This document shows positions 1-64,000 of a stretch of 64,000 bases of DNA, piece after piece. The DNA comes from Candidatus Woesearchaeota archaeon (GTDB taxonomy: Archaea; Nanobdellota; Nanobdellia; Woesearchaeales; GW2011-AR4). The position numbers were made by a program, and so were the translations under genes. The DNA is taken from NCBI GenBank assembly GCA_016188245.1, contig JACPIE010000040.1, positions 64,365 through 128,364 of the forward strand, in the 5' to 3' direction. The first letter of the stretch is position 1. Each line of letters begins with the position of its first letter. The notes beneath the pieces are model-generated. The model made no database searches and was not told the DNA's origin. It worked only from the letters and a program-made list of their open reading frames with translations.

Positions 1-364
1 TCTTATTCGCCCTAGAATACTTGCCCGGTTTTACGTACGGCTCGTTTTGGCATGAGATTATATAACGGAATCCGCAATCATCTGCTTGCAGGATTTGGAC
101 CTTCCATCCATATTTAAAAATATCCTTTCTCGGAACTTCCGCTCGCAATCTATGGGCCAAATAATTAATCATCACGGGATTGGTGTCGCTTGGTTCAGCG
201 CCTTGAGCATGCACAGGCGAATATCTTGGGCCTGCAACTACTGATGCCAAGCCGCCTGCCAATGCAACGGCGCCTTTTAGAAATGCCCTCCTGCCGTCAT
301 GGTCGCTTTCAACAGATTTTGCACCGTAAATTTGCCCGCTTGCTGCCCTGTATGGTTTATCCAT
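1..364 (-). CDS. Partial CDS (N-terminal part; 3' end beyond window edge): exported protein with twin-arginine (Tat) signal
   Basis: Minus-strand ATG at 362-364 with the frame open to position 1. My translation MDKPYRAASGQIYGAKSVESDHDGRRAFLKGAVALAGGLASVVAG... shows RRxFLK followed by a hydrophobic stretch. Not in the ORF track because there is no stop in the window. Confidence 0.5.
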   Translation of the reverse strand, partial: MDKPYRAASGQIYGAKSVESDHDGRRAFLKGAVALAGGLASVVAGPRYSPVHAQGAEPSDTNPVMINYLAHRLRAEVPRKDIFKYGWKVQILQADDCGFRYIISCQNEPYVKPGKYSRANK

Positions 365-543
365 TCTAACGCCCCCTTAGTTTTAGTTAACAAGCATAGG
401 TTTGTTCACCTAAGCAATATTATTTCTAGAAAAAGCAGGGCATGTGCCTAAATTAAATTTTGCAATATATCATATTAACCGATATGCATAATATCCATTT
501 TTGTTTTAATGCAAGGTTGCCAGAATACAATTTAAAGGTTGCC

Positions 544-1146
544 TCATGCAACGCACTTGTCAGCTTCAAAGCCCTTGGCTTTTGCTTCGTCTTCGGAGCC
601 GAACCAAAGCTGGTTTTCCAAGCTTATTCTCTTGGCCCAGTCGCATTTTGCAATATGGTATTTGCCTGCCTTTTTGCTGGCAATGTATCTGCCGGGAGTA
701 AACTCCCCGGATATTGCAGATTCTTCAGATTTTTCAGGCTCCATCTTGTCAAGGTGCTGGTAGTACCGGGTTGGACTGCCTTGCCTTTCAGTGCCTTTTC
801 CAGGCTTTGTTGATTTCAGGCTTAGCAGCGCAATCGCGAGCCCAATCGCAGAAAAAATCACCACAGTCAAATGCTCCGTTTCAAATATTCCTGTAATCAG
901 GTAAATGAAAAGCATGTCTATCATCAGAAAAGCCAAAGCTGCCGCGATTATCGTCCAGCCCCATTGCTGATCATTGTATATTGCAAACATTGCAAAAATA
1001 AAAAGCGAGAATAATGCCAGCAGCAGCAGCAGCTCAACAACAAAAGCAAACCTGTGCAGGTCAAATACGGCAAAGATGAGCCCTATTGCCACAAAAAGAA
1101 GCACCAAATCCATAGTGAAAAAGCTGAGCGGCTTTTCCATGGTCAA
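544..1146 (-). CDS. Membrane protein (about 4 TM) with C-terminal Ada-like metal-binding-type motif
   Basis: 200-aa ORF with a hydrophobic N-terminal half. The C-terminus [37 protein letters not shown] resembles the YH..C....I...N...F.S..EA...G....C pattern. 4-nt overlap with the upstream aIF-1A gene. Confidence 0.6.
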
Positions 1147-1487
1147 AACTCCTCAAACTCCTCCAGCTGCTTCAGATAGCCCTTCCTTTTCAGGAAGGAG
1201 GTCTGGGTCGGTGTGTATTTGTAGATTATATCCCCTTTTTCGTCTCCGGAGTATTCCCATGGCTCGACAATGACAATATCATTCTCCCTCACCCACAATT
1301 TTCTTGTCAGCCTGCCCGGGATTCTGCAGATTCTGGTTTTGCCGTCCAGGCATCTCACCCTCATTCTTGATGCCCCAAGCCTCTGCTCAATTATCCCGAA
1401 TGTTTCCGCATTTCTCGGAAGGTGAATCCGGGAAATTTCCTGCTGAATCTGCTCCTGCTTCTGCTGCTCTTCCTTCTTCTTGCTCAT
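1143..1487 (-). CDS. eif1a: Translation initiation factor aIF-1A (S1/OB fold)
   Basis: [50 protein letters not shown]...GDIIYKY is the typical aIF-1A core. Start chosen at internal MSKKKEE (1487); the ORF extends to 1529. Confidence 0.9.
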
Positions 1488-1532
1488 GATACAGCTGGAT
1501 TCAGGCTGCTTTATATAACTTTCTGTCAAAGC

Positions 1533-1551
1533 GATACGCGTTTTTGAGCAT
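1533..1551 (+). repeat. Partial third copy of the hairpin-element left arm (GATACGCGTTTTTGAGCAT)
   Basis: Matches GATACGAAGCGTGTTTTTGAGCAT at 4846-4869; the hairpin part is absent. Confidence 0.4.
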
Positions 1552-1620
1552 CAAAACTGCAGCCCCAATAATAAAATTTAAATAGGAATTGAATTTTTAT
1601 TTGATAAAAAGAGGTTTGCA

Positions 1621-1884
1621 ATGGGCATCAAGCAGTTAAATGCGTTTCAGATTATCCCTTTGGTGATTGGGCTAGGCGCTACTTTTTTTGGATTTAAGCT
1701 TATAAAGGAAGTATACCTCATCAACAACAGCCAGATAAGCTGGCTTTTTGTGCTCGCTGTTTTCAACTGGCTCAGCCTGATTGTACTGCTCATATTCCTC
1801 AGCCTTATTCTGGATGCTTCAAAGAAAGGGCTCGGCAAGCTCGATGTGGTGATATACCTTCTTTCGCGCGGCAAAAAAAAGTAA
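1621..1884 (+). CDS. Small 2-TM membrane protein, tandem paralog 1
   Basis: 87 aa, colinear with the 87-aa neighbour (e.g. SWLFVLAVFNWLSLIVLLIFLSLILD vs SWLMIIAIFSWLTLMILFILLSLIVD). AT-rich upstream region. Confidence 0.6.
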   Translation: MGIKQLNAFQIIPLVIGLGATFFGFKLIKEVYLINNSQISWLFVLAVFNWLSLIVLLIFLSLILDASKKGLGKLDVVIYLLSRGKKK

Positions 1885-1933
1885 AGTGCTGCCAAATAAT
1901 AAAGTTTAAATACATCGGAGGCATTGGATTGCT

Positions 1934-2197
1934 ATGGCGCAGGACAGGATCAATGTGTTTGAAGTTGTTCTTTTGATGGTGGGGGTCGGCGCTGCCGTAA
2001 TGGGCTTTCACCTCATTAATTCCGTTTATAATGCCGAGAGCGGGCAGCTGAGCTGGCTCATGATTATAGCAATCTTCAGCTGGCTTACTTTGATGATTCT
2101 GTTCATACTTTTAAGCCTGATTGTGGATCTGGCCAAGAGGGAACTTAGGGAGATAAAGACAATGATTTTTCTGCTTTCTGAGAATAAGAAAAAATAA
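1934..2197 (+). CDS. Small 2-TM membrane protein, tandem paralog 2
   Basis: Same length and architecture as 1621-1884; both end in a K-rich tail. Confidence 0.6.
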   Translation: MAQDRINVFEVVLLMVGVGAAVMGFHLINSVYNAESGQLSWLMIIAIFSWLTLMILFILLSLIVDLAKRELREIKTMIFLLSENKKK

Positions 2198-2241
2198 GGT
2201 CAGCCTGCTTTTTCTATATTGGAGACTCTATTGTTTAAGTT

Positions 2242-2290
2242 TCATTACTCCCCCATAGTAAATAACCGAAAGATTTATAAAGGGCAAAAA
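2242..2290 (+). promoter_or_regulatory. Recurrent promoter block, copy a (divergent): ...CATAGTAAATAACCGAAAGATTTATAAAGGGCA...
   Basis: Shares the core ATAGTAAATAACCGAAAGATTTATAAAGGGCA with copies at 3498, 6531 and 8833. CGAAAG + TTTATAAA fits archaeal BRE/TATA. Confidence 0.7.
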
Positions 2291-2331
2291 TAGAAATATT
2301 TAAATATAACGTAATCTTATTGAGGGTTATA

Positions 2332-2988
2332 ATGGTAAAATTACAGGTACTGAGGCACGAAACTGTGAAGAGGATATTCGGCAAAGTTGAGATTGAGACC
2401 ATAATCAAGAAAATGGAAGGAAGAAAACTCAAGCAGACAGAAAGAAATTATCTATACAGGTCAATAAGGCCAAAGCTTGTAGCTGCAAGCATGCTGTCAC
2501 AAGAAAGCATATTAAATGAGATAAATAAAGACAATAGAGAGGATACTTTCGCAGTCGAATGCAATCTTTTTCACTATGGTTATGAAATGATTTCTCTAAA
2601 AAAGAAAAAGGGAAAGGTAATTCCCATAGAAGAGCTGATAGTCAGAATACTTGTCAAATTGCCTATAGCAAGATTTATAGAAGCGATTCCAATCATAATA
2701 ATCAAAAACCACATAGATAAGTTTAGGCTGCTTGAGCTTGCGTCTAGCTATGGCATAAAGAACAAGGTAGGGTATCTTTTGGAAACTGCATTTATGATCA
2801 GGCATATGAACTACCTCACAGACTTGCTTTCATACCTTGATTCAAACAAGGACAATGAGGTGTCATTTTTAGTTGAAGGAGATTATGAATTTTTGTTTAA
2901 GGAGTCCCCTCAAAGAATCAAAAAATGGAGGCTGCTTGGAAGGTTTTTTGATGATGATTTTATCAGAAATGCAAAGGCGTACCTATGA
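2332..2988 (+). CDS. Hypothetical protein, upstream partner of a nucleotidyltransferase (AbiEi-like position)
   Basis: ORF 2320-2988; first ATG at 2332. ATGA overlap with the downstream NTase gene. No motif recognised. Confidence 0.5.
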   Translation: MVKLQVLRHETVKRIFGKVEIETIIKKMEGRKLKQTERNYLYRSIRPKLVAASMLSQESILNEINKDNREDTFAVECNLFHYGYEMISLKKKKGKVIPIEELIVRILVKLPIARFIEAIPIIIIKNHIDKFRLLELASSYGIKNKVGYLLETAFMIRHMNYLTDLLSYLDSNKDNEVSFLVEGDYEFLFKESPQRIKKWRLLGRFFDDDFIRNAKAYL

Positions 2989-3485
2989 TTGATAAAAATG
3001 AGCTGGTGAAATGGCTGAAGTCCATTGACAAGAAGCTTAACAGAAAAATAAGTTTAATAGCAGTAGGGGGCACAGCAATGACTTTACTTAGCCTCAAATC
3101 TTCCACCAGAGATGTGGATTTTTGCATAAAGTCAAATGAGAAAAATGATTTTGAGAAATCTTTGGATAAGAGGTTTAAGGTTGACATTTTTACTGACGGC
3201 TATATTTTTTCTGAGCAGCTGCCCTCTGATTATTTTGAAAAGTCAAAAACTATTGTGGAGATGAAAAACATTGCTTTGAAGGCCCTCCATCCAGTTGATA
3301 TAATAATAACAAAGGCGGCAAGGTTCAATGCAAGGGACGAAGAAGACATTAAAGCACTTTCCAAGTACGTTGACAGGAAAGAGCTGGTAAAAAGGTTTGA
3401 TGAGGTTTTGAAGTCATATTCCGGCAAAGAGGAAGATTACAAATACCACTTTAAGGTTATTTTGAAGAGATTTTTCGATGCTTAA
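2985..3485 (+). CDS. Nucleotidyltransferase-fold protein (minimal NTase, AbiEii/DUF6036-like)
   Basis: IAVGGTAMTLLSLKSSTRDVDF matches the G[GS]x9-13 D.D NTase signature. Translationally coupled to 2332-2988. Confidence 0.65.
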   Translation: MIDKNELVKWLKSIDKKLNRKISLIAVGGTAMTLLSLKSSTRDVDFCIKSNEKNDFEKSLDKRFKVDIFTDGYIFSEQLPSDYFEKSKTIVEMKNIALKALHPVDIIITKAARFNARDEEDIKALSKYVDRKELVKRFDEVLKSYSGKEEDYKYHFKVILKRFFDA

Positions 3486-3497
3486 CTTTCCTTCTTT

Positions 3498-3552
3498 TCA
3501 TCACTCCTTCATAGTAAATAACCGAAAGATTTATAAAGGGCAGAAACAATGG
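3498..3552 (+). promoter_or_regulatory. Recurrent promoter block, copy b
   Basis: TCATCACTCCTTCATAGTAAATAACCGAAAGATTTATAAAGGGCAGAAACAATGG. The TATA (3530-3537) ends about 25 nt before ATG 3563. Confidence 0.75.
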
Positions 3553-3562
3553 CTTTGGAATA

Positions 3563-4687
3563 ATGGGGAGATTGGAAGAGATGGTCAGGATAGCTGTTCC
3601 TGTTGGAAGCAGCTTTGAGGGTAGTGGAGCTGAGGCAGTGCAAAAAGCAGATGCTCAACAAAAAGGCATGACGAGAAGAGGTTTTCTTAGAGGGGGGATT
3701 GCATTGGGAGGCACAGTTGCTTTGACAGCTGCATTAGGAGACCATCAAACAGTTTATGCCAAGCAGCCTCTGCCAGTTTTAGAGCCAAATTTTGAATCGA
3801 TAAATGATGAGTTAGTGCAGACAATTGCGCAGATATTACACGAAAGGCTTATGGTAAGGACAAGCATGGCAACTTGGAAAAGAGAGGATTATCAAGCAGC
3901 CCGTTCCAAATTAAGAGGGTATGGGATTGAGCTGGAAGAAGTGCTGTTTGGCTATCCCCCAAACCTCAATAAGTATTTGATTCCAAGAAGATATTATGTA
4001 AGCGCATTGAACTTTCCTCCCATGGTAATAAAAATTTTTCCAATAATGGAAGCTAGAGACTTTAACAGTTTTGTTGATGGCGGAGGCAATACAAGAAGTG
4101 ATGTATTCGGATTCAAGTTTGGAGCCTATACCCAATGCTTGTTGGATTATGAGGCTTACTCTTCTCATAAAGTTGCTCCTTGGGGATCAGAGGGCAAGTT
4201 GGATGGAATCGGGAATGTTGTTGGTGTGCCTTATAAGCATATCCAAGGCATTTTTCGTAATAGGCCGGAGTTAGCTGACTTGGATGCTGAAGCATTAACT
4301 ATGCATGAAATTGGACATTCAATCTTCCGAACACCTTATGAGGATATAGCAACTATGGTTGAGTTAGGATATAAAAAAGAGAAAAGTCCACCAATAAGAA
4401 GTGTAGATGACTTACACAACTATCTTAAGACTAGACGACTTACTCAAAGCAAATTCGATAGAGTTCAATTGGATATATTGTTTCATGGCAATTTTACGCA
4501 CGGGGCGACCATAAGGGCTCTAAAACAAATCGCTGGAGATTTGCAACATACTTCCATGGAACTTAATAAGATTGACAGAAGGAGGTATCCTACAGACGTT
4601 ATGCAAATTTCAGACCAACAATTACATGCAACTATGGAATTGCTTTTCAATAGGACTAATATAAGCGCGCAGTATAGCTATAGGTAA
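3563..4687 (+). CDS. Tat-signal exported protein with HExxH zinc-metallopeptidase-like motif (family unrecognised)
   Basis: MTRRGFLRGGIALGGTVALTAALG is a Tat-type signal. TMHEIGHSIF is the HExxH motif. Paralog of 8894-10078. Confidence 0.7.
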   Translation: MGRLEEMVRIAVPVGSSFEGSGAEAVQKADAQQKGMTRRGFLRGGIALGGTVALTAALGDHQTVYAKQPLPVLEPNFESINDELVQTIAQILHERLMVRTSMATWKREDYQAARSKLRGYGIELEEVLFGYPPNLNKYLIPRRYYVSALNFPPMVIKIFPIMEARDFNSFVDGGGNTRSDVFGFKFGAYTQCLLDYEAYSSHKVAPWGSEGKLDGIGNVVGVPYKHIQGIFRNRPELADLDAEALTMHEIGHSIFRTPYEDIATMVELGYKKEKSPPIRSVDDLHNYLKTRRLTQSKFDRVQLDILFHGNFTHGATIRALKQIAGDLQHTSMELNKIDRRRYPTDVMQISDQQLHATMELLFNRTNISAQYSYR

Positions 4688-4766
4688 CTCATTTCTTTTG
4701 ATTTTTTTTTAACATTCTTAATTATGAAATTTTCTATCAAGTGTCTTTTCAAAATTTTCTCTCAAG

Positions 4767-4967
4767 CGAAAAGCTTATTAATGACTTCCTGCAGTTTCTG
4801 ATTAAAAGAGAGGTATTTTTAAATATGTCAAAAACACCCCACACTGATACGAAGCGTGTTTTTGAGCATGCCCGGAAATCTTGGGTTTCCGGCATGTCAA
4901 AAAAAGAGGCAGTGTTAGTAATAATCCTAGTTATAATTGCCCTACTTGCAAGTGTCTCTTATGCTGC
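4767..4967 (+). repeat. Segmental duplicate (copy A) of the giant-gene promoter plus signal-peptide region
   Basis: Aligns by eye with 10117-10247 (CGAAAAGCTTATTAATGAC...GGTATTTTTAAATATGTCAAAAA...AAGAGGCAGTGTTAGTAATAATCCTAGTTATAATTGCCCTACTTGCA.GTGTCTCTTATGCTGC), apart from a 69-bp insertion. Confidence 0.85.
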
Positions 4968-5004
4968 AAAGCCTCAAAATATGAATGTAAGCATTCTTTA
5001 TTAA
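4825..5004 (+). pseudogene. Truncated remnant of a giant-secreted-protein paralog (signal peptide only, with an in-frame insertion)
   Basis: Encodes MSKTPHTDTKRVFEHARKSWVSG-MSKKEAVLVIILVIIALLASVSYAAKPQNMNVSILY*. The second half is almost identical to the N-terminus of 10174-16275, then stops 11 codons after the SYAA cleavage-like site. Confidence 0.6.
4835..4893 (+). mobile_element. 59-nt hairpin-bearing miniature insertion flanked by direct repeat ATGTCAAAAA
   Basis: Absent from the paralogous site at 10174-10183. Flanked by ATGTCAAAAA at 4825-4834 and 4894-4903. Contains hairpin CATGC-CCGGAAA/TCTTGGG/TTTCCGG-CATG (4867-4896). A related copy lies inverted at 26191-26231. Confidence 0.55.
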
Positions 5005-5063
5005 ACCCTTGATTTACTTACATGTAACTAACATTTATATATAAGTTATGATACTTATACTCT

Positions 5064-5633
5064 ATGCGAGGCGACAAGAGGGAAAGAATACTAAGAGTAA
5101 TGCTCAGCAGCAAGGAAGCATTGAGCAAGAACGAGCTCTCAAAAAGGGCAGAGTGCACCAGGCAGTGGATTATTCTTTTCCTGAAGGAATTAGAGAAAAA
5201 GAAGCTGGTAAACGGAACTACCCCAATAGACAGGAAAAAACTTCTGCAATATTGGATTAACATATCAAGAAGACCAAAAAAATACAAGAGTTATATGGTC
5301 AAAGAGCCATTAGAACTGCTTAAAAAAACTAAGCTAGATTATGCTCTGACAACTTATCAGGCAGAAAACATTGTACAGCATTATCTTTTTCCTTCAAGAG
5401 TGGACTTGTACATGAAGGAAAGTGATTTGGATAGTTGGCACAACCTTCTGACAAAAAATGGATTGTATGGGAAAGGAAATGTCAGAGTCATAATTGCCGA
5501 TGAGCATAGGAAGTATGGAAAAAGAATTATAAACGGGCTTTCAATAGTTTCAATGCCGCAGCTTATTGTTGATTTGACTAATGAAGGAGGCCCTTGTAAA
5601 GAAGCAGCTGAAATGCTTATGAAGAGGATTTAA
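5064..5633 (+). CDS. AbiEi-like protein (N-terminal winged-helix plus C-terminal domain), putative antitoxin/regulator
   Basis: The N-terminus RERILRVMLSSKEALSKNELSKRAECTRQWIILFLKELEKKKLV looks like a wHTH. Immediately followed (TAA-ATG) by an NTase gene, the AbiEi/AbiEii arrangement. Confidence 0.55.
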   Translation: MRGDKRERILRVMLSSKEALSKNELSKRAECTRQWIILFLKELEKKKLVNGTTPIDRKKLLQYWINISRRPKKYKSYMVKEPLELLKKTKLDYALTTYQAENIVQHYLFPSRVDLYMKESDLDSWHNLLTKNGLYGKGNVRVIIADEHRKYGKRIINGLSIVSMPQLIVDLTNEGGPCKEAAEMLMKRI

Positions 5634-6401
5634 ATGTATAAGGAATTTGAAACCAGAACATCATACAATTATTTGAAGGAAGTTATTAAGAACTTGAATG
5701 AGCCTATCTGCATACTAGGCGGCTGGGCTGTCTTCTTTCACGTCAATGAGAAATTTGAGAAAGCCCAAGGCAGGCCATATTTGGGCAGCAGGGACATTGA
5801 CTTGGGATTTAACATCAGCGGAGATTTAAAGCAGTCTGCTTTATCTCAAGCAATATCCATATTGACAAAAAATCTCAATTTTAAGCCATTAAGCTTCAGG
5901 TTGGTGAAAGAAATACACACAGAAACAGAAGAAGAGATTAAAAATGGAGAAATTGTGCAAGCCCACTTTGTTTTTCCAATGTATGTTGACCTGATAGTTG
6001 ATTCAATCCCAAGGGATTTTAGGGAAATATTTGGATTTAGCCCCATTGATGAGCCATTGCTTAAAACCGTATTCGAGAAAAAAGAGTTTGTAATTATAAA
6101 AAAATTTGGAAATAAGCTGCTTCTTCCAAAGATAGGTGTCCTTTTGGCAATGAAAGCAAGCTCAATTCCAAACAGGGATAGGGAGCATAAAAAGATAAAA
6201 GACATTTGTGATATGTTTGCATTGGCATGGTATTCGGATATCAAACTTGCGAATGTTAATCTTACAAAATATGTTTCTAAAAATAACCTTAAGAAATGCC
6301 TAAAATCAATAACACAAGATGGCCTTGAAAAATCAGCTGCTCAGATAGGGCATGACAAGGAAGAGCTAAAAAGGATTATTAATCTTATCTGTAAAAAGTA
6401 A
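5634..6401 (+). CDS. Nucleotidyltransferase (AbiEii-like toxin-type NTase)
   Basis: ILGGWAVFFHVNEKFEKAQGRPYLGSRDIDLGF gives the GG...S.D.D NTase motif. Adjacent to the AbiEi-like gene. Confidence 0.6.
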   Translation: MYKEFETRTSYNYLKEVIKNLNEPICILGGWAVFFHVNEKFEKAQGRPYLGSRDIDLGFNISGDLKQSALSQAISILTKNLNFKPLSFRLVKEIHTETEEEIKNGEIVQAHFVFPMYVDLIVDSIPRDFREIFGFSPIDEPLLKTVFEKKEFVIIKKFGNKLLLPKIGVLLAMKASSIPNRDREHKKIKDICDMFALAWYSDIKLANVNLTKYVSKNNLKKCLKSITQDGLEKSAAQIGHDKEELKRIINLICKK

Positions 6402-6530
6402 TAAAAAATTCATTCTTTTTATGCAGCTTTATTTTTTCTTGGGCTTGCCTGTTAAAGAAATAATAGCGGGTTTTACCAGCATTGGTTTATGATTATGCAG
6501 CAAAGCAAAAATTCTTTAGAGATATATTAT

Positions 6531-6584
6531 TCATCACTCCTGCATAGTAAATAACCGAAAGATTTATAAAGGGCAGAAACAATG
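6531..6584 (+). promoter_or_regulatory. Recurrent promoter block, copy c
   Basis: TCATCACTCCTGCATAGTAAATAACCGAAAGATTTATAAAGGGCAGAAACAATG, near-identical to copies b and d. Confidence 0.75.
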
Positions 6585-6595
6585 ATATTGGAAGT

Positions 6596-6634
6596 ATGGG
6601 GCTGGAAGGGTTGGTTTGGCAAGAAGATTTCTGA
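6596..6634 (+). pseudogene. 12-codon remnant of the Tat-protein family leader (MGLEGLVWQEDF*)
   Basis: Same spacing from promoter block c as the MGRLEEMVRIAVPVGSS / MQRLEDMLKMALPVGSS starts of 3563 and 8894. Nucleotide similarity ATGGGG..TGGAAG, then a stop. Confidence 0.4.
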
Positions 6635-6716
6635 TGGATCTGGAATAGATTAACCACAAAATTTATATATAAGTGCCTACTTTTATTACTAAAATGGTAA
6701 TTTCAGCAGGGGTAAA

Positions 6717-7964
6717 ATGTACTTAAAAAGATTTTTAGAAGAGGATATTAAAAAATACATTAAAAAACGGGAAATAATAGCTATCATAGGCCCAAGGCAA
6801 TCGGGAAAAACCACGCTTCTCGGGCATTTTTATGAAAACCTCAAAAATGCAGTTTTTCTGGATTTTGAAGACAGGGAAACATTAGAGCTGTTTAGCGAAG
6901 ACATTCATTCATTTATTGAGCTGTATGTAAAAAAGCATGACTATGTGTTTATAGACGAGTTCCAATATGCCAAAGAAGGCGGCAAAAACTTAAAGTATAT
7001 TTATGACAACTTCAAAGCTAAAATCATTATATCGGGGTCATCTGCAAGCGAGTTGTCAATACAAAGCATAAAATTTCTTGTTGGAAGGATATTTGTTTTC
7101 ACGCTGTATCCATTCTCATTTGAAGAGTACCTCAGCTGCAAAAATATCGGCTTGTATAATCTTATGAGAATCGGAAAATTAACGCGTCCATTGATAGGGA
7201 GAGTCATGCCTTATTTTAATGAATTTTGTATATACGGAGGCTATCCTAGGGTAATCTTATCCAAAGATAAGCCAGAAAAGGAGATTGTATTAAAAAACAT
7301 CTACAACACCTATTTCCTTAAGGAGATAAAAGAGATCTTAAATCTGCCAGATGACTACAAGTTAAGCAGGTTGATACACGCATTGGCTCTTCAGGTAGGG
7401 AATATTGTGAATTACAAAGAGCTTGCCGACATTACTGGGTTTAACTACAAAGATTTGTTAAGATACCTTAATGTTCTTGAAAAGACATTCATCTTAACAA
7501 GAAGCCTGCCTTTCCATACAAACAAGAGAACAGAGCTCGTAAAGTCGCCAAAATCATTTTTTTTGGATTCCGGATTCAGGAATATTGCCATAAAAAATTT
7601 TCAGCCGGTTGAAAATAGGCCTGACAAAGGGAGCCTTTATGAGAATTTTGTAGCTTCCGAACTGGTGAAATCCGGCATCGGGCTTAAATACTGGCGCACA
7701 AAATCAATGGCTGAAGTTGATTTTGTGATAGAAAGAAATAACAGAATTATGCCTGTTGAAATTAAATCCAGCCTTATCAAGCCCAAGTTTACAAAATCAT
7801 TTTTAAGTTTCCTTGAAAAATATAAGCCCGCAAAATCATTCATATTATCTGAAAGGCTGTTTGCAGAAAAAAATAAAACTAAGTTCCTTCCAATATTTTA
7901 CATTGGGATTTTGGATAAAGGCATGCCAAAGTACAAGGCATTGGCAAGCAGCATCCAGGCATAA
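6717..7964 (+). CDS. AAA-superfamily ATPase (AAA_14 + DUF4143-type, COG1373-like)
   Basis: Walker A IIGPRQSGKTTL and Walker B-like YVFIDEFQY. Length and C-terminal EVDFVIE (restriction-endonuclease-like fold motif) are typical of this family. Confidence 0.8.
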   Translation: MYLKRFLEEDIKKYIKKREIIAIIGPRQSGKTTLLGHFYENLKNAVFLDFEDRETLELFSEDIHSFIELYVKKHDYVFIDEFQYAKEGGKNLKYIYDNFKAKIIISGSSASELSIQSIKFLVGRIFVFTLYPFSFEEYLSCKNIGLYNLMRIGKLTRPLIGRVMPYFNEFCIYGGYPRVILSKDKPEKEIVLKNIYNTYFLKEIKEILNLPDDYKLSRLIHALALQVGNIVNYKELADITGFNYKDLLRYLNVLEKTFILTRSLPFHTNKRTELVKSPKSFFLDSGFRNIAIKNFQPVENRPDKGSLYENFVASELVKSGIGLKYWRTKSMAEVDFVIERNNRIMPVEIKSSLIKPKFTKSFLSFLEKYKPAKSFILSERLFAEKNKTKFLPIFYIGILDKGMPKYKALASSIQA

Positions 7965-8004
7965 ATGTTGGAAATTTAGAGAAGCCATAAATTCCGCAAA
8001 AAAA

Positions 8005-8469
8005 TTATTTCAGCTTGGAAATCAAGATAGAATATTCTGTTGAAGAAATGTAATAACCTATTTCAATGAGTTGGCTTAAAATTTTAAGCACTTCAGGTTC
8101 AGTTATGATTCTTTTTTTCATAGCTGCAAAAATAACCGTTGTTGTCCTTACTGCGTTAATGCCAAATGCTTTGGCAGCTTTTATAGCAACGGCATCATCG
8201 AGTATAATGCCGTCTTTCTTCTCGATAGCGAGGTTGATTGCTTGCTCCTCTCCTGCTCCAAGCCCGATTTTAGTTTTTCTTTTTGGGTTGATTACCTTCA
8301 GCCATCCGCCCTTAATGGCATTGTATATGCTTATATATCCATCCTTATCTTCTATAAGCACTTCCTCCTTTACAGCAGGAGGGATAAGTATAATCTTGTA
8401 TACTTTCTTAAGCAAGTCAAGCTTGCTTATCCTGCTCAAGCAAATCAGCGCTGTTGCATCTGATATCAA
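8005..8469 (-). CDS. PIN-like nucleic-acid-binding protein (DUF3368/COG2405-type), putative toxin
   Basis: MISDATALICLSRI...ILDDAVAIKAAKAFGI pattern. TTGA overlap with the upstream UPF0175-like gene. Alternative (TTG) start. Confidence 0.65.
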   Translation of the reverse strand: MISDATALICLSRISKLDLLKKVYKIILIPPAVKEEVLIEDKDGYISIYNAIKGGWLKVINPKRKTKIGLGAGEEQAINLAIEKKDGIILDDAVAIKAAKAFGINAVRTTTVIFAAMKKRIITEPEVLKILSQLIEIGYYISSTEYSILISKLK

Positions 8470-8792
8470 GATTTTCCCTCTAGAAGCCTAAGATCACTTT
8501 CAAGATCTTCTTTGGAATAGCCCGTCCAGTTTATATTATTCTCTTTTGCAATATCAAGCATTTCCCATAGCGAAAGCCCGCATTCTTCAGCAGCGCTGCC
8601 GATTGAAATTTTGTGCTGTCTCAATCTTTCAATAGAGTTTTGTATTTTCCAAGAGCTTACAGCTTTAGCTAACAGCCTTCTAATGGCTTCTGAGCGGTCT
8701 GCCTGCCAGTTTTTCTCAATTTCAGACAAATCCTTGACAAGTGAATTATCAAGCCTTACCGAAATAGTCGTTGTCATTGTATTCAATATCAT
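8466..8792 (-). CDS. UPF0175/RHH-type antitoxin-like protein
   Basis: N-terminal TISVRLDNSLVKDLSEIE...EAIRRLL is RHH-like. The C-terminal SIGSAAEECGLSLWEMLDIAKENNI is typical of UPF0175 partners of DUF3368 PIN proteins. Confidence 0.65.
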   Translation of the reverse strand: MILNTMTTTISVRLDNSLVKDLSEIEKNWQADRSEAIRRLLAKAVSSWKIQNSIERLRQHKISIGSAAEECGLSLWEMLDIAKENNINWTGYSKEDLESDLRLLEGKS

Positions 8793-8832
8793 ACAATGTA
8801 AACCACTATATAAAGCTTTACTTTTTATTATT

Positions 8833-8886
8833 TATCACTCCTTCATAGTAAATAACCAAAAGATTTATAAAGGGCAGAAACAATGG
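8833..8886 (+). promoter_or_regulatory. Recurrent promoter block, copy d
   Basis: TATCACTCCTTCATAGTAAATAACCAAAAGATTTATAAAGGGCAGAAACAATGG. TATA at 8864-8871, ATG at 8894. Confidence 0.75.
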
Positions 8887-8893
8887 TGTTTGC

Positions 8894-10078
8894 ATGCAAA
8901 GATTGGAAGATATGTTGAAGATGGCACTGCCTGTTGGTAGCTCTGGAAGTGAAACGGCTGGATTGCATGAAGCTTATCAAAATGGAATTACAAGAAGGGG
9001 TTTTCTTGGGGGAGGGATTGCTTCAGCAGCGTTAGTGGCAAGCGGATGCGCTACAACTAAAAATACTCCACATTCTTCAATTGATGATAGAACTATACAG
9101 ACTGCTAGATCGAATAGCATAGATTCAGTACAGGACCCTTTTGTCAGGGATGTTGCGATGTACTTTGATGCCAAATTTAGGACAGGAGACGCTGCTGTTA
9201 AGGAACAAGCTGAACGAAAGTTGACGCGACAAGGAGTTGTAAAAAGAGATTTGGTATTCCCGGAAAACATTAACAGATTATTAATACCTAAAGGTGTATT
9301 TCTAACATCATATACTGTATGGCAGGGCCCTAATCAATATATTGAAACAGCTGCAATTTATAGAATAGCCAAAAAAGATTTTTTTAACGGGTTTTTTCAT
9401 AATGGAAAATGGAGCAACAGATTTTCCGGTTTTCAATTGGAAGGTTATGACCGATATTTGTTTGGTCCGCAAATCTTTGCAACGCATAAAATGCCTGCCA
9501 GATCGGTATATTATACGATTAGGCACCCAGATGGCAAAGCTGAGCGTGTCATTGGAATCCAGCAAGATGCTATACAGAGAGCTTACTCCAGATTTGGCCC
9601 AAAGATAGTGGCAGAAGTGATCCAAGATGTATCAATGGAGGAAGCCGCCCATCTTTTGTTTAGAAAACCGTATAAGTATCCAACAATGTTGGTTGGATTA
9701 GGCGCCTATAGGGTTGATGGCGATATTGATTTAAAGAGTCCAAAAGATGTTGCAGCCAAATTAGCGACGATGGAGTTAACCAAAAATCCGCTTGTAGGTA
9801 TTTATCTTGACCTAATCAGTTTTGTGAATGTAGATGGCAAAAAAGTGCCAAGGGCGCAGGCAACATACGACCCCGGAAATCAGGTTGTTCACCACAATGG
9901 TTTTCTTAGCATAGAAAATGGACTCAGGGAATTAAGTCCAAAGTTAAACAGACATAACGATAAGCTTGCAGCAAATCCGAGTGAATCATCTTATGAACAA
10001 TTGAATTATAGTTTGGCTCACCTGCTTCAAACTAAAGGCAGGGAAACTCTAATCGATTTTCCTTCCGCCGGTAGATAA
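8894..10078 (+). CDS. Tat-signal putative lipoprotein, paralog of 3563-4687 with a degenerate HExxH (EExxH)
   Basis: ITRRGFLGGGIASAALVASGCA is a Tat motif followed by a lipobox-like L-V-A-S-G-C. SMEEAAHLLFRKPY aligns with TMHEIGHSIFRTPY of the paralog. Confidence 0.7.
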   Translation: MQRLEDMLKMALPVGSSGSETAGLHEAYQNGITRRGFLGGGIASAALVASGCATTKNTPHSSIDDRTIQTARSNSIDSVQDPFVRDVAMYFDAKFRTGDAAVKEQAERKLTRQGVVKRDLVFPENINRLLIPKGVFLTSYTVWQGPNQYIETAAIYRIAKKDFFNGFFHNGKWSNRFSGFQLEGYDRYLFGPQIFATHKMPARSVYYTIRHPDGKAERVIGIQQDAIQRAYSRFGPKIVAEVIQDVSMEEAAHLLFRKPYKYPTMLVGLGAYRVDGDIDLKSPKDVAAKLATMELTKNPLVGIYLDLISFVNVDGKKVPRAQATYDPGNQVVHHNGFLSIENGLRELSPKLNRHNDKLAANPSESSYEQLNYSLAHLLQTKGRETLIDFPSAGR

Positions 10079-10116
10079 GTTTTATCTTTCTGCAGCTTTA
10101 TTTAGTAATTTTTTTC

Positions 10117-10247
10117 CGAAAAGCTTATTAATGACTGGTTGCAGTTTTCATTAAAAGAACGGTATTTTTAAATATGTCAAAAAAAGAGGCAGTGTTAGTA
10201 ATAATCCTAGTTATAATTGCCCTACTTGCAAATGTCTCTTATGCTGC
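10117..10247 (+). repeat. Segmental duplicate (copy B): promoter plus signal-peptide region of the giant gene
   Basis: See 4767-4967. CGAAAAGCTTATTAA is a BRE/TATA-like element, and TTTTTAAATATG lies just before the start. Confidence 0.85.
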
Positions 10248-13200
10248 CCAGCAGCAAAAGGGATTTTGGGCTAAAGTGAAAGAGGCAATAAACAGCCTTC
10301 TCTACTGGAGTCCAGAGGACTTGGCTTCCATTTATGCAGATGCATTAAAGACTAATGCAAAGGCAGTTAAAGATGAGAATGGGAATATTATCTTAGTGAT
10401 TGTTGAAGTAGATGGGGGAGTAATCAGAGTAACCAAGTTATCAGATATTCTAAAAACCGCTGACCAACTTCCAACTCCTGAAGAAAAAGCATCATATTTA
10501 AGAGAACTAGTCATAGCCAATGGCGGCCAAAATATTGTGGAAAGGGCAGAGTGGATAGATATAACAAAGCCTGATGTTAGCCAAGTAGCAAAAGATTTTT
10601 TTCCAGGGGTCGTGGAAAAAGTTGCAAAAGAAGAAGCAGAAAAGAATAGAGAACAGGATGCATATGTTCAGCAGCAAAAGCTTCAAGCTGCAGTTAACTT
10701 AATGAGTGACCAGGAAAAATTAGCCAAATCTTTTGAATTGTTAGAAGCTACTGAATCATTGGGTTCAGCACAGGTTTCTTATTCTGGAAACACGAGAACA
10801 ATCTCTTTTGAAGATGGAAACCAATTATCATATGTATGGAATGGCGAGGAATGGGTGCCGGAAAGTTACGAAGAGGGGGCTATTCCAGTCATTGAAGAAG
10901 AAAGTGGTGTAGTTAAAGAACCGCCTAAGTTCTTTTCTAATAAACCTAACTTTAAGCTTGTAACTGATCAATCAAATGTAAAAATTTGGCAGGAAAAAAA
11001 TATATTCATAAAGGTTATTGGAGAGGGAGCTATAAATATCGAATCTTCTGGAATGGACATTTCCAAAGCTCTTAAACTTATAGCCCTCGGAGTTCATATT
11101 GAAATTAGCAGCAACGCCCGTGGCAGTGCATTCAGGATTACTGCTGAAAAAGGTACAATTTCAGTAAGTGCCAGTGATGGAAAGGCAATCGAATTTACCG
11201 ATGTTAAAAGCATTGAGCTGTCTGAACCAAAAAATACAGTATACAACACAGAGGAAGGAATTATTCATAATGGACCGATAGTGCAAACAATAACTGTCAG
11301 AGGGAAACAAACCCAGAATATTGTTGAAACATTTGTAATTGGTGTGGCAACTATCCCTAATTTAGCTACACATGTCTTAATTAAACAGGTTAGTGCAGTG
11401 CATAGTCCTGAAATAACGGCTAGCGGAGGCGGTTTGTCTTATGATTTTGCACCTAAACAAGATGAAAAGATTACAGCAACTTTTAACGGAGAAAACCCAA
11501 TGGCTTATGAGCCTGTGAATTTAGAACATCCCTTTGAATCCTTATCCAGTTTGCAGTTTGGACCTGCTGAAATTGAAACAAAAAGAGGCAATACACTAGA
11601 AAAGCTCATAAGCAACAGTGAAAGATTTATGCTAACAAAAAGTGAAACTCAACCGAATGGAGAAAAAATAAATGATGTTTTAATTGATTTAAACCGGCCA
11701 CAAATTTTAGGAATTAGTAAGTTTACACATGAAACAACAGGTAAAGAAATGATTGCCGTCACAGTTCTGGGTGTGAATACGGCAGGGAGCCTTGAAACTA
11801 ATGTAGTGGCAATGGTAGATGATGGGAACAGCTTCAGAATGATAGATGCAATCAGCAGCAGAGGCGGAAATAGGGAGATTACCGGCGACCCGAGGTTCAA
11901 TGTTTGGGCTCCTAATGTAGAGGCATTTGATGATGGCTCGATGTTTCAAATCGTAGGAACCTCACCAACTCACTATCTGTCACAAAGGATGATGTCAATC
12001 GGTCCCAAGAGCGGATTAACAGCCAATGAATTTAGGGCAATGAGCCCATCTGCATTGGTGGAAAAGCTCCTAATCAACCCAAATCTTGGTGGAGGAATCG
12101 CTACCCCGAGTAGAAGCCAATTTCAAATGAACAATGGAGAACTATTTATCAAGTCTAATAACAACAATCAAATAAAATTAAATAATATTGAAGTTGAGTC
12201 TATTGAAGTAACCCCTCCCTATGTTAGTTTTGAAAGAGGTGCAGCTAGTCCAGGTCGGACTCTTGTTAAGGGAACAGGAGACCGAATATCTGATGGTAAA
12301 AAAGTTGAGTTTCAATTTTGGGTGGAAGATTACGGGTACCCGCCTGTAGAACCAACAATTCAAATCAATTATGTAAGAGAAAAAAAAATAGAGCTTGCTC
12401 CTGAAATTACCACAGTAATTGAACAAGAGCCAATATCCACAGAGTCTAACCCTTTCTCCATCTTCATTCCTCTGCCAACATACTACCCAGCAATTGACTT
12501 TCCAACTCGGCAGCCTCAGCCTAGGATTTGCGGCGATGGAATATTAAATGTTCCGGAGCAATGCGAAAGCCCGAACACAAATGACAATCCTTTCTGCGTC
12601 AACAACCCTATCCTGATGTGCTTAAACAGGAAAACTGCGATAAGAGATGCGTATGGGAAATGCAATTCGGGATGCAGCTGCCAATATGACAGCCCTGCAA
12701 GCGTGTCGTGCATCAAGGGATTGTGCGGGGCAAACTGCTCAAATAACAATGATTGTGCAACTGGCACGCTTTGCAGCAGAACATCGTGCTTATGCATTGC
12801 CCCTCCCCTTAATGGGCTATGCGGCGATGGAATCATCCAGTCTCCAAACAATGACAGCATACATGAAGAATGCGATGGGGATGCTGATGAAATATTGAAT
12901 GATACTGGATTCTGCAAAATTGTAAGGAAATGTGTTGACTGCAAATGGCAGCCCCTTTTAGATTCTTCTGATTCTCAGTTTGAATTATGTGATGGAATAG
13001 ACAACAACTGCAATAGTTTAATAGATGAAAACATCCAGATAACCCCGTCACAAAATGAAGAAGGCTATTGCAATAGCCAAGTTGGAGTCTGCTACAACTC
13101 AAAGAAGAGATGCGGCGGATTGTCTGGATTTGCAGAATGCTCAACTCAAGACTATAACTACACAGGACAATATGAGCAGGTAGAGGCATTGTGCGACAAT

Positions 13201-16200
13201 CTCGATAATGACTGTGATGGCTCGATTGATGAAGGCTGTCCATGTGTCATAAATTCAACAAAATCATGCGGGCAAAGCAATTTTGGAGTTTGCAAGCTGG
13301 GAGTCCAAAATTGCACTGAGCAGGGAGTCTGGGGACTGTGCCAGGGCGCCATTTACTCTGAATCAAACAAGGAAGCAGTGTGCAACAGCATTGATGATGA
13401 CTGTGACGGAATTATTGATGAAAATTTGAAGAACAGGTGCGGCGAATGCGGGCAGCTGCCTGAAGAGGTTTGCGACTATATAGATAATGACTGCGATGCG
13501 GAAATGCAAAGCCCGACAACAAAGTGCACGCAGGAATGCGTTGGAATGTGGATGCTTCAAGGTGCAAAATGCATATTCAATGAATGCGGCAGCGGGTGCG
13601 GCCCTGATAACGTTGATACTTTCAAAACTGAAGTAGAGTGCAAGATTAAATCTATGGATAGTGAAAGAATTTGCCCGCAGCGATGCGTTGGAATGTGGAT
13701 GCTTCAAGGTGCAAAATGCATATTCAATGAATGCGGCAGCGGGTGCGGCCCTGATAACGTTGATACTTTCAAAACTGAAGTAGAGTGCAGCAAGACTGCA
13801 GGGCAATTCTCCCTAAAATCAGATAAAATAACATTTGATAAAGACCAAAATTTAACTGTAACATGGAACAATCCCGGCACTGCAAATTGCGTTGATTCCC
13901 AGATATGCGAACAAAGCAATGCAGAAGCGGGTAAAAATCCAGGGTGCGGCAATGGGCAATGCATGGAATATTTGCATACTGTTACTACAACAATACCGGG
14001 CATCTGCCGCATTGTTGACGAAGGGGGGCAGGTATCCTGCGATCCCGATGGGGTTTCTGAAACTTCTACTTCATACCCTGAAAGCTGCCAGGTATGCCCC
14101 CAAGACTGCGGCCAATGCGCCCCAAAATGCACCAACACTACAACATGCGCTCCTTCAACACCGAACTACTATGATTTTATTACATTTGTGCCTTTGGGGC
14201 AGTCAAGCTATGACGGCTTTCCAATTGAATATGTAAAAGGGGCAAAAGCAGGCACAGGCAGCATTAAAGTACCTCCTGTTCCCGGCAAGTATGAGCTGGT
14301 TTATGTTGACTATTCAACCAAAAACATTATTGCCAAAGGCTCTGCTATCACCGTTAATCCGCCAAAAGATGCTGTATGCGCGGCAGATTCAAAACAATGT
14401 CCTGACGGCAGCTCAGTTGGAAGAGACCCAGCTAACAACTGCAACTTTTATCAATGCAAAAAATCAATATTAAATGCTGATTTTGCCAATCCTTGCCCTT
14501 TCGGCACAATCTGCAAGGGAGTTTACGCTGACGGCATTGACAGCAACGCAAACGGAATTATTGATGAGGGGATAGATGAAGACGTCAAGACCAATCCCTC
14601 CGGAAACTATACAAACTGGTGCGATGCAAATGCATGCACAAAGATAAAGAGGACATGCTCCAAAGTGTTGGAAGATGAATTCAAAAAAATATACAGGAAA
14701 AAAGACAAGTCAAAGCTGGAAGAATACATAAAAGGAAGCGAATATTTCTCATGCCCTCCTGATGATAGCGATGCAGTTTGCTGCGAAAATCCAAATTCAT
14801 GCGTCTACAACGGGAAGTGCTATGCCAATGGCAGCATTGAAGACATTGGCAACGACGGAATAATGGACATGTGTGTAGTAGAAAGCCCAGGAACATGGGT
14901 TGTCAATTACGAAACCAACTGCATAGACGGAATAACCAATGACGCAGATCCTTTGATAGACTGCCAAGACCCTGATTGCGATGGGTTGCCGGGCCAAAAT
15001 GGGGCAATATGCTGCCATTCTGCAAATGACTGCCCGCAGGACGACTGCGTTGCGGAAAGCTGCGCGAATAATGAATGCGCGCTCACAAGCAGAAATTTAT
15101 GCGATTCGGCCGAATGCCCCCAAAATTCATTCTGCAATGCAACAGCAGGAGACTGCAAAGCAGCGGATGAAAGCAGCAGCGTGTGCTTAAATTGTGTTGC
15201 AGACTCAACTTTAATGTCATGGAACTCCACATCCCATATTGACGCCGGCAAGGAGTATTCAAGCAATCTAAATGTGTTCAACTCATTGTTTAATTCAGAT
15301 GCGCTTTCCTGCCCGCCTTCAAGCTGCTCCAAATCAAACTGCAGCTGCTTTGATTCGTCAAACAGCATTGCAAATCACAATGCTGCAATATCTGGAGGGA
15401 ACTGCTGCGGAGACGATCCAAATGAATATTTCAAGAAAGACTATTTTGGAGGAGAATGCGCAAATAATGCAAGCGATTGTGTTTGGCCAACTGGAGACTC
15501 GCAAAAAAGCAACACAGGAAATGCTGAATGGTGGTGCTACCTTCATGAATGGTCCCAATGCGATAACAGCTCGATCGGCAGCAAAGCCGGAGCTGTAACC
15601 TGCGCCGGAATTTCTGGAAACAACAGATGGATGTTAAATCCTGCTCCTGAAAGCCAATACTCATGCAATGACTTAAAAGACAATGATGGAGACGGGGCAG
15701 CGGATTGCGAGGATAGCGACTGCTACAGCGCGCTTCAGGGGAAAGTGACAGATGGGTCAAACTCCCCAATCAACGGGGCGTCTGTGATTGTCAGGAAAGG
15801 CAGCAGCCAAATTGCATCCTTGACGACAAATTCCCAGGGAGATTATAACGCAAGCTCATTATCATGCGGAAACTATCAGGTGTCTGCTTCGCATTATGAA
15901 TATTCAACACAATCCAGGTTTTTCACGGTCAATGCATTGCAGCAGTATAACATAGACATTGTTTTGGGAGCTGAAAACTCATGCGAAGCTGACTGCACCC
16001 TGGCATATGACGAGACGATACATGCTTCCTGCGCAAACATAAACGGCTGCACCTTTTATGACGACAAAGCAAAGGAAATATGCGATTTTGCAAAGCCGGG
16101 CTGGGTCAGGGATTATAATGAAACACACTACATTGCTTGCGCTTCAGGCTCTCCTGAAGCCAAGATTGAGTTAAAAGCAAGCATAAGCTGCGCATCAGGA

Positions 16201-16275
16201 ACCCTTGTCAAGATTACAAGAATCGTGCTTTACAACGGCGAGCCTGTCAAGCTTGTTGTGGCAGCATGCGGCTAG
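10174..16275 (+). CDS. Giant (2033 aa) secreted Cys-rich surface protein with MopE-like CxxxD(N/D)DCDGxxDE motifs and a C-terminal CarboxypepD_reg-like domain
   Basis: Signal peptide MSKKEAVLVIILVIIALLANVSYAA. Motifs CDGIDNNCNSLIDE, CDNLDNDCDGSIDEGC, CNSIDDDCDGIIDE, CDYIDNDCD and CNDLKDNDGDGAADCEDSDC. GKVTDGSNSPINGASVIVRKG...TNSQGDY is a regulatory-like beta-sandwich. Very high Cys content after about residue 780. Confidence 0.85.
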   Translation: MSKKEAVLVIILVIIALLANVSYAAQQQKGFWAKVKEAINSLLYWSPEDLASIYADALKTNAKAVKDENGNIILVIVEVDGGVIRVTKLSDILKTADQLPTPEEKASYLRELVIANGGQNIVERAEWIDITKPDVSQVAKDFFPGVVEKVAKEEAEKNREQDAYVQQQKLQAAVNLMSDQEKLAKSFELLEATESLGSAQVSYSGNTRTISFEDGNQLSYVWNGEEWVPESYEEGAIPVIEEESGVVKEPPKFFSNKPNFKLVTDQSNVKIWQEKNIFIKVIGEGAINIESSGMDISKALKLIALGVHIEISSNARGSAFRITAEKGTISVSASDGKAIEFTDVKSIELSEPKNTVYNTEEGIIHNGPIVQTITVRGKQTQNIVETFVIGVATIPNLATHVLIKQVSAVHSPEITASGGGLSYDFAPKQDEKITATFNGENPMAYEPVNLEHPFESLSSLQFGPAEIETKRGNTLEKLISNSERFMLTKSETQPNGEKINDVLIDLNRPQILGISKFTHETTGKEMIAVTVLGVNTAGSLETNVVAMVDDGNSFRMIDAISSRGGNREITGDPRFNVWAPNVEAFDDGSMFQIVGTSPTHYLSQRMMSIGPKSGLTANEFRAMSPSALVEKLLINPNLGGGIATPSRSQFQMNNGELFIKSNNNNQIKLNNIEVESIEVTPPYVSFERGAASPGRTLVKGTGDRISDGKKVEFQFWVEDYGYPPVEPTIQINYVREKKIELAPEITTVIEQEPISTESNPFSIFIPLPTYYPAIDFPTRQPQPRICGDGILNVPEQCESPNTNDNPFCVNNPILMCLNRKTAIRDAYGKCNSGCSCQYDSPASVSCIKGLCGANCSNNNDCATGTLCSRTSCLCIAPPLNGLCGDGIIQSPNNDSIHEECDGDADEILNDTGFCKIVRKCVDCKWQPLLDSSDSQFELCDGIDNNCNSLIDENIQITPSQNEEGYCNSQVGVCYNSKKRCGGLSGFAECSTQDYNYTGQYEQVEALCDNLDNDCDGSIDEGCPCVINSTKSCGQSNFGVCKLGVQNCTEQGVWGLCQGAIYSESNKEAVCNSIDDDCDGIIDENLKNRCGECGQLPEEVCDYIDNDCDAEMQSPTTKCTQECVGMWMLQGAKCIFNECGSGCGPDNVDTFKTEVECKIKSMDSERICPQRCVGMWMLQGAKCIFNECGSGCGPDNVDTFKTEVECSKTAGQFSLKSDKITFDKDQNLTVTWNNPGTANCVDSQICEQSNAEAGKNPGCGNGQCMEYLHTVTTTIPGICRIVDEGGQVSCDPDGVSETSTSYPESCQVCPQDCGQCAPKCTNTTTCAPSTPNYYDFITFVPLGQSSYDGFPIEYVKGAKAGTGSIKVPPVPGKYELVYVDYSTKNIIAKGSAITVNPPKDAVCAADSKQCPDGSSVGRDPANNCNFYQCKKSILNADFANPCPFGTICKGVYADGIDSNANGIIDEGIDEDVKTNPSGNYTNWCDANACTKIKRTCSKVLEDEFKKIYRKKDKSKLEEYIKGSEYFSCPPDDSDAVCCENPNSCVYNGKCYANGSIEDIGNDGIMDMCVVESPGTWVVNYETNCIDGITNDADPLIDCQDPDCDGLPGQNGAICCHSANDCPQDDCVAESCANNECALTSRNLCDSAECPQNSFCNATAGDCKAADESSSVCLNCVADSTLMSWNSTSHIDAGKEYSSNLNVFNSLFNSDALSCPPSSCSKSNCSCFDSSNSIANHNAAISGGNCCGDDPNEYFKKDYFGGECANNASDCVWPTGDSQKSNTGNAEWWCYLHEWSQCDNSSIGSKAGAVTCAGISGNNRWMLNPAPESQYSCNDLKDNDGDGAADCEDSDCYSALQGKVTDGSNSPINGASVIVRKGSSQIASLTTNSQGDYNASSLSCGNYQVSASHYEYSTQSRFFTVNALQQYNIDIVLGAENSCEADCTLAYDETIHASCANINGCTFYDDKAKEICDFAKPGWVRDYNETHYIACASGSPEAKIELKASISCASGTLVKITRIVLYNGEPVKLVVAACG
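13536..13789 (+). repeat. Perfect 107-bp direct repeat (13536-13642 and 13683-13789; 147-bp period) inside the giant gene
   Basis: Letter-by-letter comparison shows identical copies, each encoding CVGMWMLQGAKCIFNECGSGCGPDNVDTFKTEVEC. Confidence 0.9.
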
Positions 16276-16276
16276 A

Positions 16277-16609
16277 ATGAAAAAACAAGAACATGCAAAG
16301 AAAAAAAGGTGGAACTTTCATTTATTGGTTCCTGCACTTGTGCTTGCGGCAGTCTGGCTTGTGTTTTTCAGCATTGGCACATCAAAAAATGAAAAAGATA
16401 GTGATTATAGGGGCGAAGCAATCCAAATGGGCAAAATTGACGAGAATATTTTGAATGGGATTAAGGACATGGAATATAGCAAGGTAAAGGAAACGCTCAA
16501 TGCAACGGGCGATTTCTGCCTTGTTGTTGTTGACGGCCAGAATTCGGTTTTGCTGGAAAAGCATCCGGGCGGCAAAACTCAGGCTGAATTGTGCGATGGA
16601 ATGGTTTGA
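16277..16609 (+). CDS. Small N-terminally anchored membrane protein (110 aa)
   Basis: ATG one nt after the giant-gene stop; its TGA abuts the next ATG. MKKQEHAKKKRWNFHLLVPALVLAAVWLVFF is a TM anchor. Confidence 0.6.
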   Translation: MKKQEHAKKKRWNFHLLVPALVLAAVWLVFFSIGTSKNEKDSDYRGEAIQMGKIDENILNGIKDMEYSKVKETLNATGDFCLVVVDGQNSVLLEKHPGGKTQAELCDGMV

Positions 16610-19600
16610 ATGAACAAAAATACTGCAAAGAAAATTTTGCTGATGATGATGGTAGTGCTGTCTCTGCTGCAGGCCTCTTATGCCGCAAAATGCGATGACC
16701 TTGCGTGCTCTTCGCAGGGGAAAACGTGCATTATTTCAAAAGGAAATGCAAAATGCGCCGATTACTGCAGAACGAAAAACAATAAAACGGCAGCCCCCGC
16801 AAATGCATGCTCTATTGAAAGAGAGTATTGCAATCCATCAACTTTAAAACTTGAGAGCAGGTGCAATATATGCGGCTGCAATAAAGGAGAAGAGTGCAGG
16901 CCTGACGGAAGATGCGTTAAGGTATGCACTGACGGGACTGAAGGCGGAAAATGCTCTCTGCAAAAGCCATTTTTCTGCAATAACGGGATTTTGGAGCAAA
17001 AATCACAGGTATGCGGCTGCGATACCGGAAAAGAGCCTTATCCTGGCGGAACTTGCGCAAAAACAGGCTTTGTTGAAGACACTAGGAAAGAGGACTTTGC
17101 AGAGGGGGACATTGGGTTTGAGCAGGCTTCATTCGTATTCGACAAAAATTCCAATCTTGTTGAGCAGACAGATTTCATAAAAAAACACAGGAGGGCAGAG
17201 ATTATAGAAGGAGGGATTGAAGACCTTGCACTTCAGGGAGAGCCTTTTGCCTCTTCTAATTATCCCGGGCACCCTAATCTCAGCTATAAGCCAAGCCCCA
17301 TTTGCGTTAAAAGCCTTTTGTTGTTCTGCGACTGGATTTCAGACACAAATGAGCCAAGGCACCAAAACCAGCATATTGGAATAAAGTGGCAAACTCCGCG
17401 GACGTTTGATACTGTCTCATTTGCCCAATCATATCTGCACGCAAAAGGCTACAAAATACAATATTTGAAAGACGGAAGCTGGGTCGATGCAACTCAAGAA
17501 AAATCGCTTAGTTATTACCCAAAAGATTATTCCGCCGATTTAAGCAATTTCAATGAAAAACAAGGGGCAAGGCTCATTGAGACAGCAAGCTTCGAGCCTG
17601 TTACATCAACAGCAATGCGAATATTTTTTCCTGAATGCAGCCTGAACTGCAGAGTGGCAAGATTAAATATTTACAACCGAGATGCTGACGAGCTAAGATT
17701 CGCTCCGTTTATGGGCAACCTTGACTTGGGGCACAGGGGATATTATGACCATGCGGCGTTTGTATCAAAAGTCCACGATACTGAAAATGCAGAAACAAGA
17801 TTTGACAGCATTTCAATGAGCTACAGGATAGTAGGCATTCCAAAATCAAAGGGCGTGAACATAGCCCCTGAAGGAAAGCCGATTACTGATGATTACGATT
17901 TAGAAAATGCAAAACAGCTAAGCGATGACAAGCTCTTGAGCCTTCCAACTATAAATGACAAATGGCTTGTATTCCAAGGAGTTGCATCAAAAATTCCTTT
18001 TTACTGGCTTGTCGCCGGCTCATGGGTGAATGGGTACGCAGGCATAGAATGGGACACCACGAGAAAAATCAACAGAGTAAATGTGTATACGGCCACGCCA
18101 ACTCTGCCGTGCAAATCATTCTATGATGTAGAATACTGGGATGGAAACAAATGGAAAAGGGCTGCAAGAGGCTATAACAAGGCAAGCAACGACTATTTTG
18201 ATATGGAATGCGGCTTTAATTCCAATGTGGTATCAACATTTGCAATGGCAGAAGTTTTTGATACTGTAACCACGACCAAGATAAGGGTAAAGCCGCAGTC
18301 ATGGCTTTATATTGCGGAGATTGAGGCTTTTGAGCCTGAAGAATCAACTGGGTTCCAGGCAGGCACGGCAAACGCATCTGTAAAAGTTCAGATAAAAACA
18401 GCGCCAAGCAACAATGGCAAGGTAGGAATCTGGACTGATTGGATGGGGCCCGATGGAACAGACAAGACTTATTTCACAAAACAAAATGAAAAAATAAACA
18501 TAACCATAAAGACAATTTACGATACTGGATTTAAACCCCCTTCCAGCACCGGACTTAAATTCAATGCATGGTCAAGTCCGGAAAATGCGCATCAATCCGA
18601 TGGAAAATTCACTTCCCGCTCATTCAATCTTGCTAATCTATTCAGCAAAAGCGAAGGGGATTCTATAATCTGGACACTAATGAATCCAAAGTCGGAATGG
18701 GGCGCAAGATATCTTCACAAAACTTTGGCTTTCAATGATAAAATCTGGGTGATAGGCGGGCATTCGTCCACCGGGCAAACAAGGTATGGGTGGTTTAATG
18801 ATGTTTGGTCTTCAGGTGATGGAATCAAGTGGGAAAAAACTTCGCCCCAAAATGATTACATCGGCATGCTAATGGAAACATTCGCAATGACTACTTTGGT
18901 TTACAATGGCAAGATGTGGCATATAGGTGGAAACAATGTAAATTTCCTTCCAGCGAGAGCCAATGTTTTTTCCTCGCCGGATGGATATACCTGGACAGAA
19001 GTTATAAGGCAGGCTGCATGGGTTCCAAGATGGAGCCATTCATCAGTGGTTCACGATAACAAGATGTGGGTTATTGGAGGGTATACAGTAAATCCTTGGG
19101 GCGCATCCAGAACTCAAGTCTATGTTCCGGAATCATATCTTAATGATGTATGGCACTCAACTGACGGAGTGGCATGGACGCAAGCAACCAAAAATGCCTC
19201 ATGGTCGGGAAGATATCAGCATGCATCAGTTGCCTTCGACGGGAAAATATGGGTTATGGGGGGAATCTCCTATAAAGAAGGCGTCGTAAATGATGTATGG
19301 TACTCAGAAGATGGCATTAGTTGGACACTTGCTACACAACATGCCCCATGGAGTCCAAGAAGCAATTTTGAAGCTGTAGTCTACGATGACAAAATCTGGG
19401 TTCTGGGTGGAAGCGGTGCAAGCGACGCTTGGTTCTCAAGCGATGGAGTCAAATGGGCAAGAGCTACTCCGAACTCGGCAGTATTGCAGAGATCAGGATT
19501 CAGCGCAACTGTTTTCAAAAATAAGCTTTACTTTACAGGGGGGATTAAAGACTCAAATTACTTCAATGATGTATGGCATTCTGATTTGGTGGGGTGCGAT

Positions 19601-21037
19601 GCCAATGTCTACCTTTCAATGGACAAAGGCCAGACTTTGGCAAAAATCGGAAGCGCCGTAATGGAAGAAAAAGAAACTGTAAAAACAATAAATGCCGGCA
19701 CCGGCAAATTTGGATGGAAATCTGAAGGCTTCAGCAATGAGAATCTTTTGCTGGTTATAGTGCCGGGCAATGACACATTAAATGCCCAGGATTATTCTGC
19801 CTTCAGCTTGAATGTCCCGGAGGGCGCTGAAATAAGCGAAGTTGCCGCTTCTTTGGAAGGAAAATGCAAAGACATATTCCCGAGCATAGACAGCGTTCGC
19901 TTAAGGGTGGGGTACAGCCTGAAAAATGAGAGCCGTCCATTGACGGGAAGGTATGTGCAATTCAAGGCAATTTTAAGCTCGGGCAACGAAAATATTGCAG
20001 TTGGGTTGGATAATTTGAGGATAGCTTACCCGACATCCGGCAACCTGAAGCCAACTTCGAGTATGAAAGACATTGAAAGCCTTGTGAATGTCCCCATCAA
20101 TTTCACAGCCAATGCGCGCGATATTGACGGAACAATCGCAAAGTATGAATGGGATTTTGGAGACGGGAATATTGGCCATGGAAAGAATGCATTGCATGCA
20201 TATAATGAGTCCGGCATTTATGATGCAGAGCTTATTGTTACTGATGATGGCGAACTAAGCTCGTCAGCAAAATTCAAGGTTTACATCAACACATACAACT
20301 GTTTACTGGATGATGACTATGATTCAACAAAAGCAAACGGGCCTAATTATTTTATGTTCACGCCGACAGACCCATTAATCAGGCAAAAGGCAACTGAAGC
20401 AATCCTTGAGTACGCCCAAGAGAAAAAAATTCCGGCAGTGGACATTGACACCAGCATTGAGTTCTTTGAGGCGGCCAACCTGTACGTCACAAGGCATATG
20501 AGCTACAGCATTATCGGCGATGAAGGTTCGCTGAATACAGGATGGGACGGAGAAGCGGCCCCTGCAAAGAGGCTGTTTTCAGATTCTGCAAAGCCGATTT
20601 CAGAAGGCGGAAAAGGCTGCGCTAATGACTATTGCGGAGACTGCGAGGATTTTGCTGTTGCCACTGAAGCTCTTGTGAGGGCAATGGGCGTAAGCCCAAA
20701 ATGTGCTTATGTAAGCTGCGCGTTAACTCACTGCTGGAATGTTTTGAACATTGCAGGAAAGTTTAGGCTCGTGGAACCTCAAAGTGGCTCAATATACTCC
20801 AAATTCAGCTCGGATGCATACAACTGGAAGAACAAGTTCGGTAATGCGGTCTATGCTTCATTCGAGGTTCACAACGATGAAGTGGGCAGGCACTTTACCA
20901 ATAGCGCAGACCCGGCAAAATACACCCTTAATTATCCGGGATCAAGCGGATTGCCGAATCCTGCAAAAAAATGCCCAGATTATGCAGCCTGGAACGGAGA
21001 GGGCGACAACACATATTTTACAGAAATATGCGGATAA
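16610..21037 (+). CDS. Giant (1475 aa) secreted multidomain protein: Cys-rich N-terminus, two discoidin/F5-8C-like domains, Kelch beta-propeller, PKD domain, C-terminal transglutaminase-like cysteine protease core
   Basis: Signal MNKNTAKKILLMMMVVLSLLQASYAA. Kelch-like repeats: KIWVIGGHS, KMWHIGG, KMWVIGGY, KIWVMGG, KIWVLGG, KLYFTGG (about 18670-19580). PKD: YEWDFGDGNIGHGKNALHAYNESGIYDAELIVTDD. Transglutaminase core: GDCEDFAVATEALVRAMGVSPK...THCWNV...LVEPQ (about 20610-20790). Confidence 0.85.
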   Translation: MNKNTAKKILLMMMVVLSLLQASYAAKCDDLACSSQGKTCIISKGNAKCADYCRTKNNKTAAPANACSIEREYCNPSTLKLESRCNICGCNKGEECRPDGRCVKVCTDGTEGGKCSLQKPFFCNNGILEQKSQVCGCDTGKEPYPGGTCAKTGFVEDTRKEDFAEGDIGFEQASFVFDKNSNLVEQTDFIKKHRRAEIIEGGIEDLALQGEPFASSNYPGHPNLSYKPSPICVKSLLLFCDWISDTNEPRHQNQHIGIKWQTPRTFDTVSFAQSYLHAKGYKIQYLKDGSWVDATQEKSLSYYPKDYSADLSNFNEKQGARLIETASFEPVTSTAMRIFFPECSLNCRVARLNIYNRDADELRFAPFMGNLDLGHRGYYDHAAFVSKVHDTENAETRFDSISMSYRIVGIPKSKGVNIAPEGKPITDDYDLENAKQLSDDKLLSLPTINDKWLVFQGVASKIPFYWLVAGSWVNGYAGIEWDTTRKINRVNVYTATPTLPCKSFYDVEYWDGNKWKRAARGYNKASNDYFDMECGFNSNVVSTFAMAEVFDTVTTTKIRVKPQSWLYIAEIEAFEPEESTGFQAGTANASVKVQIKTAPSNNGKVGIWTDWMGPDGTDKTYFTKQNEKINITIKTIYDTGFKPPSSTGLKFNAWSSPENAHQSDGKFTSRSFNLANLFSKSEGDSIIWTLMNPKSEWGARYLHKTLAFNDKIWVIGGHSSTGQTRYGWFNDVWSSGDGIKWEKTSPQNDYIGMLMETFAMTTLVYNGKMWHIGGNNVNFLPARANVFSSPDGYTWTEVIRQAAWVPRWSHSSVVHDNKMWVIGGYTVNPWGASRTQVYVPESYLNDVWHSTDGVAWTQATKNASWSGRYQHASVAFDGKIWVMGGISYKEGVVNDVWYSEDGISWTLATQHAPWSPRSNFEAVVYDDKIWVLGGSGASDAWFSSDGVKWARATPNSAVLQRSGFSATVFKNKLYFTGGIKDSNYFNDVWHSDLVGCDANVYLSMDKGQTLAKIGSAVMEEKETVKTINAGTGKFGWKSEGFSNENLLLVIVPGNDTLNAQDYSAFSLNVPEGAEISEVAASLEGKCKDIFPSIDSVRLRVGYSLKNESRPLTGRYVQFKAILSSGNENIAVGLDNLRIAYPTSGNLKPTSSMKDIESLVNVPINFTANARDIDGTIAKYEWDFGDGNIGHGKNALHAYNESGIYDAELIVTDDGELSSSAKFKVYINTYNCLLDDDYDSTKANGPNYFMFTPTDPLIRQKATEAILEYAQEKKIPAVDIDTSIEFFEAANLYVTRHMSYSIIGDEGSLNTGWDGEAAPAKRLFSDSAKPISEGGKGCANDYCGDCEDFAVATEALVRAMGVSPKCAYVSCALTHCWNVLNIAGKFRLVEPQSGSIYSKFSSDAYNWKNKFGNAVYASFEVHNDEVGRHFTNSADPAKYTLNYPGSSGLPNPAKKCPDYAAWNGEGDNTYFTEICG

Positions 21038-21039
21038 AA

Positions 21040-22239
21040 ATGAAAAAAATAGTTTTATTTTCAATGTGGTTTTTGGTATTAGCAAGCATAAGCTATGCAA
21101 AAATCGAGTTTTACACGGGCAATGTCGAAGTGAATTCTTTTACAGCAACCGCAGATTTAAAAGACAAGGCTTATGTGGATATGGAGTATATTTTAACCGG
21201 AAATGAAGATGTCACAATTGAATTTAACAATGTCCCAAGCAATGCTGAGATTGCAGTTGGAAATCAAAAGCACGGAAATAAGTTTAATCTGCAGGTAAAG
21301 GGGGAAACGGCGATTAATGTAAAATTCACCGAAGAGCTGGGCAACAGCCCATTGAAGCAGTTCTCGGCAAACCCAAACATACTATTCAACGGAAATGTCA
21401 ATTCACGCCCAATAGCTCATTACAGGGCCAGGATTTTAATGCCCGAAAAAGTTGGTGAGCTGTTGGGCTCAAGCGAAAAGCCGACATCAAGCCAAAAGGT
21501 TGATGAACGGCAATTATTTGAATGGCTCAAGTCAGATTCTTACGCAACTGCTTTGACAATAAGCTGGCACAGCCTTGATGTGGATATTGACGTGCAAAGG
21601 CATATCCCGACCATAATAAATAACCAGTTTACTGTTAGGAATGTGATAAGGAATAACGGAAAAGAAATCAGGAATGTAAAGCTCGTGCAGTCATTTTTGG
21701 AAGGCGATGTTGAGGCAGTTGAGCCATTAAGCGAATTCCAGGTGATACTGGCGGGAAATGACATAAGGACAGAGTGGACAAAAGAAATGCCAGTGGTTGA
21801 TGCCGGCGCCGCAATCACATCTTACTACACGCTCAGGGCAAAAAGAACAGGCGAAAACATTGTTTTCAGGCCTCTCGAAGTTTATGTCGATGGCGTGCTC
21901 GCCAAAATTGTTGAAAGAGAAGAATATTTCAGCGCTCCGGATGTTCTCAATTTGACAAGTTTTACTTCAACTGCTGAATCTGCAATGCGGCTTTTGGTGG
22001 AAACTCCTTCTTCAGAAGGCGAGATGATGCCGGGGCGCCCGATTCCTCCGGAAAGCATACCTGTGCCAGAAGCGGTTAAAGAGCAGATTACGCCTGCAGC
22101 GCCTGAAACAGGAAAAGAAGCAATAAGGCAGGCGGCGGGCAAAAAAAACCAGCTTGTCTTATTGGCTGTGTTTGTAATTCTTGTTGCGCTTGTTACTCTG
22201 GCTTATAGGAAATTCAGGGAGAAAGGCAGGCTGGGATGA
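21040..22239 (+). CDS. Secreted protein with C-terminal TM anchor (400 aa), function unknown
   Basis: Start chosen at MKKIVLFSMWFLVLASISYA (ATG 21040, 2 nt after the upstream stop). The C-terminus is LVLLAVFVILVALVTLAYRKFREKGR. Confidence 0.7.
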   Translation: MKKIVLFSMWFLVLASISYAKIEFYTGNVEVNSFTATADLKDKAYVDMEYILTGNEDVTIEFNNVPSNAEIAVGNQKHGNKFNLQVKGETAINVKFTEELGNSPLKQFSANPNILFNGNVNSRPIAHYRARILMPEKVGELLGSSEKPTSSQKVDERQLFEWLKSDSYATALTISWHSLDVDIDVQRHIPTIINNQFTVRNVIRNNGKEIRNVKLVQSFLEGDVEAVEPLSEFQVILAGNDIRTEWTKEMPVVDAGAAITSYYTLRAKRTGENIVFRPLEVYVDGVLAKIVEREEYFSAPDVLNLTSFTSTAESAMRLLVETPSSEGEMMPGRPIPPESIPVPEAVKEQITPAAPETGKEAIRQAAGKKNQLVLLAVFVILVALVTLAYRKFREKGRLG

Positions 22240-22288
22240 TTTCCCGGGTCCAACCCCAACTTTTATAAACATATCTTCATTCTCGAAA

Positions 22289-22804
22289 ATGATGAAGCGA
22301 TTGAACCTTCCGAAAGAAAGGACATTCATAGGGCCAGCTTTGATTTGGAAAAGGGTGGCGGCTTTTTTCATAGATATTACAGTCATAAACCTTGTTGTGT
22401 TCTTTCCGTTCAGAAAATTATTTCGGGGCATTATGCCGCAGGATTATTCTTTTGCAGAAGCTTATGGGATTTTAAGCAGCACAAGCTATTCGGGCTTTTT
22501 GACTTCAGTTTCTTTGGTTATGTCAGTTTTGGTGATTATGTATTTTTACATGATGGAAAGAAAGATGGCCCAAACAATCGGAAAGATGATAATGAAAGTG
22601 TATGTTGCAGGCGACAATAGTGGCAATAATGGGCCGAAGGCGTGGCAGCTGCTGGCAAGGAATGCCGTATTCATACCTATGTTCCCTTTCATATTGCTGT
22701 GGATTTTGGACCCTTTATTCATGTTTTTTACCAAAACAAACCAAAGATTAAGCGAGATACTTGGCAAAACAAGAGTGGTTGAAACATACAGCCTGGAGCA
22801 GTAA
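22289..22804 (+). CDS. RDD-family-like membrane protein
   Basis: WKRVAAFFIDITVINLVVFF fits the R...D pattern, with 3 predicted TM. Start at MMKRLNL (22289); the ORF extends to 22181 but overlaps the upstream gene. Confidence 0.5.
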   Translation: MMKRLNLPKERTFIGPALIWKRVAAFFIDITVINLVVFFPFRKLFRGIMPQDYSFAEAYGILSSTSYSGFLTSVSLVMSVLVIMYFYMMERKMAQTIGKMIMKVYVAGDNSGNNGPKAWQLLARNAVFIPMFPFILLWILDPLFMFFTKTNQRLSEILGKTRVVETYSLEQ

Positions 22805-22815
22805 CAGGCACCCCA

Positions 22816-23019
22816 ATGGCAAAAATGGCAGAAGAGCAAAAAGTATTTTTGTTGAGGGTAGATGTGATGACAAACAACATACAGACATCAATGAAAACCC
22901 AGAATGTTTCTCCCCAGGAGGCAATCGGATTTTTGGAGATGGCAAAAGACCAGATACTTGACAACCTGAAGCAGGGAAGGAAGGACATATTCCAGGCTTT
23001 CAAGAAAGATGAGGGCTAG
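22816..23019 (+). CDS. Small hypothetical protein (67 aa)
   Basis: ORF only, tightly packed before sppA (the stop abuts ATG 23020). Confidence 0.4.
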   Translation: MAKMAEEQKVFLLRVDVMTNNIQTSMKTQNVSPQEAIGFLEMAKDQILDNLKQGRKDIFQAFKKDEG

Positions 23020-23940
23020 ATGGAAAAATCAGATTTCAGGTGGGGCTATGCGATATTTGTGCTGCTGCTCTTAAGCATACTCGGATTTATGGCAGCCGGA
23101 ATATTAAGCTTGTTTGTAGGTGTGAATGTCAATAGCCTGGGCGGGAATGTTGCGCTGATACCAATAGGTGGGGTCATTGTCGGAACAGATGATTCCGGAT
23201 TCCTCTTTGAAAGCGTCACAGCCTCTCCGGACGCCATTGAACTCATAGAAAAAGCCGATAAAAATCCGGGCATAAAAGCGATAGTTCTTGAAATAAACAG
23301 CCCGGGAGGATCGGCAGTCGCTTCAGAAGAGATAGCAAATGCCGTCAGGAAAACAAACAAGACAACTGTCGCATGGATACGTGAAGTTGGAGCTTCAGGA
23401 GCTTATTGGATTGCTTCTGCCTCAGACCATATTGTTGCAAACAAAGTTTCTATAACCGGCTCGATTGGAGTTATTGCCTCGTACCTTGAATTTCCTGGGC
23501 TATTGGAAGACTACAATGTGACTTACAGGAGGCTTGTCTCGGGAAAATATAAGGACATGGGGAGCCCTTTCAAGGAGATGACTGATGAAGAAAAAGCAAT
23601 TTTCCAGCAGAATCTGGATCTAATAAGGGACTATTTTGTAAGTGAGGTTGCTAAAAACAGGAATTTGAGCAAAAAAGATGTTGATAAGGTTGCAAATGGG
23701 CTGTTTTATCTTGGCATTCAGGCAAAAGAGCTTGGGCTGGTTGATGAGGTTGGAGGCAAAGACGAGGTTATAGCTTATGTTGAAAAAAAAGAAGGCATAA
23801 AGGCTGAGATTGTCGAATACAAAAAGGAGAAAGGTTTGCTTGAAATTTTGGGAGAAATTTTCAGCAGGCAGTCTTTTTTTGTCGGCAGGGGCATTGGGAG
23901 CAGCTTGCTTGATAAGGGCAATTTAAGGATTGAAACTTGA
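23020..23940 (+). CDS. sppA: Signal peptide peptidase SppA (S49, 36K type)
   Basis: VLEINSPGGSAVASEEI and GASGAYWIASASDHIVANKVSITGSIGV motifs, with an N-terminal TM. Confidence 0.85.
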   Translation: MEKSDFRWGYAIFVLLLLSILGFMAAGILSLFVGVNVNSLGGNVALIPIGGVIVGTDDSGFLFESVTASPDAIELIEKADKNPGIKAIVLEINSPGGSAVASEEIANAVRKTNKTTVAWIREVGASGAYWIASASDHIVANKVSITGSIGVIASYLEFPGLLEDYNVTYRRLVSGKYKDMGSPFKEMTDEEKAIFQQNLDLIRDYFVSEVAKNRNLSKKDVDKVANGLFYLGIQAKELGLVDEVGGKDEVIAYVEKKEGIKAEIVEYKKEKGLLEILGEIFSRQSFFVGRGIGSSLLDKGNLRIET

Positions 23941-24145
23941 TTCCATGTACAGGCACATAATCAGGCTGGTTAAGTCGATTCTTGGAGTTATTTTAATAAT
24001 AATCGGGGTTATCTCCGGATTTATCCCCATAATACAGGGCTGGATTTTCGTGCTTGCAGGCCTGCTTCTTCTCGGAGTAAAAGAAAAAACAATAAAAGGA
24101 TGGGTTAAGGATGCTAAGGAATGGCTTAAGAGTCTGAAATTTTGA
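23930..24145 (+). CDS. Small 2-TM membrane protein (PGPGW-like)
   Basis: 71-aa ORF overlapping the sppA end. ILIIIGVISGFIPIIQGWIFVLAGLLLLG. Confidence 0.45.
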   Translation: MKLDSMYRHIIRLVKSILGVILIIIGVISGFIPIIQGWIFVLAGLLLLGVKEKTIKGWVKDAKEWLKSLKF

Positions 24146-24292
24146 AATCTTTAAAAGAAAATTAATTTAAAATATTTTTGGCAGAGGCTTTGCAAAAAGC
24201 CAGTAGATGATACCTTATCCAAAGATTAAGTTAAAGTAACAGTCTCCGCCAACCTAAAGTAATTTAAATAAGTTGTGTCACTGATTGGAGGG

Positions 24293-24757
24293 ATGAGGAA
24301 AGTATATCGTGTAGCCGGACGGGTAAACGTGCGATATAGCGTATATGGAATCTTGTGCATGGTCTTATTTTCCCTGACCATCTTAGTGTGGTATGGCACC
24401 GACTTATCAGCGACGCACTTTGGCAGTGCTTTAACGCCAATTCTCGTTGTGCTGATCTTGGTGACAACGTTGGCAATGGTGAAAAAGGATGCGTATTTAG
24501 GTCAGTTTCTACGCCCGTCGTGGCGGAAATTCATAATCACGGCTTTTGTGGTGTTTGTCCTGCCGTTTCCTATCTACTCTTGCCCCTATGGTTGCAAATG
24601 GGAGCTGATGTGGATAATCAATCTAGTATTTCCTGGGCTTTTTGTTGTCATAGCCGCGCCCGCTAGTTGGTTTGCCATGGTCATTCAATTCTTCGTGTAC
24701 GTCGCCGTGACCTATGTCTGCGTGAGCCTGATTCTGAGAAGGAGTAAAAATCCATAG
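24293..24757 (+). CDS. Polytopic membrane protein, compositionally atypical (CG-containing codons)
   Basis: ORF 24275-24757; first ATG at 24293 about 25 nt after AATTTAAATAAG. Uses CGT/CGG/GCG/ACG/TCG codons, which are visibly rare in neighbouring genes. Confidence 0.5.
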   Translation: MRKVYRVAGRVNVRYSVYGILCMVLFSLTILVWYGTDLSATHFGSALTPILVVLILVTTLAMVKKDAYLGQFLRPSWRKFIITAFVVFVLPFPIYSCPYGCKWELMWIINLVFPGLFVVIAAPASWFAMVIQFFVYVAVTYVCVSLILRRSKNP

Positions 24758-24892
24758 GTAAGTCTGGACCAAAAAAAGTAATATATACGCTTCTCAACAT
24801 TATATGGCTAGTTGCTATGATGGCATTAGTTGTAAAAGTATACGGTTAATCTTTTTCTTTAAAATTTTTAGTGTAGCTCTTGATAATTGCAC

Positions 24893-24908
24893 TTGTATGT
24901 GCACAATT
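24893..24908. repeat. Left 16-bp inverted repeat TTGTATGTGCACAATT bracketing the fic gene
   Basis: Exact reverse complement of 25894-25909 (AATTGTGCACATACAA). Confidence 0.9.
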
Positions 24909-24952
24909 AACCGAAAGATTTATATATTATGTGCCCATACAATATTGTATGG
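24909..24952 (+). promoter_or_regulatory. fic promoter (AACCGAAAGATTTATATA) plus 18-bp palindrome CCATACAATATTGTATGG over the start codon
   Basis: The BRE/TATA core is identical to the recurrent block core. The perfect palindrome at 24935-24952 contains ATG 24949. Confidence 0.7.
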
Positions 24953-25887
24953 CCTATACAGAAACAATAAAACGGAATAATAAGGAATATTACTACCTTA
25001 CAAAAAATGTAAGGCTCAGCTTAAACAAATGGAAGAAAATCAGGATTTTCTTAGGAGATAAAAAACCTTCACAAGAAGAACTGAAAAAACATGCCAAAGA
25101 GATAGAAGATAAATCAAAACCATTCTTAAAATTATCAAACTATTCTTACCTCTCAGAGCACGACGCAGAAACCTTACAAGATTTAAAAGAAAGTTATAGC
25201 ACATGGCTTAAACATATTCCAAAAAGTGTGAAAGAAAAGCTAAATGAGGATTTCGTAATACGTTTTACATACCATTCCAATGCAATTGAAGGCAATCGGC
25301 TTACATTAAGGCAGACTGCCCTTATCCTAAAAGATAAAGTAATACCTTCTGGGGTACGTGCAGAAGATTACAATGAAGCAATAAACGGAAAAGAATGTCT
25401 GGATTATATAAAATTTTATAAAGGCGAATTAAACACGAAATTCCTTGAAAGAATAAATGGAATTCTAACAAAAAACACAGGGGTTGTTTATGGAGGAAGA
25501 ATCAGATTTTTTGATGTGCAGATACAAGGTTCAACGCATGTTCCACCTTCTCATGCTGAAGTCAAAAAACACATGCTTAATTTCCTTAAGTGGCATAGTG
25601 CAAATAAAAATAAATTGCATCCTTTTGAGTTGGCTGTATTGGTTCATGCGAAATTAGCATGGATTCATCCATTTGAAGATGGGAACGGCAGAACTGCAAG
25701 AACAGTCATGAATTTCATTCTAATGAAGCAAAGATTCCCTATGTTTTATATCCCATTTGAGAAAAGAGAAGAGTACTACCAATCATTAGATATTGCCGAT
25801 AAAGGCGATTATAAAGAATATGTATCTAGGATGCTCAGATTGATTATTGATCAGGTAAGAAGTTACGGGCACAATAAAAAAGAATAA
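24949..25887 (+). CDS. fic: Fic/DOC family protein (AMPylase-type)
   Basis: HPFEDGNGRTARTVMNF is the Fic motif HPFx[D/E]GNGRxxR. Start at MAYTETIKRN. Confidence 0.85.
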   Translation: MAYTETIKRNNKEYYYLTKNVRLSLNKWKKIRIFLGDKKPSQEELKKHAKEIEDKSKPFLKLSNYSYLSEHDAETLQDLKESYSTWLKHIPKSVKEKLNEDFVIRFTYHSNAIEGNRLTLRQTALILKDKVIPSGVRAEDYNEAINGKECLDYIKFYKGELNTKFLERINGILTKNTGVVYGGRIRFFDVQIQGSTHVPPSHAEVKKHMLNFLKWHSANKNKLHPFELAVLVHAKLAWIHPFEDGNGRTARTVMNFILMKQRFPMFYIPFEKREEYYQSLDIADKGDYKEYVSRMLRLIIDQVRSYGHNKKE

Positions 25888-25893
25888 TCTTCA

Positions 25894-25909
25894 AATTGTG
25901 CACATACAA
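25894..25909. repeat. Right 16-bp inverted repeat AATTGTGCACATACAA
   Basis: Begins 7 nt after the fic stop; pairs with 24893-24908. Confidence 0.9.
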
Positions 25910-26190
25910 TAATTCCTACAATAAACGCCTCGATTTTACTGCTTTTTACGTAAGTGTGCCCCTTAACTATTGTTCTTGGCGTATCGCTTCGCTTATTTGA
26001 TAGTATGACTTGTGCCCCGAGTAATAACTCTTCGGACGAAGTTTTCCCACACTTTGCATGGAAAAAGATTTTAACAATGGTCCTATAAGATAATTATGGT
26101 CGCAATTTACGAGATAGGCAATTGCGTGTAATGCAGTATAATCAACGCAATTGTCCATATTGCAAATAATTGCTTAAAATTCTGCATTAA

Positions 26191-26231
26191 CATGTCGGAA
26201 ATCCAAGATTTCCGAGCATGCTCAAAAACAC
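26191..26231 (-). repeat. Second copy (inverted) of the hairpin element seen at 4835-4893
   Basis: The reverse complement GTGTTTTTGAGCATGCTCGGAAATCTTGGATTTCCGACATG matches GTGTTTTTGAGCATGCCCGGAAATCTTGGGTTTCCGGCATG with 3 mismatches. Two of these are a compensatory pair in the stem. Confidence 0.7.
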
Positions 26232-26281
26232 TACGCATGTTTTTGATAACCTTTAAAAATAAATTTGTTTTCCGTCTTCAA

Positions 26282-29200
26282 ATGCAAAGAGGATGGCTTG
26301 TTATTTTGATTATTGTCATGGCCGCAGCCTATTCTGTTTCTGTTGACTCTAAATCCCACAAGGAGATTGAGGATATTTTTGGCAGCGAAGAAGAAACTGA
26401 AGTTATTGTTGTATTATACGATGATTATGGTGCTTTAAGCGAATTTGGAATTTCCAATTACGAATACAAAGATGATTTTGAGATGAAAAAGATGATGGTG
26501 AAAGGGCAGCAGGAAAGGGTATTCAAGGATTTAAAAATTAAGAAAAAAAATGTGATTTCCGCGCAATCGGACTATGATTTTGAGACGACAAACACCTATT
26601 CAACTGTAAATGGTTTTGCGGGAAAATTAAAGAAATCCAGCTATGAAAAATTAAAAAATAATCCTAAAGTTTTAAAGATAATAAAAAGCGGGACCAAAAG
26701 TCTTGTTCTTGATGCAAGTGTTCCGCAAGTTAATGCCACTAATGCCCAGAGATTGATTTATAACGAAATGAATATAACTGGTAAGGGCGAATCTGTTTGT
26801 GTGATTGATAGCGGAATTGATTACACACACCAAAATTTAGGAGGTTGTACAACTGATACTTTTCTTGCTGGAAACTGCAGCAAGGTTATAGTTGGGCATG
26901 ATTTTAAAAACAATGATAACGACCCTATTGATGACCAGGGGCACGGCACTCATGTTTCAGGGATAATAGCTTCTGCAAATGAAACATTTAGGGGAGTAGC
27001 ACCAGATGCTACATTAGTTGCAATAAAGGTTTGTGACAGCACAAGTGGTGGAAATTGCGCTGATAGTGATGTTGTTGCTGGCATTGACTGGTGTGTCAAT
27101 AACGCTTCAAAGTACAATATTTCCGTTATCAGTATGAGCTTAGGGGGCGGCTCATTCACAAGTCATTGCGATGATGAAAGCAGCGAATCTGTATTTAAAA
27201 CAGCTATTGATAATGCAATATCAAGGAATATATCTGTGATTGTCGCAGCTGGGAATAGTGGAAGCACAACAGATATATCATCACCTGCATGTATAAGGAA
27301 TGCCACTTCAGTAGGCTCTGTTACAAAAGCGGATGCAATTTCTAGTTTTAGCAACAGAAACAGCATAACAGATTTGCTCGCACCAGGAAGTTCAATAAAA
27401 TCAACAGTACCAACAAGTGGATGTATAAATTGTGATTCAAGCGGATTTGTGACGCTTTCAGGCACTTCAATGTCAGCCCCCCATGCCGCAGGAGCTTTCG
27501 CTTTATTGAGGCAGTACAGGAGGCTGGAACAAAACATCACATTGACTCCTGCTCAAATACAAAATGCTTTGAATAACACTGGAAAGCAGATAGCAGACTC
27601 CGGAAGCGGATTGACTTTTTCGAGAATAAACATTTACCAGGCAATTCTTTCTCTTGATGTAACTGCCCCCACAATAAGCTTTTCAAATCCTACTCCGGCA
27701 AATAATACAAAAACTTCAATAAATTCATTGTACATAAGCATAACTTCAAATGAAATTTTATTAGCCGCATTGCTTGAGTTTAACGGCACAAACGAAACAA
27801 TGAACAGAAACGGATTAAACTGGTTCAAGAATAAAACTGTGCCGAACAATCAAAATTCCAGCTATTCCTACAAAGTGTGGGGGAATGACAGTTCCGGAAA
27901 TGCGGCAGTTACGGAATTCAGGATTTTTATATCAAATAATACCGCTCCATTCATCTCATATTTTGCGCCTGCTGAGCTTAATTTTAGCATTGCGGAGTCA
28001 AATTCAAATTTTACATTCAACATTTCTTTTTTTGATGCTGAGAATGACGGCATATCGATAACATGGCGACAAAATGCAAGCATTAGCAAAACTAATTCAA
28101 ATTTCACGTTTCAGAACAATTTTTCAGCATCGGGATTTTACAATATAACTGTGGAAATTTTTGACGGGAACTTTACAGCAAGCATGGAATGGAATATGGC
28201 TGTCAGCAATTCAAATTTTGCGCCAAACATTGCATCAGTAAATTTAACGAACACGGATTTTCTTAACAGGACAAATGGGACTTTGCGGGCATTCTGGAGC
28301 TTTTCAGATTTGGACGGCGACAGCATAACGGCAAATGAGACATCATGGTACATCAATAATTCATTAATTTCAGATTACTCCAACAAAACGTTCATTGACT
28401 CTGCAAATACGACAAAGCTTGAGAACTGGACATTCAGCGTCAGGGTTTTTGACGGATTTAACTGGAGCGATTTTGCCAACAGCTCGAAAATAACCATATT
28501 GAATTCAAAGCCAGTGATGAATATAACGAATGCCCCTATAGCGGTTCAAGAAACCCAGCTCGTAAATATAACGCTTGATGGCTCTGATTTGGACGGCGAC
28601 GCTTTGGTATTCACATCAAATAAAAATGAGCTTGCTGTTTCCGGCAATGCCCTGCTTTGGCATACAAATTTGACAAGCAGCGGAATTTATACAGTAAACA
28701 TTTCCATTAACGACAGCGCAGATACGGACTCAGCAGCCGTAAACATAACAGTGACGGATGCAAGGGACCTGGACAGCGACGGCAATCCTGACTTTAATGA
28801 CACCGATGACGACAATGACGGAATTTCCGATGAAAATGATTTCCTGGTTGGAAATTTGTCTTCTATAAATACAACTGCTCAACTCGGTATAACAATAAAT
28901 GAGGCATCTAACCTGTCAAAATTGTTTAATGGCACTTTTTCAATAGCAATAACCAACGGCTCAGAAACATTCATGGAATTTAACTTTACATTTAACTCAG
29001 GCAATGTTCTTGATTTTGGCAACTTGACCATAAACAGGACAACAAACGGCAGCAGCGCAGTTTCAATAAGGGGATTAAGGCTGCCGGCTAATGCAACAAA
29101 AACAGTTTTCCTTGAAAAGATTAATTCGACAGTAAAATCAGTATGCATAAAGGATGCTGACGCAGGATTTGATGCAATAAGCTCAAGCTGCGACGGGGCA

Positions 29201-29911
29201 AATGAAACTCTTTTGTCATGCGACAATTCAAGCAATGGCCAATACGCCTGCTTTGATACGGGAGCAAGATACAAGATAACAGGATTAAGCCATTCTGCTG
29301 TCAAAGAGCAGTGCAGAGACAATGATGGGGATGGATTCGGCACAGGGTGCGCCGCAGGAAATGACTGCAATGACAACGATGCATCTAAAACCACTTCCTG
29401 CTCAAGCGGAAGCAGCTCATCCGGCAGTTCTGGCGGCGGTGGAGGAGGTGGCGGTGGAGGAGGCGGAGGGGCATTCTTTGTCTGCAACATGGAGTGGAAA
29501 TGCAATGAATGGTCTGCATGCATTGATGCAGCGCAAGCAAGGCAGTGTGATTATGTAAAGGTGCCGCAGCACACTTCCGATATACAATGCCAAATCCTTT
29601 CAGGCCCTCCAATAACAAGCCAAAAATGTGAAGCTGAAAAAAATATTGCATTGTCAGCAGAAACCTGCAGCGACAATATCAAAAACCAGAATGAGGAAAA
29701 TATTGACTGCGGAGGAAACTGCAAGCCATGTATAATTGAAAAGGATGAGAATGCAACTGCGGCAGGGCAGGCTTCAAAAATAGGAAACCAAATAACCGGA
29801 TTTGCTGCCAAAAGCATCACCATAAAAGCCAATGCTTTTATGATTTCGGTTGTTTTAGCCGCTGCAGCCATATCTGCAGCTTTATGGGTGAAATTCAAGA
29901 AATCAGGCTAG
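26282..29911 (+). CDS. Subtilisin-like serine protease (S8) with a long sequon-rich repeat region, Ca-binding-like D-rich motifs, poly-Gly tract and C-terminal TM anchor
   Basis: Catalytic triad motifs VCVIDSGIDYTH, HGTHVSGIIAS and GTSMSAPHAAGAFALL. DLDSDGNPDFNDTDDDNDGISDEND; CRDNDGDGFGTGCAAGNDCNDND; a G13 run; terminal hydrophobic segment plus KFKKSG. Start at MQRGWLVILIIVMAAAYS (ATG 26282) about 25 nt after CTTTAAAAATA. Confidence 0.85.
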   Translation: MQRGWLVILIIVMAAAYSVSVDSKSHKEIEDIFGSEEETEVIVVLYDDYGALSEFGISNYEYKDDFEMKKMMVKGQQERVFKDLKIKKKNVISAQSDYDFETTNTYSTVNGFAGKLKKSSYEKLKNNPKVLKIIKSGTKSLVLDASVPQVNATNAQRLIYNEMNITGKGESVCVIDSGIDYTHQNLGGCTTDTFLAGNCSKVIVGHDFKNNDNDPIDDQGHGTHVSGIIASANETFRGVAPDATLVAIKVCDSTSGGNCADSDVVAGIDWCVNNASKYNISVISMSLGGGSFTSHCDDESSESVFKTAIDNAISRNISVIVAAGNSGSTTDISSPACIRNATSVGSVTKADAISSFSNRNSITDLLAPGSSIKSTVPTSGCINCDSSGFVTLSGTSMSAPHAAGAFALLRQYRRLEQNITLTPAQIQNALNNTGKQIADSGSGLTFSRINIYQAILSLDVTAPTISFSNPTPANNTKTSINSLYISITSNEILLAALLEFNGTNETMNRNGLNWFKNKTVPNNQNSSYSYKVWGNDSSGNAAVTEFRIFISNNTAPFISYFAPAELNFSIAESNSNFTFNISFFDAENDGISITWRQNASISKTNSNFTFQNNFSASGFYNITVEIFDGNFTASMEWNMAVSNSNFAPNIASVNLTNTDFLNRTNGTLRAFWSFSDLDGDSITANETSWYINNSLISDYSNKTFIDSANTTKLENWTFSVRVFDGFNWSDFANSSKITILNSKPVMNITNAPIAVQETQLVNITLDGSDLDGDALVFTSNKNELAVSGNALLWHTNLTSSGIYTVNISINDSADTDSAAVNITVTDARDLDSDGNPDFNDTDDDNDGISDENDFLVGNLSSINTTAQLGITINEASNLSKLFNGTFSIAITNGSETFMEFNFTFNSGNVLDFGNLTINRTTNGSSAVSIRGLRLPANATKTVFLEKINSTVKSVCIKDADAGFDAISSSCDGANETLLSCDNSSNGQYACFDTGARYKITGLSHSAVKEQCRDNDGDGFGTGCAAGNDCNDNDASKTTSCSSGSSSSGSSGGGGGGGGGGGGGAFFVCNMEWKCNEWSACIDAAQARQCDYVKVPQHTSDIQCQILSGPPITSQKCEAEKNIALSAETCSDNIKNQNEENIDCGGNCKPCIIEKDENATAAGQASKIGNQITGFAAKSITIKANAFMISVVLAAAAISAALWVKFKKSG

Positions 29912-29919
29912 GCAGAATT

Positions 29920-30612
29920 CTATTTCACGCTTACAGTTATCAGCTCCATCCTTTCTATGTCGCTTAAGTCAACCAAAGGCTTCGGGAATTTGCTGTAGTC
30001 GTCAAGTATCCTGTTGCATGCTGTGTTGACCCAGCACTGTATGAACGGGAAATTCTCAATTTGGCTAAAATCCAAGGTGTCAAAAGCAAAGATATAGCAG
30101 TTCTTGTCCTTAAGCTGTTTTTTTAATTCGACTGCCTTCCTGAAATTATTCTGCCCCGGCTTCAGTGAAACAAGTATCCCTATTTCAGTTGCATCCAGGA
30201 ATTTCAGGTAAGCCCCTTTTCTTTTTTTGTTGTGCCTCTCGATTTCTGCGCGGTCTATCTTCGACATGATTGCATTAACCGGATCATAGCAAAACACATC
30301 CTTGTCAATGCTCAAGGCAATTCCCAGCGGGTGAAAAACGCCCGTTCCTATATAAAGGAAAGCATCAACATTGTCCTTTACTTTTTCTGCAGCTCCTGTG
30401 TCGCAGCCAAGCAATTGCCCATCATATTTTTGCCTAAGCTTATCAGCGAATATTGTCTTGCCCCTGCTTTCCAGATACTCCCTAATTTCATCAAAATAAT
30501 CAAGGAACTGCACGGTCGTGGCTAATCCTATTGTTCTCGGCAATGCCCCTGCATCCAAATTCGACAGGTCAATTTTGCCTTTGTAGCGCCCTTCAACCAT
30601 CATGATTTTCAT
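29920..30612 (-). CDS. dph2: Short Dph2-like protein (diphthamide synthesis 3-amino-3-carboxypropyl transferase), lacking the usual N-terminal domain
   Basis: TIGLATTVQF, GQLLGCDTGAA, LYIGTGVFHPLG and VNTACNRI resemble Dph2 domains 2-3. Only 230 aa, with an in-frame stop 9 codons upstream of the ATG. Confidence 0.6.
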   Translation of the reverse strand: MKIMMVEGRYKGKIDLSNLDAGALPRTIGLATTVQFLDYFDEIREYLESRGKTIFADKLRQKYDGQLLGCDTGAAEKVKDNVDAFLYIGTGVFHPLGIALSIDKDVFCYDPVNAIMSKIDRAEIERHNKKRKGAYLKFLDATEIGILVSLKPGQNNFRKAVELKKQLKDKNCYIFAFDTLDFSQIENFPFIQCWVNTACNRILDDYSKFPKPLVDLSDIERMELITVSVK

Positions 30613-30776
30613 AGGCTTTGTATTGCTGCACTGCTTTTAAATGTTTTGGGAATTTTTCTTCGATTTTTCCGCTTTGCATGCCGGCTTGGTCAATTAAAAT
30701 AAAAGCCCAATCTTTTCTTTTACCACATTGAAGTACATACAATCATTTTTAAACATTAATTCCAGAATCAAGGATA

Positions 30777-32684
30777 ATGGCTGAGTTAAAGAGGGCCCTG
30801 GGCTTTTGGACTGTGCTATCCCTTGCTATTGCGTCAATAATGGGCACGGGCCTGTTCTTTGGGGCTGCAGTAGGCTCAAGCTACTCAGGCAATGCATCCA
30901 TCATTGCATGGGTAATATTGACGGCCATTGCCATTATTATAAGCCTCTACTTCGCTGAGCTTTCATCAATGTACCCAAAGGCAGGCGGAGTTTACGAGTT
31001 CAGCAAGCAGTCTTACGGCAGGTTTTTTTCGTTTTTAATGGGGTGGATTGCATGGCTTGTCGGCAACCTGACAACTTCACTGCTTGTTGTTGCTGCAATT
31101 GACTACATGCTGCCTGACGAATCAAAATTTTGGCTGAAATTTGGGATATGCGTGCTGTTCATTATCGCCTTGAACCTTGTGGCTTATGTCGGCATTGAGG
31201 CAAGCGCGTTGCTCCTTGTGGTTTTTGCAATGGCTTCCATAGGTGTGCTGCTTTCCATCATACTTCCGGGCTTTTTATTTGTCAATACTTCAAATTATTT
31301 TCCGTTTTTTTCGTTTGGGGTAACTTCAATCATCGTAGCAATATTCTTTCTTACCGAGAGCTTCTTTGGGTGGGAAAGCGCAACTTACCTTGCTGAAGAA
31401 ACCCAGGAGCCGGAAAAGACAATACCCAAAGCGATTATAATTGGAACGGTGATTGTGGGCATTCTGGGAATCCTGATGAATGTGGTATCTCTGGGGGTTG
31501 TTCCGTGGAAAGCGCTTGCTTCATCAAATGCGCCGCTTGCCCTGGTTTCTGAAAAGGCGATTGGAATTGTCGGGATGAAAGCCGTCAATTTTGGGATTCT
31601 TATTGCGCTGATAGGCTCTGCTGCCAGCAGCATAATAACAATGCCAAGGCTTATACTTGCCCTTGCAAGGGACAAGCTGTTTATATCGCAGCTAAGCGCC
31701 ATTCATGAAAAGTTTAAGACCCCCCATAAAGCGATAATCTTCCAGTCAATTGTCTCATTATTGGTTTTGGCAATGGCATTTGGAAAATACAGGGCTTTGC
31801 TCAGCCTGCTGCTGCCCCTTGGCCTTGTAATGTACGTGTTTGTCGTGATATCGGTGCCTATTCTGAGAAAAAAAGAGCCAGGCATGCCAAGAAACTACAA
31901 AGTGCCTTTTGCAAAAACAACATCTGTGCTCTTGGTTTCATTTATAATTGTGATGGCTGCCCTGTGGGTTTTTTCTGACACATCTGCATTAAACACCCTC
32001 AAGCTCGCCATTTCGCTTGTTTTTGTCGGCATGCCCATATATCTGCTGCTTGAGATATACTACAACCCGGATGCAATAATAAAGATGAATGATATGCTTG
32101 CCTACCTGACTCTGCTGACAGAAAGGATAATCCTGCCCAAAAATGTCAGGAAAGAGATACTCGCGCTTCTTGGCGACGTGAAAGGGAAAAAAATCCTGGA
32201 ATTCGGCTGCTCAGTGGGAACTTTGACTTTGCACCTGGCTGAAGCTGTCAGCGCAAGCGGCAGAGTTTATGCAACAGACCTGTCAACAAGGGACTTGTCC
32301 ATAACAAAAAAAAGGCTTGTTAAGCATGGGCACACCCACGTCATTGTAATCCACGACGAGCACCAGGTGAACCGAGTCCATCCTTCAATACCCTATGTTG
32401 ATGCAATTGTAAGCATAGGCATGATGGGCTACCTGCAGGACGTAAAAAAAGTTTTGAAGGAAATGCGCGACTTGCTGCCTTACGGAGGAAAGATAGTCTT
32501 TGCGGATTATGCCGATTTTTTTGGCATAATACCCAATGTAGCATGGCTTTCAAGCGACAAGATGATAGAAAAAATGTTCAGGGATGCCGGATTTTCCGTC
32601 TTTGTAACAAGGAAAAAAGGAATGTTCTGGAATTATGTCTATGTTTACGGCATCAAGTTCCATGAAAATGTGCCTTATGTCTAG
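30777..32684 (+). CDS. Fusion protein: APC-family amino acid permease (about 12 TM) plus C-terminal class I SAM-dependent methyltransferase
   Basis: The N-terminus is LSLAIASIMGTGLFFG...AELSSMYPKAGGVYEF. The C-terminus has ILEFGCSVGTLTLHLA (motif I), VYATDLS and GGKIVFADY. Confidence 0.75.
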   Translation: MAELKRALGFWTVLSLAIASIMGTGLFFGAAVGSSYSGNASIIAWVILTAIAIIISLYFAELSSMYPKAGGVYEFSKQSYGRFFSFLMGWIAWLVGNLTTSLLVVAAIDYMLPDESKFWLKFGICVLFIIALNLVAYVGIEASALLLVVFAMASIGVLLSIILPGFLFVNTSNYFPFFSFGVTSIIVAIFFLTESFFGWESATYLAEETQEPEKTIPKAIIIGTVIVGILGILMNVVSLGVVPWKALASSNAPLALVSEKAIGIVGMKAVNFGILIALIGSAASSIITMPRLILALARDKLFISQLSAIHEKFKTPHKAIIFQSIVSLLVLAMAFGKYRALLSLLLPLGLVMYVFVVISVPILRKKEPGMPRNYKVPFAKTTSVLLVSFIIVMAALWVFSDTSALNTLKLAISLVFVGMPIYLLLEIYYNPDAIIKMNDMLAYLTLLTERIILPKNVRKEILALLGDVKGKKILEFGCSVGTLTLHLAEAVSASGRVYATDLSTRDLSITKKRLVKHGHTHVIVIHDEHQVNRVHPSIPYVDAIVSIGMMGYLQDVKKVLKEMRDLLPYGGKIVFADYADFFGIIPNVAWLSSDKMIEKMFRDAGFSVFVTRKKGMFWNYVYVYGIKFHENVPYV

Positions 32685-33079
32685 CTGTTTATAAAAACTA
32701 TCCCGTTGATTTTTGTTATTTTATTGCTTCCCTTCACTATGCTGCCGGTTACATTTATCGGCAGGAATTTTACATATTCTTCATCAAGAAAAATCACAGA
32801 AAGCTCCCTGTTGTCGGTTATAGATATGCTGTAGTTAATTCCGTTGACTTTTTGGGGCATCTCAAAAGCTCTCGAGTAGCCGTCATTCACTGATTTTGCA
32901 TTTTCTATTTCGCGATATGCAAATTCCGCAGTGCTCTCTGCAATTTTTCTGTTGCTCTCCAGCCTTGCTTCGGTCATTCTTGAGCTTGCAAGCGAGAAAA
33001 AGCCGAGTATTATCAGGAGCATGAAAGAAGCCAGCACTACAAATTCCATTGCAGACTGGGATTTTTGCATTTTATGCAT
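32681..33079 (-). CDS. Archaeal type IV pilin-like protein (class III signal peptide)
   Basis: MHKMQKSQSAMEFVVLASFMLLIILGFF is a K-x-Q-S-A-hE-F plus hydrophobic helix pattern. Confidence 0.7.
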   Translation of the reverse strand: MHKMQKSQSAMEFVVLASFMLLIILGFFSLASSRMTEARLESNRKIAESTAEFAYREIENAKSVNDGYSRAFEMPQKVNGINYSISITDNRELSVIFLDEEYVKFLPINVTGSIVKGSNKITKINGIVFINS

Positions 33080-33080
33080 T

Positions 33081-33539
33081 TTAGGTTACTTTAAGGAGTA
33101 TGGAGCCGGCGCTTATGGCAGATATTTCAAGCTTCTTAAGCCCGGAGCTTGCAAGCTCCGGCAGTTTGCAGACATTTGCCTCGCAGTTCAAGCCGGTTAT
33201 ATTGACGGATGAAAAGAACACGATTTCAGATGCGCCGAAATTTGTGGAGATGTTGAAGACAAGCTCCCTGTTGTCTATTATCATGGCAGCCTCTATATTG
33301 TCAGGGACATTTAATTCAAGTGTCGATTTTGAGCCTTCTCCGGAATAAAAAATAACCTCGGCAGTGTCAACAATGCTCCTGCCAAGCTTGGTTGTCTGCG
33401 CATCAATTATCTCCTCGCTTGATTCTTTTGAATAGTTATAGAACAGGTAAGTTGTTGGCACTATAATCACGAAAGTCAGCGCCACGACCATCAGGTATTC
33501 GAGCGATGACTGGGAAGGCTTGAATTTTGCAAATTTCAT
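33081..33539 (-). CDS. Archaeal type IV pilin-like protein
   Basis: MKFAKFKPSQSSLEYLMVVALTFVIIV; start moved to ATG 33539. Confidence 0.7.
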   Translation of the reverse strand: MKFAKFKPSQSSLEYLMVVALTFVIIVPTTYLFYNYSKESSEEIIDAQTTKLGRSIVDTAEVIFYSGEGSKSTLELNVPDNIEAAMIIDNRELVFNISTNFGASEIVFFSSVNITGLNCEANVCKLPELASSGLKKLEISAISAGSILLKVT

Positions 33540-33552
33540 CAGGCAGCTGCCG

Positions 33553-34023
33553 TTAACTGGATGTGATTTTTCCATTTATTTTACCGCGTATTACATGTTC
33601 CGGTTTGCTCGGGGTATCCGGGGCGTGATAGCTCATTGATATCTTCAGCTCAATCCTTTCATTTGCAAGATAGCCGCCGCCCGAGCAGGATGCGAATGTG
33701 ATTTCCTTTTCCGTCGAGTGCGGCCATTCAAAACCCGGAGGAGCGGAGCATGCAACCGGAGGCACTGCATCGTTCGTTATCTGGAGCGAGGTTACATTGA
33801 TGTCTTCTCCAAGGTTATTGGCAAGCTTGATCTGCACATTTTCAGGGCTCAGCCCAAAATCAATGCACTTAAACTGCGAGGGAAAAACGCATTTTTGCGG
33901 GAGGTATTTCCCGAAATCAAATATTCCGAAATAATACAGCGCAATTATCGTTATCACGATGACAAAAAATGACCATGCGTATGTCGTAAGAAATTCCAGG
34001 GCTGCCTGTGACTTGCTGCGCAT
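33553..34023 (-). CDS. Archaeal type IV pilin-like protein
   Basis: MRSKSQAALEFLTTYAWSFFVIVITI; start moved to ATG 34023. Confidence 0.75.
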   Translation of the reverse strand: MRSKSQAALEFLTTYAWSFFVIVITIIALYYFGIFDFGKYLPQKCVFPSQFKCIDFGLSPENVQIKLANNLGEDINVTSLQITNDAVPPVACSAPPGFEWPHSTEKEITFASCSGGGYLANERIELKISMSYHAPDTPSKPEHVIRGKINGKITSS

Positions 34024-34118
34024 TTTTACCTCTTTTTTGCAATATATCCTTAAGGCATTTTTCAAATAAAAAAATTAAAGAATTCGGTATATAAAATTTG
34101 CGCTTCTGCCTATCCTGC

Positions 34119-34616
34119 CTAAATCACTCCGGAGAATATTTCCCCGTTTACTTCTTTGGCATAGCTTGAGCCGCTGGATACTGAGAAGTACCTGAGCTTG
34201 AACAGCACTTTTCCTTTCTCGCCGGCAACCATGCCGGTTTGAGCTGTATTGCAGCCGCTCCATGAAAAGTCAATTATCTCGCCGGTTTTCCATGATGTTG
34301 CGTTTGCAGGTCCCGTTGAGCATGAGTATTGCGTGCTGGTTTCGCTGCTCAGCAATATAGACTGCACAGTAACTGGCTCGCCGGCATTATTCTTGAGCCT
34401 TACCTTGAACGTGTTGTCTGTAGCTGAAATCTGGAAGTCAAGGCATTCAAATTCAGGGCCTACATTGCACCTGTTTGGCAGTACCTTGCTAGGGCTTAAA
34501 ATCCCGAAATATGCAAGCGTCCCGACCATAATCAGTATAACCAGGAATGCCCAGCCGTATGTTGTTAAAAACTCCAATGCTGCCTGCGATTTTTTCTGTA
34601 ATCTCTTAAATGCCAT
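34119..34616 (-). CDS. Archaeal type IV pilin-like protein
   Basis: MAFKRLQKKSQAALEFLTTYGWAFLVILIMV, a paralog of 33553-34023. Confidence 0.75.
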   Translation of the reverse strand: MAFKRLQKKSQAALEFLTTYGWAFLVILIMVGTLAYFGILSPSKVLPNRCNVGPEFECLDFQISATDNTFKVRLKNNAGEPVTVQSILLSSETSTQYSCSTGPANATSWKTGEIIDFSWSGCNTAQTGMVAGEKGKVLFKLRYFSVSSGSSYAKEVNGEIFSGVI

Positions 34617-34848
34617 ATTTACCAGCCCTTTTTTGGTTTTTTATTTTTCCTTTGTCATGTTCCTTTACATAAAACAATATTCCGAGTATTATCAAGAGCA
34701 GCAGTGAATTGACAAGCGAAAGCACCAGGTTCATTGAGCCAAGGTCGCTGTCCTTCAGGCCTGCAGTTACATACACTCCGATTATCATAGTCAGAATAAC
34801 AACAATTGCAGTCAAGAATTTGTATGGAATTTGCGCGCTATTTCCCAT
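34606..34848 (-). CDS. Small 2-TM membrane protein at the head of the pilin sub-operon
   Basis: 80-aa ORF. CGAAAAGTTTATAAAC promoter-like element about 90 nt upstream, with an A-rich leader. Confidence 0.5.
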   Translation of the reverse strand: MGNSAQIPYKFLTAIVVILTMIIGVYVTAGLKDSDLGSMNLVLSLVNSLLLLIILGILFYVKEHDKGKIKNQKRAGKYGI

Positions 34849-34973
34849 TTTTGCTCTTTTTTTAATGTCTTTTTTTAATGCTCTTTTTTATCTTCTTTTT
34901 TATCTTTTTATTTTTATTTGCGTCCTTGTTTATAAACTTTTCGATTTTAGCGTTTATTGCAAATCATGGCTCG

Positions 34974-35999
34974 TCAGGTTATTCCCGCAAAAAGTGTCCC
35001 AAGCACCTTCATGAAAACTGCATAAAACAGGATTGAGCCGGAAACATATATGGGAATGTATTTCACCCCGCCTTTCATGTCGCCTTTCTCGACGATAGAA
35101 ACTATGAGGGAAGAAAAGAAGGATATCACAAAAATCGAGATTACCGAGAATATCTTGAAGTCCTGCGGATTCACATTAATTTTTGAAAACGCAAATGGCA
35201 GGGCACCTACCCTTTGGGTGGCCGATGACAGCTGCCCTACAAAATTTGTGATTATGGCAAGCAGGTGGAACGAAAGCGCAAAAAGCAGCGGGCTTATCAC
35301 CACAACAATAACCGAGATGAATATCATGTATGCAATTGCCGATGCAGACATCTCGTTCTTCAAAGATTTTGTTTCCTTCAGGTTGTCCACGAGCCTGTCT
35401 ATGAGCTGGGATACATTGCCGCCGCTCTCCACTTCGGTGATTATCAGGTCAACTGTCCGCCTGAGCATCAGTGAATCATATTTGTCCGCGAGCTCTGTTA
35501 AAGCCTTTCCTATCTCATAGCCTGTCATCACTTTTTTTGAAGATTTCGCCATTTCGGAGCCGAGCACGTTGAAGCGCGGCTTGACAGCTGCCCACAGCGC
35601 CCTTTCAAAAGTCATCCCTCCTTTTAGATTGGAAGAAAGCACCTGAAGAAAGTCCGGCAGCTGGTCTTCCATTTTTCTTGTCCTGTGGTATATTTTCAGG
35701 TCCAGGTAAAAGTAAACAAGAAGCATGAACAAAGTCGCAAAGAATATCTGAATCATGAACCATCCGAAAAAAGAATAAAAATAGATTTCAAGAAGCGAAA
35801 ATTTTTTTAGGTAAGGGTAGATGAATGCAATAAAGATTAAAGTGGTTATAAGGGCAGAGATATAAAACAGCGCTCCGAAAAGCCTGTATGGAACTTCATT
35901 AAAGCCGGCTTTAAGCAGGTATTTTTTCAGGATTGGCGCGGCTTTTTTCGGCACAAACGCCTTTCCAAACTCCTCCAGGAAAATTATTTTCAATGCCAT
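34974..35999 (-). CDS. Type II secretion system F-family platform protein (TadC/FlaJ-like)
   Basis: 341 aa with a cytoplasmic helical domain between TM blocks (LSSNLKGGMTFERALWAAV...). Abuts the preceding paralogous gene. Confidence 0.75.
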   Translation of the reverse strand: MALKIIFLEEFGKAFVPKKAAPILKKYLLKAGFNEVPYRLFGALFYISALITTLIFIAFIYPYLKKFSLLEIYFYSFFGWFMIQIFFATLFMLLVYFYLDLKIYHRTRKMEDQLPDFLQVLSSNLKGGMTFERALWAAVKPRFNVLGSEMAKSSKKVMTGYEIGKALTELADKYDSLMLRRTVDLIITEVESGGNVSQLIDRLVDNLKETKSLKNEMSASAIAYMIFISVIVVVISPLLFALSFHLLAIITNFVGQLSSATQRVGALPFAFSKINVNPQDFKIFSVISIFVISFFSSLIVSIVEKGDMKGGVKYIPIYVSGSILFYAVFMKVLGTLFAGIT

Positions 36000-36758
36000 C
36001 TACAGGTTCACCATCGGCCTTATTGACCTGAAGAATGTTATGAACAGGAACTGCAGGACAACAAGGAATAATGTAAAAATTAGCAGGTCATTCCAGCCAA
36101 TCGAAAGGTTTACCAGGCTGGATATTATGATGAATAATGCGACTCCCAGGCTCGGCAGTATTACTGCACCGAGCATGTAAAAAATAACAAGAGTGTTGAG
36201 CTTTTTGCCGTATTTCTTTATTTCCAGCTCCTCTTCTTTTGTTATCTCTTCCAGCACTGACTCGAGCGGCTTTGTTACGTCAATGCCTAGCTGCAGGGCA
36301 TTGTTTATGTGGAAGAGTATACTTCTCAGCTTGTCCGAAGGAGAGTATATCATTGCGCTGTTCAGCGCGTCCTCTATCGTGTTGCCCGTGCCTATGTCAT
36401 CCACTATCTCCTTGATATATTTTGAGGCTATACCCCTGCCTTCCGCAGTCTCGATAAGCGCGTTAAGCAGCGGCCTTCCTGAATAAAGCTTCACCAAAAG
36501 GTACCTGCCGACAAACAGGACTTCCTTGTTCACTTCCCTTTCCCGTTTCCTGATTTTTGCCTTTACACTTAAAATGAAATATTCGAAAAACAAGACAAAT
36601 ACGATGATGAATGCAGGAAGCGCCAGGATCAATGAGAGGCCTGCCTTCTGAAAAACAAAAAGGAGAAGAAATGAAAATAAAAAAGAATAAAGAACGCTAA
36701 GCTTAAGCTTGCTTTTTATGAACTGCCTTGGTGTATACGGCAAATGCGCTATCCTCAT
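36000..36758 (-). CDS. Type II secretion system F-family platform protein (TadB/FlaJ-like)
   Basis: LVKLYSGRPLLNALIETAEG...IEDALNSAM, TM segments at both ends. Start at ATG 36758 to avoid overlapping the ATPase gene. Confidence 0.7.
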   Translation of the reverse strand: MRIAHLPYTPRQFIKSKLKLSVLYSFLFSFLLLFVFQKAGLSLILALPAFIIVFVLFFEYFILSVKAKIRKREREVNKEVLFVGRYLLVKLYSGRPLLNALIETAEGRGIASKYIKEIVDDIGTGNTIEDALNSAMIYSPSDKLRSILFHINNALQLGIDVTKPLESVLEEITKEEELEIKKYGKKLNTLVIFYMLGAVILPSLGVALFIIISSLVNLSIGWNDLLIFTLFLVVLQFLFITFFRSIRPMVNL

Positions 36759-36811
36759 CTCTGTCTTGAGGCGCGGAAAAAGGAGGGCTATCCTGTTTAA
36801 AGCTCCAATCT

Positions 36812-38272
36812 TTAAGCACCGCCTTTGATTTGCATGAACGGCCTGTTGTGGTAATATTTTGACATTAGCAGCCCTATCTTGTTGACATCGTTTATGTTTT
36901 TGGCAGCCATCCATTTCAGTATTTTTATTTTTGACTGCATGTCTGCATATACGTCCTGCTTCTGAAGCCCTGTGTAAAGGCTTAAAGTCTCTATGATTGC
37001 CAGCGGCTCGTTAACTATTTCGAGGCTGTCTTTGATAGGGTTAAGCTGCATTAAAAGCCGCCCGTCGCCATTCGGCAGCACTTCCGCAATCTGCAATGTC
37101 CTTCTTCTCCCTGTTCTTCTGTTGATGTGCTGCACGGCAATCAGCGAAAGCGCTGAAAGCATCTGCTTGGGCAGGTCTATGGGGGGATTTGTAAGCCTGT
37201 TTACTGTTTCCCTTACATTGTTTGCGTGCAGTGTCCCGTAAACTGAATGCCCGGTGTGCATTGCCTCAAACAGCACTTCGGCTTCTTTTCTTCTCCTTAT
37301 CTCCCCTACAACAATCCTGTCGGGCCTCATCCTCAATGCATTGACAATCAAGTCGAGCATTTCTATGCCGCCTTTTCCCTCAGGATTAGGCAGCCTCGTT
37401 TCCAATGGCACCCAGTGCAAAATGCTTGGAAGCATGATTTCTCTTGTGTCCTCAATCGAGATTATTCTCTGGTTCGGTGGGAAAAAATTTGCAATTGCAT
37501 TAAGCATGCTTGTTTTTCCGGATGCCGTGCCTCCTGCAACAATTATTGACATCTCGTTCTGCACAGCCAGCCACATCAAGGCGGCCCCCTCATACGAGAT
37601 TGTCCTTTCTTTTATGAAATCTGTTATTGTCCACGGCTTCACTGCAAATTTTCTTATTGTTATTGTATTGCCTTTTGAGGATATCGGAGACAAAGTCGCA
37701 TTTACCCTGTCGCCCGTCTTCAAGTGGGCATCCATCAATGGGTTCAGTATGGTAATCTCCTTTCCGACATCCCTGCCGATTGATGTGGAATAATGCCTTA
37801 TCCTTGACTCGCTTGGCACAACCACATTTGTTTTCAGCCAGCCGTAGCGCCTGTGGTAGACCCATACCGGCTCCTTTGAGCTGTTTATCACTATCTCCTC
37901 AAGATTGGTGTCTTTGAGCAGTATGTCGAGATTGCCGAGCCCGATATTCTGCTGCAGGATATAGTTGATGAGCATGTCCATTGTCTTCTTGTCTGCGCTT
38001 GGGAAATATTTTGCAAGAAGCTTCAGGATTTTTTCCTTGAACTGCTCCTGTATGTCATATACGCTTGCCTCTTCGCTCAAGGTTTTTGTCTCCTCTGCAA
38101 CGAATTCATCCCTTATCTTCTCAAGAATCAGCTTTGTAGTGTCGCTGATGTTGGTTATGGAGATGCTGTACAGCGGCACAGGCTCCTCTTCCTTCGAGAT
38201 TATAGTGACATCAACCACTATGTCATTCACATTCAGCTCGTAAGCGTCAATTATTTTTTGGCCGGCTTCCAT
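36812..38272 (-). CDS. Type IV pilus/archaellum-type assembly ATPase (GspE/FlaI/TadA family)
   Basis: Walker A VAGGTASGKTSMLNA. IISIEDTREI, RMRPDRIVVGEIR (Walker B/Asp box region) and HTGHSVYGTLHA (His box). Confidence 0.9.
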   Translation of the reverse strand: MEAGQKIIDAYELNVNDIVVDVTIISKEEEPVPLYSISITNISDTTKLILEKIRDEFVAEETKTLSEEASVYDIQEQFKEKILKLLAKYFPSADKKTMDMLINYILQQNIGLGNLDILLKDTNLEEIVINSSKEPVWVYHRRYGWLKTNVVVPSESRIRHYSTSIGRDVGKEITILNPLMDAHLKTGDRVNATLSPISSKGNTITIRKFAVKPWTITDFIKERTISYEGAALMWLAVQNEMSIIVAGGTASGKTSMLNAIANFFPPNQRIISIEDTREIMLPSILHWVPLETRLPNPEGKGGIEMLDLIVNALRMRPDRIVVGEIRRRKEAEVLFEAMHTGHSVYGTLHANNVRETVNRLTNPPIDLPKQMLSALSLIAVQHINRRTGRRRTLQIAEVLPNGDGRLLMQLNPIKDSLEIVNEPLAIIETLSLYTGLQKQDVYADMQSKIKILKWMAAKNINDVNKIGLLMSKYYHNRPFMQIKGGA

Positions 38273-38330
38273 TTTTCAAATGATAGCTTATTGAAATTAG
38301 ATAGTTTATTGTTTATTGCACGTCTTTATT

Positions 38331-39284
38331 TTATTGCAGCGTCTTTATCTTGGCGTGCAGAGCCTTTGATTCGGCGTCGTTGGGCTCGATGCTTAACGCC
38401 TCCTGTATGTCCTTGAATGCCTCATTGTAAAATCCCTTTTCCATGTTTCTTTTCGCGCGCTCTTTTTTCGAGGATAGCGCTCCGGCATCCGGAACATTTC
38501 CACTGAATTGATGGATGGCCTGCTGATTTTGGGGCTGCTGGGCCAGCTGCTTCTGCAGATTTGATATCTCGTTGTAAATGCTCAGGCTTCTGTAGATGTC
38601 CAGGATCCTCATCCCAATTGGATTTTTGTGCCTTAAAAATCCTTCAGGCACCTGGTTGTAAAGCTCTATGCACTTATTGTAGTTTACAGTCGCATTTACT
38701 GTGTCATTGGACCTTATGGCAAGGCTTATCTTTTCTATAAGCCGGTTGATTTCCGATATCAGTGAGGATGTCCTTTTTATTAGTTCGCTGTCTGTTCCCA
38801 TCTTCAGCTCCCTGTAAAAATCCGCTATCTGCGCCTCAATTATCCTTTTTTCCTCGAAGAAAGCATCGGGAATCGTGCTGAATATCTCCTGAGCTTCTGA
38901 ATAAAGCTTGAACGGCGCCTCTTTTCTGCCCTGCTGTATCGCAGATTTTGCACGGCCAATAATCTCGTTTACGCGCTCTGATTTTTGCCTGGCTTCGCCG
39001 TAGGACTGGGCCAGCATGCCGGAAAACTGCCTGCTCAGCGCCAGCAGCTGTTCGTAAAGCTCCCTGTTCCATTTCAGCTTTTGCCCGGAAAGGGCGCGCC
39101 AAAGCTGCATGTATTCCTGCTCTGCCTGCCATATGTTGCCTGCGCCGATGCTTGCGCTGATGTTCTGGGCCAGTGGCTGCCTGCCGTCATCTTCGGGCGG
39201 CAATCCGTCCTCTTTTTTTTCAGAAGTGCCCGTCTGCAATCCCAGGTCGGAAAGCTCCCTATCCAAAAACTCGTCAATGTCCAT
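38331..39284 (-). CDS. Helical-repeat/TPR-like protein of the pilus locus, function unknown
   Basis: 317-aa ORF. The C-terminus GFYNEAFKDIQEALSIEPNDAESKALHAKI is TPR-like. Confidence 0.55.
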   Translation of the reverse strand: MDIDEFLDRELSDLGLQTGTSEKKEDGLPPEDDGRQPLAQNISASIGAGNIWQAEQEYMQLWRALSGQKLKWNRELYEQLLALSRQFSGMLAQSYGEARQKSERVNEIIGRAKSAIQQGRKEAPFKLYSEAQEIFSTIPDAFFEEKRIIEAQIADFYRELKMGTDSELIKRTSSLISEINRLIEKISLAIRSNDTVNATVNYNKCIELYNQVPEGFLRHKNPIGMRILDIYRSLSIYNEISNLQKQLAQQPQNQQAIHQFSGNVPDAGALSSKKERAKRNMEKGFYNEAFKDIQEALSIEPNDAESKALHAKIKTLQ

Positions 39285-39302
39285 TTTTAAACTAAGATGA
39301 TT

Positions 39303-39749
39303 TTAAAGGTATGATAGATATTTTTTCCAGAGGTTCTCTATCTCTTTATCCGGAATTTTCTTTTTGCGCGCTTTTGCCAAAAACTCCTCCCTGATATGGG
39401 TGAGGTTTTGCTGCAAGTATCTCCTCCACATGCCTTCTATGTGCTCATGGGGCGCTTTTTTTGATTTTGCTTTCTCATAAAACTGTTCCTTTGTAATCAG
39501 CCCGTTAGCAAAGCTTTTCTCTTTTTCTTTTGTTTCCTTTATGCCGTCTTTGTAAAGGTAAATGTAGGGCGTTGTGAACTTGTACTCTATCCCGAAAATT
39601 TTTTCCTCCACTAAAAAATCTACCAAAGCCTGGACGCTTGCCACAGGCATGCCGAGCTTTTTCGCTGCCTCCTCAATTGATATCTTCTTGTGTTTTCTGA
39701 CAAGCTCGAGCAGCTCATCTGCAGTTGTCCTAAGCACAAAGTCAGCCAT
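39303..39749 (-). CDS. Small winged-helix-like protein of the pilus locus
   Basis: ELLELVRKHKKISIEEAAKKLGMPVASVQALVDFLVEEKIF is HTH-like. Confidence 0.5.
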   Translation of the reverse strand: MADFVLRTTADELLELVRKHKKISIEEAAKKLGMPVASVQALVDFLVEEKIFGIEYKFTTPYIYLYKDGIKETKEKEKSFANGLITKEQFYEKAKSKKAPHEHIEGMWRRYLQQNLTHIREEFLAKARKKKIPDKEIENLWKKYLSYL

Positions 39750-39816
39750 ATGCTTAAATTTAGAGCATCATATAAAAACTTTAGTCATTGACCTTGAGTA
39801 ATAACTGATATTTCCA

Positions 39817-40788
39817 TCAGCATGCCTGCACTGCGTCCTGGGCAGTTATATTGTACCTTATGACATGCTCGAAGTCAAGCTTGAAGTACCGAAATTCGTC
39901 CCATAAGCCCGTGATGTTGTAAAGCTGGCTGCATTCATTTTGAAACTCGTGGCTCCAGAAGGAATAATCAGCATAGCTTTCAGCCTGGTCGCTTGGGCTT
40001 ATCCTGTTTGGATTTACAAGGCTTTCTATGCCGCAGCAGCTTGAATTGGATATTGTGTTTGTAAGCCTCATCAAAAATGACGGCGCATTTGAATTGTCAA
40101 GATGGATGTACGTGCCGTTTCTCAAATGCTCCCTGACTTTTGTGATATTCCACTCTTCAGTTATCCCGATTGTTGACTTTTTGACCTGGTTGGTGTATTC
40201 ACCGTTTGTGTTGGCGAGATAATACGGGTCATGCATCCCCTCCAGGCTGACTGATACGGCTATGGTATCAATTTTATTCCATTCTGCCACATTTGACCTG
40301 ACAGTAAAATTTACGCTCATCCTTGAGCCAATTTCCCATGGCTTTGACTGGAAAGCTGAGACATTTAGAACTGTTATCTCGGTATCGACATTCAAGGTGT
40401 CTTTGGCCGTGCTTGCAATTCTTTCATTCCATCCGCTGATTGTGTCATTGCCCATTATCTGCTTGCCGGTAACAGAATCTATAGGAGTTCCGTTTATTTT
40501 TCCCGTCATTATGATTTCGGAGAATGCAGCGTCAAAATCCTCCAGGTAGGAGCCTGTTGAGTTAATGTAAAATATCATGGAAAGGATTGTCTTGTAAGCT
40601 GAAGTCCGGAGCACTGTTTCAAAATAAGTGCTTAAATCACCGACATAATTGTCAACCGCAGCTATCCTTGCATTCACAGCCTGGGTGTCTTTCTGAACGC
40701 TTATGCCTGCCTGGGGGGTGAACACCAGCAGAAAAATTGCCATTATCATTATGGATATAAACGTGAAGAATATCCCCTTGTTGCTCAT
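39817..40788 (-). CDS. Large pilin-like/minor pilin protein with N-terminal hydrophobic helix
   Basis: MSNKGIFFTFISIMIMAIFLLVF. ATGA overlap with the upstream gene at 40785-40788. Confidence 0.6.
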   Translation of the reverse strand: MSNKGIFFTFISIMIMAIFLLVFTPQAGISVQKDTQAVNARIAAVDNYVGDLSTYFETVLRTSAYKTILSMIFYINSTGSYLEDFDAAFSEIIMTGKINGTPIDSVTGKQIMGNDTISGWNERIASTAKDTLNVDTEITVLNVSAFQSKPWEIGSRMSVNFTVRSNVAEWNKIDTIAVSVSLEGMHDPYYLANTNGEYTNQVKKSTIGITEEWNITKVREHLRNGTYIHLDNSNAPSFLMRLTNTISNSSCCGIESLVNPNRISPSDQAESYADYSFWSHEFQNECSQLYNITGLWDEFRYFKLDFEHVIRYNITAQDAVQAC

Positions 40789-41315
40789 TTTTCCCATACA
40801 AATACCTCGGACTTATATGGGCCCCAGATGCTGCTTGTGCTCTTGTTCAGGATTCCGAAAGTGGCTTTTTTTGAGGTTAGCAGCAGCTTTGTGTTTTTTT
40901 TTGAGCCTGTATGCTCAGCAGATGGAGTTTTCGGATAGATAAGGTTGCCATCAATCCAAAGCTCATATCTGAACTGGGGAGGTATAGCTCCTGCCGATAC
41001 ATTCTGAACAAATTTTTCCGCTGTGTCGAGCTTTTCTTCAGCATAAAACTCGCCAATCTGCTGCAGCAGCGAATTATCGCCATCAGTTATCTCGCCCTGG
41101 CTCCAGAGATAGCCGCCAATGCCTGCATAAGGGTTGTTTATGCTTTTTATCTTGGTTTTTGACAAAAAATTAAGCAGGTCGTCCGACAGCAGGCTGACTT
41201 GGGCAGGCTGAGGCACATTGATATAGGAAGAAGTAATAAGAAAAATGCCTATGACTATCACCATCAATGCCAGCAAGGCATCAAGCATGAAGAAAAAACC
41301 TCTTTTTTTAAGCAT
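40785..41315 (-). CDS. Pilin-like protein (prepilin-type N-terminus)
   Basis: MLKKRGFFFMLDALLALMVIVIGIFLI. Confidence 0.65.
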   Translation of the reverse strand: MLKKRGFFFMLDALLALMVIVIGIFLITSSYINVPQPAQVSLLSDDLLNFLSKTKIKSINNPYAGIGGYLWSQGEITDGDNSLLQQIGEFYAEEKLDTAEKFVQNVSAGAIPPQFRYELWIDGNLIYPKTPSAEHTGSKKNTKLLLTSKKATFGILNKSTSSIWGPYKSEVFVWEK

Positions 41316-41444
41316 CTTGGCAGATAATGCCTAAAACTAAACCATATTTATAGTTTATGTTTTATAAGTGGTTGGAAATGGCTTAAGCTGTTTAGTGGGT
41401 ATTTCTACGAACGAAACGGGCTGGGGGTTCCTTATTCCTTACTT

Positions 41445-42278
41445 TTATCTGTGAGTTTTTTTATCTGTTATAGAAAGATAGTTTTTTCTGGTTGTTACTG
41501 GACGGCCTAATTCTTTTTCAGCTTCTATTCTGGCATTTCCTGCGACTTTTCCGCCTCTTTTGGCAACATCTTTGCTTTTATCAAAAGTTTCTGGTTTTTC
41601 TTCTTGTGAAAGTTCTGTTGTCATACGCTCACCAAGCATTGTAAAAATCAGCTCCAAATCGTTCATGTGGTCTCTTAGATTGGCTTTCGATTGTTTTGGC
41701 AAATTTTTGAATTTCTTGTACTCGGTTGGAGTCATTCCGAATGTTGCTTTAGAAATTTCTGCTGTCAGGATAGCAAAATCTTTTTGTTCTTGAATACCTC
41801 TTTCTTTCCATTCATCAGTTAGATTTTGCCTTATAGCAATGCCTCTTAACCTTTTATCAATCCAATCTTGAGGATATCCCTTTGCAGTGTAAATCTCTTT
41901 CATTCTTGCTTGAGCAAGTTCGGGGTTTTCTATTTCATCAATTCGCTCTTTTCCTACCTCTGCCAGCCATCTCTTGAATGGTTCAGCATTTTTGCTTGGA
42001 ATTGATTGAATAAGCCGAAAAACGTCTTTTGTGTTGCCAGCAAGAACTTGCCTGTTTTTGCCTGTTTCAGTCAGCATTTCTACATGGGGACAGTTTGTCC
42101 CTAGGTAGCTTCCAAGCTCTTCATCTCTTTTACGCAGCTTTTTCAGATAATCGGTAGGGTTAACACTATCAGTTAAGGCTTTGACTATATCAACCAAAGA
42201 ATAATACCATTCATCATTAAACCAAGTTCTTCGGATTTTCTTGCTTTGGAATACAACTAATGCATTGTTTGAATTCAT
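41445..42278 (-). CDS. Bro-N domain protein, DinD (DNA-damage-inducible protein D)-like
   Basis: ALVVFQSKKIRRTWFNDEWYYSLVDIVKALTDS is a Bro-N pattern. Length (277 aa) and the C-terminal GGKVAGNARIEAEKELGRPV resemble DinD. Confidence 0.65.
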   Translation of the reverse strand: MNSNNALVVFQSKKIRRTWFNDEWYYSLVDIVKALTDSVNPTDYLKKLRKRDEELGSYLGTNCPHVEMLTETGKNRQVLAGNTKDVFRLIQSIPSKNAEPFKRWLAEVGKERIDEIENPELAQARMKEIYTAKGYPQDWIDKRLRGIAIRQNLTDEWKERGIQEQKDFAILTAEISKATFGMTPTEYKKFKNLPKQSKANLRDHMNDLELIFTMLGERMTTELSQEEKPETFDKSKDVAKRGGKVAGNARIEAEKELGRPVTTRKNYLSITDKKTHR

Positions 42279-42509
42279 TTTTGCAATAAAATAAACCTAA
42301 AACTTTATAAAGTATTCTCTTTATAAACTAAATCTCTGAACTCCCCCTAACGAAACGACTAAAACGAAATGTCCCTCTTAATGTTTGTTCTTTATTACTC
42401 ACTTTGTTCGCCAGATTGAACATGAGCCACTAAAAATTACTCTGTGGACTCAAGTTTCCAGAACTTCGTAACTGAAAACTTACTTAACAAGAAAGTATAT
42501 GCTAATCTC

Positions 42510-42902
42510 CTATTTCTGGCTGCAGGGAGTTCCGCTCAGGTTTATAGTCGGCGAGCCTATTCCCCTGTAGCTGTTGTTTATCAGCACAAGATTGCCTTCG
42601 TCATCCTCAAGATATATGCAGAAATCGCCTTCAACCCTCATCCTTCTCTTTAAGTCAGCATAGCTCAGGTTTTTCAGCTCATTTAGCTTGGTTATGTTTA
42701 TCTCGTTTTTGTCAACAACCCTCAAAGGGGCTTCCTGTGAAGCGACCTGCTTTGTAACCGATGAAGCTTCTTCTTTAAGGTTTTGGGCCTTTGTGCCGCT
42801 GTCTGCATCGATCAGTGAGTAGAATATAAAAAAGGCTGCAGAAAATATGATGACTCCCAAAACAATGTCCAGCGACCACGACTGTGATTTTTTAATGCCC
42901 AT
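42510..42902 (-). CDS. Pilin-like protein (class III signal peptide-like)
   Basis: MGIKKSQSWSLDIVLGVIIFSAAFFIFYSLI; start moved to ATG 42902. Confidence 0.6.
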   Translation of the reverse strand: MGIKKSQSWSLDIVLGVIIFSAAFFIFYSLIDADSGTKAQNLKEEASSVTKQVASQEAPLRVVDKNEINITKLNELKNLSYADLKRRMRVEGDFCIYLEDDEGNLVLINNSYRGIGSPTINLSGTPCSQK

Positions 42903-42993
42903 AAGAATATAATCTGTCAAAAACATATAAAAAGGTTTCTAAATTCATGCAGCTACAGCAAACTTTAAGAATAACTGATTAAACAGGATTAGC

Positions 42994-44391
42994 ATGAGGG
43001 AATCCTGCAAAGAGCTGCTGCTGATGTTTTTATTTGTCCTGCTGTTTGTCCTTATTTCTTCCTTCAGGCTGGATTTTCTGATTTGGCTCGTCAATGTTCC
43101 CCTGCTGATCCTTGTTTACGGAAAGCCTGTAAAAAAAGCTGCCCTGCTCGCGCTGCCTCCAAGCATTCTGGCTGTTGCCCTCTCAGTCACATGGGTTACA
43201 GAATACAGCTGGAGCGCATATATTCTATCATCAATTTTGGTTTCTGGATTCTTTTTTTTGTTTGCCGTAGCCTTCAGCATCCTGGCAAGAAGAATCAGGG
43301 GAAATATGCAGATTTTTGCTGCGCCTTTTGTTTACTCCATCCTGATGATATTATTCTCATTCAGCGTGATAGGCAGCTACTGGGCAGACTGGTCGATGTT
43401 CAATCCGGCAATTGCCCCATTAATCTGGATTGTTGGCAGCCACGGAATAACTTTCCTGATAATTTTAGCCAATTCAATGATTGCATTTTATATTTTGAAG
43501 AGGGACAATAAAATTTTGGCAGCAGGGATTGTTCTTGCATTGGTTATAGTTGGAAGCCATGCTTACAGCATTAATTCAAATCCCGATGGGCAAAAGATAA
43601 AAGTTGCATTGCTGCAGGGCAACTTTAACCAGGGCTGGGAATGGCGCGCCTTGAATGCAAAAAGCATCATTTTTGATGCTTATGAGAACATGACAATTGA
43701 AGCTGCAAAAAGCAAGCCTGCACTGATAGCCTGGCCGGAATATGCCATAGCAGACGAAGTTCTGAAAGACAAAAATTTAACGAACAGGCTGTCAAGCCTT
43801 GCAAGAAAATCAAATGCGCATCTGGTTGTAGGCGCTTTAAGGTGGCATGATTCTTTCTACAGGAATGAAAGGGAAAGGAATGATATCGCGCTTGTTTTCG
43901 GGCCTGACGGAAGGTTAATCGGGGAATATAATTCTGTAAAGCCGGTCCCTTTTGAAAAATGGGTTTTGCCCGGGAATGAAACAAAAATTTTCACAGGCGG
44001 CATGGGCAATTTTGGCGTCTCATTGTGTTATGAGGAAACCCAAAGCACTGCCAAGGATCTCTCGCTAAAAGGTGCGCAGTTTTTGGTGTCATTGGCTAAC
44101 AACCAGATACTTGATGAAACTTCGGGATTGTACCTCACGGGCCTTTACCCTAATTTAAGGGCTGCGGAGAACGGAAAATACTTAATAAGGGCGACAAACA
44201 CCGGCATCACAAAAATAGTGAATCCTTACGGGAAAACAGATGCCCAATTGGAGCCTTACACAAGGGGAATCCTGGTTGGAGATATTTATTTGAGGGATAA
44301 CAATACATTTTACACAAAATATGGGGATGTGGCCCTGTATTCAGTGCTTATTGTCTTGTTTTTTGTCTTTGTTAAACAAATTTATTTGTAA
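42994..44391 (+). CDS. lnt: Apolipoprotein N-acyltransferase (Lnt)-like: polytopic N-terminus plus CN-hydrolase domain
   Basis: Multiple N-terminal TM helices, then KVALLQGNF, IAWPEYAI (Glu), YNSVKPVPFEKWVLPG (Lys) and GVSLCYEE (Cys), matching the E-K-C triad context of Lnt. Terminal TM present. Confidence 0.75.
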   Translation: MRESCKELLLMFLFVLLFVLISSFRLDFLIWLVNVPLLILVYGKPVKKAALLALPPSILAVALSVTWVTEYSWSAYILSSILVSGFFFLFAVAFSILARRIRGNMQIFAAPFVYSILMILFSFSVIGSYWADWSMFNPAIAPLIWIVGSHGITFLIILANSMIAFYILKRDNKILAAGIVLALVIVGSHAYSINSNPDGQKIKVALLQGNFNQGWEWRALNAKSIIFDAYENMTIEAAKSKPALIAWPEYAIADEVLKDKNLTNRLSSLARKSNAHLVVGALRWHDSFYRNERERNDIALVFGPDGRLIGEYNSVKPVPFEKWVLPGNETKIFTGGMGNFGVSLCYEETQSTAKDLSLKGAQFLVSLANNQILDETSGLYLTGLYPNLRAAENGKYLIRATNTGITKIVNPYGKTDAQLEPYTRGILVGDIYLRDNNTFYTKYGDVALYSVLIVLFFVFVKQIYL

Positions 44392-44436
44392 TTGGTAAAA
44401 TTTGAACGAAAAGTTTATAAATATCTATGTTTAGTG

Positions 44437-44448
44437 ATAGATATCTAT
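44437..44448. promoter_or_regulatory. 12-bp palindrome ATAGATATCTAT between TATA box (44414-44421) and GTG start; putative operator
   Basis: Perfect palindrome. A half-site ATATCTAT is repeated at 44421-44428. ACGAAAAGTTTATAAATA is a BRE/TATA element. Confidence 0.5.
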
Positions 44449-44451
44449 TAG

Positions 44452-44733
44452 GTGATAAAGATATATTTTGAAGATTTGCGCTGGAAAGGAAAGTTATTGA
44501 TATTCACTTGGCATTTCAAAGAGGAGTTTGATAAGCTGAAGAAGCCTATTGAATTTGTGTTAGAGGTGCTTGATGAAGGCGAGCATGTTTTAGTGTCCAA
44601 GAACCAGAACAAATACAACGTATTTTATCCATTCAGAAGAAAATATTTGTGCTTATCATACGCTGAGCATGAGAACATCATTTTGATTCATGTCAAGCCA
44701 ACAACCAAAAAACCGGAGGGAAAAAGAAAATGA
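44452..44733 (+). CDS. Small protein, putative toxin partner of the AbrB-type protein
   Basis: 93 aa, GTG start, ATGA overlap with the next gene. No family recognised. Confidence 0.45.
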   Translation: MIKIYFEDLRWKGKLLIFTWHFKEEFDKLKKPIEFVLEVLDEGEHVLVSKNQNKYNVFYPFRRKYLCLSYAEHENIILIHVKPTTKKPEGKRK

Positions 44734-45110
44734 AAACACGAAAAAAACAGAGTTTTTTTGTGTCCCAAAAGTCAAAGACTTTTGTGAAATTCATGAAAAC
44801 TTGCTATAAGTGCGGAACGGAAGTTAAAGTAGCTAAAAGTGTAAAGGAGGGTATCGCTTTAGACTGCTTGAAGTGCCCTAAATGCGGTGAAGAGTATTTT
44901 ACTTCAAGTGAACTGATAAAGTTTGACATAAAGACAGGAAAAAGAAAGATGGTTAGAAAATTCGGAACATTGGGAGATTCTACAGTTATGCGATTTCCTT
45001 CCGATGTGATAAAAGATTACAAGATAAAACCGGGAGATTATGGAATATTTGAGAAAAAGCCAGAAGGGATATTGATAAAGCCAATTCATGCAAAGGATAT
45101 TGGGAATTAG
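44730..45110 (+). CDS. Zinc-ribbon plus SpoVT/AbrB-like domain protein (putative antitoxin/regulator)
   Basis: CYKCGTEV...CLKCPKCGEEYF (CxxC x2), then TLGDSTVMRFPSDVIKDYKIKPGDYGIFEKKPEGILIKP (AbrB swapped-hairpin pattern). Confidence 0.55.
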   Translation: MKTRKKQSFFVSQKSKTFVKFMKTCYKCGTEVKVAKSVKEGIALDCLKCPKCGEEYFTSSELIKFDIKTGKRKMVRKFGTLGDSTVMRFPSDVIKDYKIKPGDYGIFEKKPEGILIKPIHAKDIGN

Positions 45111-45117
45111 CAGAATT

Positions 45118-45717
45118 TTATCTCGAGCTGTCTGCCTGCCTTTCAATCTCGAGCTTTTTCGATATGGCATGTGATGCGCTGCTTAGCCTGTATGCGCTTA
45201 TTATCTCTTCAGCAAGGCTGGATATGATTGATTTCTTGGTGTTAAAAGTCCTGTGGTATGCCCCCTGAGTCATGTACTTCAGGGCCAAATCAACCCTTCT
45301 TTGGGGCGAGCACTCAACTGCTTTTGGGTATCTTGCTCCCCCGTATTCTATCGTTACAATCTCTTCCCTTTGGGCGGCATTTTCCAGTGCCTTGACAAAA
45401 ACCTTGATTGGGTTTTCCTTTGTTGTTTTTTCAATCTGCCTGAAAACTTCCTCAACAATCAGGTAAGATGTCTGGGCTTTTCCGGTAATATGGCCACTGG
45501 ACTTGTAATGTTTCTTGCTTTTATGCCCCGGCACCATTATCTTGTTTATCAGCCTCTCAACAATGAATGTCTTGCTCTTGTGGAACCTGCTTCCGGCATA
45601 TCTTGCTCCTGTCTTGGGAACAATTCTCGGCTGCAGGGTAAGGTACGGCTGCAGCCCAAAGTCATCTACCTTGATGCCTTCCATTCCCCACCTGTTGAAA
45701 ACTTTTATTTCTGGCAT
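45118..45717 (-). CDS. rps7: Ribosomal protein uS7
   Basis: ERLINKIMVPGH...KVFVKALENAAQREEIVTIEYGGARYPKAVECSPQRRVDLALKYM. Confidence 0.9.
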   Translation of the reverse strand: MPEIKVFNRWGMEGIKVDDFGLQPYLTLQPRIVPKTGARYAGSRFHKSKTFIVERLINKIMVPGHKSKKHYKSSGHITGKAQTSYLIVEEVFRQIEKTTKENPIKVFVKALENAAQREEIVTIEYGGARYPKAVECSPQRRVDLALKYMTQGAYHRTFNTKKSIISSLAEEIISAYRLSSASHAISKKLEIERQADSSR

Positions 45718-45784
45718 TTTTTATTGGATTTATTTAATTTAGATTTGTTTTTTATTTTTTTGGATTTCATATTTGTATTTAATT

Positions 45785-46030
45785 TTATCTGTATGGGGAA
45801 AAAAGAGTTATTGAAACTCTTGGCACCTCTACCACTCCGCGCCCCTTTTCAGATAAGTAAAAAACCTTATCTCCAGATTCTATTCTTGCTACAAAAGCCT
45901 TAACGCCACTAACTTCTCCATCGGGGCCACTATATCTTACATATGCCCTTCTTATTTCTGGTTTTGCGGAGTCGTCATATTTCACATGCCCAACAACCGG
46001 CAATTCGCCAATCATTTTTTCATCAATCAT
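45785..46030 (-). CDS. ORFan (81 aa) inserted between rps12 and rps7
   Basis: ORF on the same strand, 20 nt after the rps12 stop. No motif recognised. Confidence 0.45.
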   Translation of the reverse strand: MIDEKMIGELPVVGHVKYDDSAKPEIRRAYVRYSGPDGEVSGVKAFVARIESGDKVFYLSEKGRGVVEVPRVSITLFSPYR

Positions 46031-46050
46031 TTTTATTTTAAAAAAAATGC

Positions 46051-46488
46051 TTATTTTCTTGCCTTTTCTATCCTTCCTTTCAATAATGCATCCAAACTCT
46101 GGTCATTTACTTTTATGACCTGCCATCTCACACCTGGAATGTCGCCCTTGCTCTTGCCCATTGCGCCGCCGATGCACTCAATGATGACTTCATCGTGCTC
46201 GTCAATCATCTTTGTAGCCCCATCTCTTGGGCAGAATGCCGTGACCTGCTTCCCGTTCTTTATGAGCTGGACCCTGACGCATTTCCTCATTGCAGAATTG
46301 GGCTGCTTTGCCTCAAGCTGGACTTTTTCAATGACAATTCCTTTTGCCTGGGATGCCCCTTCCAAGGGATCTGAGCGCGCCTTCATTCGCAGGATTCTCC
46401 TTATGTAGGGGCCGTAGTGCCACCTGCCCTCCTTTCTCCTGTTCCTGAGCCTTTTTCCGGCGAATAGTCCTCTTGCCTTTTTTCCCAT
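46051..46488 (-). CDS. rps12: Ribosomal protein uS12
   Basis: [31 protein letters not shown]...[14 protein letters not shown]. Confidence 0.95.
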
Positions 46489-46533
46489 GTGGTTGGTATT
46501 TTTAAATGCTTTTTAAATGTTGCGTCAATATTT

Positions 46534-46938
46534 TTAGACAACCTTCACTTCCTTGACATCAAAATAGCGCTTTACAATGTTTGCCAGGTGGTTTATGCTG
46601 TGCCGTTCCCTTCCGATAAGCATCGCTCTTGTGGCAGTGTCCTTTCCGTGGATTGCCACAATCCCGTTTTCAATAGTTACATCTGAAATTTCTGCAGGAT
46701 AAACAAAATTTTTGACAAACTGCAGCACATCGCTGCTGAATTCCGCAAGCTTGATTTTTTTCTTCAGCATGCCTTCCATCTTCCTTATGTTTGAGCCGTT
46801 TCTGCCGATTGCCTTGCCTATGTCATTCTCCTCTATTATGAAAATCAGCTTTTCATTCTGTATGCAGTCCTTGACTTTGGCGCCGGTGTTTGCCTCAAAA
46901 AGCGCGATTAATTTAAGCGATTCAGAGTCAAGCTTCAT
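46534..46938 (-). CDS. nusA: Archaeal NusA-like protein (two KH domains)
   Basis: IGKAIGRNGSNIRKMEGMLKKKIKL (GxxG KH motif) and RAMLIGRERHSINHL. Start at MKLDSESLKL (46938). Confidence 0.85.
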   Translation of the reverse strand: MKLDSESLKLIALFEANTGAKVKDCIQNEKLIFIIEENDIGKAIGRNGSNIRKMEGMLKKKIKLAEFSSDVLQFVKNFVYPAEISDVTIENGIVAIHGKDTATRAMLIGRERHSINHLANIVKRYFDVKEVKVV

Positions 46939-46943
46939 CTTGC

Positions 46944-47222
46944 TCACTTGGTCTTCAGCAAAGCCAGCACAGATATAGAAAAAGGCTTTTTGCATATGAC
47001 TCCCAGCTCGTCATTTGGATAGTCAATCTTGTGCAGCTCTGTTCCGCTCAGCCCTGCATAATAGCTTATGTCCTTCTCGACTTGTGCAGGGCAGTTGGAG
47101 CTCAAAAGGATTTTTTGTATCTTTCCAAGCTTCAGGCTTTTCACAGTTTTCTCAGTGCCGATGATAACGCCGCCTGATTTCATCATTTTCTTGATTTCTG
47201 CCGAGCTTATTTTTTTGGACAT
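46944..47222 (-). CDS. rpl30e: Ribosomal protein eL30
   Basis: GGVIIGTEKTVKSLKLGKIQKILLSSNCP...ELGVICKKPFSISVLAL, in the canonical position before nusA. Confidence 0.85.
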   Translation of the reverse strand: MSKKISSAEIKKMMKSGGVIIGTEKTVKSLKLGKIQKILLSSNCPAQVEKDISYYAGLSGTELHKIDYPNDELGVICKKPFSISVLALLKTK

Positions 47223-47325
47223 TTTGTTTTGTTTGAAATGTGTTTTTTTATTCTAAAAATTTTATTGCTTTTTAATTTATCTTTAGTTTTTGGCATTAGG
47301 CAATATTGCCGCCAGTGGCAATACC

Positions 47326-47598
47326 CTAATATGGATTCAATGTCCAGTCTGTTTTTGTATTAACGCCTGCCGCATAAATCCTTTGCTCTTCGTCTGAATA
47401 GCCATATCGCTCGGCGCATTTGTCAATTAGTTCTCTTGCAATTTTCCATACCTGTTTTGAGTCATTAATTGCCAATAAATCTGTGCGCAGTAAGGCACGA
47501 ATTCCATCTTGCGCATCATTCCATCCTTGAGTGTGAATTTCAGCTACTCTTCGGGTTAATTCAATATCTTTACCATCTATTTTTATGGTCAATTGCAT
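47326..47598 (-). CDS. ORFan (90 aa) inserted between rpoA1 and rpl30e
   Basis: ORF with AT-rich flanks. The palindrome GGCAATATTGCC lies just downstream (47299-47310). Confidence 0.45.
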   Translation of the reverse strand: MQLTIKIDGKDIELTRRVAEIHTQGWNDAQDGIRALLRTDLLAINDSKQVWKIARELIDKCAERYGYSDEEQRIYAAGVNTKTDWTLNPY

Positions 47599-47623
47599 TT
47601 TTATTTAAATTTTAAAATTTATT

Positions 47624-50320
47624 CTAAACCGTATGGATTATCCTCTTAACATTAACGATTCCGTTTTCTGACTTTGAGACGTCAATGCCGTCTTCGCCGT
47701 AGTCAAACTGGATGATTTTTTTGGATGCGTCCCTTACAGTATGGTCATACTCAACTTTCAGGTCCTGCATGGCGTTTGCAAGCCTCCTGTAAAGGTAGCC
47801 GCTTTTTGGCGTTCTCAGCGCAGTGTCCATCAGTGAATCTCTTCCAGTCATGGAGCCGAAGAAGAATTCAGACGGGGTTAACCCGGACTTAAAGCCGTCG
47901 CTTATAAAGCCGTGGGCATCCGGGCTTAGGTCATTTTTCTTAAAATGGGACAATGTTCTTTGATCATAGCCTTTCTCTATCCTCTTGCCCCTCATTGCCT
48001 GCTGCCCCACACATGCCGCCATCTGCGCCAGGTTAAGCAAATTCCCTCTTGCCCCGGACTCCGCCATGATCATTGTATTTGTCCTTTTGTCGGCGTGGTT
48101 TGCAACAGTCCTTCCGGTTTCATTTCTTGCCTTGTTTAAAATTTCAAGTATCCTGAGCTCCAGGGTTTCCTGCAGTGTCTTGCCGGGAAATGTATCAAGC
48201 TTCCCTTCCTTAAACTGGATTATCAAATTGTCAACTTCTTTTTTTGCCGAATCAAGGTCTTCCTTTATCTTCATTTTTGCAGATTCCGGCAAGTCGGTGT
48301 CCGACAATGCCGAAGTAAATCCGACTCTGAGCAGGTATTCTATTCCAAGCCTGAACACCTTGCCGAGGAAGTCTATGCTCAAGTCCTTGCCGTATTTTTG
48401 ATGGATGTTTCTCAGCATAAGCCCGGATTCTTCCCCAAGTGAATTTCTGTCCAAAACTCCGGAGACCAGCTTGCCGTCTTCTATCACAACATGGGTTTCC
48501 TTGTCGCATTTTTCTTTTGACCTGTCGCAAAGCCTTGAGTGCCCGCTGTAATTAAAATTGTCAGGCAGCAAAACGCTGAACACTTCCCTGCCGGCAACGA
48601 CAGATTTTCTTGGCAGTTTTGTGAAGTCGGCAACGCCAACTGCTGCCAGCAAATCGATAGCATCTTCCCTTTTCACTGAATTATCCCTTGAAAGCATGTA
48701 GTTGCCGGATATGGCATCCTGGGTGCACCCTATTATGCTCAGCCCATATCTCAATGAGACAAGCTGTGTCTGCACTTCCATCAAAATCTCAGCCTCTGCC
48801 CTCGCCTCCTCTGTTTGTGGGATGTGCAGGTTCATTTCATCTCCGTCAAAATCCGCATTATATGGCGTGCATACAGCCGGATTGAGCCTCAAAGTTTTTC
48901 CGGGCAATACCCTTACCCGGTGGCACATCATGCTCATCCTGTGCAGGCTTGGCTGACGGTTGAAAATTGCAACATCTCCGTCCATGAGGTGCCTCTCGAC
49001 AATATAGCCCGGCTGCAGCTCTTCCAAAGAAGTTTCCTTTGTTTCTTCTGTTATTTTTTTCTTCTTGCCGTCAGGCCTTATTATATAATTTGCTCCCGGA
49101 TACTTGTCAGGCCCTTTTTCAACAAACTGCTTTAGGTATTGGATATTCCATTCGTTGACCCTTTCAGGCACGGTAAGCTTGTTTGCAATGATGAAAGGCA
49201 CGCCGACTTCATAAAGCTCAAGCATTGGATCCGGAGAGATGACTGTTCTTGCAGAGAAATTTGTTCTTTTTCCTGCCAGATTGTGCCTTATCCTTCCTTC
49301 CTTGCTTTTTATCCTCTCGGTCAGTGTCTTTAATGGCTGGCCGCTCCTATGCCTTGCAGGAGGCAGCTGCGCAATGCTGTTATCAAAAAATGTAGTGACA
49401 TGGTACTGCAGCAGGTCCCACAAGTCCTCGACAATTATTTCAGGGGCGCCTGCATTTATGTTTTCAAAAAGCCTTTGGTTAATCCTCACAATGTCGCCAA
49501 GCTTGTGTGTTAAATCGTCTTCGCTCCTTTCGCCGCTTTCAAGGGTTATGCTCGGCCTCATAGTGACCGGCGGGATTGGCAAAATTGTCATAACCATCCA
49601 TTCCGGCCTTACATGGGGCACTTTCAGCCCAAAGATTTCACAATCCGCATCCGGAATTTTTTCAAGCCTTGCCCTTATTTCTATGGGGCTCAGTCTTTTC
49701 TCATCCTCCAAGAATGTTGTCGGCTTTTCCAGTGATAATTTTCTCTGCTTGGCCTTGCAGTTCGGGCATTTTGTAGCCGTCTTCAGGCCCGCTATAATCT
49801 CCTTTACCTTCTGCCTTCTTTCCTCAATGCCGTTTTCCTTTTCAATTTCGTCAAGCTCTTCCTTTATCTTGCCTATCTTGCCGTCAGGAATCAAAATCCT
49901 GCCGCAGTCCCGGCATGTGCACTTGGCCAAGGTCATTATTATGTTTACAAACTTCACGTGGATGATTGGCCTTGCAAGCTCTATATATCCGAAATGCCCT
50001 ATGCACTCTTTCAGCTTTGAGCCGCACGTCTTGCACCTCAGCCCAGGGTCAATGACTCCCAGCCTTATGTCCATCAAGCCGCCGTCAACAGGATAGCCTT
50101 CCTTGTCATACAATTCCGGAGTGACTATCTTGGCAGATGCCATCTTCCTGATCATTTTCGGGCTCAGTACGGAAAATGCAATGCTTCTGACCTGCTTGTA
50201 GATATGCTGCTCTTCCTCAATTCTTTCGGCTTTTGCCACTTTCGCTTCGCCGCCTTCAATAGCCTGCTTCACAGCTTCAATTTCCTGCTCTTCAGCCGCT
50301 TTTTTTTCTTCGTCTGCCAT
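47624..50320 (-). CDS. rpoA1: DNA-directed RNA polymerase subunit A' (N-terminal part of the largest subunit)
   Basis: Zn-clamp CKTCGSKLKECIGHFGYIELARPIIHV and catalytic YNADFDGDEMNLHIPQT. Confidence 0.95.
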   Translation of the reverse strand: MADEEKKAAEEQEIEAVKQAIEGGEAKVAKAERIEEEQHIYKQVRSIAFSVLSPKMIRKMASAKIVTPELYDKEGYPVDGGLMDIRLGVIDPGLRCKTCGSKLKECIGHFGYIELARPIIHVKFVNIIMTLAKCTCRDCGRILIPDGKIGKIKEELDEIEKENGIEERRQKVKEIIAGLKTATKCPNCKAKQRKLSLEKPTTFLEDEKRLSPIEIRARLEKIPDADCEIFGLKVPHVRPEWMVMTILPIPPVTMRPSITLESGERSEDDLTHKLGDIVRINQRLFENINAGAPEIIVEDLWDLLQYHVTTFFDNSIAQLPPARHRSGQPLKTLTERIKSKEGRIRHNLAGKRTNFSARTVISPDPMLELYEVGVPFIIANKLTVPERVNEWNIQYLKQFVEKGPDKYPGANYIIRPDGKKKKITEETKETSLEELQPGYIVERHLMDGDVAIFNRQPSLHRMSMMCHRVRVLPGKTLRLNPAVCTPYNADFDGDEMNLHIPQTEEARAEAEILMEVQTQLVSLRYGLSIIGCTQDAISGNYMLSRDNSVKREDAIDLLAAVGVADFTKLPRKSVVAGREVFSVLLPDNFNYSGHSRLCDRSKEKCDKETHVVIEDGKLVSGVLDRNSLGEESGLMLRNIHQKYGKDLSIDFLGKVFRLGIEYLLRVGFTSALSDTDLPESAKMKIKEDLDSAKKEVDNLIIQFKEGKLDTFPGKTLQETLELRILEILNKARNETGRTVANHADKRTNTMIMAESGARGNLLNLAQMAACVGQQAMRGKRIEKGYDQRTLSHFKKNDLSPDAHGFISDGFKSGLTPSEFFFGSMTGRDSLMDTALRTPKSGYLYRRLANAMQDLKVEYDHTVRDASKKIIQFDYGEDGIDVSKSENGIVNVKRIIHTV

Positions 50321-50399
50321 TTTGTTGTTTGGGTTTTTATTTTATAATTGTTTTAATTTTATTTTTCTATTTATTTTGATTATTTTTTTAATTTTTTAG

Positions 50400-50750
50400 T
50401 TAATTTTTTTGTCCAATCTCTGCGATATGCTTATCTGAAACTTCTCTAGCTTTTGCTTCAACTTTTGCAAGATACTGATCTGCATCTTCTATCAATCTTC
50501 TAACCTGGGGGTTTGTCCCACCATACCAATTCTTTAACTTCCTATAATCCAACTCTCCAATTCTAACTTTATCTTCTTTTCCTTCAAACATTAAAAGTAC
50601 TGGTTGTCCGCCAAATGGAACAAAAGCAGCAACATGACATTCAGCTTCCAATAAACTGTAATCAGCTAACTGATCAAATGAGATAATTGTATCGATATGT
50701 GCTCCTTGAGTCACAAATCTCATAACCTGAATCGGTTTATTTTCTGGCAT
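50400..50750 (-). CDS. ORFan (116 aa) inserted between rpoA2 and rpoA1
   Basis: ORF flanked by 80-130 nt extremely AT-rich spacers. No motif recognised. Confidence 0.45.
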   Translation of the reverse strand: MPENKPIQVMRFVTQGAHIDTIISFDQLADYSLLEAECHVAAFVPFGGQPVLLMFEGKEDKVRIGELDYRKLKNWYGGTNPQVRRLIEDADQYLAKVEAKAREVSDKHIAEIGQKN

Positions 50751-50877
50751 TTTTATTTTTTAGGCATTGTACAATTTTAGTTTAGTGATTTTATAGTCAA
50801 TGTGAATTTTATTTTTTAATTTCTTTTTCTGTTGATTTCCCAACGCATTATTTTAAAATTTAAAATATAAAAAATTT

Positions 50878-52038
50878 TTATTTCTCTTTCGCGGCTTTCT
50901 GCGGCGCTTTTACAGTCAATCCAGGGAGCCCTGTTCCGATAGGAATTGCCTGGTTGATCATGACGTTTTCAACAACTGAGTCGAGATTGTCAACTTCTCC
51001 CACAAGGGCTGCATTTATTATGTGTTTTATCGGCGTTTCAAATGACGCTCTTGCCAAAACGCTTGATTTCTCGCTTACAACCCCATATCTTGTGATGCCC
51101 TTGACTGTGCCGCTGACGCACATTGTATCTGCCACAAGCATGATGTGCCTGACATCAACATTCAGGCCCTGGCTCTCTATGACTTTCAGTATCTCATTGA
51201 TAATGGCCTGGCGGGCAGCTTCTATTCCAAGCACGTGCTCGATTTCGAAAAGATTGTTGGTCGTTGTCCTGTAGGCATCAACTTCCTCGAGCTGCAGGAT
51301 ATCTGCCAGATTGGAGCCTGCAGTGATTATAACAAACTCTTCCTCTCTTTTTACAGGGAGCACCTGGAAGATTCCCTTAATCCCTTTTACGTTTATCTCC
51401 TTTATCTTTTCCTTCGTTTTGTAAGAGTCATTGAACGAGTCTTCCTTGCTCCTGGCTTTCAGCACAATCGAATCCTTGTTGTCCCTTAAGTTGTAGCCTT
51501 TCAGCTGCTTGGAGATTGCATCAAGGACTTTGCCGGTTGTAAGGTCAATTTCTTTCATCTTGTCCTTGTCAAGCTTCACTTCAATTGTCAGGTCGGCAAT
51601 GTTGATTGTGAATTCTGTTGCTATGTCCTTCAGCTTTGTCTCCTTGATTTGAAGCGCCAAATGCCTCAAATCTTCTATTTTTTTGCCTGTTGCAAAAGGC
51701 TTTTTCAGGTAAATCTCCATCATAGGGTTGTCGAGCTCTTTCCTACCGTCAAGGATTTCAATAATCCTCGGCAGTCCCAATGTCACATTCATCTCCGCAA
51801 CTCCGGCAAAATGGAAAGTGTTCAATGTCATCTGTGTGCCTGGCTCGCCGATAGATTCCGCTGCAATCAGCCCAACTGATTCGCCAGGGGCAACTCTGGA
51901 GTTTTTGTATTCCTCACAAGTCGCTTCGAGAAGCTTCTTCAATTTAGTTTCGCTGATGCCTTTTGCAATGCTATTCCTGACATCCTCGATTATTTTGGGC
52001 GGAAGCCTGTCTTCATACTCTGAGATTATGTCTGCCAT
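50878..52038 (-). CDS. rpoA2: DNA-directed RNA polymerase subunit A'' (C-terminal part, trigger loop)
   Basis: [50 protein letters not shown]. Confidence 0.95.
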
Positions 52039-52074
52039 TGTGTTTTGTTATTTTATTTTTTCAAAATTTTATTA

Positions 52075-53877
52075 TCAGTACTTGCTCTCCAGCTGCAGCT
52101 TCGGATAAATCCCCAGTGACTTGAACTCATCAAGCATCAGCTTGAAGGCATAGCTTATCTCTATGTCATTCACGTCGACATTCTCGCCGCAAACCGGGCA
52201 GTATGACTTGTTCCTGTAGTTATCCCTTATTGCAATGATTCCGCAGCTGTCGCACACCGGAACAACTGTCTTGTCGCTGTCAAACCTTTCCTTCAAAAGC
52301 AATGAAGCTCCGTGGGCCACAAAAGTGTCTTTCTCCATTTCTCCCAGCCTTAATCCGCCTTCTTTTGCCCTTCCCTCTGTAGGCTGCCTTGTAAGCAGCT
52401 GGATTGGGCCTCTCGCTCTTGAATGTATTTTGTTTGCAACCATGTGCTTTAATTTCAGATAGTACATGTCTCCAATGAATATTTTTGCGTGGTATTGCTC
52501 GCCGGTCTGCCCATTGTACATTGTTTCAACGCCGCTTTCTCTGAATCCAAGGGAAAGCAATTCTTTTCTCAGCCTTTCCTCCGGCTCCGCATCAAAAGTG
52601 GTCCCGTTGATGTGCCTCCCTGCCAAAGCGCCAACTTTACCGGCCACCATTTCAATCAGATGCGATATGGTCATTCTTGAAGGTATTCCATGAGGGGAAA
52701 ATATCAAATCCGGCACTATTCCGGATGCCGAGAAGGGCATATCGCTTTGCGGAACTATCAGGCCGACAATTCCTTTTTGGCCGTGCCTGCTGGTGAATTT
52801 GTCGCCTACTTCAGGGACTCTTTCGTCCCTTAGCCTTACCTGCACAAGCCTGTTGCCTTCTTCATTTTCTGTTATCAGGACAAAATCTACAACGCCTTCT
52901 TCTCCATGCTTTAAGTTTATGGAGCTTTCCCTTCTTGTGCTTGAGGCAAGGGAATACTCTTCCATTGAGCTTAAGAACCTCGGAGGGGAAGTCTTTCCGA
53001 TGACTACATCCCCTTCCTTGACTTTTGCTTCAGGATAGATTATCCCGTCGTCCTCCAAAAACCTGTAGTCTTTTTCAGTTTTGTAGCCCTTGACTTCTTT
53101 ATCCGGAATGCAGACCTGGTCAATTAAGCCGCCTGCATACCTGAGCTCTTCTGCAATGCTTGGCCTGTAATAGGTGGATCTTCCCAGCCCTTTTTCAATA
53201 GAGCCCTTATTGAGCACGATTGCGTCTTCCATGTTGTAGCCTTTGTAGCTCATTATTGCAACAACCAGGTTTTGGCCGGCAGGATGCGTATCATACTTTG
53301 AGATATCGTGCATTATTGTATTCACTATGGGCCTTTGCGGATAGTGCATCAAATTGACGTCCATGTCCATCCTAACGGCAAAGTTGGAGGCGTAGAATCC
53401 CAATGCCTGCTTTTGGTTTTTTGAGCCCGCGTTAAGCCTTGTTGACTGGTTAAAGTTTCCATACGGGACAAGGGACGTGCAATAGCCAAGCATTCCCAAA
53501 GGAGTTATCTCGAGATGTGTATGCTCTGGCGTTAATTCGCTCTCAAAAAAGGCAATTAATGAGTTCTCTTCTTCTGCGGCATCAAGATATTCAATGACCC
53601 CTTGCTTCACCAAGTCCGACCATGAAATTTCATTTTTTTCCAATTGCTTTATGTGCTTTTCTGTGAGCAAAGGCACCCCGTCCTTGATAATTATTAATGG
53701 CCTTCTTGCCCTTCCCTTTGAGCTTTCAAGCTGCACCTCGTTTGCCCTCTCATTGTAGTGGACATTAAGCTTGTCAGGCACAGAGCCTTTTCTCCTCTCT
53801 TCCCTTAGTTTCTGCACAAATTCGATCGGGTTGTCAATATTTCCGACAAATTTGCTGTTGAGGTATACTTCTGCCAT
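52075..53877 (-). CDS. rpoB1: DNA-directed RNA polymerase subunit B' (C-terminal part of B)
   Basis: GDKFTSRHGQKGIVG, SRMTISHLIEM, GGLRLGEMEKD and C-terminal Zn ribbon CDSCG...CPVCG. Confidence 0.95.
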   Translation of the reverse strand: MAEVYLNSKFVGNIDNPIEFVQKLREERRKGSVPDKLNVHYNERANEVQLESSKGRARRPLIIIKDGVPLLTEKHIKQLEKNEISWSDLVKQGVIEYLDAAEEENSLIAFFESELTPEHTHLEITPLGMLGYCTSLVPYGNFNQSTRLNAGSKNQKQALGFYASNFAVRMDMDVNLMHYPQRPIVNTIMHDISKYDTHPAGQNLVVAIMSYKGYNMEDAIVLNKGSIEKGLGRSTYYRPSIAEELRYAGGLIDQVCIPDKEVKGYKTEKDYRFLEDDGIIYPEAKVKEGDVVIGKTSPPRFLSSMEEYSLASSTRRESSINLKHGEEGVVDFVLITENEEGNRLVQVRLRDERVPEVGDKFTSRHGQKGIVGLIVPQSDMPFSASGIVPDLIFSPHGIPSRMTISHLIEMVAGKVGALAGRHINGTTFDAEPEERLRKELLSLGFRESGVETMYNGQTGEQYHAKIFIGDMYYLKLKHMVANKIHSRARGPIQLLTRQPTEGRAKEGGLRLGEMEKDTFVAHGASLLLKERFDSDKTVVPVCDSCGIIAIRDNYRNKSYCPVCGENVDVNDIEISYAFKLMLDEFKSLGIYPKLQLESKY

Positions 53878-53970
53878 TTTTGTTCAGTTTTTATTTTGAA
53901 TTATTTTTATTTTTTGATTGCAGTTTATTGATTTTTGCTTTAATATTTATTTCCGGCTATCGTTCAGAGT

Positions 53971-55458
53971 TTATTTTATCGTCTTTACTCCCATTGACTT
54001 GAGCGATTTCAAAATTTCGTCTTCGCTTGTGTCTCCGGATATCGTGCACAGCAGCGCAAGGTTTTTTCTCAGCCCGATGTTTGTCCCTTCAGGAGTTTCT
54101 ATCGGGCACAGCCTTCCAAGGTGGGTTGTATGGAGCTCCCTTGCCTCAAAATTTTCCTGCGAAGCGCTTAGCGGGCTTACAACTCTCTGGAGGTGGGACA
54201 AAGTTTCAAGGTAGTTAAGCCTTTGAATTCTTTGGCTTATTCCTTTTCTGCCGCCTACCCAGACTCCGGTTGCCATTGATGAATATATCCTCTGGGTAAG
54301 CAATTTGTCCCTTATTATGACTTTTATCGACGGAAATTTTCCCCTCTTGACTATTCTCTGGAAATTGTAAAGCAGATCCCCTATCAAAACTTTCAGATTC
54401 AGCCTGAGAAGGTCTGCGAGCAAATCGCCGCTCATCTTGAGCCTCTTATTAATGTAGTGGTCTTTGTCATCCAGTGGGATCTCATTATTTGATGCAAGCA
54501 TATACTTCTTCAGCATTTTGCACAAGTTGTATGCCTTTGATATCCTGTCTTCCGGCTTTATGCCGAGATGAGGCAGCAAATATTTGTCAAGGATTTCCTT
54601 CATCCTGTCTATCCTCACTTCTTTTGACTGGGTAATCCCTATTTTCTTGGCTATGTAGTCCAAAGCATCCTCTTCATTTTTTATGTCGACAAACTCAAGC
54701 AGGTTGATTATTACTTCATCAAACTGCCTCTCGGGCGATATGAATTTTGTTATTTCCTCGTCTTTAAGCAGTCCAAGCGCCTTGACAACAACAATAATCG
54801 GGATCCTCTTGACCCTGGTAAATGTGATGTAGAACAAGCCGTCTTTCATCTTCTCAACAGTATGGGGAATCTTGAAAGAGCCGTATTCTGAAAACAGCTT
54901 TCCGACAATTTCGCTTGGGCCTGTCGCATCCCTTTCAGTCAAAAACCTGTTTGAAGCCAGGTCCTCTATTGTTATGAGGACTTTTTCTGTGCCATTGATG
55001 ATGAAGTAGCCGCCTGGCTCGTCAGGGTCTTCACCTCTCGCAATCAGCTCTTCCCTGCTTAGCTTATGAAGGTGGCACCATCTGCTTTTCAGCATTATTG
55101 GCAGGTTCCCAATCTGTGTGTCGAAGCTTTCACGCTGAACCCCATTAATGTGGGCGCTCACCGTAATCCAGCATGGCGCAGAATAAGTTATTTTTCTCAG
55201 CCTTGCCTCCATGGGGTAGATGTTCCTGCTTGACCCGTCAGCTTCTATCATCTTCGGCTTTTCCACCCAGATCTTGTCTAGCTTTATTTTGAATTCGTCA
55301 ATGTTGTGGGGGATGATTGTCGGAATGATCTCCCTGTTTTCTTCAATGATGTTGATAAGCTCCTTGTCTATGAAGTTGTTAAAAGACGCTATGTCGGAAT
55401 CTACAAAGCTTTGCTCTTCAAAATATTTTTGGATAAGTGTTTTGCCGTATTTATACAT
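53971..55458 (-). CDS. rpoB2: DNA-directed RNA polymerase subunit B'' (N-terminal part of B)
   Basis: SFVDSDIASFNNFIDKEL..., ...GRLCPIETPEGTNIGLRKNLA. Start at MYKYGK (ATG 55458) overlapping the rpoH stop (ATGTATAA). Confidence 0.9.
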   Translation of the reverse strand: MYKYGKTLIQKYFEEQSFVDSDIASFNNFIDKELINIIEENREIIPTIIPHNIDEFKIKLDKIWVEKPKMIEADGSSRNIYPMEARLRKITYSAPCWITVSAHINGVQRESFDTQIGNLPIMLKSRWCHLHKLSREELIARGEDPDEPGGYFIINGTEKVLITIEDLASNRFLTERDATGPSEIVGKLFSEYGSFKIPHTVEKMKDGLFYITFTRVKRIPIIVVVKALGLLKDEEITKFISPERQFDEVIINLLEFVDIKNEEDALDYIAKKIGITQSKEVRIDRMKEILDKYLLPHLGIKPEDRISKAYNLCKMLKKYMLASNNEIPLDDKDHYINKRLKMSGDLLADLLRLNLKVLIGDLLYNFQRIVKRGKFPSIKVIIRDKLLTQRIYSSMATGVWVGGRKGISQRIQRLNYLETLSHLQRVVSPLSASQENFEARELHTTHLGRLCPIETPEGTNIGLRKNLALLCTISGDTSEDEILKSLKSMGVKTIK

Positions 55459-55696
55459 CTGACACCACCCTGTAGAAAACTGCATCTCCGGCAGTCGGGC
55501 TTTTTCTTATGATTTTGACAATGTCGCCAGGCTTTGCCTCAAGCTCTTTTATGGCAGAATCAGTCTTCTGTATTTTTGGAAGCTCCTTGGAAGTAACGTG
55601 GTATCTTTCCAGCAGCTGTGCCTTTTCTTTTTCGCCAAGCTTAAGGTGTTTTGGAGTAAGTGTATGCTTATCGACTTTGAATTTGGGTTTTTTCAT
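55451..55696 (-). CDS. rpoH: DNA-directed RNA polymerase subunit H (Rpb5-like)
   Basis: HTLTPKHLKLGEKEKAQLLERYHVTSKELPKIQKTDSAIKELEAKPGDIVKIIRKSPTAGDAVFYRVV. Start at MKKPKF. Confidence 0.9.
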   Translation of the reverse strand: MKKPKFKVDKHTLTPKHLKLGEKEKAQLLERYHVTSKELPKIQKTDSAIKELEAKPGDIVKIIRKSPTAGDAVFYRVVSDV

Positions 55697-55846
55697 CTTT
55701 TGGTTGCCACTGTTCCAAATCAAGTGGAACGCGAGTGAGCTTCGTTTTTGCGAATTCGCTCACAACTCACTGTGGATTTTAGTTTTGTTGAATCAGCTTT
55801 TCAATGCTGATTCTTATTTTTTGAATTTTTGTGTGATTTTCAAAAG

Positions 55847-56026
55847 TGGGCCGGACGAGACATGCGTGGCTTCGAGACACGCTCGCGTGCCATTTCGGAC
55901 TCGCGACCACCTGATTAAAAGTTTCACCAATGAACTGCCTGAAATTTTTCCAGACTCGGTTCAACACAGGTGCTCTTTCCTGCATGCAAGTTAAGGCTTG
56001 CAGGTACCAGGCTGAGCTACCGGCCC
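55847..56026 (-). tRNA. tRNA-Lys(UUU)-like gene, 180 nt, apparently with three introns (D-loop, anticodon stem, T-loop)
   Basis: GGGCCGG-TA-GCTC-AGCCTGGTA-[about 27 nt hairpin]-A-GAGC-A-CCTG-[44 nt]-A-CTTTTAA-TCAGG-TGGTC-GCGAG-TCCGAA-[33 nt]-T-CTCGT-CCGGCCC-A. Perfect 7-bp acceptor stem. The T-loop is non-canonical at position 55 under this model. Confidence 0.65.
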
Positions 56027-56039
56027 ATGAGCATAAAAG

Positions 56040-56206
56040 CGCCCTGGTCGGGACTTTCAAGCGAAACCTTTGCAGGCTGCAATTTTTGAACCCGAGTCGG
56101 AGCCGTTTTGCGGCATTATTCATGCCACGACAGGGCTCCATGATGGTTCCTGCAGCAATAATTGTTTATGGCCTTTTTATGCTGATCCAGGCTACACTAC
56201 CAGGGC
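56040..56206 (-). tRNA. tRNA-Asp(GUC)-like gene, 167 nt, apparently with three introns (D/anticodon junction, canonical 37/38, T-loop 59/60)
   Basis: GCCCTGG-TA-GTGT-AGCCTGGATCA-GCAT-[about 39 nt]-GAGCC-CTGTCG-[22 nt]-C-GGCTC-CGAC-TCGGG-TTCAAA-[31 nt]-T-CCCGA-CCAGGGC-G. All stems are Watson-Crick or G-U; discriminator is G. Confidence 0.7.
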
Positions 56207-56571
56207 AAATAGCCGGTAAAAAGGTATAGGAACCCCACATTAGCAAAATTGACAATGAAATCATAGTCTTTTGTCTAAAGAAGGATTATTTCCCATCATA
56301 AATGGGAGACTAAAGTTATTTATAAAGCTTTTGGAATCTGATATATGAAATTCAAAAGAGCCCGAAAATTCATAGAATTTGCATGGTTGCGGATTTTTTT
56401 GATTGCTTAAATGGGGTTTATACTCTGCAGCTTGCTGCGATATTTTAACTCAATTTGAGGCTTAAAAATCCCCACAGTTTGCTGTGATTGGGATTTTAAT
56501 TTTTCTAGGGTTTTATTACTAATCAGACTACAAGGAAAAAAATTTAAAAACATCAAAGAATTTCAAAGATT

Positions 56572-57117
56572 ATGAAGCGAATGGAGTTATATGAGGGTGG
56601 ACCTGATTTAGATAGGCGTGTTGCACTAATCCCTCCTGTCATCGAAATTGCCGTTACTATGCTCCCTTATCAAAAAAGTATGATTGCAATTCATAGTCCA
56701 CAGCTGCATACTGGTAAAATTGAAGATAAGATAAGGAAAAGATATGTAGAGGGGGATCCTGACTTTGCTTATTGGATTTTATCTGACAAAACAATAGGGA
56801 GTTTTGCTGCATATGGGCACAGAATAAGCAAACTTGCAAAGCTAATAGCGGAGTTTTTAGATGGCAACACACGGGCGGATGGCTCTTTGCCGCAATTAAT
56901 ATACCTGGGGACAGGCATAGAGATAGATGAAAATGGGGGATTGGTCAAAGATGGAGAAACATTAAGAATCCATGAACCTGAATCAGTAAACTATTTTCCG
57001 AGTGATACTTATTTGCCAACTCCATCGTCCCTTGATAAGCTGAAAGAAGCAGTTAAGGCCGAGTTCGAAATATTACAAAGGTTAAAACGAACTTCACTTT
57101 TAAAGAAAGTTAGCTGA
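56572..57117 (+). CDS. Hypothetical protein (181 aa)
   Basis: ORF only. Confidence 0.5.
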   Translation: MKRMELYEGGPDLDRRVALIPPVIEIAVTMLPYQKSMIAIHSPQLHTGKIEDKIRKRYVEGDPDFAYWILSDKTIGSFAAYGHRISKLAKLIAEFLDGNTRADGSLPQLIYLGTGIEIDENGGLVKDGETLRIHEPESVNYFPSDTYLPTPSSLDKLKEAVKAEFEILQRLKRTSLLKKVS

Positions 57118-57192
57118 TTTGCGATTGTCAAAATTTAATGATTTATTTTTAATCCCGCAACATTTAAATATAAAAATCAAATTCTATAATTA

Positions 57193-57303
57193 ATGAAAAG
57201 AAGCTCTCGTCGGTGGAAGAAAAAGCAGCAGATGCGCTGGAAATGGCAGCGAAAGAGAATGAAGAAAGAGAGAAGGCTGAGAAAGCAGCACAGGGCTGGG
57301 TAA
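57193..57303 (+). CDS. rpl41e: Ribosomal protein eL41 (36 aa; below the ORF-track cutoff)
   Basis: My translation MKRSSRRWKKKQQMRWKWQRKRMKKERRLRKQHRAG* matches the archaeal L41e pattern KRSSRRWKKK..MRWKW..KR....R. CATTTAAATATAAAAA lies about 25-30 nt upstream. Confidence 0.7.
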   Translation: MKRSSRRWKKKQQMRWKWQRKRMKKERRLRKQHRAG

Positions 57304-57350
57304 ATAGTTTTTCCAGATAGATTTTTAAATGATCCTACCTTACCAAAGAG

Positions 57351-57836
57351 GTGGACAGATACAATGCATTTGTTTCTAAAGTAATTGAGCCAGGTCTGGT
57401 CTTGTTACCGACTGAAGCTTATTTAAAAAAATTAGTTGCTGAACCTGGTTTTCCACATGAGAGTTTGGGAGATTTTTTCTCTACTGTCCCTTTAAAAGGA
57501 TTGGCATCGCGAATTCATGATATTTTAAAAGATAAATCTGAAATGCCAATTGATTTGGTTGATGTCAATAGCTTTAATGAACTACTCGCAAAACCTGATT
57601 TTACTTATATCATAGACGGCAAAGGTCAAGTAAGAATCTATTACCCGCTACATCATGCTGGTGTAACAGATGACGCCGGATTCGCTTATGGAATTTTTAG
57701 TTTAGCGTTTTTACCTGAATTATTTGCAAAAGCACCAAAAGGAAGTTTACAGGAATTTTTGAGGCAACATAGAGAAAGATGGAGTAATCATGGTAAAATG
57801 CTATATGGGCACCAGGACTTACCAGAAATAAATTAA
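57351..57836 (+). CDS. Hypothetical protein (161 aa, GTG start)
   Basis: ORF only. Confidence 0.45.
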
Positions 57837-57907
57837 TAAATCAACCTCAAAAATTTCCCCACAAACTATATAAACAAACAAATTTTCTTTTTCTTAAGGT
57901 AGTTACA

Positions 57908-59206
57908 ATGTCAATGATGGATGATATTTCAAAGGCTGACCCTGAGATTTTTGAAGCTATAAAAAAAGAAGGAATAAGGATAAGGGAAGGCGTTGAATTA
58001 ATCCCGAGCGAGAATTTTGTTTCAAAGGCTGTTCTTCAGGCATATGCCACTTTTTTCACAAACAAGTATTCTGAAGGCTACCCCGGAAAAAGGTATTATG
58101 GCGGGAACCAGTTTGTTGACGTTGTTGAAAATCTCGCGATTGAAAGAGCCAAGAAATTATTCGGGGCTGAGCACGTCAATGTGCAGCCTTATTCTGGCAG
58201 CCCGGCAAACCAGGCTGTGTTCTTCGCATTGCTGAATTTAGGCGATACTTTCATGGGGTTTGACTTAAGCGCAGGCGGTCACCTTACTCATGGCTCCCCT
58301 GTAAATTTCTCCGGCAAGTTTTACAAATGCGTACCTTACAATGTCGACAAAGAAACAGAATTGCTGGATTATGATGTTATGATGAAGCAGGCAAAAGACT
58401 GCAAACCAAAAATGATCTTGTCGGGGCTGACAGCGTACCCAAGAAAAATTGACTTCAAGGCGTTCAAAGAAATCTGCGACGAAGTTGGAGCTTACCATTT
58501 TGCAGACATCGCCCATATTTCAGGATTGTGCGCAACAGGAGTCCACCAAAACCCGATTCCATACTGCGATGTTGTGACAACAACAACCCACAAAACATTA
58601 AGAGGACCAAGAGGCGCAATGATAATGTGCAAAATAGAGGACAGGCTCGATAAAGAAGGCAAAAAAAACCTTGCACAGAAAATTGATTCTGCTGTTTTTC
58701 CGGGGCTCCAGGGAGGGCCTCACGACCATGTCAATGCGGCAAAGGCAGTTGCCTTCAGGGAAGCGCTTCATCCAGACTACAAAGAATACTGCGAGCAGAT
58801 CGTGAAAAATGCAAAAGCTCTTGCAAGCTCCCTGATGGACGAAGGGCTCGAGCTTGTGACAGGAGGAACCGACAATCACCTGATGGTTGTGAAGCTTGTC
58901 AATAAAGGATTGACAGGCAAAGGCAAGGAAATCCAGAATGCGCTTGGAGAGGCTGAAATTTACTGCAACAAAAACTCAATTCCCTACGAGCCAGGCTCCC
59001 CGTTCAACCCCAGCGGAATAAGGCTTGGAACTCCGGCAATAACAACAAGGGGGATGAAGGAAAGCGAGATGAAAGCAATAGGGGAGTGCATTGCAAAAGT
59101 GATTGGCAATTATCAAGATAAGGGGGTTATTGAAAAAGTGAAAAGTAATATTTTGGAGTTGTGCAAAGACTTTCCATTATATCCTGGAATGGAAGTGCTT
59201 AGGTAA
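57908..59206 (+). CDS. glyA: Serine hydroxymethyltransferase
   Basis: [26 protein letters not shown] and [13 protein letters not shown] (PLP-Lys). Confidence 0.95.
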
Positions 59207-59253
59207 TCTTTAGTGTTGCTTTGGGTTGTTCATAAATTTTCAGGGGTGTTTTT

Positions 59254-60171
59254 GTGGTATTATGCATTGTCGCTCTTCCGGTTTTCGCAATTCTTGGAAT
59301 TTTCAGCCTGAGGTACAGGAAGCTGGCTGTTGAATCGCTGCACTGCCTTTTCAGGACCGCAATTTTTAGGCCGTGCAGGAGCGGGCTTGATGAAAATATA
59401 AAATCCTCGATAACCGGCAAGGTGATGAAGTACTCCCCAAAAGCTGCCGGAGCCATGTACAGGCATTATAGGATATTATCTTTGCTATTCTTAATCGTGT
59501 TATTGTTAAGCGCTTACTGGACAGCTGCCGGCGTATACAATTACTGGAAATACGGGAACTGCAACGGGCCTGAAGAAACGGGATTTTGCATGTTTGACCC
59601 TGCGGGGGAGAACAGCAGGATTTCAGAAACTGATGTTGATTCAATAACCCAAGTGGTCATTCCCAAAGTTGAAAATGGCGATCCCCTCATAGGAAATCCA
59701 AATGCAGAGATTACAATAATAGAGTTTGGCTGTTACGCATGCCCTTTCACAAAAAAAGCAGAGCCTATCATCAATGAGGTACTGGAACATTACAAAGGAA
59801 AGGTAAACTTGCAGTTCAGGACATTTTACATTCCCAACCATAATTTGAGCTACACATCAGCACTTGCTGCAAACTGCGCAATGGAGCAGGGAAAATATCT
59901 TGAGTACCACAAAAAGCTTTTTGAGATGCAGGAAAGCATGGCAAAAGACAAGCTTTTTGCAATAGCCGACAGCATTGGGCTGGAGCAGAAAAACTTCACT
60001 TTGTGCATGGAATCAAACAGATACAGGCAGGAGATTGACTCTGACTCGCTTGCAGGAATCCATGGTGGCGTAAGGGGCACACCCACATTTTTCATCAACA
60101 GCCAAAGGATTGCAGGGCCAAAGCCTTTTAGGACATTCAAAACAATAATTGACTCGGAGCTGAAGAAATGA
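59254..60171 (+). CDS. Membrane-anchored DsbA-like thioredoxin-fold oxidoreductase
   Basis: IIEFGCYACPFTKKAEP (CxxC) and GVRGTPTFFINSQRI (cis-Pro loop region), with N-terminal TM segments. GTG start uncertain (alternative ATG at 59422). Confidence 0.75.
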   Translation: MVLCIVALPVFAILGIFSLRYRKLAVESLHCLFRTAIFRPCRSGLDENIKSSITGKVMKYSPKAAGAMYRHYRILSLLFLIVLLLSAYWTAAGVYNYWKYGNCNGPEETGFCMFDPAGENSRISETDVDSITQVVIPKVENGDPLIGNPNAEITIIEFGCYACPFTKKAEPIINEVLEHYKGKVNLQFRTFYIPNHNLSYTSALAANCAMEQGKYLEYHKKLFEMQESMAKDKLFAIADSIGLEQKNFTLCMESNRYRQEIDSDSLAGIHGGVRGTPTFFINSQRIAGPKPFRTFKTIIDSELKK

Positions 60172-61373
60172 TTTTTGGGTTTGATGCAAACAAGGCAAGA
60201 AAGGATTTTCCTGTTTTGTCAAAGGATATTATATATTTTGACAATGCATGCATGTCGCTAAAGCCATTGCAGGTGATTGAAAGAATAAATGAATACTACA
60301 AGGAATACAGCGCATGCGCAGGAAGGAGCGCGCACAAGTTGGCATCCAGGGTGGAGAATGAAGTTGCAAAATCAAGGGAAGAATTAAGAAAGATTGTAAA
60401 TGCAAAGAAGCAGGAAGAGATTATCTTCACAAGAAACACAACAGAGGGCATCAATCTTGTCGCAAATTCCATAGGATTAAGGAAAGGCGACGAGGTGATA
60501 ATCAGCGACAAGGAGCACAACTCTAATTTGCTGCCATGGCTAAAACTCAGAAAAAATGGGATGATAGTAAAAATCTGCCCGGGGAACAGTGATGGAACAT
60601 TCAATCTTGAAAATTTTGAAAAGCTGATTTCAAAAAAAACGAAGATTGTTTCCGTTGTCTTTACATCGAATGTTGACGGAGTTACAAATCCAATAAAGGG
60701 AATATGCAAGATTGCGCATGATAATGGCTCATTGGTGCTTGCTGATGGAGCGCAGGCCGTGCCGAGCCATGAGGTTGATGTGGGGGGCCTTGATGTTGAT
60801 TTTCTTGCATTTTCAGGGCACAAGATGCTTGGCCCAACAGGAACAGGCGTGCTTTACGGAAAAAAGAAGCTTTTGGAAAAGATGGACCAGTTCATAATCG
60901 GAGGGGAAACAGTCACGAACACCAATTACGATTCATATGAGATGGAAGAGCTTCCGATGAAGTTTGAAGCAGGCCTGCAGGATTATGCTGGGATAATAGG
61001 GCTCGGGGAGGCGTGCAGATACCTAAAAAGAGTAGGCTTAGGCAGTATAAAAAAGCAGGAGCTGAAGCTTAATGCCCTTATTTCCAGAGAGCTATTGAAG
61101 AATGAAAAAATCAGGATATTGGGCCCCGGGGATGCCGGGCAAAGGAGCGGGATTTTCTCTTTCAACATAAAGGGAATGAATCCGCACAATGTTTCAAAGA
61201 TCCTTGAAAATTCAAGAAATATTCTTACAAGAAGCGGGATGCACTGCGTGCACAGCTGGTTCAACAGCAGGAAGATTGGGGGAAGCGTGAGGGCATCCAT
61301 GTACTTTTACAATACCGAAGAGGAAGCTGAAATTTTCGTTGGGGAAGTGCAAAAAATCTGCAAGGCTTTTTAG
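60168..61373 (+). CDS. Cysteine desulfurase (class V aminotransferase, SufS/Csd-like)
   Basis: LADGAQAVPSHEVDV, FLAFSGHKMLGPTGTGVLYG (PLP-Lys) and RSGMHCVH (active-site Cys). Confidence 0.85.
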   Translation: MIFGFDANKARKDFPVLSKDIIYFDNACMSLKPLQVIERINEYYKEYSACAGRSAHKLASRVENEVAKSREELRKIVNAKKQEEIIFTRNTTEGINLVANSIGLRKGDEVIISDKEHNSNLLPWLKLRKNGMIVKICPGNSDGTFNLENFEKLISKKTKIVSVVFTSNVDGVTNPIKGICKIAHDNGSLVLADGAQAVPSHEVDVGGLDVDFLAFSGHKMLGPTGTGVLYGKKKLLEKMDQFIIGGETVTNTNYDSYEMEELPMKFEAGLQDYAGIIGLGEACRYLKRVGLGSIKKQELKLNALISRELLKNEKIRILGPGDAGQRSGIFSFNIKGMNPHNVSKILENSRNILTRSGMHCVHSWFNSRKIGGSVRASMYFYNTEEEAEIFVGEVQKICKAF

Positions 61374-61413
61374 CGCAGTTAATTTTAAATACAGCCATCA
61401 ATATTCTTGTGTT

Positions 61414-62256
61414 ATGCCGGCCAAAATCATTGACGGAAAGAAAATAGCTGACGGAATCCTGGAGAACCTGAAGTCAAAAGTGAAAAGCATGAATGAAAAG
61501 CCGGGCCTGGCTCTGGTTTTGGTTGGAGATAATCCTGCTTCTGAGATTTATGTTAATTTCAAGGAGAAGACATGCAAAGAAGTGGGATTTTACTGCGAAA
61601 GGCACAATTTTGGCAAGGATGCAGATGAGATGGAGCTGCTTAACTTGGTTACCCAATTAAACAACAGCCCAAAGATACACGGCATTCTGGTGCAATTGCC
61701 TTTGCCAAAGCAGATTGATGAAAATCTAATAACAAATTCCATACTGCCCCACAAAGATGTGGACGGATTTACTGCAGTAAGCCTCGGGCATCTTTTTTCA
61801 GGCAACACAATAATGGCGCCTGCAACGGCCATGGCAGTCATGCGCCTGATTGAGTCAACCGGAACAAGGATTGAAGGAAAGAATGCAGTTGTTGTTGGGA
61901 GAAGCAACATCGTAGGCAAGCCGGTTGCAATGATGCTGCTTGAGAAGAACACCACTGTCACAATTTGCCACTCCAAGACAGAAGGTATCGCAGAGAAAGC
62001 AAGAAAGGCAGATATACTGGTTGCCGCTGTCGGAAAGCCAAAATTGATAACTAAAGAGATGGTTAAGGAAGGCGCTGTCGTGATTGATGTTGGCATCAAC
62101 AGGGTAAACGGAAAAATTGTCGGAGATGTTGATTTTGAGAATGTCAAGGAAGTTGCAGGCTTCATCACTCCTGTTCCAAAAGGAGTCGGCCCGATGACAA
62201 TTGCAATGCTTATGGAAAACACGCTGAAGGCAATGGAATTGGCTAAGAAAATTTGA
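61414..62256 (+). CDS. folD: Bifunctional methylenetetrahydrofolate dehydrogenase/cyclohydrolase
   Basis: PGLALVLVGDNPASEIYV, GILVQLPLP, VVVGRSNIVGKPVAMML and TPVPKGVGPMTIAML. Start at MPAKIIDGK. Confidence 0.9.
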   Translation: MPAKIIDGKKIADGILENLKSKVKSMNEKPGLALVLVGDNPASEIYVNFKEKTCKEVGFYCERHNFGKDADEMELLNLVTQLNNSPKIHGILVQLPLPKQIDENLITNSILPHKDVDGFTAVSLGHLFSGNTIMAPATAMAVMRLIESTGTRIEGKNAVVVGRSNIVGKPVAMMLLEKNTTVTICHSKTEGIAEKARKADILVAAVGKPKLITKEMVKEGAVVIDVGINRVNGKIVGDVDFENVKEVAGFITPVPKGVGPMTIAMLMENTLKAMELAKKI

Positions 62257-62290
62257 TTTGCTGAGGTTAAATTTTAGGCAGTTTGTAAAA

Positions 62291-62989
62291 ATGATAAATT
62301 CTGAATTTACAGTTGTTGAAACGAAGCAGGAAACTCATGATGTTGAAAGCATTAAGCTTTACCTTGGCAACAAATTTGACTTCAAGCCCGGGCAATACAT
62401 GATTATGGAGCTTGATGTTGAAGATGCAGAAAACGGAAACACGAGGCCTTTGTCAATTGCCTCCTCCCCAACCGAGGATTTTCTTTTGTTCTCGACAAAA
62501 ATTTCGCAAAGCTTTTTTAAGCAAAAGCTGGATAGCCTAAAGGCTGGTGACAGGGTAAAACTAAAAGGTCCAATGGGGGTTTTTGTCCTTAAAGAGGATG
62601 CGAAAGAGATTGTTTTTCTTGGAGGGGGCATTGGAATAACTCCTTTTCGCAGTATGATTAAATATGCGACTGACAAAAAATTGCAGATAAAAATGACATT
62701 GATTTATTCCAACAGGGCAAAAAAGGATATTGTCTATTTTGACGATTTCAATGAGATGGAAAGGCAAAACCCAAATTTTAAAATGGTTAATACCCTAACC
62801 GATGATACGACGGATTGGAAAGGAAAAACAGGAAGGATAAGCGAAGCGATGATAAAAGAATTCAGCAGCGAAAAAACTTTGTTCTACATATGCGGGCCTC
62901 CCGGAATGGTTGACGCATTGTCAAATTTATTGAAGTCAATGAATGTTCCTCAGCAGGATATAAGGATTGAGAAGTTTGCCGGGTATTGA
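62291..62989 (+). CDS. Ferredoxin-NADP reductase-like FAD/NAD(P)-binding oxidoreductase
   Basis: FKPGQYMIMEL, RPLSIASSP (RxYS-type FAD motif), FLGGGIGITPFRSM and YICGPPGMV. Confidence 0.8.
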   Translation: MINSEFTVVETKQETHDVESIKLYLGNKFDFKPGQYMIMELDVEDAENGNTRPLSIASSPTEDFLLFSTKISQSFFKQKLDSLKAGDRVKLKGPMGVFVLKEDAKEIVFLGGGIGITPFRSMIKYATDKKLQIKMTLIYSNRAKKDIVYFDDFNEMERQNPNFKMVNTLTDDTTDWKGKTGRISEAMIKEFSSEKTLFYICGPPGMVDALSNLLKSMNVPQQDIRIEKFAGY

Positions 62990-63002
62990 ATTTAGCCGTG
63001 CA

Positions 63003-63830
63003 TCATAATTCCCCGTAATCCCTCTTCATCATCAATGCATCCCCCTCAATGTTCGGGCTTTCAGAGATGACAACGCCTTTGGCCTTGAAGTCTTTTAAAG
63101 CCTTCAGGAGCTCTTTGTACTTTAAATCCGAATCTTCCAGAGTCAGGTGGTGCTTCTCCCCCTTGGGGCCGTATGCAATTCCTGTGATGTGTATGTGCAT
63201 GTTCTCCAGCCCTTTCTTTCCAAGGGATTTTTCTATTTTTTCCAGTATGCTGCAGAATTCATCATATGTGTTGAACTTTCCGTTTGTCCTTGCATGGAAA
63301 TGCGCAAAGTCCACGCACGGCATTACATTGCAAAATTCCTGGCTTAACTGCAGGATTTCATCAACATTCCCGAACTGGGTGGCTTTGCCTGTTGTCTCCG
63401 GCCTTATCCATATCTTATTATTCTCTTTTTTTAAGGCTGATGAAATTTCCCCCAGGTTTTGTTTTATCGCATCATAAGCTTTTTTTGGATCCTGCCCCAT
63501 GTAAAACCCCGCATGAAAGCAGACGCTGTAGCCGCCGCATAAATATGCAATTCTTGCTGAATTCAAAATTCTTTCAATGCTTGCCTTTACTTTTGCCATT
63601 TCCGAAGAATTCAAGTTGATGAAGTAAGGCGCGTGGCATGTCAATACAACATTGCTTTCTTCAGCAGCTTTTTTTACCTGAGGAGCTTTGTCTTTTGTGA
63701 TATTGACGCTTCTCACAAACTCAAGCTCCATTGCCCCAAGCCCGAGCTTCCTTACATGCCTTATCCCGTCTGCTGTTGCGCCTTTCGCGCTCAGCGGAAT
63801 GCCTGCTGTGCCGAATAGCAGCTCTTTCAT
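63003..63830 (-). CDS. Xylose-isomerase-like TIM-barrel protein (AP endonuclease family 2 / endonuclease IV-like)
   Basis: LFGTAGIPLS, GLGAMELEFV, LTCHAPYFINL, VCFHAGF, VDFAHFHAR and MHIHITG (metal-ligand His/Glu pattern). Start at MKELLFG. Confidence 0.65.
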   Translation of the reverse strand: MKELLFGTAGIPLSAKGATADGIRHVRKLGLGAMELEFVRSVNITKDKAPQVKKAAEESNVVLTCHAPYFINLNSSEMAKVKASIERILNSARIAYLCGGYSVCFHAGFYMGQDPKKAYDAIKQNLGEISSALKKENNKIWIRPETTGKATQFGNVDEILQLSQEFCNVMPCVDFAHFHARTNGKFNTYDEFCSILEKIEKSLGKKGLENMHIHITGIAYGPKGEKHHLTLEDSDLKYKELLKALKDFKAKGVVISESPNIEGDALMMKRDYGEL

Positions 63831-64000
63831 AAAAAAAATAGAAAACACCATTGTTTTTAAAGATTGCCAATGTATGATTCATCCTATGCCACCGGCTCAG
63901 TAGAAAGTCTTAAGTAAAACACCCCCTCTTGCATTGCAAAAGAGGGGTGGGGAAGGATAAGTTCCCCATGAAAAAGCAAGAAAGACTAGTAAATAAAATA

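Follow-up and report, generated by a model that had tools for sequence, protein, structure and literature searches.

The block of about 50 bp that recurs in the window, that is, the whole stretch of 64,000 nucleotides analyzed here from a Candidatus Woesearchaeota archaeon (contig JACPIE010000040.1), is best explained, with a probability of about 60%, as the native operator-promoter of rapidly evolving secreted proteins with a Tat signal, a family that stands at the head of a giant surface-protein operon in an accessory island. Its design would associate (i) a dyad, (ii) 6 nt further on, a consensus BRE/TATA, and (iii) after about 22 nt, a leaderless start codon.

A repeat search of the window revealed a single family, with four direct copies at 2241-2312, 3497-3568, 6530-6601 and 8831-8902. 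The block proper occupies 2241-2288 (copy 1, truncated), 3497-3551 (copy 2), 6530-6584 (copy 3) and 8831-8886 (copy 4), all on the same strand; as features, copies 2 and 4 are complete (3497-3562 and 8831-8893, + strand) and copy 3 extends into a decayed N-terminal remnant (6530-6638, + strand). Across 57 nt, copies 2 to 4 are 93-95% identical to one another whereas copy 1 shares 81-86% identity with them and ceases to match at about 2288, around 7 nt past the TATA box. The four recurring copies reported by the sequence-only reading were confirmed by this repeat search, by shuffles and by a whole-genome search. The 16-mer AACCGAAAGATTTATA is found at 2264, 3520, 6553, 8854 (one mismatch) and 24909, with a chance expectation of about 0.1 matches, and five copies were reached in none of 100 shuffles. 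Within the 1.29-Mb genome, the block-specific flanks CATAGTAAATAACC and AAGGGCAGAAACAATG are confined to the four block copies; the genome-wide check that had been proposed retrieved four copies, all in the window. Chance similarity or an assembly artefact can practically be dismissed, since the shuffles never reached the observed count, each copy lies in a unique context and differs from the others by a few bases, and the architecture recurs in independent assemblies, namely a genome and three metagenome contigs of one congener. The block does not show MITE- or IS-type features: it has no inverted repeats and no dispersal, its copies being confined to 6.6 kb of one strand. Folding gave z-scores of 0.03 to 1.65, with no stable fold, hairpin or attC-like structure in the block, and an Rfam search of 1500-10500 returned no relevant match. 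A structured RNA leader or known RNA family was rejected on these two grounds and because transcription is predicted to start downstream of the conserved part.

The core of the block, CGAAAG-A-TTTATAAA, is the consensus BRE/TATA of this genome (53 exact and 229 near-exact sites), with the arrangement of archaeal core promoters, a purine-rich BRE immediately followed by an A/T-rich TATA box of 8 bp, and its earlier identification as a BRE/TATA promoter was correct. The BRE is located at 2266-2272 in copy 1 and 3522-3528 in copy 2, and the TATA box at 2274-2281, 3530-3537, 6563-6570 and 8864-8871 in copies 1 to 4, respectively. The 16-nt core is not specific to the block but a generic consensus BRE/TATA: 29 sites within two mismatches and the 53 exact GAAAGNTTTAWA sites are scattered genome-wide and, among the core matches listed, most sit a few tens of bases 5′ of an ATG. 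The additional occurrence noticed before fic is real (16-mer at 24909) but, since the core is so widespread, it corresponds to an ordinary consensus promoter (24888-24924, + strand) and not to a fifth block copy; it is preceded by a different upstream sequence, the perfect palindrome TGCAC-N6-GTGCA (24888-24903). The start codons were initially placed about 25 nt downstream of the core. The ATGs that end the block (3549-3551, 6582-6584 and 8884-8886), 12 nt past the TATA box, do not open long ORFs. The true starts of the long ORFs are at 3563 and 8894 (the latter 30 nt from the TATA start in copy 4), and an ATG lies 30-33 nt from the first TATA base in every intact copy of the window and of the congeners, which fits a leaderless start. 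Transcription is predicted to start about 26 nt past the TATA centres, at around 2304, 3560, 6593 and 8894; in copy 2, this is directly before the ATG at 3563. The conserved stretch downstream of the TATA box is therefore probably not the transcribed leader that had been suggested, because a leaderless mRNA is predicted to begin only after it.

Of the four copies, three (2, 3 and 4) carry the 5′ coding end of a single Tat-signal gene family, represented by two intact paralogs and one 12-codon remnant, and this contradicts the view that, in the window, the block heads unrelated gene sets. Copy 2 precedes paralog A, a Tat-signal HExxH protein of 374 aa (3563-4687, + strand; ORF, protein comparison and Pfam). 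Copy 4 precedes the EExxH paralog B (8894-10078), and the giant surface-protein operon comes next, the whole extending over 8894-22239 (+ strand; ORFs and protein comparison). Since the giant gene (10174) lacks a BRE of its own and has a GAACGGT resembling a Shine-Dalgarno sequence, the gene arrangement suggests that the whole operon is probably driven from block 4. The two paralogs are 28% identical overall and about 65% identical over their first 45 residues. At the DNA level, units 2 and 4 resemble each other over the promoter and 224 nt of the 5′ end, and also over a 3′ flank: the 4767-4979 segment (+ strand), made up of intergenic sequence and of the initial codons of the giant gene, truncated here, matches 10117-10259 at 90-94% identity. 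By sharing promoter, N-terminus and 3′ flank, copies 2 and 4 support the proposed origin by duplication or recombination. A longer mobile element had been considered as another explanation of the copies; copies 2 and 4 do belong to a longer duplicated unit, but this unit is not mobile. The copy 3 region (6530-6638; dyad 6534-6550) is 81% identical to the copy 2 region (3497-3607) over 112 nt, and its homologous start codon at 6596 opens just 12 codons.

Several cassettes and a two-gene module lie between the copies. The NTase-pair cassette (2286-3485, + strand) comprises a 218-aa gene (2332-2988) and a gene encoding a DUF6036 nucleotidyltransferase (2985-3485; Pfam). It starts inside block 1 and ends 12 nt before block 2; its homology to six congeners (67-79% DNA identity over 2286-3476, in unrelated contexts) begins at 2286, the exact end of block 1. 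The two-gene module (5064-6401, + strand; Pfam) encoding an HTH-like protein of 189 aa and a protein of 255 aa lies between unit 2 and block 3. It is followed, beyond copy 3, by an AAA_14/DUF4143 ATPase cassette (6628-7964, + strand; gene 6717-7964, Pfam) that shares 81% DNA identity with a metagenome contig of a strain close to the congener G014. In contrast to the earlier assumption, the NTase pair and the ATPase gene retain promoters of their own: the former possesses a BRE/TATA (TATA 2299-2306, 33 nt upstream of the ATG) that is conserved in the six congeners, and the latter a TATA box at 6662-6669. Lastly, a DUF3368 (PIN-like)/UPF0175 toxin-antitoxin cassette (7999-8826, − strand; Pfam), with its own promoter at about 8812-8823 on the minus strand, backs onto block 4; it shows 73% DNA identity to G014, where it adjoins the block in the opposite orientation.

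Related genomes were searched, as advocated in the sequence-only reading: the block stands before related islands in three further species of this Woesearchaeota genus, where it is also multi-copy, and its 42-mer has no match in 60 relatives. In an alignment of 11 copies from four species, ATCACT..TAGT.AA..AAAG.TTTA.A is invariant or nearly so. The congener islands carry toxin-antitoxin modules between block copies, and these modules differ between strains. In G014, a single contig carries three copies, of which two head remnants of 26 and 57 aa; remnant b is most plausibly a duplicate of the whole unit that has lost an internal part. In the G014-like strain (metagenome contigs), a HEPN/NTase module replaces the 5′ part of a BrnT-like toxin gene, with a breakpoint exactly at the 5′ edge of block a. 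G024 has two block copies, and a paralogous PIN/UPF0175 pair occupies the same position beside the block. Because the genes that follow the block in G024 and G022 have no detectable homology to the Tat-HExxH family, the block is not strictly tied to one family at the genus level. Across genomes, family members are only 23-28% identical to paralog A whereas the neighbouring cassettes share 73-81% identity at the DNA level.

The upstream half of the block is a dyad, T(C/T)ACT-N7-AGTAA, located 6 nt before the BRE. It is embedded in the invariant words ATCACTCC and ATAGTAAA and contained in CACTCC..CATAGTAAA, so that the extra conserved upstream sequence is very likely, as predicted, a regulator site. 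Copy 1 has a perfect TACT-N7-AGTA (TTACT 2245-2249, AGTAA 2257-2261). In copies 2 to 4 (for example, TCACT 3501-3505 and AGTAA 3513-3517 in copy 2, TCACT 8835-8839 and AGTAA 8847-8851 in copy 4) and in all congener copies, it is CACT-N7-AGTA, with one mismatch; the dyad is thus imperfect, TCACT forming its left arm in all window copies but one and in every congener copy. This genome contains 12 dyads YYACT-N4-8-AGTRD within 12 nt of a BRE/TATA, eight of them outside the block compared to 0.23 expected. Order-wide, the dyad-to-BRE/TATA pattern has 42 matches (one being copy 4 of the window) in 36 of 401 genomes, compared to one match for the reversed control. A dyad at a fixed position beside the BRE/TATA therefore recurs at several promoters, as in a regulon.

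Known TrmB motifs include TACT-N3-AGTA (TrmB of Pfu/Tli), TATCAC-N5-GTGATA (TGM; TrmBL1/Tgr) and, for VNG1451C of Halobacterium, TACT-N7-8-GAGTA, and their location upstream of the BRE/TATA is activating (PMC4158304). From its motif and its position, the dyad is probably the operator of a TrmB-family regulator in an activating position. It is probably the operator of the TrmBL2-like family, because it is often found in the promoters of the genes of that regulator: eight of the 42 order-wide matches sit in the promoter of a TrmB-family gene, with the motif in promoters of the second TrmB paralog in eight genomes of other genera (six confirmed as TrmB-like by N-terminal sequence and two by position only). 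The main TrmBL2-like paralog, which 58 of 61 genomes encode with 72-85% identity and whose closest solved relative is TrmBL2, aligned over the full length, has AGTAGT directly after the TATA box in 19 of 30 promoters. This genome encodes two TrmB/Regulator_TrmB proteins (contig C13, 444-1259, and contig C41, 1035-1796), and the motif occurs in TrmB promoters, mostly of other genomes, as for a cognate regulator. Its own regulator promoters show the motif only in part, that of the main TrmBL2-like gene (C13) having ATCACT without AGTAGT. The regulator, assigned by association, is probably one of these two TrmBL2-like proteins. However, the invariant ATCACTCC exceeds the length of a TrmB half-site and could be the site of another factor.

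The history of the locus may be reconstructed as follows. Copies 2 and 4 belong to one longer duplicated unit that comprises the promoter, the signal-peptide region and a 3′ flank including the beginning of the giant gene; copy 3 is a decayed duplicate, and copy 1 is a truncated promoter stump to which the NTase-pair cassette is joined a few bases after the TATA box. We infer that segmental duplication and homology-assisted recombination inside the island generated the copies, and that decay came later, together with the insertion or replacement of selfish cassettes. Either gene conversion or recent copying would keep the copies of one genome 93-95% alike, compared to only 28% identity for the coding bodies. 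Since the dyad lies upstream of the BRE, binding of a TrmB-family protein is predicted to activate, or at least co-regulate, intact copies and stumps.

The sequence-only reading favored a portable promoter cassette, that is, a 50-nt promoter/leader copied before unrelated accessory genes and driving them coordinately. The four near-identical copies within 6.6 kb, the G024 and G022 copies preceding genes not detectably related to the Tat-HExxH family and the possibility that copy 1 gives the NTase pair a second, upstream start are in line with it. Nevertheless, the 5′ coding end of one family in three of the four copies, the own promoters of the NTase pair and the AAA ATPase, the lack of any copy elsewhere in the genome, of terminal repeats and of structure, and the missing 42-mer in 60 relatives make it improbable, and the idea should be downgraded. 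Still less probable is an expression-site system in which the conserved 5′ module and the 3′ flank serve as recombination arms swapping divergent bodies, thereby yielding surface or secreted-protein variation with stumps as by-products. The flanks that are 90-95% identical around bodies sharing 28%, and the divergence of the family across genomes relative to that of the cassettes, would agree with such a system, but each genome has two intact bodies only, no silent cassette archive and no invertible or recombinase-linked sites were found, and gene conversion of the flanks with fast evolution of the bodies gives the same pattern.

Cassette ends repeatedly meet the 5′ edge of the block, and targeted insertion could be an alternative. 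The block or its 5′ edge would be a preferred place for insertion or swap of toxin-antitoxin/defence cassettes, each event leaving an extra block copy, like an integron without integrase (homology-facilitated illegitimate recombination). The PIN/UPF0175 cassette adjoining this edge in opposite orientations in the present genome (G000) and G014, the paralogous pair at the same place in G024, the HEPN/NTase breakpoint, the limits of the NTase cassette and the multi-copy blocks with intervening modules in three species all point in this direction. However, any neighbour adjoins a promoter in compact genomes, so that edge coincidence is weak evidence. Moreover, the single tyrosine recombinase of the genome is on another contig (C2), neither a hairpin nor an attC-like structure is present in the block, each cassette brings its own promoter, and remnant b of G014 is best read as a duplicate. 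Such a hotspot is thus rather unlikely. We would give similarly modest credit to a combined reading, in which a TrmBL2-like master regulator has the dyad as its operator and the block is a recombinase-independent anchor for capture of toxin-antitoxin/defence cassettes and inter-strain exchange. If it were true, a regulator nearly universal in Woesearchaeales would turn on a few strong leaderless promoters of secreted, surface and ORFan genes, including the giant adhesin-like operon, and every capture or exchange event would leave a live promoter stump.

Duplicated promoters and gene stumps are an ordinary genomic phenomenon. To our knowledge, no experiments have yet shown how genes are regulated in Woesearchaeota or in any other DPANN archaea. 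With the block read as a native operator-promoter, this locus offers a concrete cis-element (a dyad, a fixed spacing to a consensus BRE/TATA and a predicted leaderless start) and a named candidate regulator, TrmBL2-like, for the genes likeliest to mediate host or surface contact. It also illustrates how an island may be assembled in a compact archaeal genome, by repeated duplication of resident promoter-plus-5′ fragments between which toxin-antitoxin cassettes with their own promoters are slotted and swapped among strains.

Several known systems resemble this locus. Integron arrays (attI/attC and IntI) also consist of co-oriented short repeats separating small accessory cassettes; here, no integrase is nearby, the repeat is unstructured, and the cassettes have their own promoters and are in some cases on the opposite strand. 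An integron was therefore rejected, the sole tyrosine recombinase being on contig C2 and the folding z-scores as given above. As in toxin-antitoxin/defence-island mosaics, selfish two-gene modules (DUF6036 NTase pair, PIN/UPF0175, BrnT-like, MazF and HEPN/MNT) are packed between resident gene fragments with a strain-variable content, but the fragments are here always the same promoter and 5′ end, and always co-oriented, which is unusual in such mosaics. Like the TrmB-family operators of Euryarchaeota, the block has a dyad, here one that resembles their TACT/AGTA core, a 7-nt spacer and a position just upstream of the BRE/TATA. Window copy 4 and the G014 copies also contain a TATCAC half-site, and TrmB-family gene promoters carry the same words, consistent with autoregulation. 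It differs by a left arm that is mostly TCACT, by ATCACTCC being longer than the TrmB half-site, by the candidate being TrmBL2-like whereas TrmBL2 of Thermococcales is a largely non-specific chromatin protein, and by targets that are secreted or ORFan proteins instead of sugar metabolism, the site in the block being predicted. The erp/"upstream homology box" loci of Borrelia burgdorferi have a conserved promoter/operator block before divergent multi-copy surface-lipoprotein genes; recombination keeps these blocks alike, and they confer co-regulation. Although they are bacterial, with a sigma-70 promoter, known operator-binding proteins and many plasmid copies, compared to just two intact genes plus stumps at one chromosomal locus here, both systems place a conserved promoter/operator block ahead of divergent members of one family.

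The repeat search of the window recovered four copies of the approximately 50-nt block, all on the forward strand (2241-2312, 3497-3568, 6530-6601 and 8831-8902, hereafter copies 1 to 4). The 16-mer core occurs five times in the window compared to 0.1 expected, and the words flanking it, CATAGTAAATAACC and AAGGGCAGAAACAATG, are found at these four sites and nowhere else in the 41 contigs (1.29 Mb) of the assembly, in which the window is C19:64365-128364. The recurring four-copy block noticed by the sequence-only reading is thus genuine and far above chance expectation. Copies 2-4 are 93-95% identical to each other over 57 nt, whereas copy 1 shares 81-86% identity with them and its match ends about 7 nt past the TATA box. 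The assignment of the core as a BRE/TATA promoter was also confirmed: AACCGAAAGATTTATA is the consensus BRE/TATA of the genome (29 sites with at most two mismatches genome-wide) and GAAAGNTTTAWA has 53 exact sites in the genome, most of those listed having an ATG a few tens of bases downstream. The core promoter of the block is a generic, standard one. Since this core is generic across the genome, the copy preceding fic (24909), initially noticed as a further occurrence of the core, is an ordinary strong promoter. It is preceded by a perfect palindrome, TGCAC-N6-GTGCA (24888-24903), unlike the dyad of the block, which rules out a fifth copy. This palindrome is found at the same offset from the BRE as the block dyad, i.e. 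the same architecture with a different operator. A hairpin preceding all promoters in general was ruled out, inverted repeats (5 bp or longer) being found upstream of 27% of promoters compared to 22% downstream and 17% in random sequences. Furthermore, no position-specific conservation was found across 367 loosely defined promoters.

The block had been proposed to be a portable promoter heading otherwise unrelated genes. For the window, this is largely wrong: from sequence comparison, three of the four copies are the 5′ ends of one gene family, and both the NTase pair and the ATPase have their own promoters. Copies 2 and 4 precede genes encoding two Tat-signal HExxH/EExxH paralogs of 374 aa (paralog A, 3563-4687) and 394 aa (paralog B, 8894-10078), which are 28% identical overall and about 65% identical over their first 45 residues. 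In DNA sequence, the two units have the promoter and 224 nt of 5′ coding sequence in common; past an unalignable body, they also share 213 nt of 3′ flank including the first codons of the giant surface-protein gene, whose copy in the first unit is truncated at 5004. These flanks (4767-4979 versus 10117-10259) are 90-94% identical though the gene bodies are so divergent; an additional insert (around 4825-4903) is present in the first one. Copy 3 matches copy 2 with 81% identity over 112 nt; its homologous start codon (6596) opens just 12 codons, and the AAA_14/DUF4143 ATPase gene located behind it has its own TATA box (6662-6669). Copy 1 adjoins a discrete cassette (2286-3485) encoding the NTase pair (a 218-aa protein and a DUF6036 NTase), also present in six congeners with 67-79% DNA identity and in unrelated contexts (L028-L033). 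The homology (2286-3476) extends from the BRE/TATA of the cassette to near the stop codon, and the promoter itself, AAAATAGAAA.NTTTAAATATAAC (TATA box at 2299-2306, with the ATG 33 nt downstream), is homologous in the six congeners. Since the cassette has its own conserved promoter, copy 1 is a promoter stump joined to an autonomous cassette and not the promoter of the latter. Nearly all copies, the G022 congener gene among them, conserve ATTGGAAG (always in-frame codons Leu-Glu) in their N-terminal coding region, at least 30 residues ahead of the Tat-like RR motif (3575-3582, 6588-6595 and 8902-8909 in the window; columns ~135-142 of alignment A2 for the congener copies).

In every intact copy from the window and from relatives, the start codon follows at 30-33 nt, counted from the first TATA-box nucleotide. 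In archaea, the centre of the TATA box lies about 26 nt ahead of the transcription start, so this spacing fits leaderless mRNAs with a predicted start close to the ATG. Since AAGGGCAGAAACAATG lies between the TATA box and this predicted start, it would not be a leader, as had been supposed for the conserved stretch following the TATA box, and the ATG inside it does not act as a start codon. The giant gene (10174) is preceded by a Shine-Dalgarno-like word but has no BRE/TATA of its own; therefore, block 4 probably drives 8894-22239 as a single operon. A structured RNA or an attC site was ruled out, as Rfam gave no relevant match for the block region and DNA folds of the block are no better than those of shuffled sequences.

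The 42-mer of the block is absent from the 60 relatives searched, but a looser motif revealed the block in three congeners (G014, G024 and G022) of this Woesearchaeota lineage from Rifle groundwater. Among species-representative genomes, the protein family was detected in G014 and in no other relative. G014 carries three co-oriented copies on one contig, heading (i) an intact 387-aa HExxH family member, (ii) a 26-aa remnant of the same gene and (iii) a 57-aa fusion between the N-terminus of the other member and a MopE-like fragment of the giant gene following that member, which appears to be a duplicate of the whole unit with an internal deletion. BrnT-like and MazF modules are located between these copies and a PIN/UPF0175 pair upstream. 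On contig C69 of G014 (L005:4-762), a DDE transposase gene terminates shortly before the second family member, whose block copy has lost the dyad and retains only the BRE/TATA and the downstream part. G024 has two copies, the first beside a PIN/UPF0175 pair that resembles a paralog on contig C5 more than the window pair, which rules out orthology with the latter. The second heads a Tat-signal protein, and no homology to the family was detected for the proteins behind the G024 blocks beyond the Tat-like signal. In G022, a single divergent copy precedes a methyltransferase-like gene. A metagenome scan matched only G014-like contigs. In the alignment of 11 copies, ATCACT(C/T)(C/T)-N3-(A/G)TAGT(A/C)AA and the BRE/TATA show no or almost no variation. 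The copies group by genome, with identities of 93-95% within the window genome (G000), 84-89% within G014 and 74-84% between them.

These alignments show that whole units were duplicated and then truncated or internally deleted, and that autonomous cassettes adjoin the blocks. Homology-assisted recombination within the island was probably involved, and gene conversion or recent copying would keep the promoters alike. Gene bodies diverge fast or are replaced, as the family bodies show 23-28% identity to paralog A compared to 73-81% DNA identity for neighbouring cassettes. A real alternative is that cassettes are preferentially inserted or exchanged at the 5′ edge of the block, since coincidences with this edge recur. 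Two strains of the G014 species differ in the module beside a block: a G014-like metagenomic contig has a HEPN and MNT-type NTase module in place of the 5′ part of the BrnT-like toxin gene of G014 (L025:656-1820 versus L021:2790-3088), with one breakpoint exactly at the edge. The PIN(DUF3368)/UPF0175 cassette, 73% identical at the DNA level between the window (7999-8826) and G014 (L021:5674-6505), adjoins the block in both genomes in opposite orientations, and the NTase cassette provides a third case. However, no recombinase is encoded nearby, the block is devoid of structure and, in a compact genome, every neighbour adjoins a promoter. The only tyrosine recombinase of the genome is encoded on contig C2, which rules out an integron-like system. 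The promoter of the window PIN/UPF0175 cassette backs onto the left arm of the block, with AGTGATAAA upstream of its minus-strand TATA box.

The dyad of the block, T(C/T)ACT-N7-AGTAA, ends 6 nt before the BRE; it is perfect in copy 1 (TACT-N7-AGTA). The pattern YYACT-N4-8-AGTRD occurs 124 times in the genome. At 12 of these sites a BRE/TATA follows at no more than 12 nt, and eight of the 12 lie outside the block (0.23 expected). These eight, none of which is in the window, have the dyad 1-9 nt before the BRE/TATA (C2:10935, C6:80947, C6:93636, C6:71698(-), C8:5162, C38(-), C39(-) and C41(-)). The callable genes behind them gave no above-threshold Pfam match, and several seem to encode small proteins that are secreted or membrane-bound. 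Neither an ORF nor an Rfam match is present at loci C22:20953 and C39. Order-wide, the dyad-to-BRE/TATA pattern (at most three mismatches) gave 42 matches, including copy 4 of the window, in 36 of 401 genomes compared to one for the reversed control. Eight of the 42 directly precede a gene encoding a 260-270-aa TrmB-family protein. The window genome encodes two such proteins (C13:444-1259 and C41:1035-1796, both on the minus strand). Of 61 genomes of the order, 58 encode the main TrmBL2-like paralog (72-85% identity across families); its closest solved relative, aligned over the full length, is TrmBL2, and AGTAGT directly follows the TATA box in 19 of 30 of its promoters. The promoter of this regulator gene is conserved (..GTAAAAAACGTAACATATTAATAGTAGTAC..), with a 50-70-nt leader ending in AAAAGGGGGGTG (L074-L103). 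Published TrmB-family operators include TACT-N3-AGTA, TATCAC-N5-GTGATA and TACT-N7-8-GAGTA, and activation is associated with sites located upstream of the BRE/TATA, repression with downstream ones (PMC4158304). Taken together, the fixed place of this dyad class by the BRE/TATA, its presence in TrmB-gene promoters, the likeness to TrmBL2 and the published motifs lead us to read the upstream 25 nt of the block as a putative TrmB-type operator in activating position. The invariant ATCACTCC is longer than a known TrmB half-site. The proposal of a shared regulator is plausible and gains a specific candidate, but by association, and the left arm is imperfect in most copies. Our literature search found no description of a TrmB regulon in DPANN archaea.

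Compared with known systems, the block lacks the features of integrons, MITEs and RNA leaders. It behaves like the operator-promoter modules of TrmB/TGM-type regulons, of which it would be a putative member. In Borrelia, the erp upstream homology box is a repeated promoter located ahead of surface-protein genes. By analogy only, the block resembles this box as a repeated promoter preceding divergent surface-protein genes.

Follow-up and report, generated by a model that had tools for sequence, protein, structure and literature searches.

Gene content of the locus

The window analyzed here is a 64,000-nt stretch of DNA from Candidatus Woesearchaeota archaeon (GCA_016188245.1 JACPIE010000040.1:64365-128364). 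It encodes two putatively exported proteins, ORF A and ORF B, amongst copies of a ~56-nt promoter module and several accessory genes:

1-364, minus strand: start of a third RR-signal protein, cut by the left end of the window (MDKPYRAASG..DGRRAFLKGAVALAGGLASVVAG..; DGRRAFLKGAVALAGG)
2241-3485, plus strand: fourth promoter-module copy (2241-2296), ahead of a unit of two unrelated genes that encode an unknown protein of 222 aa and a DUF6036 nucleotidyltransferase
3497-3552, plus strand: promoter module of ORF A (TTCATCACTCC..TAGTAAATAACCGAAAGATTTATAAAGGGCAGAAAC), with a BRE-like CCGAAAG and the TATA element TTTATAAA at 3530-3537
3563-4687, plus strand: ORF A, 374 aa; Tat motif TRRGFL at aa 37-42 (nt 3671-3688), HEIGH motif at aa 248-252 (H248-H252; nt 4304-4318), candidate third ligand E260 (nt 4340-4342)
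4767-5004, plus strand: truncated second copy of the promoter and signal-peptide start that belong to the giant gene, from sequence alignment
5064-6401, plus strand: insert of two genes separating ORF A from ORF B, which encode proteins of 189 aa (sub-threshold HTH match) and 255 aa, neither assigned to a family
6530-6585 and 6596-6634, plus strand: third promoter-module copy and gene-start remnant (ATGGGGCTGGAAGGG.., MGLEGLVWQEDF, then a stop)
6717-7964, plus strand: AAA_14/DUF4143 ATPase (PADLOC PDC-S01, E 4e-91)
8005-8792, minus strand: DUF3368 protein and UPF0175/RHH pair (PADLOC PDC-S70)
8831-8886, plus strand: promoter module of ORF B, with the TATA element at 8864-8871 and the ATG at 8894
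8894-10078, plus strand: ORF B, 394 aa; Tat motif TRRGFL at aa 33-38 (nt 8990-9007), lipobox-like VASGC with C52 (nt 9038-9049), degraded motif EEAAH at aa 249-253 (E249-H253; nt 9638-9652)
10117-16275, plus strand: giant gene for a 2033-aa secreted protein, starting at 10174, with its own BRE/TATA-like element (10117-10173)

Both ORFs are present at the coordinates given by the first-pass annotation, made from the sequence alone, and they align over 325 aa with 28% identity (BLASTP, E 5e-27), which confirms the paralogy proposed there. Upon re-reading of the sequence, the N-termini, the TRRGFL motifs, and the ASGC site of ORF B are as that annotation described them, as are the aligned cores (TMHEIGHSIFRTPY in ORF A and SMEEAAHLLFRKPY in ORF B). 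Its guess of a DPANN host also holds, as the host RpoA' is 90% identical to that of a Woesearchaeota MAG. An exhaustive HMMER search amongst 1.84 billion (1.84e9) protein representatives recovered the family in 11 clusters, from Woesearchaeota and a few bacteria. Sequence searches with the family against Pfam, NCBIfam, PADLOC, and PDB gave zero significant matches, in agreement with the earlier remark that the family was not recognizable. Family proteins of at least three archaeal lineages are only 23-29% identical to ORF A. ORF B is orthologous to the protein P0004, with which it shares 31% identity (E 1e-50) and an insert. ORFs A and B represent a new, very rare, and uncharacterized family of extracytoplasmic proteins with a mature length of ~300 aa.

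The HExxH motif and predicted fold

The HEIGH motif of ORF A belongs to an HExxH-x7-E pattern conserved in the alignment of 11 family sequences, in which E249 is invariant, the first histidine (His1, H248) is present in nine members, and the second (His2, H252) in 10. The motif is thus a feature of the family and not a chance occurrence. The Glu located seven residues after His2 is found in all nine members that retain the ligands of that region and is replaced only in ORF B (Lys, in YKYPT) and P0004 (Asn). In addition to this distal Glu, ORF B has lost His1 and its ortholog P0004 has lost His2, which bears out that the EExxH copy comes from a lineage whose site has decayed. The loss of a different histidine in each ortholog fits relaxed constraint on a putatively dead site in a protein that is otherwise maintained, and, because each lacks one histidine and both lack the distal Glu, the sequences point to a pseudoenzyme lineage. 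Dead protease paralogs kept beside active ones are a known general concept. Like these, ORF B and P0004 retain the fold, export signal, and length but have lost metal ligands, and the neighboring or related A-type protein keeps the ligands; however, both still carry the catalytic-base Glu.

The AF2 model of ORF A, for which the input alignment comprised the 11 sequences, has a pLDDT of 79 and a pTM of 0.76; within the mature domain, the pLDDT exceeds 90 in most blocks of 10 residues. Its core runs from an N-terminal helical segment through a five-stranded beta-sheet (strands within 144-222) to the helix bearing HExxH (235-254, pLDDT > 90), a short turn, a helix starting with the conserved Glu (E260; helix 260-269), and a C-terminal helical bundle. 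The predicted core is thus laid out like that of zinc hydrolases of the zincin or gluzincin-like type. As in gluzincin-type zincins, which combine HExxH with a downstream Glu ligand and include minimal zincins such as Zincin_1, the motif lies on a predicted alpha-helix after a beta-sheet, the next helix bears a conserved acidic residue, and the C-terminal subdomain is predicted to be helical. Unlike gluzincins, the family has a very short spacing between His2 and the Glu (7 residues), a ~300-aa domain with a long N-terminal helical segment, and no significant sequence or Foldseek match.

Profile searches of Pfam, NCBIfam, and PDB gave no significant sequence match to a peptidase family. The best peptidase match was that of one member, P0006, to Zincin_1 (PF06262), at 12.2 bits relative to a cut-off of 22.4 (E 0.19), and this weak match, between residues 191-216 and profile positions 68-93, covers exactly the motif. 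Foldseek searches with the AF2 model gave no significant match (best E 0.96 in PDB and 0.16 in BFVD), and zincins appeared only in the noise (M48 at E 0.69 and 2.5, M1 at E 4.9). Since Foldseek performs poorly on small shared cores, a distant zincin is compatible with this result.

Export signals and the N-terminus

Both ORFs carry an S/T-R-R-x-F-L-K motif followed by a moderately hydrophobic h-region (TRRGFLRGGIALGGTVALTAALG in ORF A and TRRGFLGGGIASAALVASGC in ORF B), and the RR signal, with TRRGFL in both, is canonical at the motif level, as claimed in the first-pass annotation. The h-region of ORF A ends in a VYA/KQ cleavage-like site. RR motifs are kept in P0003, P0004, P0005, P0007, and P0010, with TRRELL, TRRALI, DRRTFF, DRRGFL, and GRRGFL found amongst the relatives; two members have non-RR signals, and Tat export is therefore not obligatory for the fold. 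ORFs A and B score below the cut-offs of the Tat-signal HMMs, with 17.2 and 13.2 bits relative to 22.7 for PF10518 (TAT_signal) and 12.0 and 13.3 bits relative to 16.7 for TIGR01409. No tatA or tatC is visible within the 64-kb window, where a regular-expression scan detected no TatA-like motif. Only three RR-type signal motifs occur in the 64 kb, those of ORFs A and B and that of the minus-strand start near 364, which is a real Tat-like start, as previously reported, but is not detectable as a member of the family. That there are no further RR-type motifs had escaped the first-pass annotation.

The lipobox-like site of ORF B (V-A-S-G-C) has Ala instead of Leu at position -3 in comparison to the consensus [LVI][ASTVI][GAS]C, and clearer lipoboxes are present in relatives (FTGC in P0010, LGGC in P0011, and LYGC in P0006). 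The window encodes an Lnt homolog (42994-44391; TIGR00546, 137.7 bits relative to a curated cut-off of 132.9), while Lgt and LspA were not identified among the scanned window ORFs. Haloarchaeal halolysins are Tat-exported extracellular S8 serine proteases. Like them, the family is a candidate for a hydrolase that archaea secrete under a twin-arginine signal, but it is of HExxH type. In Haloferax Tat lipoproteins, RR signal and lipobox Cys occur together (PMC6098224), a pairing that recurs in ORF B with its lipobox-like site. Unlike in haloarchaeal Tat systems, the host belongs to the DPANN archaea and is not a halophile, and archaeal genomes other than those of haloarchaea are predicted to use mainly Sec (PMC6098224). 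Moreover, the n-region, with 33-37 residues ahead of RR, is conserved (MGRLEEMVRIAVPVGSS in ORF A and MQRLEDMLKMALPVGSS in ORF B) and of unusual length in comparison to haloarchaeal Tat proteins. Members of the family may be exported via a twin-arginine signal or, in some cases, a Sec/lipobox signal, and would often be lipid-anchored through the lipobox Cys.

The TATA center lies ~29 nt before the ATG of ORF A (3563), which, based on general archaeal promoter geometry, implies a leaderless or near-leaderless mRNA. The public gene call for ORF B (P0002) starts at residue 24; judging from the sequence, we favor the start at 8894 because of the conserved N-terminus and the position of the TATA element. 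The long conserved stretch may alternatively be no protein at all but a 5' leader or regulatory RNA, with translation from a Met immediately before TRR (M36 in ORF A). MTRR is present in three of four close members (ORF A, P0003, and P0004), and the conserved stretch adjoins a highly conserved DNA module, both of which agree with such a start, as does the public call. However, ORF B has no Met before TRR, and the substitutions in codons 1-17 are conservative (E/D, V/L, R/K, and I/M), with 62% amino acid identity and a third-position identity of only 56% (vs. 35% overall). A LE-containing N-terminal stretch also recurs in distant members, including the bacterial P0005, and the TATA box sits where a leaderless mRNA from the upstream ATG would require it, so that the internal start appears quite improbable. 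We likewise regard as unlikely, although somewhat less so, that the HExxH...E residues form the site of another metal-dependent hydrolase or a structural or binding metal site, in a family of surface receptors or binding proteins. HMM and Foldseek searches recovered neither a peptidase family nor a zincin fold, and the degraded-motif members ORF B and P0004 are maintained at full length with export signals, which would suit such a role. On the other hand, a motif helix followed by a helix with a conserved Glu after a beta-sheet in the AF2 model is the zincin arrangement, His and Glu disappear together in the alignment, and such weak matches as there are fall on zincins, with Zincin_1 aligned at the motif and M48 and M1 amongst the insignificant Foldseek hits.

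In the favored reading, ORF A, whose site is intact, would be soluble after signal-peptidase cleavage and is most likely an active metallohydrolase and probably a peptidase. ORF B, with its lipobox and without His1 and the distal Glu, may be a membrane-anchored, catalytically dead paralog kept for binding or regulation.

The surface-protein gene and the variable island

The giant protein has a Sec signal peptide (MSKKEAVLVIILVIIALLANVSYAA), a Cys-free N-terminal region of ~700 aa, a Cys-rich region with MopE-type CDxxDxDCDG motifs, and a CarboxypepD_reg domain near the C-terminus. The same promoter and signal-peptide module had been reported after both ORFs, and this holds, with a complete copy starting at 10174 and a truncated one at 4825: positions 4767-4838 and 4894-4979 match 10117-10259 at 90-94%. 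The copy after ORF A has a first ATG at 4825 (ATGTCAAAAA) and a second at 4894 (MSKKEAVLVIILVIIALLASVSYAAKPQNMNVSILY, then a stop), and alignment to the 10174 copy reveals an in-frame 69-nt insertion, 59 nt of which (4835-4893) occur only once in the window. Beyond 4979 the similarity is lost, and a stop at 5004 closes the ORF.

In every archaeal contig examined, from at least three lineages, a co-oriented gene for a Sec-secreted protein, or its remnant, is located 3' of the family gene. The MSKKEAV start follows A-type and B-type genes on L003 and L004, and on L011, L012, and L013 a gene with a signal peptide lies 32-60 nt behind the family gene on the same strand; the downstream proteins of L011 and L012 have no significant similarity to the giant protein of the window. 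In a second Woesearchaeal genome (L114), the family gene is intact on 22 contigs and its downstream partner is destroyed or fragmented; what is left of it are a signal-peptide remnant of 31 aa and a Cys-rich fragment of MopE type, which shares 47% identity with the giant protein. In bacterial relatives, no secreted-protein gene lies downstream of the family gene. The coupling to the giant gene proposed earlier is borne out only in part: it recurs amongst the archaeal contigs, does not extend to bacteria, and is an adjacency of separate transcription units. The giant gene is preceded by a BRE/TATA-like element of its own, and T-rich tracts lie 3' of ORF B.

The ~56-nt promoter module upstream of the ORFs occurs in four copies in the window, not two, all within the first 9 kb, and the copy at 3497-3552 is 96% identical to those at 6530 and 8831. 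Neither this count nor the remnant at 6596-6634, 12 codons of an A-like gene start after the copy at 6530, was part of the first-pass annotation. The module is common to unrelated toxin-antitoxin and defense genes: its copies flank the PDC-S01 and PDC-S70 cassette (6717-8792) in the window and PemK and BrnT cassettes in L114, where a gene-start remnant is also found (5517-5597), and its exact 26-nt core precedes unrelated genes in 20 metagenome contigs. The repeated modules therefore tell more of recombination in a variable island than of a dedicated regulatory pair. The GC content is lower at the two-gene insert (34-37%). The present duplicated and truncated structure may have arisen within such an island by duplication of the module, with toxin-antitoxin and defense cassettes coming to lie between the copies. 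Like integron-like cassette arrays or defense islands, the two genomes harbor co-oriented accessory, toxin-antitoxin, and defense units between copies of a ~56-nt sequence. In contrast to integron arrays, the repeat reads as a BRE/TATA promoter 5' of each unit rather than an attC-like imperfect palindrome 3' of it, and no integrase was seen within the window.

In Woesearchaeota, the ancestral order may have been a family gene and, 3' of it, the gene of a large Cys-rich surface protein secreted via Sec, an adjacency that suggests a role of the family at the cell surface, where it would act on or with the giant protein to mature, trim, or anchor it. Such a link is plausible. It is also possible, to a lesser degree, that the adjacency is incidental, in which case ORFs A and B would be fast-evolving accessory exoproteins in a hypervariable toxin-antitoxin/defense island and the shared modules by-products of recombination, with no functional tie to the giant protein. 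The four module copies, the unrelated genes behind the 26-nt core, the flanked cassettes, and the gene-start remnants of both genomes are compatible with this scenario, as are the persistence of the L114 family gene despite a fragmented giant gene, the lack of synteny in bacterial members, and orthologs that are only 31-40% identical despite conserved flanks. Nevertheless, the co-oriented gene or remnant recurs in every archaeal contig examined, across lineages as divergent from ORF A as described above, and L114 has retained the MopE-type fragment. We give a probability of roughly 0.5 to the reading in which a new exported zincin-like metallohydrolase and its dead, lipid-anchored paralog had a giant Cys-rich surface protein as their ancestral partner, and for which we infer the metal binding, catalysis, Tat dependence, lipidation, and functional link. 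A more speculative and rather doubtful extension is that this unrecognized metalloprotease-like fold forms a two-part DPANN surface module, in which the Tat-exported active enzyme would mature the giant protein and the lipid-anchored dead paralog would capture and tether it, presumably for host attachment, with the family promoter and 5' end doubling as a portable recombination module that gathers toxin-antitoxin and defense cassettes.

A point against the pairing is that signal-peptide similarity among the downstream genes is generic for the lineage, as several proteins of the window have signal peptides ending in SYAA, SYAK, or AYS.

Two exported paralogs and their family

The window carries several archaeal genes (aIF-1A, split RpoA′/A″ and RpoB′/B″, a diphthamide-synthesis protein, and an archaeal type IV pilus ATPase), and its RpoA′ shares 90% identity with that of a Woesearchaeota MAG from Rifle groundwater. 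A regular-expression scan of the 64 kb found RR-type signal motifs in three ORFs only:

1–364, minus strand: third RR-signal ORF, beginning DGRRAFLKGAVALAGG near 364 and running off the window end
3563–4687, plus strand: ORF A, 374 aa, intact
8894–10078, plus strand: ORF B, 394 aa, intact

A and B are homologous almost from end to end, with 28% identity over 325 aa (E 5e-27), which bears out the paralogy proposed in the first-pass annotation. Every motif it quoted for the two proteins was found in place, as was the third Tat-signal start, and its observation as a whole is confirmed while its interpretation is partly supported. The third RR-signal protein was not detected by the A/B family profile and is without family assignment. 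The two-gene units that flank A are not paralogs of one another.

In 1.84 billion cluster representatives searched exhaustively with HMMER, nine protein clusters beyond A and B were identified (P0003–P0011). When A, B, and the 11-sequence profile were run against 5.8 billion proteins in a word-indexed search, essentially nothing but the queries came back, and a scan of GTDB genomes with patterns from A and P0003 found no relative. P0003 is A-type (40% identity to A) and P0004 is B-type (31% identity to B, with a B-specific insert in common). The contigs of P0007, P0010, and P0011 have low GC (35–37%), and one protein in the P0011 cluster, MBS3096703.1, comes from a Ca. Woesearchaeota assembly. 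P0005, P0006, P0008, and P0009 lie on contigs of bacterial appearance; the context of P0009 (L118) was left out as its assembly appears error-rich. The P0005 contig has 58% GC and its neighboring genes encode a TonB receptor, a sigma-54 activator, FecR, and a CHASE2 cyclase. This neighborhood is conserved across several peat and bog metagenomes (L005–L010), where a divergent CHASE2-guanylate cyclase gene upstream of the P0005 gene adjoins genes for a 645–712-aa FecR-domain protein and the sigma-54 activator; a gene of the metallo-beta-lactamase fold begins the downstream side, 124 nt from the P0005 gene. No family member has a meaningful match in Pfam, NCBIfam, PADLOC, or PDB sequences by single-sequence or profile search, and the first-pass statement that the family was not recognized holds.

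In both A and B, TRRGFL is followed by a Gly/Ala-rich h-region, which matches the Tat consensus, and RR motifs are retained in five relatives; the Tat-signal HMM scores of A and B are under the cut-offs. Since P0006 and P0011 use lipobox signals without RR, Tat is not strictly needed by the fold. The h-region of B terminates in VASGC, and the lipoboxes are clearer in P0006, P0010, and P0011. No direct statement was found in the literature on Tat in Woesearchaeota and DPANN. The gene at 42994–44391 (plus strand) encodes an Lnt homolog (465 aa; TIGR00546, 137.7 bits against a curated cut-off of 132.9) with CN_hydrolase and LNT_N domains and is, judging by these matches, a bacterial-type lipoprotein-maturation enzyme on a Woesearchaeal contig. 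According to a 2018 review, homologs of Lgt, LspA, and Lnt had not been identified in archaea (PMC6098224). With a bacterial-type Lnt on the same contig, the locus bears on whether and how DPANN cells lipidate surface proteins.

The stretch preceding the RR motif is long (33–37 residues) and conserved (M-x-R-L-E-[ED]-M-..-A-x-P-V-G), and a segment with LE reappears in distant members. Over the first 17 codons, A and B share 62% amino acid and 75% nucleotide identity. Third-position identity in the N-terminal codons (n = 16) is 56%, compared to 35% overall, a pattern that favors selection on the peptide over recent gene conversion; gene conversion as the source of the conservation is unsupported, the rise at third positions being modest. 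In both genes a TATA box lies ~29 nt ahead of the ATG, a spacing consistent with leaderless transcripts. A bacterial-type promoter/terminator scan was uninformative, the host being archaeal. That a dedicated Tat chaperone binds the conserved n-region is a reasonable but purely speculative idea.

Predicted fold and the HExxH...E site

AlphaFold2 gave a useless model from the two-sequence alignment (pLDDT 41) and a model with pLDDT 79 and pTM 0.76 from the 11-sequence alignment, in which the mature domain is mostly above 90. In the model of A, helices (83–142) are followed by five strands (between 144 and 222), a helix with the HExxH motif (235–254), a five-residue turn and a helix opening with E260 (260–269), and a C-terminal helical bundle. 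Zincins have the same order of elements as this model. Foldseek returned nothing significant (best E 0.96 in PDB and 0.16 in BFVD); its noise-level matches include zincins of families M48 and M1, and the sole weak Pfam match over the motif, Zincin_1, is below threshold. Because the predicted element order fits but these matches are not significant, the family may be described as zincin-like in layout and is assigned to no known peptidase family. Profile searches and structure prediction, as proposed in the first-pass annotation, matched no known family at a significant level.

All 11 aligned sequences have the Glu of HExxH, and 9 and 10 of them keep the first and the second His, respectively. 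The distal Glu, seven residues past the second His (in A, HEIGHSIFRTPYE), occurs in all members in which the region is intact and is substituted only in B (Lys) and P0004 (Asn), both of which also lack one His. B lacks the first and P0004 the second. The fragment P0008 has Arg at the first His position and keeps the distal Glu. As the loss is coordinated and affects different residues in two orthologs, it suggests that His-His-Glu forms a single functional site and that the B-type lineage is catalytically dead but maintained. Both points draw their strongest support in the data from this loss, which also supports the earlier proposal that B is a pseudoenzyme. The HExxH family is an orphan that has a confident model, no known relatives, and apparently both an active and a dead version.

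Proposed pairing with a giant secreted protein

The gene at 10174 (plus strand), after ORF B, encodes a 2033-aa protein with a Sec signal peptide, ~700 Cys-free residues, and a Cys-rich remainder with MopE-type motifs. The region upstream of this gene and its first 86 coding bases recur after A at 90–94% identity, where the copy then ends abruptly; an in-frame 69-nt insertion sets the copy after A apart, and 59 nt of it (4835–4893) have no second copy in the window. The coupling to the giant gene proposed in the first-pass annotation stands as far as the adjacency and the duplicated start are concerned. However, the giant gene is preceded by a BRE/TATA-like element of its own, and B is followed by T-rich tracts; the two are therefore neighbors rather than a demonstrated operon.

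Among archaeal relatives, the contigs L003 (A-type) and L004 (B-type) have a family gene followed by an MSKKEAV start, as in the window; this gene is frameshifted in L003, so that the A-type copy again precedes a remnant. In L011, L012, and L013, which carry distant members, a signal-peptide gene lies 32–60 nt downstream on the same strand. In L114, from a second Woesearchaeon, the order is a family gene, a signal-peptide remnant of 31 aa, a toxin-antitoxin pair with PemK, and a 57-aa chimera with a MopE-type fragment (47% identity to residues 1043–1091 of the giant protein). Taken together, these contexts suggest that in these archaea a family gene was ancestrally followed by one for a large Cys-rich secreted protein. 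The synteny thus extends, partly as remnants, to the archaeal contigs but not to the bacterial family members, in which the secreted neighbor is absent. This absence speaks against strict functional dependence, as do the persistence of the L114 family gene on 22 contigs without an intact cis partner, the generic likeness of the signal peptides (SYAA, SYAK, and AYS on several window proteins), and the fact that the proteins encoded downstream in L011 and L012 are not significantly similar to the giant protein.

The most likely reading, at a probability of about 0.5, is that A is a putative new exported zincin-like metallohydrolase, B its putatively lipid-anchored dead paralog, and that both were ancestrally paired with the giant surface protein. 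The main rival, a real possibility to which we give less credence, holds that the genes came to be adjacent incidentally, in an accessory island that recombines; the evidence against strict dependence fits it, while the recurrent gene order in the archaeal contigs favors the ancestral pairing. DPANN archaea are believed to use very large surface proteins to attach to the hosts on which they live, and under the ancestral-pairing reading the locus would be a small, tractable candidate for the maturation or anchoring of such proteins. If the family is unrelated to the giant protein, it would still be a new exported metallohydrolase-like family of Woesearchaeota and a few bacteria.

A repeated promoter module and a variable island

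A ~56-nt promoter module of BRE/TATA type has four copies in the window, all in the first 9 kb, and none elsewhere with up to three mismatches:

2241–2296: before an unrelated unit including a DUF6036 nucleotidyltransferase
3497–3552: before A
6530–6585: before 12 codons left over from an A-like start, then a PDC-S01 (PADLOC) ATPase
8831–8886: before B

The copies at 3497, 6530, and 8831 are 93–96% identical, compared to 28% for the A and B proteins, and a near copy of the 26-nt core (TAGTAAATAACCRAAAGATTTATAAA) occurs at about 24909. The exact core was found in 20 JGI metagenome contigs, mostly 21–35 nt upstream of the ATG of unrelated genes, and with two mismatches it precedes the family genes of L011 and L013, both distant members (module or core loci: L094–L113, L011, L013, and L114). 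A scan of IMG/VR for the core gave 0 matches. Judged by these copies, promoter conservation across genes and genomes is unusually strong. L114 has three module copies in 3 kb, before the family gene, the chimera, and a 26-aa remnant of a family gene start, with PemK and BrnT cassettes between them. In both Woesearchaeal genomes (window 2241–8886; L114 2581–5600), module copies flank toxin-antitoxin or defense cassettes, which in the window include the PDC-S01 ATPase, DUF3368/UPF0175, and the DUF6036 nucleotidyltransferase. Some copies retain the first codons of a family gene, and truncated gene starts lie at 4825–5004 and 6596–6634 in the window and at 3824–3919, 4581–4754, and 5517–5597 in L114.

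This arrangement resembles the outcome of a recombination or insertion mechanism that acts repeatedly and is linked to the module. Because the module repeats before unrelated genes and the same pattern occurs in L114, the duplicated and truncated pieces noted in the first-pass annotation are best read as scars left in a variable island where promoter modules were duplicated and cassettes inserted, and do not count as evidence for a dedicated regulatory pairing. The flanking of cassettes by the module in two Woesearchaeal genomes bears on how variable islands are constructed in these reduced genomes.

Genes for proteases and large secreted proteins form an island at 10174–29911, which encodes the 2033-aa Cys-rich MopE-motif protein, a 1475-aa Kelch/PKD protein, an S49 (SppA-like) peptidase, a Fic protein, and a 1239-aa S8 subtilase anchored by a C-terminal transmembrane segment. 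Sec signal peptides encoded at 10174, 16610, about 21040, and about 26280 recurrently end in SYAA, SYAK, or AYS, and the genes downstream of the family genes in L011, L012, and L013 have an AYSA ending. The SYAA/SYAK/AYS ending is probably a signal-peptidase site preference of the lineage.

Follow-up and report, generated by a model that had tools for sequence, protein, structure and literature searches.

Gene content of the locus

The window, a 64,000-nt stretch of DNA from a MAG contig of Candidatus Woesearchaeota (DPANN), a tiny archaeon that probably depends on a host, contains four same-strand ORFs of 2033, 110, 1475 and 399 aa, which we call p1 to p4 (Table 1). They are separated by spacers of 1, 0 and 2 nt: the p1/p2 junction reads TAG-A-ATG, the p2 stop codon TGA is followed directly by the ATG of p3, and p3/p4 reads TAA-AA-ATG. 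The first-pass annotation had all four ORFs and their spacing exactly right. The block it described as four genes extends to a fifth, which it overlooked: a co-directional gene 3′ of p4 encodes an RDD-family membrane protein (PF06271, E 3e-17, 63.5 bits vs. a Pfam cut-off of 24.1) that is called in 4 independent assemblies, and spacers are near zero throughout the five genes. The genes are probably co-transcribed and translationally coupled. Just downstream, the module is followed by genes for two peptidases, an S8 subtilase of 1239 aa and one of family S49.

Table 1. Position and character of the features discussed (nt counted from the first letter of the window; a slash marks predicted signal peptide cleavage).
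Feature	Position	Strand	Description
p1	10174..16275	+	secreted protein of 2033 aa; VSYA/A signal peptide spanning aa 1-24
p1, MopE-type region	12976..13521	+	aa 935-1116; four CxxxD(N/D)(D/N)C(D/N) motifs
p1, in-frame tandem duplication of Cys-rich module	13525..13789	+	147 bp, 1.8 copies, 97% identical
p1, CarboxypepD_reg beta-sandwich and conserved C-terminal domain	15733..16272	+	aa 1854-1931 and aa 1933-2033; Pfam E 2e-16
p2	16277..16609	+	110 aa; one TM/anchor helix (aa 12-36) between a basic N-terminus and a conserved ~70-aa ectodomain
p3	16610..21037	+	secreted multidomain protein of 1475 aa; signal peptide (aa 1-25) followed by a Cys-rich module (aa 27-150)
p3, two discoidin/CBM32-like galactose-binding-type domains	17216..18337	+	aa ~203-358 and ~415-576
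p3, Kelch beta-propeller	18707..19579	+	aa ~700-990
p3, PKD domain	20084..20269	+	aa 1159-1220
p3, predicted transglutaminase-fold cysteine enzyme domain	20285..21034	+	aa 1226-1475; 9 Cys in total
p4	21040..22239	+	type I membrane protein of 399 aa; signal peptide (aa 1-20), and a TM helix (aa 367-392) followed by a basic tail
RDD-family polytopic membrane protein	22184..22804	+	gene-caller start 22184 overlaps p4; first in-frame ATG 22289
p2 paralogue	42510..42926	-	138 aa; p2 family HMM E 8e-34; N-terminus ..KKSQSWSLD, then hydrophobic helix

All four products carry a Sec-type signal or anchor, as had been claimed. The recurring SYA motif, previously attributed to all of them, is confined to the cleavable signals of p1, p3 (ASYA/A) and p4 (ISYA/K), the only window ORFs of ≥100 aa with xSYA within the first 45 residues; p2 has an N-terminal membrane anchor and no SYA. 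No archaeosortase or PGF-CTERM-type tripartite tag was present in p1 or p3, whose C-termini (...VVAACG and ...TEICG) lack a hydrophobic segment. Among these three proteins p4 alone has a C-terminal TM helix, which lacks a PGF-like motif and, with its basic tail, accounts for the C-terminal anchoring proposed earlier. The remainder of p4 is predicted to consist of two beta-sandwich domains (aa ~25-297) and a disordered Pro/Glu-rich linker (aa 301-359). Its sequence is identical to NCBI HYV80_07390, and its family is rare, a set of 5.8 billion proteins yielding only 4 clusters; a pattern search of GTDB representative genomes and JGI contigs found none of the module families.

The giant p1 is indeed extremely Cys-rich: its 116 Cys (5.7%) all lie beyond residue ~770, leaving an N-terminal region to ~aa 760 that is Cys-free and a Cys-rich region of aa 770-2033. 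The N-terminal 750 aa had no match in Pfam or PDB. The MopE motif model PF11617 matched p1 in 4 stretches (E 7e-14, 52 bits vs. a Pfam cut-off of 27), and a regular expression placed strict MopE-type motifs at residues 939, 1007, 1070 and 1100; the canonical count is thus four, and not the six or more initially reported. Two further acidic double-disulfide-type repeats occur near residues 1624 and 1828, where NF033662, with a cut-off of 41 bits, fell short at 37. The NCBIfam scan listed only NF033662, NF052345 and TIGR04134 for p1, which did not match the TraA-type Cys-rich repeat TIGR04201. The MopE region shares 54% identity with its p1-like counterpart in another locus (L009), and the CarboxypepD_reg and C-terminal domains are 39-86% identical to theirs in L001/L008, L002 and L009. 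The window also encodes a membrane-anchored DsbA-like oxidoreductase, which fits with exported proteins rich in disulfides.

The ectodomain of p2 follows the pattern IDEN..L...Y..K..L.A.GDFC, and a p2 family HMM identified homologues in 5 loci, as well as the paralogue listed in Table 1. The latter heads the type IV pilus-like gene cluster of the window (32681-42926, minus strand), which holds T2SSE and T2SSF genes and pilin-like N-termini of the form KSQ(A/S)A(L/M)EF. The relatives of p2 and the paralogue have K-S-Q-(A/S)-W-S-x-D ahead of the helix, resembling these pilin-like genes beside T2SSE/T2SSF, whereas p2 itself lacks KSQ(A/S) and begins KKKRWNFH. No p2-family member matched the Pfam pilin or class III signal models. 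Pilin-like genes and T2SSF also adjoin the module in two other loci (L013 and L014). From this motif and context, p2 is putatively pilin-like; the first-pass annotation had missed both this resemblance and the paralogue.

The domains of p3

The domains of p3 are ordered from a Cys-rich module through two discoidin/CBM32-like domains, a Kelch propeller and a PKD domain to a C-terminal transglutaminase-fold domain. Taken singly, the discoidin-like domains fall below the Pfam threshold (F5_F8_type_C_2, E 0.064); the repeat profile A2 matches modules that bind sugars in a beta-galactosidase (8q2h, E 1.4e-6) and in NagH (2ls6, E 0.002). The L009 orthologue of p3 gave E 6e-5 with F5_F8_type_C_2, at 24.1 bits against a gathering score of 27.8, and F5_F8_type_C occurs in 6/67 relatives (best 4e-23). 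The Kelch propeller was recovered with confidence (PF24681, E 1e-22; Kelch_1, E 2e-21; LZTR1 Kelch 9mey, E 4e-9). What had gone unremarked is that it is a lineage-specific insertion: it sits in a ~484-aa segment (aa ~630-1113) missing from the homologues P0003 and P0004 in pairwise alignments. The PKD domain also proved to be as described (PKD_4, E 3e-15; collagenase PKD structures, E 3e-14).

The last 250 aa of p3 belong to a family that comprises at least 122 clusters (50% identity) and in which the domain usually lies at the extreme C-terminus of proteins of 800-4400 aa. The core string GDCEDFA...HCWN...VEPQ is present, and the putative triad codons are those of C1345 (20642-20644), H1374 (20729-20731) and E1389 (20774-20776). 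The core proposed earlier is real; its acidic residue is Glu in p3 and Asp in most relatives. Over 132 domain hits, the triad columns contain Cys in 117/120, His in 116/116, and Asp (75) or Glu (41) in all 116. The Pfam model Transglut_core (PF01841) scored below threshold on p3 (E 0.013, 16.2 bits vs. 23), above the gathering score on the L009 orthologue (23.7 bits), and at E ≤ 1e-3 in 22/67 relatives scanned (best 8e-9); DUF553 was found in 5/67.

In an AF2 model of the domain (pLDDT 85.6, pTM 0.88), the Cys is the first residue of a helix (domain residue 120 = C1345), and the adjacent strands 150-156 and 159-163 are flanked by H149 and E164. The top Foldseek matches in the PDB all have the transglutaminase fold: LapG (4u65 and 4fgq being best), 3isr, PNGase, TglA, Rad4, menin and protein 4.2. 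Their probabilities are 0.8-1.0, but the best E is weak (1.6e-3) and TM-scores reach just 0.3-0.48. The LapG active-site string GDCEDYAI aligns with GDCEDFAV of p3; the PDB LapG sequence gave only E 0.081 with the p3 domain, and the LapG family model Peptidase_C93 did not match p3 and is not among the 25 commonest families matched by its relatives. Modeling thus agrees with the original suggestion, and the C-terminus of p3 is predicted to be a transglutaminase-fold domain with intact Cys-His-Glu triad residues. It is a previously unrecognized transglutaminase-type domain of a divergent subfamily, and probably an active thiol enzyme, either a peptidase/isopeptidase or a transamidase.

Conservation of the module

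The genes of the block recur in other Woesearchaeota at 30-78% identity, in homologous blocks, so that the arrangement is conserved rather than peculiar to the window. A p4 homologue lies 3′ of the transglutaminase-terminated gene in 8/9 loci having downstream DNA (the window, L002, L003, L009, L010, L012, L013 and L014); the two genes lie ≤14 nt apart or overlap by ≤14 nt. One family member, P0023 (L015), carries the domain internally and has no p4 neighbor. Homologues of p2 lie 5′ of the transglutaminase-terminated gene in 5 loci, and p1-like genes are found nearby in 6. As all loci come from one phylum, part of this synteny may reflect inheritance rather than selection. The module is a conserved, lineage-specific and probably cell-surface set of Woesearchaeota.

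Conservation is unequal along p3. Its last 320 aa, comprising the PKD and transglutaminase-fold domains, are its most conserved part; compared to P0004, this C-terminal module is 49% identical and the N-terminal part 32%. The N-terminal domains differ from one lineage to another, with discoidin, LamG or 13 copies of CHB_HEX_C taking each other's place. The binding domains have been swapped between lineages while the PKD-transglutaminase end and p4 stayed constant, a new point. This pattern argues that the enzyme domain would act on, or dock to, a conserved self component rather than the variable surface of a host.

A candidate attachment module and its relation to known systems

We tentatively propose, at slightly less than an even chance, that the locus encodes an adhesin module of the cell surface, which carries its own cysteine peptidase or transamidase, docked on p4; the module is a candidate means of attachment to surfaces or other cells. 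Having no anchor of its own, p3 would be held at the surface by its conserved C-terminal module, docked onto the beta-sandwich ectodomain of p4, itself raised on a flexible stalk of ~60 aa; this contact is suggested solely by the co-occurrence of the two genes. The variable N-terminal domains of p3 would face outward and bind glycans, p1 would form a stalk or fiber stabilized by disulfides and Ca/metal, and p2, as a small pilin-like subunit, may connect the set with type IV pilus machinery. The enzyme would have a conserved self component as its substrate, either p4 or the likewise conserved p1 C-terminus, and would thereby fix or release the adhesin. Such a scheme would follow the logic of bacterial LapG/LapD/LapA, with the enzyme fused to the adhesin.

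A second reading, that of the first-pass annotation and one we consider unlikely, directs the same proteins at a partner cell: the lectin-type domains would bind the glycosylated envelope of a host, and the enzyme would cut or cross-link envelope proteins, fixing the symbiont or opening a contact site. The DPANN affiliation, the strongly conserved triad, the sugar-binding-type domains of p3 and its relatives, and the association with pilin-like genes and pilus loci would all suit such a tool. In groundwater, ultrasmall cells are joined to hosts by pili-like structures (PMC7906910), and the transglutaminase-type enzymes PeiW and PeiP cleave an archaeal cell wall (PMC2989375, PMC4592898). However, host-facing parts would be expected to vary, whereas the enzyme domain and p4 are conserved, and the enzyme lies at the presumed cell-proximal end of p3. 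Moreover, the organism has no known host, similarity to PeiW/PeiP was not detected, and a BFVD fold search gave no named match.

It is quite unlikely that p3 and its relatives are secreted or surface proteases that use carbohydrate-binding modules to degrade environmental glycoproteins or polymers, their neighbors merely being other exported hydrolases. CBM32-like, LamG, CHB_HEX_C and PKD accessory domains are typical of secreted hydrolases, peptidase genes follow the module in the window, and a giant S8-C25 protease adjoins the family member in L015. Nutrient scavenging would nevertheless leave the strict pairing with p4, the pilin-like p2 and the Cys-rich, non-enzymatic p1 unexplained, and the Pfam and NCBIfam scans found no glycoside hydrolase catalytic domain in p1-p4. 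Very unlikely, too, is a role in envelope construction, in which p1, p3 and p4 would be components of the organism's own wall or S-layer, cross-linked into a covalent sheath by a true transglutaminase. The predicted fold and the triad residues would suit such an enzyme, these exported, disulfide-rich proteins are very large, and the p1 beta-sandwich weakly resembles the model of an anammox S-layer protein (22.6 bits, where the cut-off is 1400); yet domain content differs strongly between close lineages, and the rarity of the families would be unusual for a core envelope component.

A more elaborate idea, which we regard as a long shot, is a pilus-associated host-contact device, in which p2 would load p3/p4 (and p1) on or beside a type IV pilus, an exchangeable lectin/propeller head would select the host glycan, and the enzyme would covalently lock onto or locally cut the host envelope. 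If true, this would be a modular, host-range-determining attachment organelle of Woesearchaeota with no described archaeal counterpart. That the C-terminal domain serves for docking only, as in Rad4, menin and protein 4.2, is extremely improbable. Several top Foldseek matches are indeed inactive transglutaminase-fold proteins, but Cys, His and Asp/Glu are kept in 97-100% of the 132 domain hits, and inactive members such as Rad4 and protein 4.2 are known to have lost the triad residues.

The adhesin module that we favor resembles several known systems in part. The archaeal/bacterial transglutaminase-like superfamily, reportedly described by Makarova, Aravind and Koonin in 1999, shares with p3 and its relatives the fold, the Cys motif G-x-C-x-x-[FY]-[AS] with His and then Asp after it, and a habit of being fused to domains of surface proteins such as PKD. 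The p3 subfamily differs in its extra N-terminal helical subdomain, its conserved Cys framework (9 Cys), its place at the extreme C-terminus and its pairing with a p4-family gene. Bacterial type IV pili can bear PilY1/minor-pilin tip complexes, for which the genes of small pilin-like proteins adjoin that of a large beta-propeller adhesin, much as the putatively pilin-like p2, whose paralogue lies in a pilus gene cluster, is encoded beside the propeller-bearing p3. There is no homology, however, the propeller occurs in the window's lineage only, and the pilin nature of p2 is suggested by motif and context.

Myxobacterial TraA carries a lectin-type domain on a long Cys-rich repeat region with MopE-like CxxD..DC motifs, a proposed rigid stalk for cell-cell recognition (PMC3325183). 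Its counterpart would be p1 and p3 together, with the lectin domains and the Cys-rich stalk on separate proteins; PA14, the MYXO-CTERM tag and a p1 match to TIGR04201 are all lacking. The pseudomurein endoisopeptidases PeiW and PeiP of methanogen phages are likewise transglutaminase-type Cys-His-Asp enzymes fused to envelope-binding repeats, and they act on an archaeal envelope; p3 gave no detectable sequence or fold-library match to them, has other binding domains and belongs to a cellular, not a viral, context.

The bacterial transglutaminase-like cysteine proteinase (BTLCP) system LapG/LapD/LapA is known from Pseudomonas and Legionella (PMC3032545, PMC4359373). The module described here is archaeal, with no periplasm, outer membrane or c-di-GMP receptor; its enzyme forms the C-terminal end of a lectin-type protein of 1475 aa, whereas LapG is a free periplasmic protease of ~200 aa; p4, with its beta-sandwiches, is not related to LapD; the acidic triad residue is Glu in p3; and p3 does not match the LapG family model. 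In both systems, a transglutaminase-fold Cys-His-Asp enzyme with a near-identical active-site string is encoded beside a giant repeat-rich adhesin and held, presumably so in the case of p3 and p4, by a membrane-anchored partner.

Architecture and conservation of the four-gene block

All four adjacent open reading frames described in the first-pass annotation are present (p1 to p4; see table), and the 0-2 nt gaps claimed between them were borne out: TAG-A-ATG (16275/16277), TGA-ATG (16609/16610) and TAA-AA-ATG (21037/21040). The N-termini of p1, p3 and p4 consist of a basic stretch and a hydrophobic core followed by VSYA-A, ASYA-A and ISYA-K, respectively. The SYA motif had been proposed for all four products, but p2 has an N-terminal anchor helix lacking it. 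No other window ORF of at least 100 aa has xSYA near its N-terminus. S-x-A is consistent with the ordinary -3/-1 signal peptidase rule and the homologues have other small residues; SYA is therefore a lineage habit and no special tag. As proposed, p4 is anchored C-terminally, by a transmembrane (TM) helix with a basic tail. Archaeosortase-type anchoring of p1 and p3 was ruled out, the C-terminal tag being absent.

Split archaeal RNA polymerase genes lie in the window together with those for ribosomal protein S7 and NusA, and p4 shares 100% identity with NCBI 'hypothetical protein HYV80_07390 [Candidatus Woesearchaeota archaeon]', encoded on a 128-kb contig; the cluster is thus chromosomal, in a DPANN archaeon. 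A viral or mobile origin was ruled out by G+C (0.38-0.46 over 10-22 kb, inside the range of the window) and by the rpo and ribosomal genes on the contig. Rfam and tRNA scans of the window gave no matches, and there was no reverse transcriptase among the part of the window ORFs that was scanned. In the polymerase cluster (47624-55485, minus strand), A'' lies ahead of A', the opposite of what is usual in archaea.

Features of the window
Feature	Coordinates	Strand	Remarks
p1	10174-16275	+	2033 aa
p2	16277-16609	+	110 aa
p3	16610-21037	+	1475 aa
p4	21040-22239	+	399 aa
AAA_14/DUF4143 ATPase	6717-7964
Gene upstream of p1	8894-10078		twin-arginine-like signal (TRRGFLGG), lipobox-like ASGC
p1 tandem duplication	13525-13789	+	147 bp, in-frame, 1.8 copies, 97% identical; doubles a 49-aa Cys-rich module
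RDD gene, 67-aa ORF (22816-23019), S49 (SppA-like) peptidase	22184-23940		downstream of p4
Fic/DOC protein	24880-25887
S8 subtilase, 1239 aa	26192-29911		long C-terminal extension
635-aa ORF	30777-32684		amino-acid permease (E 8e-56) with C-terminal class I methyltransferase domain; unusual fusion
Type IV pilus-like cluster	32681-42926	-
Pilin-like ORFs with KSQ(A/S)... N-termini	40785-41315, 39817-40797, 34119-34616, 33553-34023, 32681-33079	-
T2SSE ATPase	36812-38272	-
Bro-N domain gene	41445-42278	-	apparently inserted in pilus-like cluster
p2 paralogue, 138-aa ORF	42510-42926	-	p2 family HMM E 8e-34
RNA polymerase A'	50320-47624	-	558-nt gap after A''-like ORF; NusA-KH and S7 next
386-aa ORF with Rpb1 domain 5 (A''-like)	52038-50878	-
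RNA polymerase B'	53877-52075	-
RNA polymerase B''	55485-53971	-
DsbA/thioredoxin-like protein	59254-60171		membrane-anchored; Thioredoxin_4, E 1e-25

Conservation of the block was surveyed by six-frame HMM searches of all fetched homologous loci (numbered within L001-L015). The order p1-p2-p3-p4 is found again in two loci, at 70-86% identity in L002 and at 30-54% identity in L009 (Woesearchaeota RIFCSPHIGHO2_01_FULL_38_11), in agreement with its description as a unit. Shorter arrangements are p2-p3-p4 (L012), p3-p4 followed by a p1-like Cys-rich gene (L003, L013) and a p3-like gene followed by p4 (L010, L014). In L001 and L008, the contig stops at the p3 homologue; ahead of it lie a gene resembling the p1 C-terminus and two p2-like genes, with toxin-antitoxin genes interposed. 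In L001 (6324-9073), AbiEii, MazE-like, DUF4258 and Polbeta genes separate the p1 C-terminus-like/p2-like pair from the second p2-like gene, which precedes the p3 homologue.

A p4 homologue follows the transglutaminase-terminated gene in eight of the nine loci having downstream DNA, always with a gap or overlap of at most 14 nt; in the exception, L015, the domain is internal to the protein. The p4 partner in L010 is 4444 aa long and combines 13 CHB_HEX_C repeats with LamG, while those in L013 and L014 carry LamG and discoidin domains. From this constant pairing and the exchanged heads, it follows that PKD, the transglutaminase-fold domain and p4 form the invariant core, the N-terminal domains being interchangeable. 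All relatives with named sources are archaeal (five Woesearchaeota and one labelled 'Euryarchaeota archaeon SM23-78'). The evidence favours an exported surface module specific to the Woesearchaeota.

A fifth gene directly after p4, called in four independent assemblies, encodes an RDD-family membrane protein (E 3e-17) with its first in-frame ATG 50 nt past the p4 stop. Beyond it lie the S49 peptidase, Fic protein and S8 subtilase. The C-terminal extension of the subtilase is 65% identical to an L009 gene (15446-16585) near the module, so the wider neighbourhood is also syntenic. An RDD and S49 pair is also found near P0023, a transglutaminase-domain protein (L015, 9534-11135). The AAA_14/DUF4143 ATPase and the Fic/DOC protein border the surface-protein region, and no link between them and the module was seen.

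The p3 protein and its putative partner p4

The Kelch (E 1e-22) and PKD (E 3e-15) domains proposed for p3 are unambiguous. The two discoidin-like domains fall under the threshold alone (E 0.064), but a profile built on eight of these repeats, drawn from p3 and its homologues, matches sugar-binding modules (beta-galactosidase 8q2h, E 1.4e-6; NagH 2ls6, E 0.002), and relatives match F5_F8_type_C directly. Residues ~630-1113, propeller included, are an insertion relative to the Kelch-less homologue P0004, limited to the window lineage and a relative at 78% identity. In the P0004 comparison, conservation is highest over the C-terminal 360 aa (49% vs. 32% identity). A word-indexed protein search found nine p3 relatives.

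Of the Cys-His-Asp core proposed for the C-terminal domain, the Cys (C1345, in GDCEDFA) and the His (H1374, in HCWN) stand; the acidic residue is Glu (E1389, in VEPQ) rather than Asp. In an alignment of 132 domain hits, the columns presumed to be catalytic contain Cys in 117/120, His in 116/116, and Asp (75) or Glu (41) in 116/116. Against Transglut_core, the p3 domain alone scores 16 bits (E 0.013), and the L009 orthologue lies above the Pfam gathering score. A search of 1.84 billion representative proteins with a four-orthologue profile retrieved 122 clusters at E <= 1e-3 (64 at E <= 1e-10), the match mostly lying at the extreme C-terminus of an 800-4400-aa protein. Transglut_core was detected in 22 of the 67 relatives scanned (best 8e-9) and DUF553 in five, alongside PKD, LamG, CARDB, FG-GAP and F5/8C domains. 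A divergent transglutaminase-fold family of at least 122 clusters, mostly missed by current Pfam thresholds, is now defined. The broad domain alignment (A4) proved too divergent to serve in pattern scanning.

The AlphaFold2 model of the domain is confident (pLDDT 85.6, pTM 0.88; 32-sequence alignment), with the Cys in the first turn of a helix and the His and Glu at the edges of two neighbouring strands. The top Foldseek matches in the PDB are exclusively transglutaminase-fold proteins (LapG, the putative cysteine protease 3isr, PNGase, TglA, Rad4, menin and protein 4.2), with probabilities of 0.8-1.0, weak E-values and TM-scores of 0.3-0.48. PDB sequence searches with the domain alone, or with A4 and a second profile (A1), gave nothing significant; the best match was LapG (E 0.081), and this non-significant alignment sets GDCEDYAI opposite GDCEDFAV. 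The BFVD viral fold library gave no informative match for the domain, and NCBIfam had none for p2, the p3 C-terminus or p4. The domain has an odd number of Cys residues (nine), compatible with four disulfides and one free thiol.

The p4 model is of moderate quality (pLDDT 69 overall, ~80-90 in the ectodomain; 4-sequence alignment). In it, a disordered stalk of ~60 residues, rich in Pro and Glu, connects two beta-sandwich domains to a TM helix. We draw no function from its Foldseek matches, because they are generic beta-sandwiches. The family is very small, with 4 clusters among 5.8 billion proteins. Word-indexed protein searches gave one, then four relatives, and p4-based pattern scans of GTDB representative genomes and JGI metagenome contigs gave none. 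Pfam had no match for p4, p2 or the p2 family.

The p1 and p2 proteins

The 116 Cys residues of p1 all lie past residue ~770. At least six MopE-like motifs had been claimed; we count four canonical ones. There are also two related acidic double-disulfide repeats, scoring under the NCBIfam model cut-off, and a CarboxypepD_reg beta-sandwich (E 2e-16). The 147-bp duplication is a recent expansion or else a product of the assembly. In L009, the p1-like gene resumes in a different frame at its 3' end (4725-5308, 60% identical to p1 aa 1933-2033), a sign that this MAG has a frameshift or a sequencing error there. The gene upstream of p1 is not kept beside the module in other loci, L009 having an unrelated lipoprotein-like gene at the equivalent position. 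Elsewhere in the window, the DsbA-like protein is a plausible extracytoplasmic disulfide-forming enzyme for Cys-rich exported proteins.

Members of the p2 family are small and combine a single N-terminal helix with a conserved ectodomain. The p2 paralogue in the window heads the type IV pilus-like cluster (T2SSE ATPase, two T2SSF genes and several pilin-like ORFs), tying the module to a type IV pilus locus. In L001 and L012, the p2 relatives share with the paralogue an N-terminal ..K-S-Q-(A/S)-W-S-x-D with a hydrophobic helix after it, resembling the KSQ(A/S)A(L/M)EF N-termini of the neighbouring pilin-like genes; p2 itself has diverged to KKKRWNFH. A T2SSF gene and two pilin-like genes directly precede the module in L013, and one pilin-like gene lies upstream of it in L014. 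Pfam pilin models match neither p2 nor its family; p2 would be pilin-like by motif and genomic context only.

A candidate surface-attachment module

Neither the fold nor the accessory domains are new, and giant surface proteins have already been envisaged for DPANN archaea. In the literature searched, we found no description of this divergent C-terminal subfamily, of its obligate pairing with p4 as an orphan family, of a pilin-like p2 with a pilus-locus paralogue, or of the conserved four-gene arrangement; no paper there joined Woesearchaeota with transglutaminase, and those on DPANN and transglutaminase concerned other topics. To our knowledge, how DPANN archaea attach to partners or surfaces is unknown beyond a few cultivated lineages, and we know of no cultured representative of the Woesearchaeota. 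Four 'hypothetical proteins' here become a defined conserved module, including two small orphan families (p4 and p2), with three testable parts: the presumed catalytic residue C1345, the predicted interaction of the PKD-transglutaminase end with p4, and the variable binding head, which could track specificity for partner or substrate. As a candidate for surface attachment in DPANN archaea, the module is well defined and can be put to the test.

What the module does, we infer throughout. We propose that p3, which has no anchor of its own, would dock via its conserved C-terminal module on the stalked, membrane-anchored p4, with its variable lectin-type head pointing outward, and that p1 may be a stalk stabilised by disulfides and metal/Ca. 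The transglutaminase-fold domain would be an active thiol enzyme with a conserved self component as its substrate, so fixing or releasing the adhesin. A self target is preferred because of the conservation pattern, an indirect argument. There are four alternatives. The first is the cutting or cross-linking tool directed at a partner cell proposed in the first-pass annotation, for which PeiW and PeiP, transglutaminase-type enzymes cleaving archaeal walls, provide a precedent (PMC2989375). The second and third are a nutrient-scavenging protease with binding modules and a cross-linked envelope component. The fourth, a non-catalytic docking or scaffold domain, is unlikely, given the conserved triad.

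The putative p1 stalk is comparable to the Cys-rich region of myxobacterial TraA, itself proposed to be a rigid stalk (PMC3325183). The fixing or release proposed here follows a logic similar to that of LapG/LapD/LapA (PMC3032545, PMC4359373); should the enzyme indeed anchor or release the adhesin, the module would be the archaeal counterpart of the Lap adhesion switch of bacteria, assembled from other components.
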